A stretch of DNA of 32,855 nucleotides from Chromatiales bacterium (GCA_027021685.1 JALUTW010000341.1:1-32855); one strand, 5' to 3'. Numbered from the stretch's first letter, positions 1-32,855 are shown. The notes: a model not told the origin generated them from the letters alone. A program made the numbers and translations.

Positions 1-30
1 CACCGAGGCCCGAACCCGGTCCCGCGAAAA

Positions 31-202
31 GAACGCAGAGGGCGCGGAGGCGCAGAGCACGCAGAGATGAACAGTGGGCCCGTGCGCCGGCCTCGGCACA
101 ACGGCCGACGGTTGCCACCCCGGCCGGGCGGCCGGGATCCAGGTACCGTGCCCGTCCTTCGCTTCTCTGCGCCCCCGGCGTTCCCCGGCGTTTGCTGCGT
201 TC
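31..202. repeat. Imperfect inverted-repeat element whose arms are built from 8-9 bp GCAGAG-type subrepeats (left arm 31-67, right arm about 157-202)
   Basis: Read directly. gaacgcag (31-38) is the exact reverse complement of ctgcgttc (195-202), and gcgcagag (50-57) of ctctgcgc (165-172). The left arm reads ACGCAGAGG GCGCGGAGG CGCAGAGC ACGCAGAG. The same subrepeat family recurs at 2978-3018. The region is non-coding and upstream of purM. Confidence 0.5.
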
Positions 203-317
203 CGTTGCCGGAGCGAACGGCGCAGGCAGCGCGATGGACGACCCGGGAGCCTGGAATGATCGTTTAGCGCCCCCAACTCAACCCGCGCACCGCGCGGTAC
301 AGCAGGAGACGCCCCGC

Positions 318-1370
318 TTGGGCCACGACCGGAAGCAGAACCCGCCCGACGCCCTCAGCTACCGCGACGCCGGCGTGGACATCGATGCCGGCAACGCGCT
401 GGTGGAGCGCATCAAGCCACATGCCCGGCGCACGGCCCGGCCCGAGGTGCTGGCCGGGCTGGGCGGCTTCGGCGCCCTGTTCGCGCTGGACACCACGCGC
501 TGGCGCGAGCCGGTGCTGGTGGCCGGCACCGACGGCGTCGGCACCAAGCTGAAGCTGGCCATCGAGTCGGGCCGCCACGACACCATCGGCATCGACCTGG
601 TGGCCATGTGCGTCAACGACCTGGTGGTGCAGGGCGCCGAGCCGCTGTTCTTCCTCGACTACTACGCCACCGGACGGCTCGACGTGGACGTGGCCGAGGC
701 GGTGGTGCGCGGCATCGCCGACGGCTGTGCCGAGGCCGGCGCCGCCCTCATCGGCGGTGAGACCGCGGAGATGCCCGGGCTGTATGCCGGCGGCGATTAC
801 GACCTGGCCGGCTTCTGCGTGGGCGTGGTGGAGCGCGACCGCATCATCGACGGCAGCCGGGTGGCCGCGGGCGACGTGCTCATCGGGCTTGCGGCCAGCG
901 GCCCCCACTCCAACGGCTACTCGCTGATCCGGAAGATCCTGGAGCGCAGCGGTGCGGACCTGAACGCCCCCTTCGACGGCGCCACCCTGCTGGAACGCCT
1001 GCTGGCGCCCACCCGTATCTACGTCCGGCCGCTGCTGGCGCTGCTGGAGCAGGTGGAGGTCCATGCCCTGGCCCACATCACCGGCGGCGGCCTGCTGGAA
1101 AACGTGCCGCGGGTACTGCCCGCCGGCCTGGGGGCGCGCGTGGACCCGGCGCACTGGGAGTGGCCGGCCGTGTTCCGCTGGCTGCAGGAGGCGGGCAACG
1201 TGGACACGCGCGAGATGTACCGCACCTTCAATTGCGGCATCGGCATGGTGGTGATCACCGCCGCCGCGGACGCCGACCGTGCCATGGCCCTGCTCGAGGC
1301 CGCCGGGGAGACGTGCCGCGTCATCGGCGAGGTCACCGCCGGCAGCGGCGTGGACATCACCGGCCTCTGA
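318..1370 (+). CDS. purM: Phosphoribosylformylglycinamidine cyclo-ligase (AIR synthetase)
   Basis: The translation carries the PurM hallmark N-terminus ...[21 protein letters not shown]... and is PurM-like throughout. The ORF opens at 192, but a TTG at 318 follows AGGAG (304-308) at good spacing and leaves about 12 residues before LSY, as in E. coli PurM. The ATG at 234 is an alternative start. Confidence 0.9.
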
Positions 1371-1379
1371 TCCCCTGTC

Positions 1380-2054
1380 ATGGCCGGGAACCCGCTGCCC
1401 ATCGCCGTGCTCATCTCGGGCAACGGCTCCAACCTGCAGGCCATCATCGACGCCATCGCCCGCGGCGAGGTGCCGGCGGTCATCACCCTGGTGGTGAGCA
1501 ACAACGCCGATGCCCATGGCCTGGAGCGCGCGCGCCGGGCCGGCCTCCCCGTCCGGGTGCTGGATCACCGCGACTGGCCGGATCGCGAGAGCTACGATCG
1601 CGCCCTCATGGAGGCCATCGACGCCAGCGGTGCGCGGCTGGTGGTGCTGGCGGGCTTCATGCGCATCCTGTCGGACCCCTTCGTCGAGCACTACCGGGGC
1701 CGCCTGTTGAACATTCATCCTTCCCTGCTGCCCAGGTACAAGGGCCTCAACACCCATGCCCGGGTCCTGGCCGCGGGTGAACGGGAGCACGGTGCCTCGG
1801 TGCACTTCGTCACCCCGGCCCTGGACGACGGGCCGGTGATCGTGCAGGCGCCGGTGCCCGTGCGCCCCGGCGACACGCCCGAGACCCTGGCCCAACGGGT
1901 GCACCAGGTGGAACACGTGATCTATCCGCTGGCAGTCAAGTGGTTCGCCGAGGGACACCTCGGCATGGATCCCGAAGGCAAAAGGGTGCTGTGGGACGGC
2001 CGGCCCCTGGACCATCCCCGCCAGGTGCGGGTGGAGTCGGTGTGGGCCGCCTGA
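1380..2054 (+). CDS. purN: Phosphoribosylglycinamide formyltransferase
   Basis: N-terminus PIAVLISGNGSNLQAIIDAI and the motif NIHPSLLPRYKGLNTH are typical PurN. It lies 9 nt after purM, the classic purMN pair. Confidence 0.95.
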   Translation: MAGNPLPIAVLISGNGSNLQAIIDAIARGEVPAVITLVVSNNADAHGLERARRAGLPVRVLDHRDWPDRESYDRALMEAIDASGARLVVLAGFMRILSDPFVEHYRGRLLNIHPSLLPRYKGLNTHARVLAAGEREHGASVHFVTPALDDGPVIVQAPVPVRPGDTPETLAQRVHQVEHVIYPLAVKWFAEGHLGMDPEGKRVLWDGRPLDHPRQVRVESVWAA

Positions 2055-2776
2055 TCCTCCTGCTGCTGCCGCTGCTGGCCACACCGCCGGCGGCCGCCTG
2101 CCCCGATCTCGCCCCCTTCACCGCGCGCTACGCCGTGATCAAGAGCGGCTTCACCCTGGGCCATGCGCGCCGCCGCTTCACCCCGGAGGCCGGCGGCGAG
2201 GCGAGCCTGGTCTCCACGACCCGGGCCGCGCGCGGCCTGCGCTGGCTGATCCCGGACCACATCGTCGAGCGCAGCCGGGTGCGGTGCGACGGCGGCCTGC
2301 GCCCCCTGGCCTACCGCTACGACCGCCAGGGCGGGCGCAAGGAGGAGCACTACGCCCTGGATTTCGACTGGCAGGCCGGAGTGGTGCACTACCGCCACGA
2401 CGGCCGCCGGTACCCGCTGGTGCCGGACACCCATGACCTGCTCAGCTTCCAGCTTGCGCTCATGCGCGGGCTCAAGGCCGGCCGCCAGCGCTTCACCTGG
2501 CACATCATGCTCAAGGACGGCCCGCGCCGGTACCACCTGCACCGGGCGGGCAGCGAGATCATGACCTTCGCCCACGGGCCGGTGGAAGTGGTGCGGGTGG
2601 TGCAGGAAGGCGGGCGCGACGGCGAGCAGTTCACCTTCTGGTGCGCGCCGGCACTGGACTACGTGCCCCTGCGCATCGTCCAGCGCAAGCGCGGGCGCGT
2701 GACCGAGTTGCGCCTGGAGCGGCTCAACGGGCGGGAGTTCGTGCCGCTGGAGGAGGAAGAAGAGGAAGGCGATTGA
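2042..2776 (+). CDS. DUF3108-like exported protein (conserved hypothetical that commonly follows purN)
   Basis: The ORF 1940-2776 overlaps purN at its 5' end. A GTG at 2042 preceded by GGAG (2033-2036) yields a signal-peptide-like N-terminus (VGRLILLLLPLLATPPAAA). The body (FTARYAVIKSGFTLG..., acidic EEEEEEGD tail) resembles the DUF3108 family as I remember it. Confidence 0.7.
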   Translation: MGRLILLLLPLLATPPAAACPDLAPFTARYAVIKSGFTLGHARRRFTPEAGGEASLVSTTRAARGLRWLIPDHIVERSRVRCDGGLRPLAYRYDRQGGRKEEHYALDFDWQAGVVHYRHDGRRYPLVPDTHDLLSFQLALMRGLKAGRQRFTWHIMLKDGPRRYHLHRAGSEIMTFAHGPVEVVRVVQEGGRDGEQFTFWCAPALDYVPLRIVQRKRGRVTELRLERLNGREFVPLEEEEEEGD

Positions 2777-2977
2777 GCGCGGGCGGGACGCCGGGAGCGC
2801 CCCCGGCCGCGATTCCTCGCGATAGCCAGAACCCCTTCAACACAGAGATACTGTGTCACCTGTCAAGTGTATAGGGTACGGTCGGTCCCGCCGGCCGCAC
2901 CGGCGGGAATGGCCCTCACACGGCGCGGTTGCCGGTGCAGCCACGTCCCGCAGCTCCTGTTCCGGCCACGCGATCCC

Positions 2978-3018
2978 AACGCAGAGACGCAAAGACGCAG
3001 AGGACGCAGAGGCAGAAG
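2978..3018. repeat. Tandem 8-9 bp GCAGAG-type subrepeats (ACGCAGAG ACGCAAAG ACGCAGAGG ACGCAGAGG CAGAAG)
   Basis: Read directly. It belongs to the same family as 31-67. It lies in the convergent intergenic region between the DUF3108 gene and dcd, inverted relative to the heptamer array at 3149-3183. Confidence 0.6.
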
Positions 3019-3148
3019 TATTTTTGCGCCTTAGCCATCCCAGCGGCCAGCCGCCAGCACCCAGCAGCTGACGGCGGCGCAGGGTGTACCGGCAAAGCCT
3101 TCGCACCGTCCCATCCGGTGCGTTTGCAGGCGAACGCACCCTACGCTC

Positions 3149-3183
3149 ATCTGTCCTCTGTCCTCCGTCTTCTGTCCCCTGAA
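3149..3183. repeat. Heptamer tandem array YTCYGTC x5 (ATCTGTC CTCTGTC CTCCGTC TTCTGTC CCCTGAA)
   Basis: Read directly. The same heptamer family and the same ..CTGAAT.. end occur at 31369-31431. An 8-bp hairpin, ggtgcgtt/aacgcacc (3117-3140), precedes it. Confidence 0.75.
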
Positions 3184-3267
3184 TGATTCAAGCGCAAGGT
3201 CACCGCCTTCACGAGCACACCCTGCACTTGCCGATACCCCAGCGGCCAGTCCCCAGCCTCCAGTCCC

Positions 3268-3294
3268 GGCCTGAGCGGCTTCGCCGCTCAGGCC
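3268..3294 (-). terminator. Perfect GC-rich hairpin (ggcctgagcgg-cttcg-ccgctcaggcc) overlapping the dcd stop codon; possible terminator or stabiliser, no U-tract
   Basis: The 11-bp arms are exact reverse complements. The dcd stop (tca, 3288-3290) lies inside the 3' arm. No T-run follows on the minus strand, so it is not a canonical intrinsic terminator. Confidence 0.3.
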
Positions 3295-3854
3295 TTGGGC
3301 AGGGTGACCCCGCGCTGGCCCTGGTACTTGCCGCCGCGGTCGCGGTAGGAGGTCTCGCACACCTCGTCGGACTCGAAGAACAGCACCTGGGCCACGCCCT
3401 CGTTGGCGTAGATCTTGGCCGGCAGCGGAGTGGTGTTGGAAAACTCCAGGGTCACGTGCCCCTCCCACTCCGGCTCCAGCGGGGTGACGTTGACGATGAT
3501 GCCGCAGCGGGCGTAGGTGGACTTGCCCAGGCACACGGTGAGGATGTTGCGCGGGATGCGGAAGTACTCCACGGTGCGCGCCAGGGCGAAGGAGTTGGGC
3601 GGAATGATGCAGACCTCGCCCTTGAAGTCCACGAAGCTGTGGTCGGAAAAGTCCTTGGGATCGACGATGGCCGAGTTGATGTTGGTGAAGATCTTGAATT
3701 CGTCGGCACAGCGGATGTCGTAGCCGTAGCTGGAGGTGCCGAAGGAGATCACGCGCTGGCCGTTGACCTCGCGCACCTGCCCCGGCTCGAAGGGCTCGAT
3801 CATGCCGTGTTCCGCCGCCATGCGGCGGATCCAGCGGTCGGACTTGATGCTCAC
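3288..3854 (-). CDS. dcd: dCTP deaminase
   Basis: The translation (V)[21 protein letters not shown]...[35 protein letters not shown]...[16 protein letters not shown] is collinear with 188-aa gammaproteobacterial Dcd. I therefore prefer the GTG at 3854 (GGGGA upstream) over the ORF-track start at 3869. Confidence 0.93.
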
Positions 3855-3959
3855 GGATGTCCCCTGCACTGGCGTGGTGGCTCGCAGGCGGGGATGCTAG
3901 CCGGTTCCCGGTAACGGGGCAAGCGCGCCCCGGCCGGCGGCCGGGGCGCGGTGCGGCGG

Positions 3960-5051
3960 TCAGCTGTTCTGGATGACGATCTTGGGGAAGGCGGCGCTGA
4001 AGTCCTTGGCCCGCAGCGACAGCCTGGCCGCCATGCGCCGCGCGATCTCGCGGTAGATCTGGGCGATGCGGCCGTCGGGCTCGGCCACCACCGTGGGCTT
4101 GCCGCCGTCGGCCTGCTCCCGGATCCGGATGTCCAGGGGCAGCGCGCCCAGCAGCGGCACGTCGTACTGCTCGGCCATGCGCTCGCCGCCACCGGCGCCG
4201 AAGATGTGCTCCTCGTGGCCGCACTTGGAGCAGATGTGGATGGACATGTTCTCGATGATGCCCAGCACCGGCACGTCCACCTTCTGGAACATCTTCAGGC
4301 CCTTGCGCGCATCCAGCAGGGCGATGTCCTGGGGCGTGGTGACGATGACCGCGCCCGACACCGGCACCCGCTGGGCCAGGGTGAGCTGGGTGTCGCCGGT
4401 GCCCGGCGGCAGGTCCACGATGAGGTAGTCCACGTCCTTCCAGCGGGTGTCGTTGAGGAGCTGCTCCAGGGCCTGGGTGACCATGGGGCCGCGCCAGATC
4501 ATGGGCGTCTCCTCGTCGATGAGGTAGCCGATGGACATGGACTGGACGCCGTAGTTGACCAGCGGCTCCAGGCTGTTGCCGTCCCTGGACTCGGGCTGCC
4601 GGGTGATGCCCAGCATGCGCGGCTGGGACGGGCCGTAGATGTCGGCGTCCAGCAGGCCCACGGTGGCGCCCTCGGCGGCCAGGGCCAGGGCCAGGTTCAC
4701 GGCGGTGGTGGACTTGCCCACACCGCCCTTGCCCGAGGCCACGGCGATGATGTTCTTGACGTTGTCGATGTGGTTGACCCCTTTCTGCACCTGGTGGGTC
4801 TGGATCTTGTGCGAGACGTTGACCGTCACCTCGCCCGCGCCGTCCAGGCCCCGGATGCGCTCGGCCAGCTTCTCGCTCAGCTCGGACTCGTAGCCCCCGG
4901 CCGGAAAGCCCAGGACCACGTCCACCTCGACCTTGCCGCCCTCGGTGCGGATGTCCTTGACCGCCTTGGCGCTCACCAGGTCGGTCTCCAGGTAGGGATC
5001 GATGTATTCCTTGATTGCGTTCTCGACCTGTTCGCGGGTCACGTCTGCCAT
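3960..5051 (-). CDS. apbC: Fe-S cluster carrier ATPase ApbC/Mrp
   Basis: It has a DUF59-like N-terminus, a deviant Walker A (VASGKGGVGKST) and a CxxC (HICSKCGHEE). It is divergent from metG, as mrp-metG is in E. coli. The ATG at 5051 has AGAGGT about 9 nt upstream; the GTG at 5057 is an alternative. Confidence 0.9.
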   Translation of the reverse strand: MADVTREQVENAIKEYIDPYLETDLVSAKAVKDIRTEGGKVEVDVVLGFPAGGYESELSEKLAERIRGLDGAGEVTVNVSHKIQTHQVQKGVNHIDNVKNIIAVASGKGGVGKSTTAVNLALALAAEGATVGLLDADIYGPSQPRMLGITRQPESRDGNSLEPLVNYGVQSMSIGYLIDEETPMIWRGPMVTQALEQLLNDTRWKDVDYLIVDLPPGTGDTQLTLAQRVPVSGAVIVTTPQDIALLDARKGLKMFQKVDVPVLGIIENMSIHICSKCGHEEHIFGAGGGERMAEQYDVPLLGALPLDIRIREQADGGKPTVVAEPDGRIAQIYREIARRMAARLSLRAKDFSAAFPKIVIQNS

Positions 5052-5074
5052 ATGCACTTACCTCTGGGGATGCT

Positions 5075-5103
5075 GCCCCGCCCCGCCGCCGGCGGGGCGG
5101 GGC
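5075..5103. promoter_or_regulatory. 29-bp perfect G/C palindrome (GCCCCGCCCCGCCG-C-CGGCGGGGCGGGGC) in the apbC/metG divergent region
   Basis: I checked all 14 arm positions and each is complementary around centre 5089. It lies 24-52 nt upstream of the apbC ATG, next to its SD. Confidence 0.4.
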
Positions 5104-5256
5104 GCGATTGGGGGGCGTATGGTACACCAAGCCACCGCCCCTATCACCACCCGCCCCGCAGGGTCAATGGGGGAGCCGGCGCGGGATGCCTCCCTGACAT
5201 GGGGGCGCGGGGCCGGACCGGCAAGGGCCGGGGCGGCCCCCGGGCGGGGGAACCGC

Positions 5257-5262
5257 TATAAT
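5257..5262 (+). promoter_or_regulatory. Candidate -10 hexamer (TATAAT) for metG
   Basis: A perfect TATAAT lies 60 nt upstream of the metG ATG in an otherwise very GC-rich spacer. I saw no convincing -35. Confidence 0.3.
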
Positions 5263-5321
5263 GCGCCCCCTGGCAGTACGGAAAAACACTGAGAACACGG
5301 CTGAGCGCCGCGGGGAGAGCC

Positions 5322-7343
5322 ATGTCCGAGGCCCAACGACAGATCCTGGTCACCAGCGCCCTGCCCTACGCCAACGGGCCCATCCACCTCGGGCACCTGG
5401 TGGAGTACATCCAGACCGACATCTGGGCCCGGTTCCAGCGCCTGCGCGGCCACCGCTGCTACTACGTGTGTGCCGACGACGCCCACGGCACCCCCATCAT
5501 GCTGCGGGCGGAGAGCGAGGGCCTGACCCCGGAAGAACTCATCGAACGGGTGGGCCGGGAGCACCGGGCCGACTTCGCCGACTTCCACATCGGCTTCGAC
5601 AACTACCACAGCACCCATTCCGAGGAGAACCGCCAGCTCGCGGAACTCATCTACCGCCGCCTGCGCGAGGGGGGCTACATCGTCACCCGCACCATCACCC
5701 AGCTCTACGACCCGGTGCGGGAGATGTTCCTGCCCGATCGCTATATAAAAGGCGAGTGCCCCCGCTGCGGCGCCCCGGACCAGTACGGCGACCACTGCGA
5801 GGCCTGCAGCGCCACCTATTCGCCCACCGAGCTGAAGAACCCGGTGTCGGTGGTCTCCGGCGCCACCCCGGTCACCCGCGAATCGGAGCACTACTTCTTC
5901 CAGCTCGGCAAGTTCGGGGACTGGCTCCGGGAATGGACCGCGGCCGGCCACGTCCAGCCCGAGATCCGGCGCAAGCTGGAGGAGTGGTTCGCCGACGGGC
6001 TCAAGGACTGGGACATCTCCCGCGATGCGCCCTACTTCGGCTTCGAGATCCCGGACGCCCCGGGCAAGTACTTCTACGTCTGGCTCGACGCCCCCATCGG
6101 CTACATGGCCAGCTTCAAGCACCTGTGCGAGCGCACCGCGGACCTGGACTTCGACGACTGGTGGGCGGCGGACAGCCGGGCCGAGCTGTACCACTTCATC
6201 GGCAAGGACATCGCCTACTTCCACACCCTGTTCTGGCCCGCCATGCTGCACGGGGCCGGGTTCCGCAAGCCCGACGCGGTGTGGTGCCATGGCTTCCTCA
6301 CCGTCAACGGGCAGAAGATGTCCAAGTCGCGGGGCACCTTCATCACCGCGCGCACCTATCTCAGGCACCTGGACCCGGAGTACCTGCGCTACTACTTCGC
6401 GGCCAAGCTGGGACCCGGCATCGACGACCTGGACCTCAACCTCGATGACTTCATGCAGCGGGTCAATGCCGACCTGGTGGGCAAGGTGGTCAACATCGCC
6501 AGCCGCTGTGCCGGCTTCATCAGCAAGCGCTTCGACGGCCGCCTGGCCCCGGCCCTGGCGGAGCCGGACCTGTACGCGGAGTTCACCGCCGCGGCCGAGG
6601 GTATCGCCGCGGCCTACGAGGGCCGTGACTTCAACCGGGCCGTGCGCGAGATCATGGCCCTGGCCGACCGCGCCAACCGGTACATCGACGAGAAGAAGCC
6701 CTGGGTTCTGGCCAGGGAGGCGGGGCGCGAGGCCGAAGTGCAGGCGGTGTGCACCATGGGGCTCAACCTGTTCCGCGCCCTGATGATCTATCTCAAGCCG
6801 GTGCTGCCGGCCATGGCCGAGGCGGTGGAGTCCTTCCTCGACATCCCGCCGCTCACCTGGGACCACCTGCGCACGCCCATGACCGACCACGTCATCAACC
6901 CGTTCAGGCCGCTGATGACGCGCGTCGACCCGGCCAGGGTGGAGGCCATGGTGGCCGACTCGCGCCAGGACCTGGCGGCGCAGCCGGCGGCCACCCCGGC
7001 CGGTGGAGAGGAAAACGTGGAAGAGATCACCATCGACGACTTCGCCAAAATCGATCTGAGGGTGGCGCGGGTGACCCGGGCCGAGACGGTGGAAGGAGCG
7101 GACAAGCTGTTGCGCCTGACCCTGGACCTGGGCGGCGAGACCCGCACCGTGTTCGCCGGCATCAAGAACGCCTACGCACCGGCGGAGCTGGAAGGGCGCC
7201 TGGTGGTGATGGTGGCCAACCTCAAGCCGCGCAAGATGCGCTTCGGGATCTCCGAGGGCATGGTGCTGGCCGCCGGCGACGGCGGCGGCCCGTTTCTCAT
7301 CGGACCCGACGACGGCGCCGCGCCCGGCATGAAGGTCAAATAG
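5322..7343 (+). CDS. metG: Methionine--tRNA ligase (with C-terminal tRNA-binding/EMAP-like domain)
   Basis: It has HIGH ([12 protein letters not shown]), a Zn knuckle ([18 protein letters not shown]) and KMSKS motifs. The C-terminal part ([14 protein letters not shown]...GMKV) is the dimerisation/tRNA-binding domain. Confidence 0.97.
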
Positions 7344-7487
7344 GCCCCGGCCCCGTGCGGCTTCTCCGCCGGCCGGGCGCCAACCCGTACCGCGCGCGCG
7401 GTTGTCAGCCCGCAGGCCCGCCACTACCATGGGGCGAGACCTGCCCCGGGCACGCCGGCGCCCGGCACAGTACCTGAAACGGAGCCC

Positions 7488-8069
7488 ATGACAGACCTGG
7501 CCCTCATTCTCGTCAGCACCATCCTGGTCAACAACTTCGTCCTGGTGAAGTTCCTGGGCCTGTGCCCGTTCATGGGCGTCTCGCGCAAGCTGGAGACCGC
7601 CACCGGCATGGCCCTGGCCACCACCTTCGTCCTCACCCTGTCCTCGGTCACCAGCTACCTGGCCGACACCTACCTGCTGGCCCCGCTGGGACTGGAGTAC
7701 CTGCGCACCATCACCTTCATCCTCGTCATCGCCGTGGTGGTGCAGTTCACCGAGATGGTGGTGCGCAAGACCAGCCCGCTGCTGTACCAGGTGCTGGGCA
7801 TCTTCCTGCCCCTCATCACCACCAACTGCGCGGTGCTGGGCGTGGCACTGCTCAACGTCCAGACCCGCCACGGCTTCGTCGAGTCGGCGGTGTACGGGTT
7901 CGGCGCCGCGGTGGGCTTCTCGCTGGTGCTGATCCTGTTTGCGGCCATGCGCGAGCGCATCAACGCCGCCGACGTGCCGGCCCCGTTCCGCGGCGCATCC
8001 ATTGCGCTGGTGACCGCCGGCCTCATGTCCATCGCCTTCATGGGCTTCTCCGGCCTGGTCAAGGGCTGA
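7488..8069 (+). CDS. rnfA: Rnf electron-transport complex subunit A
   Basis: A 193-aa polytopic membrane protein with the RnfA/RsxA-type sequence ([21 protein letters not shown]...). It is the first gene of a block in rnfABCDGE order. GGAG lies 4 nt upstream. Confidence 0.95.
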
Positions 8070-8070
8070 G

Positions 8071-8649
8071 ATGCTGACAGCGCTGCTCGTCCTCACCCTC
8101 CTGGCCGTGACCTTCGGCCTGCTGCTGGGCTTCGCCGCGATCCGGTTCAAGGTCGAGGAGGATCCCATCGTCGACCAGATCGACCGCCTCCTGCCCCAGA
8201 CCCAGTGCGGCCAGTGCGGCTTTCCCGGCTGCCGTCCCTACGCCGAGGCCATCGCCCGCGGCGAGGCCGACATCAACCAGTGCCCGCCCGGCGGCGAGGC
8301 CGTGATCCAGGCCCTGGCCGACCTCCTGGGGCGCGACCCCAAGCCCCTCAACGAGGAACACGGCCAGCACAAGGAAAAGATGGTGGCGGTCATCGATGAA
8401 CAGGTGTGCATCGGCTGCACCCTGTGCATCCAGGCCTGCCCCGTGGACGCCATCCTCGGCGCGGCCAAGCAGATGCACACTGTCATCGCCGACGAGTGCA
8501 CCGGCTGCGAGCTGTGCATCCCGCCCTGCCCGGTGGACTGCATCCACATGGTGCCGGTGAAAAAGACCCTGGCCGACTGGGTCTGGCCCTATCCCGAGGA
8601 GGAGGAGGAACGGGCCGGGACACCCCCGGCGCGGGAGGCGGCGCCGTGA
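8071..8649 (+). CDS. rnfB: Rnf complex subunit B (Fe-S)
   Basis: It has an N-terminal TM segment, a CGQCGFPGC cluster and two 4Fe-4S ferredoxin motifs ([24 protein letters not shown]). Confidence 0.95.
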
Positions 8650-10304
8650 ACGGCTGTCCCGCCTGGTCGTTTCCCGGCGGCCTGGTGCTGGACGGGCACA
8701 AGGCCGAATCCACCCGCGAGCCGGTGGCCGCGGCGCCGGTGCCGCCGGTGCTGGTGCTGCCGCTGCAACAGCACATCGGCAACCCGGCGGTGCCGGTGGT
8801 GGAGGTGGGCCAGCGCGTGGCCCGCGGCCAGATGCTGGCGCGCGCCGACGAGTACGTGAGCGCCCCGGTGCACGCCCCCAGCTCCGGTACCGTGGCGGCC
8901 ATCGAGGAACGGCCGGTGCCGCATCCCTCGGGCCTGGCCGCGCCCTGTATCGTCATCGAAACCGACGGCGAGGACCGCCCGCATCCCGACTGCCGGCCGG
9001 TGCCCGACTACGAGGCCCTGGACCCCAGCGCCCTGCGCAACATCATCCGCGAGGCCGGCATCGTGGGCCTGGGGGGCGCCGGCTTCCCCACCTTCATCAA
9101 GCTCAACCCCGGGCCGGATCACGCGGTGGACACCCTGATCCTCAACGGTGCCGAGTGCGAGCCCTGGATCACCTGCGACGACATGCTCATGCGCGAGCGC
9201 CCGCGGGAGATCATCGAGGGCCTGAAGATCATGCGCCACGCCCTGCGCGCGCGGCGCTGCCTCATCGGGGTCGAAGACAACAAGCCCGAGGCCATCGCGG
9301 CCCTGGAGGGCGCGCTGGAAGCGGACGAGCGCGAGACCATCCGCGTCTGCCCGGTGCCCACGCGCTACCCGGCCGGCGGCGAGAAGCAGCTCATCCTGGC
9401 CCTCACCGGCAAGGCCGTGCCCAGCCAGCGGCTGCCGGTGGAGGTGGGCATCGTGTGCCACAACGTGGGCACCGCGGCGGCGGTGTACCGGGCCATCCAC
9501 CGCGGCGAGCCCCTGGTCTCGCGCCTGGTCACCGTCACCGGCCCGGCCATGGAGCGGCCGCGCAACCTGGAGGTGCGCGTGGGCACGCCGGTGAGCGACC
9601 TGCTGGCTCTGGCCGGGGCGCGCACCACCGACATCACCGAGCTCATCATGGGCGGGCCCATGATGGGCTTCGAGCTGGCCAGCGACGCGGTGCCCGTGAT
9701 CAAGACCACCAACTGTATCCTGGGCCTGGACCACGACCCCCACCGCCAGGCGGCGCCGGTGCGCCCCTGCATCCGCTGCGGCGAGTGCGCGCGGGTGTGC
9801 CCGGCGAAGCTGCTGCCGCAGGAGCTCTACTGGTTCGCCCGCGCCCGCGACATGGACAAGGTGCAGGACTTCCACCTGTTCGACTGCATCGAGTGCGGCT
9901 GCTGCGCCTACGTCTGCCCGTCCCACATCCCGCTGGTGCAGTACTACCGCTTCGCCAAGACCCGGATCTGGGCCCAGGAAAAGGAGCGGCGCAAGGCCGA
10001 CCTGGCGCGGCGCCGGCACGAGTTCCGCCTGCAGCGGCTGGAGCGGGAAAAGCACGAGAAGGAAGAACGCCAGCGGCGCAAGAAGGAACTGCTCAAGAAG
10101 GCCCGGGGCGGCGACGAGGCCGCCAAGCAGGCGGCCATCCAGGCGGCACTGGAGCGGGTCAAGACCCGGCGCGAGCAACAGCACGCCCAGGCGCGCAACG
10201 TGGAGCCGCAGACCGAGGCCCAGCGCAGGGCCCTGGCCGAGGCCGAGGAACGCCGCCGGCGCCTGGCCGGCGACAGCGACGGGGGCGACGACGATGCGGT
10301 TTGA
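8646..10304 (+). CDS. rnfC: Rnf complex subunit C (NADH/FMN-binding, 2x[4Fe-4S]) with Lys/Glu/Arg/Ala-rich C-terminal tail
   Basis: A GTG at 8646 overlaps the rnfB stop (GTGA). Motifs seen: [21 protein letters not shown] and [12 protein letters not shown]. The ORF-track start at 8406 lies out of frame inside rnfB and is rejected. Confidence 0.9.
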
Positions 10305-11331
10305 ACCCCGCCACAGTTCGCCCCACCTGGCCCCGGTGGGCAACGTCGGCCGGCTCATGTTCGCGGTGGTGGCGGCGCTGGTGCCGGGCACGGCCGCCGC
10401 GGCCTGGTTCTTCGGCCCCGGGGTGCTGGTCAACATGGCCTGGTGCGCGGCCACCGCCCTGGCGGCGGAGGCGGCGGTGCTCCGGCTGCGGCAGCGGCCG
10501 GTGCGTCCGGCCCTGGCCGACGGCAGCGCCCTGGTCACCGCCCTGCTGCTGGGCCTGGCCCTGCCGCCGCTGGCGCCGTGGTGGCTGCCGGTCATCGGCG
10601 CCGCCTTCGCCATCGTCGTGGCCAAGCATCTCTACGGCGGCCTCGGCTACAACCCCTTCAACCCGGCCATGGCGGGCTACGCCCTGCTGCTGGTGTCCTT
10701 TCCCCGCGAGATGGTGGCCTGGCTGCCGCCGGGCGACGGCGGCCTGGACCTGTCCGCGGTGCTGCACTACAGCCTCGCCGGCACGCTGCCCCCGGGCGCC
10801 ACCCTCGACGCCCTGACCCAGGCCACCCCGCTGGACACCCTGCGCACCCAGATCGGGCTGGGCCGGCCGGTGGCCGAGGCCATGGCGTCGCGGCCCGACC
10901 TGTTCGCCCGCGTGGGCGGTGTGGGCTGGGTCTGGATCAACGGCCTGTTCCTGCTGGGCGGACTGTGGCTGCTGTGGCGCCGCATCGCCGCCTGGCAGAT
11001 CCCCGCCGCCATGCTGGGCGCCCTGGGGCTGCTGGCCCTGGTGTTCTGGCTGCTGGACCCGGCGCGCCATGCGCCGCCCCTGTTCCACCTGTTCTCGGGC
11101 GCCACCATGCTGGGCGCCTTCTTCATCGCCACCGACCCGGTCACCGCCTCCACCACCCCGCGCGGGCGGCTCGTCTACGGCGCCGGCATCGGCGTACTGA
11201 TCTATGTCATCCGCACCTGGGGCGGATATCCCGACGGGGTGGCCTTCGCCGTGCTGCTCATGAACATGGCGGTCCCCACTATCGACCACTACACCCGGCC
11301 ACGGGTGTTCGGCGAGGAGAAAGGGCGGTGA
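10294..11331 (+). CDS. rnfD: Rnf complex subunit D (FMN-linked membrane subunit)
   Basis: A polytopic membrane protein with ...FFIATDPVTASTTPRGRLVYG..., the RnfD/NqrB flavinylation region. It overlaps the rnfC end by 11 nt. Confidence 0.95.
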   Translation: MRFEPRHSSPHLAPVGNVGRLMFAVVAALVPGTAAAAWFFGPGVLVNMAWCAATALAAEAAVLRLRQRPVRPALADGSALVTALLLGLALPPLAPWWLPVIGAAFAIVVAKHLYGGLGYNPFNPAMAGYALLLVSFPREMVAWLPPGDGGLDLSAVLHYSLAGTLPPGATLDALTQATPLDTLRTQIGLGRPVAEAMASRPDLFARVGGVGWVWINGLFLLGGLWLLWRRIAAWQIPAAMLGALGLLALVFWLLDPARHAPPLFHLFSGATMLGAFFIATDPVTASTTPRGRLVYGAGIGVLIYVIRTWGGYPDGVAFAVLLMNMAVPTIDHYTRPRVFGEEKGR

Positions 11332-11978
11332 ACGCGGTCCTGCGCAACATGATCGTGAGCGCAGTGCTGCTGGGCCTGTTCGCGGTCATCGCCGCCGCCC
11401 TGCTGGCCTGGACCCACGAGGCCACCGCCCCGCGCATCGCCGAGAACCAGCGCCAGGCGGTGCTGCGCCAGCTCCACGCCCTGGTGCCGCCCGCCAGTCA
11501 CGACAACGACCTGTTCACGGATGTCACCCATGTCCGCGCGCCCCGGGCACTGGGGAGCGATGAGCCGTTGCCGGTCTATCGCGCCCGCCGCGGCGGCCGG
11601 CCGGTGGCGCTGGTGCTCACCGCCATCGCGCCCGACGGCTACAATGGTACAATCCGCCTGCTGGTGGCGGTGCGCCATGACGGCACCCTGCTGGGTGTGC
11701 GGGTGGTGGACCACCGCGAGACCCCCGGCCTGGGCGACGCCATCGACGAGCGCAAGTCGGACTGGATCCTGGGCTTCGCCGGCAAGTCGCTCGCGGATCC
11801 CCCGCCGGAGCAGTGGCGGGTGAAGCGCGACGGCGGCGTGTTCGACCAGTTCACCGGCGCCACCATCACCCCGCGCGCCGTGGTGGCCGCGGTGCGGCGG
11901 GCGCTCGAGTACTTTCAGCACCACCGGGACGAGCTGTTCGCCGCCCCGGCCGTGACCGAGGACAGCGCGCACCCATGA
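11328..11978 (+). CDS. rnfG: Rnf complex subunit G (FMN-binding)
   Basis: A GTG at 11328 overlaps the rnfD stop (GTGA). It has an N-terminal TM anchor and the FMN-attachment motif [14 protein letters not shown]. Confidence 0.9.
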
Positions 11979-12667
11979 ACCGGGGACCATACGGCGAGAT
12001 CGCCTACCAGGGCCTGTGGGGCAACAATCCGGCCTTCGTGCAGATCCTCGGCCTGTGCCCGCTGCTGGCGGTGACCAGCACCGTGGTCAACGCCCTGGGC
12101 CTGGGCCTGGCCACCACCCTGACGCTCATCGCCTCCAATGTCATCGTTTCCGCCATCCGCCAGTGGGTGCGGCCGGAGATCCGGATCCCGGTCTTCGTCA
12201 TGATCATCGCTGCCGTGGTCACCGCCATCGAGATGGCCATGAAGGCCTGGTTCTTCGATCTCTACAACATCCTGGGCATCTTCATCCCCCTCATCGTCAC
12301 CAACTGCACCATCATCGCCCGCGCCGAGGCCTTCGCCTCCAAGCACCCGGTGGGGCAGTCCCTGGCCGACGGCCTGTTCATGGGCCTGGGCTTCACCGGG
12401 GTGCTGCTGCTGCTGGGCGCCATGCGCGAGATGCTGGGCTTCGGCACCCTGTTCTCCCAGGCCCACCTCATGTTCGGCGAGGCCCTGCGCGACGTGGCAT
12501 TGACCGTGATCCCCGACTACCGCGGCTTCCTGCTGGCCATCCTGCCGCCGGGGGCCTTCATCGGCCTGGGCCTGCTCATCGCGCTCAAGAACATCATCGA
12601 CGCCCGGCTGGAGCGCCGGCGCCGTCCGGTGCCCGTCACCGGACCGGCCCCGGCCCACGGCCACTGA
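11975..12667 (+). CDS. rnfE: Rnf complex subunit E
   Basis: An ATG at 11975 overlaps the rnfG stop (ATGA). The N-terminus [21 protein letters not shown] is typical of RnfE/RsxE. Confidence 0.95.
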
Positions 12668-12710
12668 ACCCCGGCCCCGGGGCGGCCGGGAGGAGAGCGG
12701 AACCGCGCGC

Positions 12711-13346
12711 GTGGACAAGAAGAAGATCAACGAAATCTTCCGCCGCCTGAAAAAGGCCAACCCCGCCCCCACCACGGAGCTCAAGTACCGCACCCCTTTC
12801 CAGCTCCTCATCGCCGTGATCCTGTCGGCCCAGGCCACCGACCGCAGCGTCAACCAGGCCACGCGCGAGCTGTTCAAGGTGGCGCCCACGCCGCAGAAGA
12901 TGCTGGCCCTGGGCGAGGCGGGACTGAAGCGCTACATCAGGACCATCGGCCTGTTCAACACCAAGGCCCGCAACATCATCAGGACCTGCCGCATCCTGCT
13001 GGACAAGTACAACGGTCGCGTGCCCCGCGACCGCAAGGCCCTGGAGGCCCTGCCCGGCGTGGGCCGCAAGACCGCCAACGTCATCCTCAACACCGCCTTC
13101 GGCGAACCCACCATCGCCGTGGATACCCACATCTTCCGCGTCGCCAACCGCACCGGCCTGGCCCCGGGCAAGACCCCGCTGGCGGTGGAGCGGGCACTGC
13201 TCAAGGTGGTGCCCGAACAATACAAAAAGGACGCCCATCACTGGCTCATCCTCCACGGGCGTTACACCTGTCTCGCCCGCAAGCCCCGCTGCGGGTCCTG
13301 TGTCATCGAAGACCTGTGCGAGTACCCGGACAAGGTGTACGACTGA
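12711..13346 (+). CDS. nth: Endonuclease III
   Basis: It has the HhH-GPD signature (LPGVGRKTANVILN) and a C-terminal 4Fe-4S Cys ligand set (CLARKPRCGSCVIEDLC). It starts at a GTG and follows rnfE as in the E. coli rsx-nth operon. Confidence 0.95.
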   Translation: MDKKKINEIFRRLKKANPAPTTELKYRTPFQLLIAVILSAQATDRSVNQATRELFKVAPTPQKMLALGEAGLKRYIRTIGLFNTKARNIIRTCRILLDKYNGRVPRDRKALEALPGVGRKTANVILNTAFGEPTIAVDTHIFRVANRTGLAPGKTPLAVERALLKVVPEQYKKDAHHWLILHGRYTCLARKPRCGSCVIEDLCEYPDKVYD

Positions 13347-13725
13347 ATCCCGCCGGGTTTCTGCACCAGAAGGGCCCGTCATCCTCGCCCCGCCCCCGGC
13401 ACCAGCGCCGGAACCCCCGCCCGTCCCCCGATGACCTATTCATGGCCCGGTTTGTGGAAATGGGTCACACATTTTCCGCGGAATGAAATGGATCTCCGAT
13501 CAACCGGGTCTGTATACTCTGGGCGGTCCTGTTCCCATGGGATGCCGGCGCCAAGAAACCGGCACGGGAAGAACCACCGTCGCAATCGCAGTGTTCGGGA
13601 TGAAACTTTATTCCGCTGCCCGGGTCAGACGCCCCAGGTGACGGGATGACCGCTCCTCATTCACCGACCACAAGCACAACAAGGGCTGCGGCCCGTTTTT
13701 TACAACTCGCTATGGAGGCAAGTTC

Positions 13726-14070
13726 ATGTCCAACAAGACCAGCAAGACCCTGACCCTCGCCATGGGGACCGCGTTCGCCGCCGGCCTGGCGGCCAGCAAC
13801 GTGGCCAGCGCCGCCGAGGCCGGCGCCAACCCCTTCGCCCTCAACGAGCTGCCCGGCGGCTACATGCAGCTGGCCGGCAAGGAAGGACAGTGCGGCGAAG
13901 GCAAGTGCGGCGCCGGCAAGAAGGCCAGCGCCAAGTCGAAGGAAGGCCGCTGCGGTGAAGGCAAGTGCGGCGAGGGCAAGTGCGGCGCCGGCAACAAGGC
14001 CAAGGCCGAAGACAAGGCCAAGCAGGAAGGCAAGTGCGGCGAGGGCAAGTGCGGCAACATGAAGAAGTGA
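13726..14070 (+). CDS. hvfA: Sec-exported RiPP precursor with seven EG[KQR]CG motifs (HvfA/oxazolin-like metallophore precursor)
   Basis: A strong SD (GGAGG, 13714-13718) lies 7 nt before the ATG. The signal peptide is [29 protein letters not shown]|AE. The mature part is K/G/A/E-rich with Cys at residues 56, 61, 76, 81, 86, 104 and 109, all in EGxCG. It sits directly upstream of the DUF692 and DUF2063 genes. Confidence 0.85.
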
Positions 14071-14077
14071 GCCGCGC

Positions 14078-14947
14078 ATGACCGAACGTACCGTGAACCA
14101 TCCGGTTCACGGCGCCGGGCTGGGACTGCGGCGGGCCCTCATGGGTCCGCTCGCAGGCCGGCCCACCCCCCAGGTGGACTTCTGGGAGGTGGCGCCCGAG
14201 AACTGGATCGGCGTCGGCGGCCGCTACGGGCGCTGGTTCCGCCAGATGACCGAGCGGCACCCCTTCATCTGCCATGGCCTGTCCCTGTCCATCGGCGGGC
14301 CCACCCCCCTGGACGAGGCCTTCCTGCGGCGGCTCAAGCGCTTCCTGCACGAGCACGGCATCCGCTGCTACAGCGAGCACCTGAGCTACTGCAGCGACGA
14401 CGGCCACCTCTACGACCTGCTGCCCATTCCCTTCACCGAGGAGGCGGTCCGTTACGTGTCCGCGCGCATCCGCCGGGTGCAGGACATCCTGGAGCAGCGC
14501 ATCGCCATGGAGAACGTCTCCTATTACACCGTCGCTCCCGGCAGCGAGATGTCCGAGATCGACTTCATCAACGCGGTGCTGGAGGAGGCCGACTGCGACC
14601 TGCTGCTGGACGTCAACAACATCTACGTCAACAGCGTCAACCACCGCTACGACGCCGAGGCGTTCCTCAACGCCCTGCCAGGCGAGCGCATCGTCTACAT
14701 CCACGTGGCCGGCCACTACTACGAGGCCGACGATCTCATCGTGGACACCCATGGCGCCGACGTCATCGATCCCGTGTGGGCCCTGCTGGAGAAGGCCTAC
14801 GCCCGCTTCGGTGTCATCCCCACGCTGCTGGAACGCGACTTCAACCTGCCGCCCCTGGACGAACTGCTGCAGGAAGTGGACATGATCGCCCGCCTGCAGC
14901 ACAAGTGGGAGGAGAACACCCGTGACGCACTCCGCCGGCAAGGCTGA
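14078..14947 (+). CDS. hvfB: DUF692/MbnB-family multinuclear non-haem iron oxidase (MNIO), RiPP maturase
   Basis: A 289-aa protein whose layout I recognise as DUF692 (GLGLRR..., ...FWEVAPENW..., [24 protein letters not shown]...HVAGH). It starts 7 nt after the precursor stop. Confidence 0.88.
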
Positions 14948-15704
14948 GCGGCCGGCCTTCACGGCCCACCAGTACGCCTTCACCGCCCACATCCGCGACC
15001 CGGAGCGCCACCCGCGGCCGCCCGGCGTGGAGGCCCGGCGCATGAACATCTACGTGGAGCTGTTCTACAACAACGTGGAAGACTTCATGGCCTCCTCGTA
15101 TCCCGTGCTGCGCTCCATCACGCCGGACGAACGCTGGCACGCCATGATCCGGGACTACTTCGCCCGCCACCGGGCCACCACGCCCCTGTTTCCGGAGATG
15201 CCGCGCGAGTTCCTCCACTACCTGGAACACGAGCGCGCGCCGGACCCGGAAGATCCGCCCTTCCTGCTGGAGCTGGCCCACTACGAGTGGGTGGAGCTGG
15301 CCCTGGCCATGGCCGATGACGAGCCGGTGCCGCCGGGCGTGGATCGCGACGGTGACCTGCTCTCGGGCCGGCCGGTGCTCTCGCCCCTGGCCTGGCCCCT
15401 GGCCTACCGCTACCCCGTGCACCGCATCGGGCCCGACTTCCAGCCGGCGGAGGAAGGCACCGCCCCCACCTTCCTGCTGGTCTACCGCGATGCCGGGGAC
15501 GAGGTGCACTTTCTCGAGATCAACCCCGTCACCGCACGCCTGCTGGAGCTGGTACAGGAAGAGAGCGGCCGCAGCGGGCGAGAGTTGTTGGAACGGATCG
15601 CCGCCGAACTGGGCCACGCCGATCCCGCCGCCGTCGTTCAGGGGGGGCTGGAGATCCTGGAGGACCTGCGCGACCGCGGCGCCATTGCCGGGGTGCGCGG
15701 CTGA
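14922..15704 (+). CDS. hvfC: DUF2063-family partner protein (MbnC/HvfC/BufC-like RiPP recognition/chaperone subunit)
   Basis: A GTG at 14922 is preceded by GGGAGGAG (14907-14914) and overlaps the MNIO gene by 26 nt. The N-terminal region ([12 protein letters not shown]..., [20 protein letters not shown]) matches my memory of DUF2063 proteins, which always pair with DUF692. Confidence 0.82.
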
Positions 15705-15734
15705 CGCCACCGCCGACGGGAAGGACACACCGCC

Positions 15735-16361
15735 ATGCGCATCGTGCTGCGCCTGCAGGACCTGCTGGACCGCACCCGCGTCGCCGACTTCGTCGCGCTG
15801 CTGCTGTTGCGCATCTACCTGGCGCCCATCTTCATTCAGGCCGGCTGGGGCAAGCTCACCCACCTGGAGGACACCGCGGCCTGGTTCGGCAACCCCGACT
15901 GGGGCCTGGGCCTGCCGACACCCATGCTCATGGCCGTGCTCGCCGGCGCCGCCGAGTTCTTCGGCGGCATTGCGCTGCTGGTGGGCCTCGCCACGCGCTG
16001 GTTCGCCATCCCCCTCATGGTCACCATGGTGGTGGCGGCGGCCACCGCCCACTGGCACAACGGCTGGCACGTGCTGCCCGAGACGCAGCTGACCGTGCCC
16101 TGGGAGTGGCGCAAGGACAAGATCGAGGCCGCCATCGAGCGGCGCGACCGGGCGCGCGAAATCCTGCGCGAGCATGGCAACTATGAATGGCTGACCGAGG
16201 CCGGCCCCATCACCGTCCTCAAGAACGGGATCGAGTTCGCCGCCACCTATTTCCTCATGCTGCTGGTGCTGTTCTTCTTCGGCGCCGGACGCTGGCTGAG
16301 CATCGACTACTGGATGGCACGCCACTTCGGCCGCATTCGCGCCGGTCCCGCCGCCGGGTGA
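15735..16361 (+). CDS. DoxX-family membrane protein with a His-rich inserted loop (TAHWHNGWH)
   Basis: A DoxX-like 4-TM pattern (RIYLAPIFIQAGWGKL..., AEFFGGIALLVGLATRW...) with a roughly 60-aa soluble insertion before the last TM. It is co-directional, 30 nt after the DUF2063 gene. Confidence 0.85.
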   Translation: MRIVLRLQDLLDRTRVADFVALLLLRIYLAPIFIQAGWGKLTHLEDTAAWFGNPDWGLGLPTPMLMAVLAGAAEFFGGIALLVGLATRWFAIPLMVTMVVAAATAHWHNGWHVLPETQLTVPWEWRKDKIEAAIERRDRAREILREHGNYEWLTEAGPITVLKNGIEFAATYFLMLLVLFFFGAGRWLSIDYWMARHFGRIRAGPAAG

Positions 16362-16417
16362 CGGCTTGCAGGCGCGCCCGGAATGGCCACCGGCAAACGC
16401 CGGCGTATAATGCCTCC

Positions 16418-16846
16418 ATGGCCGAGCCCATCGTCATCGACGCCGAGGTCTGCAACGGCAGCCCCCGGCTCAACGGCACCTCCCTCACGGTGTACGAGAT
16501 CGTCGCCGCCTGCGACGAGATCGGCCGCCGGGCTTTCTTGCGCGAATATCCCGAGGTGGAGCCGGACGACCTCGACGCCGCAATCGACTTCTGCCGCACA
16601 CGCCGCTGCGACGGTGTCGGGGCCCACTGCGACGGCTGCAGCCTGCGCGCCGCCGACGACGGCCTGCACTCGGTGGCCGACTTCGTGCGCCAGTACCGCG
16701 AGATCCGTTTTCTCGACTCCGACGAGGTCATCGCCAGCCAGGGCGAGGGGATCATCACCCTGCCCGGCACCGCCGCGGACATGGAAGACCACTGGCGGGG
16801 CGAGAACGGCTGGGAAATTGCACGCCGCCTCGGCGGTGCGCCCTGA
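16418..16846 (+). CDS. DUF433-domain protein with a Cys-rich C-terminal extension
   Basis: The N-terminus IVIDAEVCNGSPRLNGTSLTVYEIV...EYPEVEPDDLDAAIDFC fits the DUF433 pattern. It is followed by C-x5-C-x7-C-x2-C (CRTRRCDGVGAHCDGC) and about 70 further residues. The ATG at 16418 lies 6 nt after a TATAAT (16406-16411). Confidence 0.7.
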   Translation: MAEPIVIDAEVCNGSPRLNGTSLTVYEIVAACDEIGRRAFLREYPEVEPDDLDAAIDFCRTRRCDGVGAHCDGCSLRAADDGLHSVADFVRQYREIRFLDSDEVIASQGEGIITLPGTAADMEDHWRGENGWEIARRLGGAP

Positions 16847-16856
16847 TCCGGATCAA
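16843..16856 (+). promoter_or_regulatory. FNR/Dnr/NnrR-type box (CTGAT-CCGG-ATCAA) with a TATATT -10 at 16880-16885, upstream of nnrS
   Basis: It matches TTGAT-N4-ATCAA at 9 of 10 positions; the core TGATCCGGATCA is a perfect palindrome. The box centre at 16849.5 lies about 42.5 bp upstream of the start predicted from the -10, which is class II FNR geometry. Confidence 0.5.
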
Positions 16857-17059
16857 TTGGTTCCCGCCCCGGCGGACGTTATATTTCCGGCACGGAGCAT
16901 TCCTGCGCCCGTTGACGGAGAGCGCGGGAAATCACCTTCATTTTTCATGGACAAAATGGAATGACGGTATTTCCGCCATCGTCCGCCCTGCAGGCCCTTG
17001 AACCCGCAAACGGGTAAAACCGCGCACCAGAACAGAGCACGGAATCACGAACGAGCACC

Positions 17060-18277
17060 ATGTCCACCCCCCTGCCCATGGGAGAACAGTCCCCGCCCAG
17101 GAACCCGGCCTTGCTGCGGCTGGGCTTCCGGCCCTTCTTCGCCGCCGCCGCGCTCTATGCTGTCATCGCCATGGGCCTGTGGTGGTGGCTGCTGGCCGTG
17201 GCCCCACAGGACCTGATCGGCATCCAGGCGCCCGTCATGTGGCACGCCCACGAGATGCTGCTGGGTTATGCCATGGCGGTGGTGGCCGGCTTCCTCCTCA
17301 CCGCGGTGCGCAACTGGACCGGCCTGCCCACCCCGCGCGGGGCCCTGCTGGCTGCGCTTGCCCTCCTCTGGCTGGCCGGGCGGCTGCTGGTCTGGGGCGG
17401 GGATCCGGCGCTGGCCCGGGCCGCGGAATGGATCAACGTGGCCTTTCCCCTGGCCCTGGCCGTCGCCATCGCCGTGCCCATCTGGCGCCGGCGCCAATGG
17501 GTCAACCTGGCCATCTGCGGCAAGGTGGCCCTGCTGGCCCTGGCCGCATGGCTGTTCCACGAGGGCCTGGCCGGGCGGCTCCAGTACGGCAGTTACATGG
17601 GCCGCTACCTGGCCCTGTACACCATCGTCAGCCTCATCTTCATGATGGGCCGGCGGGTGATCCCCTTCTTCATCGAGCGCGGCGTGGACGGCGAGGTCAG
17701 CCTGCGCAACCGCCGCTGGGTGGATCTCTCCAGCCTGGTCCTGTTCCTGGCCTTCACCGCGGTGGAGACCCTCTCCCCCCTGGCCCCCGCTGCCCTGCTC
17801 CCGGCCGGCACCGTGCTCGCCGCCCTTCTCGCCCTGGTCCACGGCCTGCGCCTGTACGACTGGCATACCCCCGGGATCTGGCGCAAGCCGCTGCTGTGGG
17901 TGCTGTACCTGGCCTATGCGTGGCTGGTGGCGGGCCTGGCCCTGCGGGCCCTGGCCCCGCTGGCCGGATGGCCGCTGACCGTGGCCGTGCACGCCTTCGC
18001 CGCCGGCGGCATCGGCATGATGACCCTGGGCATGATGGCCCGGGTGAGCCTCGGCCACACCGGGCGCAACGTCTTCGAACCGCCGCGCAGCGTGGGCTGG
18101 ATGTTCGGCCTGGTCCTCGCCGCCGCCCTGGTGCGCGTGGCCGCCGCCTGGGCCGGCGAGGCCACCCTGGCCCTGATCCAGGCCTCGCAGTTCCTGTGGA
18201 TGGCCGCCTTCGGCCTGTTCGCCGTGGTCTACCTGCCCATGCTGTGGCAGCCGCGGGTGGACGGGGCGGACGGGTGA
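17060..18277 (+). CDS. nnrS: NnrS-family haem/copper membrane protein (NO-stress associated)
   Basis: A 405-aa polytopic protein with the NnrS-typical N-terminus (LLRLGFRPFFAAAALYAV...WHAHEMLLGYAMAVVAGFLLTAVRNWTG). Confidence 0.9.
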   Translation: MSTPLPMGEQSPPRNPALLRLGFRPFFAAAALYAVIAMGLWWWLLAVAPQDLIGIQAPVMWHAHEMLLGYAMAVVAGFLLTAVRNWTGLPTPRGALLAALALLWLAGRLLVWGGDPALARAAEWINVAFPLALAVAIAVPIWRRRQWVNLAICGKVALLALAAWLFHEGLAGRLQYGSYMGRYLALYTIVSLIFMMGRRVIPFFIERGVDGEVSLRNRRWVDLSSLVLFLAFTAVETLSPLAPAALLPAGTVLAALLALVHGLRLYDWHTPGIWRKPLLWVLYLAYAWLVAGLALRALAPLAGWPLTVAVHAFAAGGIGMMTLGMMARVSLGHTGRNVFEPPRSVGWMFGLVLAAALVRVAAAWAGEATLALIQASQFLWMAAFGLFAVVYLPMLWQPRVDGADG

Positions 18278-18290
18278 ACCCCGGCGGCGC

Positions 18291-18330
18291 GCCCCGTCCC
18301 CCGGCCGCCCCGTCCCCCGGCCGCCCCGCC
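18291..18330. repeat. 16-bp direct tandem repeat GCCCCGTCCCCCGGCC x2 plus a partial third copy
   Basis: Read directly (18291-18306 equals 18307-18322). It lies in the convergent spacer after nnrS. Confidence 0.6.
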
Positions 18331-18402
18331 ACTGTCCGGCCCGCTCACCGGTGCCGGCGGACTGCCATTTGCTCCGCGGAAAATCCCGGGTCGGTGCAAC
18401 CT

Positions 18403-19068
18403 TCACTTGCCCTGGAGGTAGCGGACGTCGTCGAAGGTGAGGACCCAGCGGGGGTAGAACACCACCAGCAGGGCGGTGAGCATGCCGGTGATGAAGGCCT
18501 CGGGAAAGAACATGAGCGGCAGGTAGCTCAGGTAGGAGCGGGTGAGCTGGCCCAGGCTGTAGGCCTCCGCCGCCAGCAGCAGGCCGAAGGCGATCAATAC
18601 GGTGGCGGTGAGCGCCAGGCCGGCGCCGAAGAAGGCGTTGGCGAAGATGTAGACGAAGAAGTGGTTGGGCAGGCAGCGCTCCACCAGGCGGAAGATGCCC
18701 CAGGCCGCCAGCGCCGGCACCAGGCCCATGACCAGGCCGTTGAGCGGCAGCGCGGCCCAGTCGGCCTGGCCGCCGGCGGCCATGGCCAGCAGCACGAGGT
18801 TGAGCCCGACGAAGGCGAGCTGCCAGCGGAACATGAGGGTGAGCAGCATGGCACCCAGGTAGTGGTACTGGAGCCCGGGAAACGGCATGGTGGTGACGTG
18901 CCACAGCACGATGAGGAACACGCAGGCCCCGAGAAAGGCGTGGCTGCGCGAGCTGTCCAGCAGCACCTTCCACGGCGCAGTGCGGATGACCACGGCCCAG
19001 GCGGCGAGCCACGGCACCCCGGCGGCCCAGAGCCAGGCCTCGGGCACCAGTTGTGCCGGGATGTTCAT
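18403..19068 (-). CDS. Small polytopic membrane protein (about 6 TM; possibly CbiM/ECF-substrate-component-like)
   Basis: Only the last 221 codons of ORF 18403-20934 look real (MNIPAQLVPEAWLWAAG...). The ATG at 19068 overlaps the stop of the upstream channel gene (ATGA). The protein is hydrophobic throughout. The function call comes from weak memory of similar proteins. Confidence 0.75.
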   Translation of the reverse strand: MNIPAQLVPEAWLWAAGVPWLAAWAVVIRTAPWKVLLDSSRSHAFLGACVFLIVLWHVTTMPFPGLQYHYLGAMLLTLMFRWQLAFVGLNLVLLAMAAGGQADWAALPLNGLVMGLVPALAAWGIFRLVERCLPNHFFVYIFANAFFGAGLALTATVLIAFGLLLAAEAYSLGQLTRSYLSYLPLMFFPEAFITGMLTALLVVFYPRWVLTFDDVRYLQGK

Positions 19069-21419
19069 GGCGGAGCGGGGCGCCGCGGCCCCGCCGGCGG
19101 GCATGCATCGGGATCCCAGGAGCGCAGGTGGAGATCGCGCTGGGGAAACGGGATCTCGATGCCGTGCTCGCGAAACATGGCGTCGATGGCGAAGTTGAGA
19201 TCGCTCACCACCATGAGCCTGCGATCGATGTTGCGGATGTACGCCCGCAGCTCGAACTCCAGGGCGCTGTCCCCGAAGGCCCGGAACAGCACCCACGGCT
19301 CGGGCATGGTGCCGTCGGTGATGACGTCCGGGTGCTCGCGCGCCACCTGCAGCAGCAGGCGCTTGACGAGCTGGGTGTCGGAGCCGTAGGCCACGCCCAC
19401 CGGCACCCGCACCCGGCCGCGGGGATCGCCCAGCATCCAGTTGGTCACCTGGCCGGAGATGAGATCGCTGTTGGGCACGATGACGTCGGCCTTGTCGAAG
19501 GTCTGGATCTGGGTGGAACGGATGCGGATCTTGCGCACGTAGCCCTCGGTGTCGCCCACCGAGATCCAGTCGCCGGTGCGGATGGGGCGCTCGAACAGCA
19601 GGATCAGGCCGGAGACGAAATTGTTGACCACGTTCTGCAGGCCGAAGCCGATGCCCAGCGACAGGGCGCCGGCGACGATGGCCAGGTTGGTGAACTCGAA
19701 GCCGGCCACGCCCAGCCCCACCAGGGCGGCGATGGCCACGCCGCTGTAGCCGGTGATGGCGGCGATGGCCTCGCGGGCGCCGTGATCGAGCCGGGTCTGC
19801 GGCAGCCAGCGCCGCTCCAGCCGCGTGCGGAACCAGCCCGCCACCGCCAGCAGCAGGGTGAACGCCAGCGCACCCAGCAGCAGCCGGGAGGGCACGATGG
19901 TGAGCGAGCCCACGGTGAAGCCCTCCACCAGGTAGCGGTAGGCCTCCTGCAGCACCGGGTCGGAGATGCCCCAGATCTTCAGCAGCAGCCACGCGAACCC
20001 GGCCCAGATGGCGGCCAGGGTCAGCAGCCGCAGGGAACGCAGGCCGGGGAAGTGGTCGCCGGCCTTGAGGCCCAGGGCCCGGCGCACCGCGCGGTGCCAG
20101 TCCTCGGTGCCGTGCTCCAGCCCCTGGTACAGCTCCTGGAACATGCGGTTGACCAGCACCAGCAGGCCCACCGCACCCAGCGTGCCGATGACCACCAGGA
20201 GGATGCGTTCGGACAGGTTGCGCCAGCCCCACCACTCCGCCACCAGCACCATGACCAGCAGGCCCTGCAGGGCCAGCCGCCGCCACAGCGCGCGGGCGAA
20301 ACGGGGAAAACCGCCCACCAGCCACACCGCCCACATGAGGTTGGCGACGAAGAAGCCGGCGAACACCCCGCGCGCGAGCAGGAACGCCGTCTCCGGCAGG
20401 CGCCGTTCGAGGATGGTGGCGAACAGCAGGTAGCCCACGTACAGCAGCGTGGCCAGCACCTTGAGCCGCCGGGCCAGGGGGACGGCCACCCCGCCCGGCA
20501 CTTCGACGAAGGACTGCGCCGGCGGCAGCGGCTGCAGGAACAGGTGGATGGCGGCCAGCAGCAGGACGTAGAACGGCAGGCCGTAGGCGGCCACGCTGCC
20601 CAGCGGCGCCGGGTCCGCGCCCGCGGTGGTGGCCAGGGCAAAGCCCGCGGCCGCCGAGGCGAACAGCAGGTGGGGTGCGTAGTGGGCCAGGCTCGCGAAC
20701 AGGGCGCGGGTGAAGCGGGCCGACAGGGTGGCCGCGGTGAAATGATGGGCCAGCCACAGCAGCAGGCCGCGGCGCAGCCACAGGCCGATGGCCGCGGCCA
20801 GGGCCAGGAGCAGCACCAGCAGCCCGAGGCGGCCCAGGGGCATGCGCCACAGCGCGCCCAGCTCGCGCCACAGCTGCACCGCGGTGTCGCGCCAGATGAC
20901 CGGCTCGCGCAGGGTCTCGGCCGCCAGCGACCACACGGGCGGGCCGCGGGCCAGCAGGCGCTGCGCCAGCAGGGCCTTGTGCCGCTCGCCCACCTTGGCC
21001 AGCAGCTCCTCGGCCTGCAGCGACAGCAGCCGGCAGGAGGCCTGGCGCTTCTCCAGCGCCGCCTTCTCCCGGGCCAGGGCCGCGCGCTTGCGCTTGACCT
21101 CCGGCGGCTCGGTGGCGGCGGGCTCGCCCAGGCTCTCGATGCTCTTCTCCAGGTCCGCCAGCGCCGTGCTCACCTCCTCCACGCAGGCGCCGGCGGCGGT
21201 CTTGGCACTGGTGAGGCGGGCCAGCCAGTCCTTGAGCCGGCCCTCGTCGTAGCGGCGCCGCCGGAGGTCGCGCTCGATGCCCCTGAGTTCCTTTTTCAGC
21301 GCCTTGATGTCGGGGCCCGGCGGGGCCTCGTCGGCCGCCGGCGCCGCCGGTGCGGCCAGGAGCAGGCCCAGCAGCAGCGGCACGGGGTGCAGCAGGGCGA
21401 TGGCGCGGAGGGACGGCAT
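19065..21419 (-). CDS. MscK/MscM-like mechanosensitive channel (MscS family with large N-terminal periplasmic coiled-coil and extra TM domain)
   Basis: The C-terminal MscS core is present (GALSLGIGFGLQNVVNNFVSGLILLFERPIRTGDWISVG...). The N-terminal signal peptide (MPSLRAIALLHPVPLLLGLLLAAPAAPA) begins at the ATG at 21419; the ORF extension up to 21866 runs into a repeat element. Confidence 0.9.
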   Translation of the reverse strand: MPSLRAIALLHPVPLLLGLLLAAPAAPAADEAPPGPDIKALKKELRGIERDLRRRRYDEGRLKDWLARLTSAKTAAGACVEEVSTALADLEKSIESLGEPAATEPPEVKRKRAALAREKAALEKRQASCRLLSLQAEELLAKVGERHKALLAQRLLARGPPVWSLAAETLREPVIWRDTAVQLWRELGALWRMPLGRLGLLVLLLALAAAIGLWLRRGLLLWLAHHFTAATLSARFTRALFASLAHYAPHLLFASAAAGFALATTAGADPAPLGSVAAYGLPFYVLLLAAIHLFLQPLPPAQSFVEVPGGVAVPLARRLKVLATLLYVGYLLFATILERRLPETAFLLARGVFAGFFVANLMWAVWLVGGFPRFARALWRRLALQGLLVMVLVAEWWGWRNLSERILLVVIGTLGAVGLLVLVNRMFQELYQGLEHGTEDWHRAVRRALGLKAGDHFPGLRSLRLLTLAAIWAGFAWLLLKIWGISDPVLQEAYRYLVEGFTVGSLTIVPSRLLLGALAFTLLLAVAGWFRTRLERRWLPQTRLDHGAREAIAAITGYSGVAIAALVGLGVAGFEFTNLAIVAGALSLGIGFGLQNVVNNFVSGLILLFERPIRTGDWISVGDTEGYVRKIRIRSTQIQTFDKADVIVPNSDLISGQVTNWMLGDPRGRVRVPVGVAYGSDTQLVKRLLLQVAREHPDVITDGTMPEPWVLFRAFGDSALEFELRAYIRNIDRRLMVVSDLNFAIDAMFREHGIEIPFPQRDLHLRSWDPDACPPAGPRRPAPP

Positions 21420-21436
21420 GGGCGTTATGTTACCCC

Positions 21437-21795
21437 GACAGTTGCATGAAATTCGTGATGAATCGTGCTTTCGTGCCCCGATGGCAGGCGCCGGGGAGCT
21501 GCCCGGTGCACACCCCCTCGCCCCGACCCTCTCCCCCGCGACGCGGGGAAGAGGGGGACGGGAAAAACCGGTCGCGGCGCACGGGGTGCCGGGGAGTTGC
21601 CCGGTGCCCCCCCTCGCCCCGACCCGGGGGGACGGAAAACCGGTCGCGGCGCCGGGGCCCGCCGCGCGCGAACAGGCGGTCCCTCTCCCGCCCCGAGGGG
21701 GAAAGGGTGAGGGGACGGGAACACGGTTTTTTCCTGCTCGTGCAGCCTTCCCCACTCTGATTCCCTTTATCCCTGTGGGGAGGAAAGAATTCATG
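21437..21795 (+). repeat. Composite G/C-palindrome repeat element, copy A (contains an internally duplicated partial unit)
   Basis: It aligns by eye along its length with the reverse complement of 31946-32192. Shared parts are the terminus GACAGTTGCATGAAA, the module CCGGGGAGCTGCCCGGTGCACACCCCCTC.CCCCGACCCTCTCCCCCGCGA.GCGGGG.AGAGGGGGACGG.AAAAACCGGTC, the second module ...GGGTGAGGGGA.CGGAACACGG.TTTTTTCCTG, and an end with GGGGAGGAA(A)G followed by ATG. Confidence 0.7.
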
Positions 21796-21862
21796 CAATA
21801 TAAACAGGTTGCCCCAGGCAAGGGGGCGTGACGCAGGGCGCCGTGCGGTTCCCGCACCGGGG

Positions 21863-21940
21863 CCATATAGGCCCTACATGGTTCCTATATAGGGGCTACA
21901 TAGGGACTATATAGTAACTATGTAGTACCCTATATAGCAT
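21863..21940. repeat. Seven palindromic octamers CTAYRTAG phased at about 11 bp in an AT-rich island
   Basis: The octamers start at 21864 (cATATAG), 21874 (CTACATg), 21885 (CTATATAG), 21896 (CTACATAG), 21907 (CTATATAG), 21918 (CTATGTAG) and 21930 (CTATATAG). The spacings are 10, 11, 11, 11, 11 and 12. The array lies immediately downstream of the argG stop. Confidence 0.8.
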
Positions 21941-21955
21941 GCTGCACGGCCCGGC

Positions 21956-23173
<1,218 letters not shown>

Positions 23174-23250
23174 GGATGCATCCCGTCCCGAATCGGAAAC
23201 TCCGGATCATTGTGCGCCGGACCGGCACGGCGCGCCAGCCGGCCGCGCCC

Positions 23251-26200
23251 TCAGCGCCGCTTGCGGGCGCTGCGGCGCAGGCGCGCCAGCAGGCGCCGGG
23301 CCAGGTCGCCGAACAGCTCGGTCTGGGTGGGGTGCGGGTGGATGGCGTGGGCCACCTGCTCCAGGGTCAGCCCCGCGCTCACCATCATCACGCCCTCGCC
23401 GATGAGGGTGTCGGCGTGGTCGGCCAGGAAGTGCACGCCCACGATGCGGTGCGAATCCTTGTCCGCCACCAGCTTGATGAGGCCGTGGCGCTCGTCGTTG
23501 ATCATGGCCTTGGCGTCGATGTTCATGGGCACCTTGACCTCCACCGCGTCGATGCCGCGGGCCCTGGCCTGCTCCACCGACAGGCCCACGAAGGCGGCCT
23601 CGGGCCGGGTGAAGATGACGCCGCAGTCCCTGGTCTCGTCGTAGGCCATGTCCTCGCCGGCGATGACCGCCGCCGCCACCCGGCCCTGCTGGGCCGCGGT
23701 GTGGGCCAGCATGTAACCGCCGATGACGTCGCCCACGGCGAAGATGTGCGGCACCGAGGTGCGGCAGCGCTCGTCGGCCCTGATGACGCCGTTCTCCACT
23801 TCCACCCCGGCCTTGTCCAGCGCCAGCGGCTCCAGCACCGGCCGCTTGCCAGTGGCCATGAGCACGTGGTCGCAGGTGAAGCTGCGGTTCTTGCCCTGCG
23901 CATCGGTGTAGCTCACCTTCATGGCCCCGGGCTCGCCCTTGATGGACCTGACCTGGACCCCGGTCTCGATGGCCAGGCGCGGGTCGTCGTTGAGCACCGC
24001 GGTGAGCTGCGCCGCCACTTCCGGCTCCACCTCGGCCAGGATGCGCTCGCGCCCCTCCAGCAGCAGCACCCGGGTGCCGAAGTCCTGGAAGATCTGGGCC
24101 ATCTCCACGCCGATGGCACCGCCGCCGATGACCCCCAGGCGCCGGGGGCGCTCCCTGAGCGACCAGACCGTGTCGGAGGTGAGCACGCCGCCGCTCTCGA
24201 GCCCCTCGCGGGCGCCGGGGATGGGCGGCACGAAGGGCGGCGCGCCGGTGGCGATGACGGCACAGGCGAACGAGACGCGCCGGCCCTTGCCGCCGGTGCC
24301 CGGCCGCGGGCGCACGTGCGGGTCCTTGACGTTGCCCGAGGTGTCCACGAACACGTGGTGGTCGTCCTCGAAGCGGGCGAAGCCCTGGATGACGTCGATC
24401 TTCACGCCCTTGTCGGTGTTGAGCGCCATCTGGCCGCGGGTCTCCAGCACCTTGCGCCGGGTCTGCTCCAGCCGCTTCCAGTCCAGCTCGGGCTTGCCGG
24501 TCTTCACCCCCAGGTGGGCATCAGTGGTACGGTCGCGGATGCGGTCGGCCGCCGCGCGCCAGGCCTTGGACGGGATGCAGCCGCGCCACAGGCATTCGCC
24601 GCCCGGGAACGGGGCGTCGTTGATCATGGCCACCCTGAAACCGTGCTGGGCCAGGTCGCGGGCGCAGTCCTCGCCGCCGGGGCCGCCGCCGATGACCACC
24701 ACGTCGTAGTCCCACTCGCCCGCGGGCAGGGTGAAGCCGGAGGGCGCCGGGGCCGGGGCCGCCGCGCCGGGCGCGGCGCCCTCGACCCAGGCGGGGTTCT
24801 CCACCAGTTCGCGGAAGCGGTTGAGGAACTTGGCGGCGTCGGCGCCGTTGATGATGCGGTGGTCGGCGGTGATGGTCACCGGCATCCCCTGCGGGCCCTG
24901 GCTGGCGATGGCGAAGATGGCCGAGGTGCCCGGCGAGGGAATGGCGTCGAACAGCGCCACCCCCAGCATGCCCATGTTGGAGATGGTGAAGGTGGGGTTG
25001 GAATACTCGTCGGGCTTGAGCCGCCGGATGCGGGCACGGGCCACCAGGTCGCGCCAGTTGGCGTTGAGGTCGGCCAGGTCGCGGTTGACCACATCGCGCA
25101 GCACCGGCACCACCAGGCCCATGCCCTCGGTCTCCACCGCCAGGCCGATGTCCACCTGCTCGCGCTCGACGATGCGGTCCTCGTGCTGGTAGACGGCGTT
25201 GACCTTGGGGAAGTCGCGGATGGCCAGGGCCGCGGCCTTGGCCAGGGTCACGGTGAGGGAGAAGCCGTGCTGCTTGGAGATCTTCTTCAGGGTGTCGGGA
25301 TTGATGTTCACCGTGACCCGGAACAGGGGCATGGAGAGGGAATATTCCATGCTGTGGGCCACCGCCTTCTCCATGGCATCCATGGGGCGGCCCTCGCCCG
25401 GCACCTGGTAGATGCGGCGCACCGCGGTCTTCTGGGTCTCGGCGTTGAGCACGTCGGCGGCGACGATGACGCCGCCGGGGCCGGTGCCGGTGATGCTGTT
25501 GAGATCGATGCCGTGGGCCCCGGCCAGCTGGCGCGCGTAGGGGGTGGCCTTCGCGGTGCGCGGGCGCGGCGCCGGGGTCGCCCCGGGCGGCTGGGCCGGA
25601 ATGCGGGTCTTGGGCTTGGCCGTGCCCGGCGGCTCGGGTTTCGCCCGCGGCGCCTCCGGCGGCGGCGGCGCGGCGGCGGTGCGGGCGCGGCGCACGTCCC
25701 TGACCTGGGACGGCTCGGGCACCAGCCAGGCGATGGGCTCGCCCACGGGCACCACCGAGTCCGCCTCCGCCAGCGGCCCGGACAGATAACCCTCGCGGAA
25801 CACCTCCACGTCCATGATGGCCTTGTCGGTCTCCACCTGGGCCACCACGTCGCCGCGCTCCACCTTGTCGCCGGGCTGCTTCTCCCAGCTCACCACCACG
25901 CCCTCGGTCATGGTGTCCGAGAGCTTGGGCATCTTGATGGGATGGGCGCCCTCGGCCGGGGCCTCCTCTTCGGCGGCCGGGGCCGCGGGTTCGGCGGCTG
26001 CCGGTCCGGAGGGCTCCGCGGCGGCCGCGGGCTCCGGCGCGGCGGCCGGCGGCGCCCCGCCCTCCTCGCGCACCTCGTCGGCGCTGGCCACCAGGTAGCC
26101 GATGGGCTCGCCCACGGGCACCACCGCGTCCACCGGCGCCAGCGGCCCGGACAGGTAGCCCTCGCGGAACACCTCCACGTCCATGATGGCCTTGTCGGTC

Positions 26201-26325
26201 TCCACCTGGGCCACCACGTCGCCGCGCTCCACCTTGTCGCCGACGTTCTTCTCCCAGCTCACCACGGTGCCCTCGGTCATGGTGTCCGAGAGCTTGGGCA
26301 TCTTGATGACGTACGGTTCGGCCAT
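23251..26325 (-). CDS. Single-ORF fusion of dihydrolipoamide acyltransferase (E2: two lipoyl domains, PSBD, catalytic domain) and dihydrolipoyl dehydrogenase (E3), 1024 aa
   Basis: The ATG is at 26325. There are two lipoyl domains (both ...VETDKAIMDVE...), a PSBD (ATPYARQLAGAHGIDLNSITGTGPGG) and an E2 catalytic motif (DHRIINGADAAKF). An Ala/Pro linker (about 24718-24780) follows, and the same frame continues without a stop into an E3-type flavoprotein: GGGPGG, the redox disulfide GGECLWRGCIPSK, a second GxGxxG (GGGAIGVE) and the C-terminal HPHPTQTE. Confidence 0.88.
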   Translation of the reverse strand: MAEPYVIKMPKLSDTMTEGTVVSWEKNVGDKVERGDVVAQVETDKAIMDVEVFREGYLSGPLAPVDAVVPVGEPIGYLVASADEVREEGGAPPAAAPEPAAAAEPSGPAAAEPAAPAAEEEAPAEGAHPIKMPKLSDTMTEGVVVSWEKQPGDKVERGDVVAQVETDKAIMDVEVFREGYLSGPLAEADSVVPVGEPIAWLVPEPSQVRDVRRARTAAAPPPPEAPRAKPEPPGTAKPKTRIPAQPPGATPAPRPRTAKATPYARQLAGAHGIDLNSITGTGPGGVIVAADVLNAETQKTAVRRIYQVPGEGRPMDAMEKAVAHSMEYSLSMPLFRVTVNINPDTLKKISKQHGFSLTVTLAKAAALAIRDFPKVNAVYQHEDRIVEREQVDIGLAVETEGMGLVVPVLRDVVNRDLADLNANWRDLVARARIRRLKPDEYSNPTFTISNMGMLGVALFDAIPSPGTSAIFAIASQGPQGMPVTITADHRIINGADAAKFLNRFRELVENPAWVEGAAPGAAAPAPAPSGFTLPAGEWDYDVVVIGGGPGGEDCARDLAQHGFRVAMINDAPFPGGECLWRGCIPSKAWRAAADRIRDRTTDAHLGVKTGKPELDWKRLEQTRRKVLETRGQMALNTDKGVKIDVIQGFARFEDDHHVFVDTSGNVKDPHVRPRPGTGGKGRRVSFACAVIATGAPPFVPPIPGAREGLESGGVLTSDTVWSLRERPRRLGVIGGGAIGVEMAQIFQDFGTRVLLLEGRERILAEVEPEVAAQLTAVLNDDPRLAIETGVQVRSIKGEPGAMKVSYTDAQGKNRSFTCDHVLMATGKRPVLEPLALDKAGVEVENGVIRADERCRTSVPHIFAVGDVIGGYMLAHTAAQQGRVAAAVIAGEDMAYDETRDCGVIFTRPEAAFVGLSVEQARARGIDAVEVKVPMNIDAKAMINDERHGLIKLVADKDSHRIVGVHFLADHADTLIGEGVMMVSAGLTLEQVAHAIHPHPTQTELFGDLARRLLARLRRSARKRR

Positions 26326-26363
26326 GCGTTGCCTGCTTCGTTGTCCGGATGGGGCGGCCGGGC

Positions 26364-27344
26364 TCAGATGCGGCCCATGACCTTGAGCGCCCCCTGGTAG
26401 ACGTCGTCGGCGTCGGGGATGGCGGCCTTCTCCAGGTTCTCGGCGTAGGGCACGGGGACGTCGGCGGCGTGGATGCGCACCGGCTGGGCGTCGAGGGCGA
26501 AGAAGCAGTCCTCGATGATGCCGGTGATGATCTCGGAGCCCACGCCCACCGGGGCCTCGTCCTCCTCGGCCACCAGCACGCGGTGGGTCTTTTCCACCGA
26601 GCGGCGGATGGTCTCGCGGTCGATGGGCTTGAGTGCGCGCAGGTCGATGACCTCGGCGCTGATGCCGTCGGCCTCCAGCCGCCGGGCCGCCTCCAGGCAC
26701 AGGTGCACGCTGTAGTTGTAGCCGATGAGGGTGATGTCCTCGCCCTCGCGCACCACCTCGGCCCCCTCCAGCGGGCGGAAGAACTCCTCGTCCGGCACCT
26801 CCTCCTTGAGGTTGTACATCTGCTCGTGCTCGATGACGATGACCGGGTCGTTGCAGCGCACCGCCGACTTGAGCATGCCGTAGGCGTCCAGCGGGCCGCG
26901 CGGGGTCACCACGCGCAGGCCGGCGGTGGACATGAACATGCGTGCCAGCCGCGCCGAGTGCTGGGCCGCGAGCTGGTGCGCGGTGCCGCCCGGGGTGCGG
27001 ATGACGATGGGGCACTGCACGCGGCCGCCCGACATGTAGCGGATCTTGGCCGCGGCGTTGATGATGGTGTCCAGCGCCAGCAGCGCGAAGTTGATGGACA
27101 TGATCTCGATGATGGGGCGCATGCCCGCCATGGAGGCGCCGATGCCGATGCCGGTGTACGAGTTCTCGGAGATGGGCGTGTCGATGACCCGCTCGGGGCC
27201 GTACTTGTCATACAGGCCCTGGGTGGCCTTGTAGGTGCCGCCGGCGACGCCGATGTCCTCGCCCATGGCGATCACCATGGGGTCGTTGGCCAGCTCCTCG
27301 TCGTGGGCGCGGCGGATCGCCTCCCAGTATGCAATCACTGCCAT
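26364..27344 (-). CDS. pdhB: 2-oxoacid (pyruvate/acetoin-type) dehydrogenase E1 beta subunit
   Basis: It has a transketolase-like Pyr and C-terminal domain pattern (...VIDTPISENSYTGIGIGASMAGMRPI...). It lies between the E1 alpha and E2 genes. Confidence 0.92.
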   Translation of the reverse strand: MAVIAYWEAIRRAHDEELANDPMVIAMGEDIGVAGGTYKATQGLYDKYGPERVIDTPISENSYTGIGIGASMAGMRPIIEIMSINFALLALDTIINAAAKIRYMSGGRVQCPIVIRTPGGTAHQLAAQHSARLARMFMSTAGLRVVTPRGPLDAYGMLKSAVRCNDPVIVIEHEQMYNLKEEVPDEEFFRPLEGAEVVREGEDITLIGYNYSVHLCLEAARRLEADGISAEVIDLRALKPIDRETIRRSVEKTHRVLVAEEDEAPVGVGSEIITGIIEDCFFALDAQPVRIHAADVPVPYAENLEKAAIPDADDVYQGALKVMGRI

Positions 27345-27362
27345 GGTGAACTTCCTCGATGC

Positions 27363-28373
27363 CTATTTCTGCAGCGGCCCGATCCAGCGCGGATCCGGGT
27401 TGTCGTCCAGCACGTAGCGGGTCAGGTCCTCGACCTTCGGCGGCGGACTCTCCTCGGCGAACCGGACGATGTCGTTCTCGATCTCGTCGTCGATCTCCTT
27501 TTCCATCGCCTTGATGTCCTCGGGCGTGATGACGCCCTCCTCGATGAGCCGGGCGCTGAAGATGCGGATGGGATCGCGCTTCTCCCACTCCTTCTCCTCC
27601 TCCCGGGTGCGGTAGCCCTTGGCGTCGGACATGGAGTGGCCGCGGAAGCGGTAGGTCATGAACTCGATGAAGTAGGGCCGGCGCTTGCCGCGCACGTAGT
27701 CGATGGCCTTCTCCGCTGCCTCCATCACCACGTCGATGTCCATGCCGTCGTGCTGCGAGGCCTCGATGTTGTAGGCGCACATGCGCTTGTACTGGTCGGT
27801 GACCGCGGTCGAGCGGTCGATGCGGGTGCCGATGGCGTACTGGTTGTTCTCGCACACGAACAGCACCGGCAGGTCCCAGATGGAGGCCATGTTCATGGTC
27901 TCGTGGAACGTGCCCTGGTTGTTGGCGCCGTCGCCGAGGAAGCAGATGGCGATCTGATCGGTGCTCTTGTGCTTGCAGGCCAGGGCCAGGCCCGCGGCCA
28001 GCGGGAAGGGCTGGCCCACCAGGGCGTAGCCGCCCATGAAGTTCACCGTGGGATCGAAGATGTGCATGGAGCCGCCGCGCCCGCGCGAGGAGCCGGTCTC
28101 CTTGCCGTAGAGCTCGGCCATGACCTCGCGCGGCGGGGCGCCGGTCTTGATGGCGTGGATGTGGTCGCGGTAGCCGGTGATGACGTAGTCGCCGTCGGTG
28201 CCGCGGTTGACCCGGGCCTTCTCCAGCACCCCGGTGGCCACCGCCTCCTGGCCCGAATACAAATGGAGGAAACCGCCGATCTTGCGCTCCATGTAGGCCT
28301 CGAAGCAGCGGTCCTCGAAGCGGCGGTAGAACATCATCTCGCGCAGCAGGCGCTTGCGGTCGGCTTCGTTCAT
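27363..28373 (-). CDS. pdhA: 2-oxoacid (pyruvate/acetoin-type) dehydrogenase E1 alpha subunit (ThDP-binding)
   Basis: It carries the ThDP motif region GDGANNQGTFHETMNMASIWDLPVLFVCENNQYA and RGHSMSD. It is the first gene of the minus-strand operon. Confidence 0.92.
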   Translation of the reverse strand: MNEADRKRLLREMMFYRRFEDRCFEAYMERKIGGFLHLYSGQEAVATGVLEKARVNRGTDGDYVITGYRDHIHAIKTGAPPREVMAELYGKETGSSRGRGGSMHIFDPTVNFMGGYALVGQPFPLAAGLALACKHKSTDQIAICFLGDGANNQGTFHETMNMASIWDLPVLFVCENNQYAIGTRIDRSTAVTDQYKRMCAYNIEASQHDGMDIDVVMEAAEKAIDYVRGKRRPYFIEFMTYRFRGHSMSDAKGYRTREEEKEWEKRDPIRIFSARLIEEGVITPEDIKAMEKEIDDEIENDIVRFAEESPPPKVEDLTRYVLDDNPDPRWIGPLQK

Positions 28374-28628
28374 GGAGCCCTTACCTTGTTAATTGCTTGT
28401 AAATCAAACGGCTGCGGGCCAGGCGGGAGCGGGCCGGGCCGGAAAGCGGCGTATGATCGGCCTTTTGGCCCATGAGGTCAAGGAAGGCCCGGCCCGCGGG
28501 TCCGGCGTCCGGCCCCCTTTTCACGGCGAAATCATCGATTTATGGTCACGGCGGCTAAACCCGGCCCGGCGCCTGCCGATAACGCGGGCAGTCCCCGGCG
28601 ACCCCCTGCGCAGGCTACGGACACGCCC

Positions 28629-29048
28629 ATGTCGGAACTGGTGATACGCGAATGGCTCGAACGCCTGGCCGAGACCGTGGCCCGGCGCGACCTGGACGGC
28701 CACATGGCATTGATCTCGAAAAAGGTGTATGTCTATGGCCTGCCCGGCGACAAGACGGTGGACTACGCGGGCTGGCGGCTGCGGCGCGAGAACGAGCTGC
28801 GCAAGGGGCTGCTGGCCGGCCTGCGGCACAACGGCGTCACCATCCGCAACATCGGCCTGCGCCGGGTGGGCTTCAACACCACCGAGACCCTGGTGGCCGC
28901 CAGCGGCCACGAGGTGGCGGTGAACAAGGACATGATCCTCGAACAGGAGGAGGACGGCCAGTGGCGGCTGGTGGAGGAAAAGATCCTCCACTGGCAGGTC
29001 CGCCCCGGCGGCGCACGGCATGAGCAAAAAGAAAAAGACCCGCCTTGA
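28629..29048 (+). CDS. NTF2/SnoaL-like small protein (hypothetical)
   Basis: The 139-aa translation ([29 protein letters not shown]...[11 protein letters not shown]) has the flavour of an NTF2-like/DUF4440 fold. Its 3' end overlaps the fumC start by 29 nt. No similarity search was possible. Confidence 0.55.
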
Positions 29049-30417
29049 ACGCGACTCCATGGGCGAGCTGGAGGTTCCGGCCGACGCCCTCTACGGCGCC
29101 CAGACCCAGCGCGCCGTCGACAACTTCCCCATCAGCGGCCTGACCCTGCCGCCGCCCCTGATCCAGGCCCTGGCCCGGATCAAGGCCGCCTGCGCCCGGG
29201 TCAACGCCGAGCTGGGCCTGCTGGACCAGGCGCGCGCGGAGGCCATCGCCGCGGCTGCCGACGAGGTGGCCGCGGGGCGGCACCTGGAGCACTTCCCGGT
29301 GGACGTGTTCCAGACCGGCTCCGGCACCTCCAGCAACATGAACGCCAACGAGGTCATCGCCCGCCTGGCCGCGGAGCGCGCCGGCGTGGACGTGCATCCC
29401 AACGATCACGTCAACATGAGCCAGTCCTCCAACGACGTGTTCCCCAGCGCCATCCAGCTCGCCGCCTGTGCCGAGATCTCGCACTGGCTGCTGCCGGCGC
29501 TGGATCACCTGGCCGCCACCATCGAGGGCCGGGCACAGGAGCTGGCCGGCGTGGTCAAGACCGGGCGCACCCATCTCATGGACGCCATGCCGGTGACCCT
29601 GGGCCAGGAGCTCTCGGGCTGGGCCCACCAGGTGCGCCAGGACATCTACCGCCTGCAGGCGGCCCTGACCCGGCTGGCGCAGCTCCCCGTCGGCGGCACC
29701 GCGGTGGGCACCGGCGTCAACGCCCCGGCCGACTTCGGTCCGCGCGTGTGCGCCCAGCTGGCCGAGGCCACCGGGCTCGCCCTGCGCAGCAGCGACAACT
29801 ACTTCGCCGGCCTCTCGGCCCCGGACGCCGTGGTGGAGACCAGCGGCCAGCTCCGCACCACCGCGGTGAGCCTGATGAAGATCGCCAACGACCTGCGCTG
29901 GATGAACAGCGGCCCGCTGGCGGGGCTGGCCGAGATCGCCCTGCCTGCGCTGCAGCCCGGCTCTTCCATCATGCCGGGCAAGGTCAACCCGGTGATCCCG
30001 GAGGCGGTGGCCATGGTCTGCGCCCAGGTCATGGGCAACGACGCCACCGTGGCCGTCGCCGGGCAGTCGGGCAACTTCCAGCTCAACGTCATGCTGCCGG
30101 TCATGGGCTACAACCTGCTCCAGAGCATCCACCTGCTCACCAGCGCCGCCCGCGTGCTGGCGGACAAGGCCGTCGCCGGCTTCCAGGTCAACGAGGACCG
30201 CCTGCGCGAGGCACTGGAGCGCAACCCCATCCTGATCACGGCGCTCAATCCCGTCATCGGCTACGAGAAAGGGGCGGCCATCGCCAAGCGCGCCTACGCC
30301 GAGGGCCGGCCGCTGCTGGAGGTGGCGCGGGAGATGACCGATCTGCCGGAAGAGGAACTGAAGCGCCTGCTGGATCCCCTGCGCCTCACCCGGGGCGGCC
30401 TGCCCGGGGGCGACTGA
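29020..30417 (+). CDS. fumC: Class II fumarate hydratase
   Basis: [43 protein letters not shown] and the [11 protein letters not shown] signature are all present. The length is 465 aa. Confidence 0.95.
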
Positions 30418-30537
30418 GCCGGGACGGCGGCCGGCGGGGCGGCACTCCCCGGTGCGGCGCGCGGCATTTTGAGAACGGGTTCTGGTCCGCTTGGACAACG
30501 ATGCCCTTTAATGCAATGATGCGGGCTCCGCCACCGG

Positions 30538-30819
30538 ATGACGCACGCCATGAGAATGCTGTCTGCCGCCTGCTGTCTCCTGCTGGCCGCCGCCGCGGCC
30601 GCCGGAGAGAGCATCGCGCCGGAATACCTGCCGGGTGACGACTTCGCGCCGCGTTTCGAACCGGGCGCCGCCGTGCCGCCACCGGCGCCCGAGGTCTATG
30701 CCCCCCGCTTCACCCCCGGCGCCACGCCCGAACCCGCCGCGGTGCCCGCCCCCGAACCCCTGACCGAACAACCGGTCCCGCCGCAGCCGGCCCCCGCGGC
30801 GGAGACCGACACCCCCTGA
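30538..30819 (+). CDS. Small Pro/Ala-rich putative secreted protein with an internal repeat (FAPRFEPGA / YAPRFTPGA)
   Basis: It has a signal-like N-terminus (MRMLSAACCLLLAAAAAAG) and ends 4 nt before sixA. Alternative starts are at 30550 and 30556. High-GC frames readily give Pro/Ala-rich artefacts, so this call is tentative. Confidence 0.4.
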   Translation: MTHAMRMLSAACCLLLAAAAAAGESIAPEYLPGDDFAPRFEPGAAVPPPAPEVYAPRFTPGATPEPAAVPAPEPLTEQPVPPQPAPAAETDTP

Positions 30820-30823
30820 GTTC

Positions 30824-31312
30824 ATGCTCCGCCTGCTGCTCCTGCGCCATGCCAAGTCCCAGTGGGGCAGCCCCGACCTGGCCGATGCCGACCGCCCCCT
30901 CAACGAGCGCGGCGAGCGCGATGCGCCGGAGATGGGCCGGCGCCTGGCGGCCGCCGGCCTGGTCCCGGCCCGGGTCCTGTGCAGCCCGGCGGTGCGGGCC
31001 GAGACCACCGCCCGCCTGGTGCTGGCCCAGATGGCCCCGGCACAGCCGGAACTGGTGCTGGAAAAGGGGATCTACGACGCCAGCCCGGCGCGGCTGCTGG
31101 ACATCCTCACCGCCCAGCCCGACGCGGTGACACCGCTCATGCTGGTGGGCCACAACCCCGGGCTGACCGAACTGGCCAACCGCCTGGGCCGCGACCTGCA
31201 CATCGACAACATTCCCACCTGCGGCGTGGTGTGCCTGGACTTCGAGATCGAAAGCTGGCGCCAGCTCACCCCCTACCTGGGCCGGCTGGTGCTGTTCGAC
31301 CGCCCATCGTGA
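30824..31312 (+). CDS. sixA: Phosphohistidine phosphatase SixA (histidine phosphatase superfamily)
   Basis: It has the RHA motif at the N-terminus (LLLLRHAKS), RPLNERGERDA, and HNP (LVGHNPGL). The length is 162 aa. Confidence 0.85.
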   Translation: MLRLLLLRHAKSQWGSPDLADADRPLNERGERDAPEMGRRLAAAGLVPARVLCSPAVRAETTARLVLAQMAPAQPELVLEKGIYDASPARLLDILTAQPDAVTPLMLVGHNPGLTELANRLGRDLHIDNIPTCGVVCLDFEIESWRQLTPYLGRLVLFDRPS

Positions 31313-31368
31313 CAACAGGCGGGACACGCCGGGTGCCATGGCCGCGCCATCGCACCGGGCAGGACCGC

Positions 31369-31431
31369 CTCCGTCCTCTGCCCTCCGTCTTCTGTCCTCC
31401 GTCTTCTGTCCTCTGTCCTCCGTCCTCTGAA
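31369..31431. repeat. Heptamer tandem array YTCYGTC x9 (minus-strand reading GACRGAR; rich in GGA/GGAGGA)
   Basis: It reads CTCCGTC CTCTGCC CTCCGTC TTCTGTC CTCCGTC TTCTGTC CTCTGTC CTCCGTC CTCTGAA. It abuts the stop codon (31432-31434) of the minus-strand gene and lies 57 nt after the sixA stop. Confidence 0.8.
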
Positions 31432-31926
31432 TTACCACCAGTACTTGTCGAACAGCTCGGGATGGGCCCAGTCGCGGCTGTTGAGCCAGTCGGGAGTGAT
31501 CTTGTAGTCGTGCAGGTCGAAGGTGTAGACGCGCACCTCGGCCTCGCCGCGCGGATAGCGGCCGATGCGGATGAGCCCCAGCGCCAGCAGGTCGGCCTCG
31601 TGCCAGGTGGCGGGATCATCGCCGGGCGCCACCCGCAGGGCCACCACCACCCGCTGGGCGTGGAGATCCCGGAGCCGTGCCAGCAGCATCTCCCCGGTGT
31701 GCTTGTCCACCCTCTCCAGCACGCCGGAGACGTAGGCCAGGTCCAGCCGCCCCAGTGCATCCACGCTGGCCAGCCAGTCGCCGTGGCTCACGCACACCAG
31801 GCGTGCCGCGGGATGGGCATGCAGGTACTCGTTGAACAGCCCGCACTCCCCGCCCAGCACCAGGATGGAGGCCGGGCGCATCTGCTCGGCGAGCCGGAGC
31901 ACGTCCTGCTGGTGGTCGTCGGCCAT
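31432..31926 (-). CDS. Conserved hypothetical protein (degenerate Rossmann/methyltransferase-like N-terminus; C-terminal ...NSRDWAHPELFDKYWW)
   Basis: A 164-aa ORF with an ordinary, non-repetitive composition, unlike the Pro/Arg/Gly-rich shadow ORFs. The ATG at 31926 is preceded by AGGTAAAGG. I cannot assign a family with confidence. Confidence 0.7.
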   Translation of the reverse strand: MADDHQQDVLRLAEQMRPASILVLGGECGLFNEYLHAHPAARLVCVSHGDWLASVDALGRLDLAYVSGVLERVDKHTGEMLLARLRDLHAQRVVVALRVAPGDDPATWHEADLLALGLIRIGRYPRGEAEVRVYTFDLHDYKITPDWLNSRDWAHPELFDKYWW

Positions 31927-31945
31927 GCCTTTACCTGATTCGTTC

Positions 31946-32192
31946 CATAAACTTCCTCCCCGTGGGATGAAGGGGTCAGGAAAAAAGCCCGTGTTCCGAT
32001 CCCCTCACCCTTGGCCCTCTCCCGCAGGGAGAGGGGAGCGTCTTTTCACCCGCCGCGGGGGGCTGGTGCCGTGACCGGTTTTTCCGTCCCCCTCTCCCCC
32101 GCATCGCGGGGGAGAGGGTCGGGGTGAGGGGGTGTGCACCGGGCAGCTCCCCGGCACCCCGCCGAAGACCGGACGAGTTTCATGCAACTGTC
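31946..32192 (-). repeat. Composite G/C-palindrome repeat element, copy B (inverted relative to copy A)
   Basis: Its reverse complement aligns with 21437-21795 (see copy A). It contains the palindrome CCCCTCTCCCCCGCATCGCGGGGGAGAGGG and GGGGTGAGGGGG. It fills the divergent spacer between the 31432-31926 gene and pyrC. Confidence 0.7.
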
Positions 32193-32307
32193 AGGTTCAG
32201 CCTAGCGCGTGGTGCCGGCCGGTGCGAGGCCCGGGGGTCGAAATGGGAACCAATTCCGCAGTGCCGCCCGTGGCATAATGGGTGCCGGCAACCGGAAACC
32301 CGCGCAC

Positions 32308-32855
32308 GTGGATACCCTCACCCTCACCCGGCCCGACGACTGGCACCTGCACGTGCGTGACGGCGCCGTCCCGGCCCACGTGGTGCCCGACACCGCCCGC
32401 CGCTTCGCCCGTGCCATCATCATGCCCAACCTGGACCCGCCGGTGACCACGGTGGCCCAGGCCCGGGCCTACCGCGAGCGCATCCTCGCCGCGGTGCCGG
32501 CGGCGTGCGACTTCGAACCGCTGATGACGCTGTATCTCACCGAGGCCACCACGCCGGAGGAGATCCACGCCGCGGCCGCCGACCCCTGCGTGCACGGGGT
32601 CAAGCTCTACCCCGCCGGTGCCACCACCCATTCCGAGGCCGGCGTGCGCGACCTGCGCCGGGTCCGGCCGGTGCTGGCGGCCATGGCCGAGACCGGCCTG
32701 CCGCTGCTGGTGCATGGGGAGGTCACCGATCCGGCGGTGGACGTGTTCGACCGCGAGACCGTGTTCATCGAGACGGTGCTGGCCGGGCTGCTGGACCGCC
32801 TGCCCGACCTGCGCGTGGTGCTGGAGCACATCACCACCGAGTTCGCGGTGGACTT
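32308..32855 (+). CDS. pyrC: Dihydroorotase (homodimeric class II type), 5' partial; runs off the window
   Basis: The translation (V)[18 protein letters not shown]...[13 protein letters not shown]...[14 protein letters not shown]...LLVHGEV...FDRE...VLEHITT is collinear with E. coli PyrC. The GTG at 32308 matches the ortholog N-terminal length. An in-frame ATG at 32278 is an alternative. A CATAAT lies at 32274-32279. Confidence 0.9.

Follow-up and report, generated by a model that had tools for sequence, protein, structure and literature searches.

A complete hvfABCX operon in a Chromatiales bacterium, predicted to make a periplasmic copper-binding 5-thiooxazole peptide

Conversion of Cys to 5-thiooxazole, with its loss of 4 Da, absorbance near 305 nm and alkylatable thiol, has been shown for the precursors FonA, HvfA, NgoA and MmrA (PMC13097082; bioRxiv 10.64898/2026.06.05.730506; PMC12538549), and Cu(I) binding has been shown for homologous products (PMC13097082; PMC12538549; PMC11252979). 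The hvf-type modification was reassigned in 2026 by two groups from oxazolone/thioamide to 5-thiooxazole (PMC13097082; bioRxiv 10.64898/2026.06.05.730506): one study revised both oxazolin and gonophorin (PMC13097082), and oxazolin was independently reassigned by the Rosenzweig laboratory (bioRxiv 10.64898/2026.06.05.730506). The reaction depends on a mixed-valent diiron cofactor (bioRxiv 10.64898/2026.07.17.739211). In the fontiphorin system, FonABC, seven 5-thiooxazoles are installed on seven EGKCG-type repeats and the resulting peptide takes up as many as 4 Cu (PMC13097082). Sec is known to export HvfA, whose signal peptide is removed by signal peptidase I (PMC11252979).

Here we describe an operon of this kind in a 32,855-nt stretch of DNA from a Chromatiales bacterium (GCA_027021685.1 JALUTW010000341.1:1-32855; hereafter the window). 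A first-pass annotation of the DNA had held that no member from such organisms was characterised, which is incorrect since fontiphorin from Fontimonas thermophila (PMC13097082) and bulbicupramide from a marine Microbulbifer (PMC12538549) are both of the EGKCG type.

The operon and its described relatives

Four ORFs on the + strand, hvfA, hvfB, hvfC and hvfX, lie co-directionally between positions 13726 and 16361, with a 7-nt gap, a 26-nt overlap and a 30-nt gap between successive genes, reproducing the tightly packed arrangement reported at first pass. All four have GC3 values of 0.91-0.94, like the true genes of the window (70% GC), and these four genes are also called on the source contig. 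Each of the encoded proteins exceeds a curated NCBIfam threshold (equivalog models for HvfB, HvfC and HvfX and a domain model for HvfA), which bears out the proposed hvf-type MNIO RiPP operon with a DoxX-type hvfX. Among the features that mark an hvf-type captophorin locus, those found here are an HvfB-type MNIO, an adjacent DUF2063/RRE partner, a precursor gene directly 5', and hvfX, which is frequent and not obligatory. The nearest loci are in Ectothiorhodospiraceae, Thiohalobacter and Thiogranum MAGs, in agreement with the high-GC gammaproteobacterial host originally suggested; the close relatives of this host are mostly assigned to sulfur-oxidising lineages. Across 80 related loci, hvfB and hvfC are adjacent in every case, and an EGKCG-type precursor gene lies just 5' in nearly all. 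The site of the operon behind rnfE-nth is kept as well. The locus is a normal, complete chromosomal copy of a very widespread hvfABCX operon.

Like fonABC, the window operon belongs to a free-living gammaproteobacterium, combines an MNIO with a DUF2063/RRE partner, and has a precursor with seven repeats (PMC13097082), although the fon cluster lacks the DoxX/HvfX gene that the window possesses. The hvfXABC operon of nontypeable H. influenzae has the same four gene families and a Sec-exported EGKCG-repeat precursor (PMC11252979), and the window HvfB, HvfC and HvfX pass NCBIfam models that were built on that system. The two differ in gene order, with H. influenzae doxX (NTHI1440) neighbouring NTHI1441 at the opposite side of the precursor gene (PMC11252979) and hvfX coming last in the window operon, and in that H. 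influenzae is a pathogen and the host here an environmental bacterium. The gonophorin cluster of Neisseria (ngo; NMB2140-2145 in N. meningitidis) likewise comprises DoxX, a precursor, an MNIO and a DUF2063 partner and gives a 5-thiooxazole product, but it carries sigma and anti-sigma genes within the operon whereas there are none within the window.

Also related are the bufferin operons buf1 and buf2 of Caulobacter vibrioides, which likewise combine an MNIO and a DUF2063 partner with a Sec-exported precursor, in some cases with DoxX as well, and whose products carry the thiooxazole modification, protect against copper stress and are under ECF SigF control (PMC11626156). Unlike the EGKCG-type repeat precursor found here, those of the bufferins are folded, being either DUF2282 or 6/12-Cys proteins. 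We rejected a bufferin assignment: the BufB model NF050167 scores 276.6 bits, below its cutoff of 310, and the precursor has no Pfam match and so is not a DUF2282 protein. Methanobactin systems share the PF05114 superfamily, the four-electron oxidation of Cys and a Cu(I) ligand, but are distinguished by oxazolone/thioamide groups, a leader peptide, an MbnC partner, dedicated export and uptake genes, and induction by copper starvation. This assignment was rejected as well, with the MbnB model TIGR04159 at 43.1 bits, short of its cutoff of 325, a DUF2063 partner, and a precursor with a Sec signal.

Precursor, enzyme pair and predicted product

The first gene, hvfA (13726-14070, + strand), is preceded by a Shine-Dalgarno sequence, GGAGG, that can be read directly at 13706-13710 (+ strand). 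It encodes a precursor of 114 residues with exactly seven Cys, at positions 56, 61, 76, 81, 86, 104 and 109, each of them within an EG[KQR]CG motif, as had been described from the first reading of the sequence. The sequence differs from that of FonA, and five of the motifs are EGKCG, one is EGQCG and one is EGRCG. The absence of any other Cys also sets it apart from H. influenzae HvfA, which has six motif Cys and an N-terminal disulfide pair. FonBC accepts Arg, Ala and Thr at the third position of the motif, with EGQCG (Gln) outside the variants assayed (PMC13097082); EGQCG occurs naturally among relatives, in 10 of ~500 motifs.

The N-terminus has the form expected of the Sec signal that had been proposed for the precursor, with a Lys-containing n-region, a hydrophobic stretch over residues 8-24 and then A-S-A|A-E, as judged by reading of the sequence and a hydropathy scan. 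The predicted signal peptide comprises residues 1-29 (ASA|AE) and is followed by a conserved leader-like segment and then by the seven-motif core. Orthologous precursors encoded upstream of hvfB in the related loci have in common a segment, NPFAMxELSSGYM, and carry 2-17 EGKCG-type motifs each. The HvfA-family domain model NF050137 matches at 50.7 bits (cutoff 19.5), whereas the equivalog model NF050188 remains below its cutoff (41.3 versus 95 bits), so that the precursor belongs to the family without being orthologous to H. influenzae HvfA.

The second gene, hvfB (14078-14947, + strand), encodes a 289-residue MNIO, which profile searches place, in keeping with the initial assignment, in PF05114 (MbnB_TglH_ChrH; E = 2.9e-108) and in the HvfB equivalog NF003818 (448.6 bits, cutoff 360). 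Its relatives at 70-80% identity are found at >580 genome loci. The diiron MNIO structure 3BWW, an H. somni homologue close to H. influenzae HvfB, aligns to the full-length protein (2.7e-80), and the alignment keeps the motifs GLGLRR, NNIY, (V/I)AGH, VDTHG and LLERDF. The FonB specificity motifs Arg15/Arg16 and Asp249/Phe250 have putative counterparts in GLGLRR and ERDF; these, like the putative counterparts of the published HvfB residues N175, D242 and H244, were matched at the level of motifs.

The third gene, hvfC (14922-15704, + strand), has a GTG start with a Shine-Dalgarno sequence, GGAGGAG, 7 nt upstream (14909-14915, + strand). Its 260-residue product combines an N-terminal DUF2063 domain (PF09836, E = 3.8e-25), as anticipated, with a C-terminal RRE-type NGO1945_C domain (PF22106, E = 1.6e-36), and matches the HvfC model NF050145 at 329.7 bits (cutoff 142). 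It is only distantly similar to NGO1945, the PME1 partner of the gonophorin system (PDB 3DEE, E = 1.3e-13). By homology, HvfC would be the PME1 partner, joining HvfB in an active complex and providing recognition of the precursor, and HvfB would convert every motif Cys to 5-thiooxazole.

The pathway predicted from these homologies would begin in the cytoplasm, where an HvfB-HvfC heterodimer would bind HvfA, with the RRE domain of HvfC probably engaging the conserved leader-like segment. This complex would use O2 and its mixed-valent diiron site for a four-electron oxidation of every motif Cys, giving seven 5-thiooxazoles. A loss of 4 Da at each of the seven Cys would take the mature 85-residue peptide from 8468.5 to ~8440.3 Da, and the modified peptide should absorb near 302-305 nm. 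The first-pass annotation had proposed MbnBC-like chemistry: the oxazolone/thioamide product is superseded, as HvfBC, FonBC and NgoBC install 5-thiooxazoles (PMC13097082; bioRxiv 10.64898/2026.06.05.730506), whereas the predicted shift of -4 Da per Cys and the absorbance at ~300-305 nm stand. The modified peptide would then be exported by Sec and cut by signal peptidase I after Ala29, and in the periplasm its thiooxazole thiolates, together with nitrogen donors, would coordinate probably three or four Cu(I) ions and act as a buffer against copper toxicity.

For this locus, the modification of the precursor, its export, the binding of copper and the regulation of the operon are all assigned by analogy with the homologous systems, and homology gives the best support to a periplasmic product that binds copper. 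We consider it very likely that the product of the chromosomal hvfABCX operon is a captophorin of the EGKCG/oxazolin-fontiphorin type, a 5-thiooxazole peptide that binds copper in the periplasm.

A conserved putative promoter motif and the question of role

A putative ECF-sigma-type promoter lies at 13602-13629 (+ strand), ~97 nt 5' of the hvfA ATG, and consists of a -35-like element, GAAACTTT, a 14-nt spacer and a -10-like hexamer, GTCAGA. The pattern has a single match in the window, where none is expected from 100 shuffles. When both strands of the 80 related loci (1.66 Mb) were searched with GAAACTT-N14-16-GTCNNA, there were 26 matches, every one of them directly upstream of hvfA and on the coding strand. 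The conserved form of the motif is GAAACTT-N15-GTCNNA, and GTCGTA and GTCATA are commoner at the -10-like position than the hexamer of the window. Its layout is similar to that of the Neisseria sigmaE consensus, GTMAGBWTT-N12-13-CGTCTAAH (PMC2893595). The element probably serves as the ECF-type promoter of the hvf operon, which would be transcribed by a sigma factor encoded elsewhere, with envelope oxidative stress or metal stress as likely triggers. Homologous operons are under ECF sigma control in H. influenzae (RpoE2; PMC7907618), Neisseria (PMC2893595) and Caulobacter (PMC3511200).

A relaxed search allowing two mismatches found no further site, and hence no second regulon member, in the window. 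A metagenome scan with the exact pattern GAAACTTT-N14-GTCGTA was discarded as a route to the regulon since its 120 matches were mostly chance occurrences in unrelated DNA and too noisy; two lay before HvfA-like genes, one before another MNIO gene (locus L180) and one, discussed below, before a gene for a secreted MsrB-like protein (locus L157). An Rfam scan of the window gave no matches, which leaves the 380-nt leader region without known riboswitches or sRNAs; a search there for inverted repeats or operators was negative as well. No intrinsic terminator was found on the + strand after hvfX.

Even in the species studied so far, no settled physiological role has emerged for EGKCG peptides; bulbicupramide gives only slight copper protection, with no expression in culture (PMC12538549). 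One alternative to copper buffering is that the product mainly shields the envelope from oxidants (hypochlorite, peroxide or thiol stress), with the thiooxazole thiols and HvfX forming a redox system of the periplasm or membrane and copper binding being secondary. Regulation in the homologous systems is consistent with this: the H. influenzae hvf operon is under ECF sigma control, induced by HOCl in a strictly RpoE2-dependent manner, in a regulon that includes periplasmic methionine sulfoxide reductases (PMC7907618), and the homologous Neisseria cluster is a sigmaE operon controlled together with msrAB (PMC2893595), from a promoter whose layout the window motif resembles. In addition, 5-thiooxazole thiols are reactive and readily form disulfides (PMC13097082), a DoxX protein of M. 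tuberculosis is cited in PMC11252979 and PMC7907618 as part of a thiol oxidoreductase complex, and the metagenome match at L157, among the few that are not random, lies 28 nt 5' of the MsrB-like gene, although this is one case in a noisy scan. [quoted passage not shown] On balance, we regard oxidant defence as the main function as possible but unlikely.

HvfX and the neighbouring genes

The last gene, hvfX (15735-16361, + strand), encodes a 208-residue protein that matches the DoxX family (PF07681) and the HvfX model NF050144 (221.5 bits, cutoff 80). This agrees with its initial description as a DoxX protein, whereas the inserted loop included in that description is not peculiar to this protein: residues 19-194 match positions 1-164 of the 165 in NF050144, loop included. 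The loop carries TAHWHNGWH, as noted at first pass, but a reading of this segment as a three-His site is not borne out, as H108 is nearly unique to the window (present in 2 of 120 close homologues) and H112 is restricted to one sub-clade. Over 42 orthologues from the related loci, only H106 and G110-W111 of this segment are conserved.

Within its own sub-clade, the protein has a more extensive signature, H106-W-x-N-G-W-H112-x-L-P-E...TVPWEW, which comes after the third helix. HWxNGWH is present in all of the 120 closest HvfX homologues, and an alignment of 40 sub-clade members shows no variation at H106, W107, G110, W111, H112, E116, W123, E124 and W125; the other sub-clade is without H112 and the LPE...TVPWEW segment. 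A sequence search of the PDB with HvfX gave no match even at E = 1. An AlphaFold2 model built from the 40-sequence alignment has a mean pLDDT of 67 and a pTM of 0.48, with residues 110-126 below pLDDT 50, and given this low confidence and the unreliable motif region we draw no structural conclusion from it.

HvfX is a four-helix inner-membrane accessory that is probably dispensable for modification. A more active part can be envisaged, in which the H-W-x-N-G-W-H...E...W-E-W residues serve to load the peptide with copper or unload it, or to link its thiooxazole thiols with the quinone pool. The invariance of the nine motif residues points in this direction, as does the position of hvfX 3' of hvfC in 45 of the 80 related loci. 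From the sequence and the model helices, the charge distribution is compatible with a four-helix, N-in, C-in topology. The motif would then be exposed to the compartment that holds the mature peptide, presumably the periplasm. The NCBIfam name, 'Cu-binding RiPP maturation protein', also fits, although it is a name and not a test. Several observations argue the other way: the DoxX protein BufD1 of Caulobacter is dispensable for both modification and copper protection (PMC11626156), the fon (PMC13097082) and mmr (PMC12538549) clusters have no DoxX gene and yet give fully modified, copper-binding products, the remaining 35 related loci, mostly from Nitrosomonas, lack an adjacent hvfX, and the motif is incomplete in the other sub-clade and falls in the unreliable segment of the model. 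We judge an active role of this kind to be unlikely. A broader proposal, that in this group of Gammaproteobacteria the operon is a vertically inherited core stress set behind rnfABCDGE-nth with a dedicated ECF-type promoter, and that this HvfX sub-clade is a real partner of the peptide, for copper hand-off or as a quinone-linked keeper of its thiols, seems to us decidedly doubtful.

A methanobactin-like chalkophore, secreted to scavenge copper for cuproenzymes and possibly serving the neighbouring NnrS, would fit with the superfamily that HvfB shares with MbnB, the Cu(I) binding of homologous products (PMC13097082; PMC12538549) and an NnrS gene 700 bp downstream, but is largely refuted by gene context and highly improbable, given the low MbnB score, the lack of MbnC, the lack of TonB-dependent receptor, MATE exporter and periplasmic binding protein genes nearby (with no TonB receptor or MATE gene anywhere in the window), a precursor with a Sec signal peptide rather than a cleaved leader and no protease gene, a 5-thiooxazole rather than oxazolone/thioamide modification, and the induction of homologous operons by excess metal or oxidants and not by copper starvation (PMC13097082; PMC7907618; PMC3511200). 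The suggested link to NnrS is also unsupported in its own right: NnrS is missing within 6 kb of hvfB in all 80 related loci, as is the DUF433 gene, and for this reason we rejected both as parts of the system. The DUF433 gene has its own sigma70-like promoter.

The captophorin class to which we assign the operon comprises >24,000 loci, and the cluster type is present in about half of Pseudomonadota reference genomes. With all four genes named by curated annotation models and several family members biochemically characterised, the locus carries little weight as a discovery; what it adds for specialists is the conserved ECF-type promoter motif 5' of hvfA, the two HvfX sub-clades and the kept position after rnfE-nth. 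For EGKCG peptides, the chief open question concerns the signal that induces them, and a sharply defined ECF-type motif in free-living Gammaproteobacteria offers a handle on that signal, on the cognate sigma factor and on its regulon. Similarly, HvfX divides into two sub-clades, and the pair of invariant His and the Trp/Glu-rich segment of one of them provide concrete residues for probing the role of DoxX; a partnership of HvfX with the peptide, if true, would for the first time assign a function to the DoxX component of captophorin clusters.

Family assignment and layout of the operon

The first-pass annotation had read positions 13726-16361 of the window as an hvf-type RiPP-metallophore cluster, and its family placements were borne out by profile searches. 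HvfB matches Pfam MbnB_TglH_ChrH (2.9e-108), HvfC matches DUF2063 and NGO1945_C, and HvfX matches DoxX, and all three exceed the cutoffs of the corresponding NCBIfam models (HvfB, 448.6 bits against 360; HvfC, 329.7 against 142; HvfX, 221.5 against 80). HvfB also matches the diiron MNIO structure 3BWW (2.7e-80), with the RR, NNIY, VDTHG and ERDF motifs kept, and HvfC matches the NGO1945 structure 3DEE. A bufferin-type assignment (BufB model, 276.6 bits against a cutoff of 310) and a methanobactin-type one (MbnB model, 43 bits against 325) were both rejected. The window operon is a further member of a well-known kind; more than 24,000 loci combining an MNIO with the DUF2063/RRE partner PME1 have been reported, spread over roughly half of the Pseudomonadota reference genomes (Gadgil et al., PMC13097082), and the usual RiPP-MNIO-DUF2063-DoxX gene sets were described in a 2025 survey (PMC12452194).

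The ORF calls reproduce the annotated positions and spacing exactly: hvfA (13726-14070, + strand, 114 aa), hvfB (14078-14947, +, 289 aa), hvfC (14922-15704, +, 260 aa, GTG start) and hvfX (15735-16361, +, 208 aa) follow one another with 7 nt between the first two, a 26-nt overlap of hvfB with hvfC, and 30 nt before hvfX. Gene calling on the source contig, from an ENA metagenome assembly, gave the same four. Their GC3 of 0.91-0.94 marks them as real genes in a window of ~70% GC. The ribosome-binding site of hvfA is GGAGG, and the overlapping GTG start of hvfC is supported by a GGAGGAG 7 nt upstream.

When genomes were scanned with HvfB, at least 600 matches were obtained, and the best 80 (68-80% identical) were examined; their source labels, from both MAGs and isolates, include Ectothiorhodospiraceae, Thiohalobacter, Thiogranum, Thiohalophilus, Chromatiales and Nitrosomonas, among others. 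Among these best 80, hvfC adjoins hvfB in every locus, an HvfA-like gene is found nearby by tblastn in 65, and hvfX lies downstream in 45, the loci that lack an adjoining hvfX being mostly labelled Nitrosomonas.

The precursor and its expected modification

As annotated, HvfA contains seven Cys (positions 56, 61, 76, 81, 86, 104 and 109), all within EGKCG (five), EGQCG (one) or EGRCG (one) motifs. Its N-terminus reads, on sequence and hydropathy, as a Sec signal peptide with a predicted A-S-A|A-E cleavage site. The NCBIfam KCGExKCG domain of the HvfA family scores 50.7 bits (cutoff 19.5), and the strict H. influenzae HvfA equivalog model falls below its cutoff (41.3 against 95). In a motif scan of the best 80 of the at least 600 loci, nearly every one has an EGKCG-type precursor upstream of hvfB, with 2-17 motifs each (EGKCG in 440 of ~500, EGQCG in 10, EGRCG in 3) and a conserved NPFAMxELSSGYM after the signal peptide, and the window precursor is a typical member among them. 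In some of these orthologous precursors (L035, L036, L040, L048, L053, L054, L060, L063, L066, L070 and L080) EGKCG blocks are separated by an EF-hand-like insert (MDADGDGKVTKDEF...KDKNADGVLDA), which is absent from the window's precursor; Buf_EGKCG/EF-hand fusions have already been described (PMC12452194), in the survey that defined the 'Buf_EGKCG/oxazolin' signature on about 2,000 precursors.

Among the characterised products is fontiphorin of Fontimonas thermophila, a free-living gammaproteobacterium. Its seven EGKCG-type repeats bear seven 5-thiooxazoles, and the peptide can bind as many as four Cu; alkylation-assisted HMBC revealed 5-thiooxazoles in oxazolin and gonophorin too, a class for which the name captophorins was coined (PMC13097082). 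The Rosenzweig group likewise reassigned oxazolin to 5-thiooxazoles (bioRxiv 10.64898/2026.06.05.730506) and reported that a mixed-valent diiron cofactor is needed (bioRxiv 10.64898/2026.07.17.739211). Bulbicupramide, from a marine Microbulbifer, is another EGKCG-type product and is Cu(I)-selective (PMC12538549). The oxazolone/thioamide chemistry invoked in the first-pass annotation, and its statement that no free-living member had been characterised, are therefore outdated; 5-thiooxazole chemistry leaves its practical predictions intact, each modified Cys being 4 Da lighter and the product absorbing near 300 nm. At motif position 3 the fontiphorin enzymes FonBC tolerated Arg, Ala and Thr (PMC13097082); Gln at this position is natural in related precursors.

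HvfX and the genomic neighbourhood

The inserted loop with TAHWHNGWH that had been singled out in HvfX is present, and since the HvfX family model covers it, it is not a peculiarity of the window protein. Of TAHWHNGWH, only H106 and G110-W111 are conserved throughout 42 orthologues from related loci; H112 together with LPExxLTVPWEW marks one sub-clade (14 of 43 sequences, the window's included), the other having GWLAIAEGSG in its place. All 120 closest database homologues belong to the window's sub-clade and have HWxNGWH, and the middle His of TAHWHNGWH occurs in two of them. The charge distribution suggests a four-helix, N-in, C-in topology that would put the motif on the periplasmic side. 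The AlphaFold2 model is too poor for use in the motif region, and a PDB sequence search found no relative. 'HvfX family Cu-binding RiPP maturation protein', the NCBI and UniRef label of close homologues, is a name only; in Caulobacter, neither the modification nor copper protection requires the DoxX protein BufD1 (PMC11626156).

HvfX phylogeny is out of step with that of HvfB. L002, whose HvfB is nearest to the window's (80%) among the best 80 loci of at least 600, encodes an HvfX of the other sub-clade (hit from near 7701; 55% identity to window HvfX, 15735-16361), and window HvfX shares 73% identity with the HvfX of Thiohalophilus thiocyanatoxydans (database homologue P0046), a species whose hvfABC locus (L045) lacks an adjoining hvfX. 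These mismatches suggest exchange or relocation of this accessory gene.

Directly upstream of hvfA lies rnfABCDGE-nth (7488-13346, +), as also in L002, L004, L007, L009 and other related loci. Among the best 80 of at least 600, nth is upstream in 34 and rnfE in 28, only in loci without a Nitrosomonas or Burkholderiales label; the place of the RiPP cluster behind rnf-nth is thus conserved on the chromosome, with nth and hvfA adjacent in 34 of these 80. This position, and a composition of the hvf region like that of its flanks, point to a vertically inherited gene set rather than an island. NnrS is near hvfB in none of the 80 loci, which leaves the link to NnrS once considered without comparative support. 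Between hvfX and nnrS lies a gene (16418-16846, +) for a DUF433 protein of 142 aa whose C-terminal extension is Cys-rich, behind its own sigma70-like promoter (TGGCCA-16-TATAAT, 16384-16411); as none of the 80 related loci carries such a gene, it was probably inserted locally and has no connection with hvf.

Elsewhere in the window, the gene for a 933-aa MscS-type mechanosensitive channel (19065-21866, -) is overlapped at its 3' end by one for a CbiM-family membrane protein (18403-19104, -; assigned to PF01891 on the source contig); L002, the closest of the best 80 loci of at least 600, also has a CbiM-like gene (62% identity). Genes for E1-alpha (27363-28373) and E1-beta (26364-27344) are followed by one uninterrupted ORF of ~1024 aa (23251-26325, -), an apparent E2-E3 fusion in which two lipoyl domains, an E3-binding domain and a 2-oxoacid dehydrogenase E2 catalytic domain are joined by an Ala/Pro linker to a complete dihydrolipoyl-dehydrogenase-like part (Pyr_redox_2, Pyr_redox_dim, CLWRGC redox motif). 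GC3 stays at 0.92-1.0 across the whole ORF, with no stop codon between the parts; the architecture is unusual and may reflect an assembly error.

Putative promoter and proposed role

Within the 380-nt nth-hvfA region lies a putative ECF-type promoter (GAAACTTTATTCCGCTGCCCGGGTCAGA, 13602-13629). The pattern GAAACTT-N15-GTCNNA has one match in the window (none expected from 100 shuffles), and the slightly looser GAAACTT-N14-16-GTCNNA has 26 when both strands of 1.66 Mb from the best 80 related loci are searched. Each of the 26 is on the coding strand immediately upstream of hvfA, whose start codon is some 90-135 nt away. Judged by its sequence, the element has the form of an ECF-sigma promoter, and its layout parallels the sigmaE consensus GTMAGBWTT-N12-13-CGTCTAAH that drives the homologous doxX cluster of Neisseria (PMC2893595). 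ECF control has been demonstrated experimentally for homologues in H. influenzae (RpoE2, HOCl-induced; PMC7907618) and Caulobacter (SigF; PMC3511200). Gene and domain annotation found no sigma gene in the window, and in a metagenome scan for other regulon members with the exact motif, chance matches swamped the signal. Of two sites of the form GAAACTTT-N14-GTCGTA, one precedes a secreted MsrB-like gene by 28 nt (L157, 1653-1680, +) and the other an MNIO gene by 72 nt, with no EGKCG precursor between (L180, 354-381, +); both fit an RpoE2/SigE-like regulon, as single cases from a noisy scan.

A physiological role in defending the envelope against oxidants, instead of in copper buffering, is the main live alternative; methanobactin-like copper acquisition, against which the gene context speaks, is effectively excluded. 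As for the pathway itself, it is most likely that an ECF sigma factor would transcribe the operon under stress control and, by strong homology, that cytoplasmic HvfB-HvfC would oxidise all seven Cys, giving 5-thiooxazoles, that Sec would export the peptide with cleavage after Ala29, and that the 85-aa product (computed mass 8468.5 Da, about 8440.3 Da on modification) would bind Cu(I) in the periplasm, with HvfX as a presumed accessory protein.
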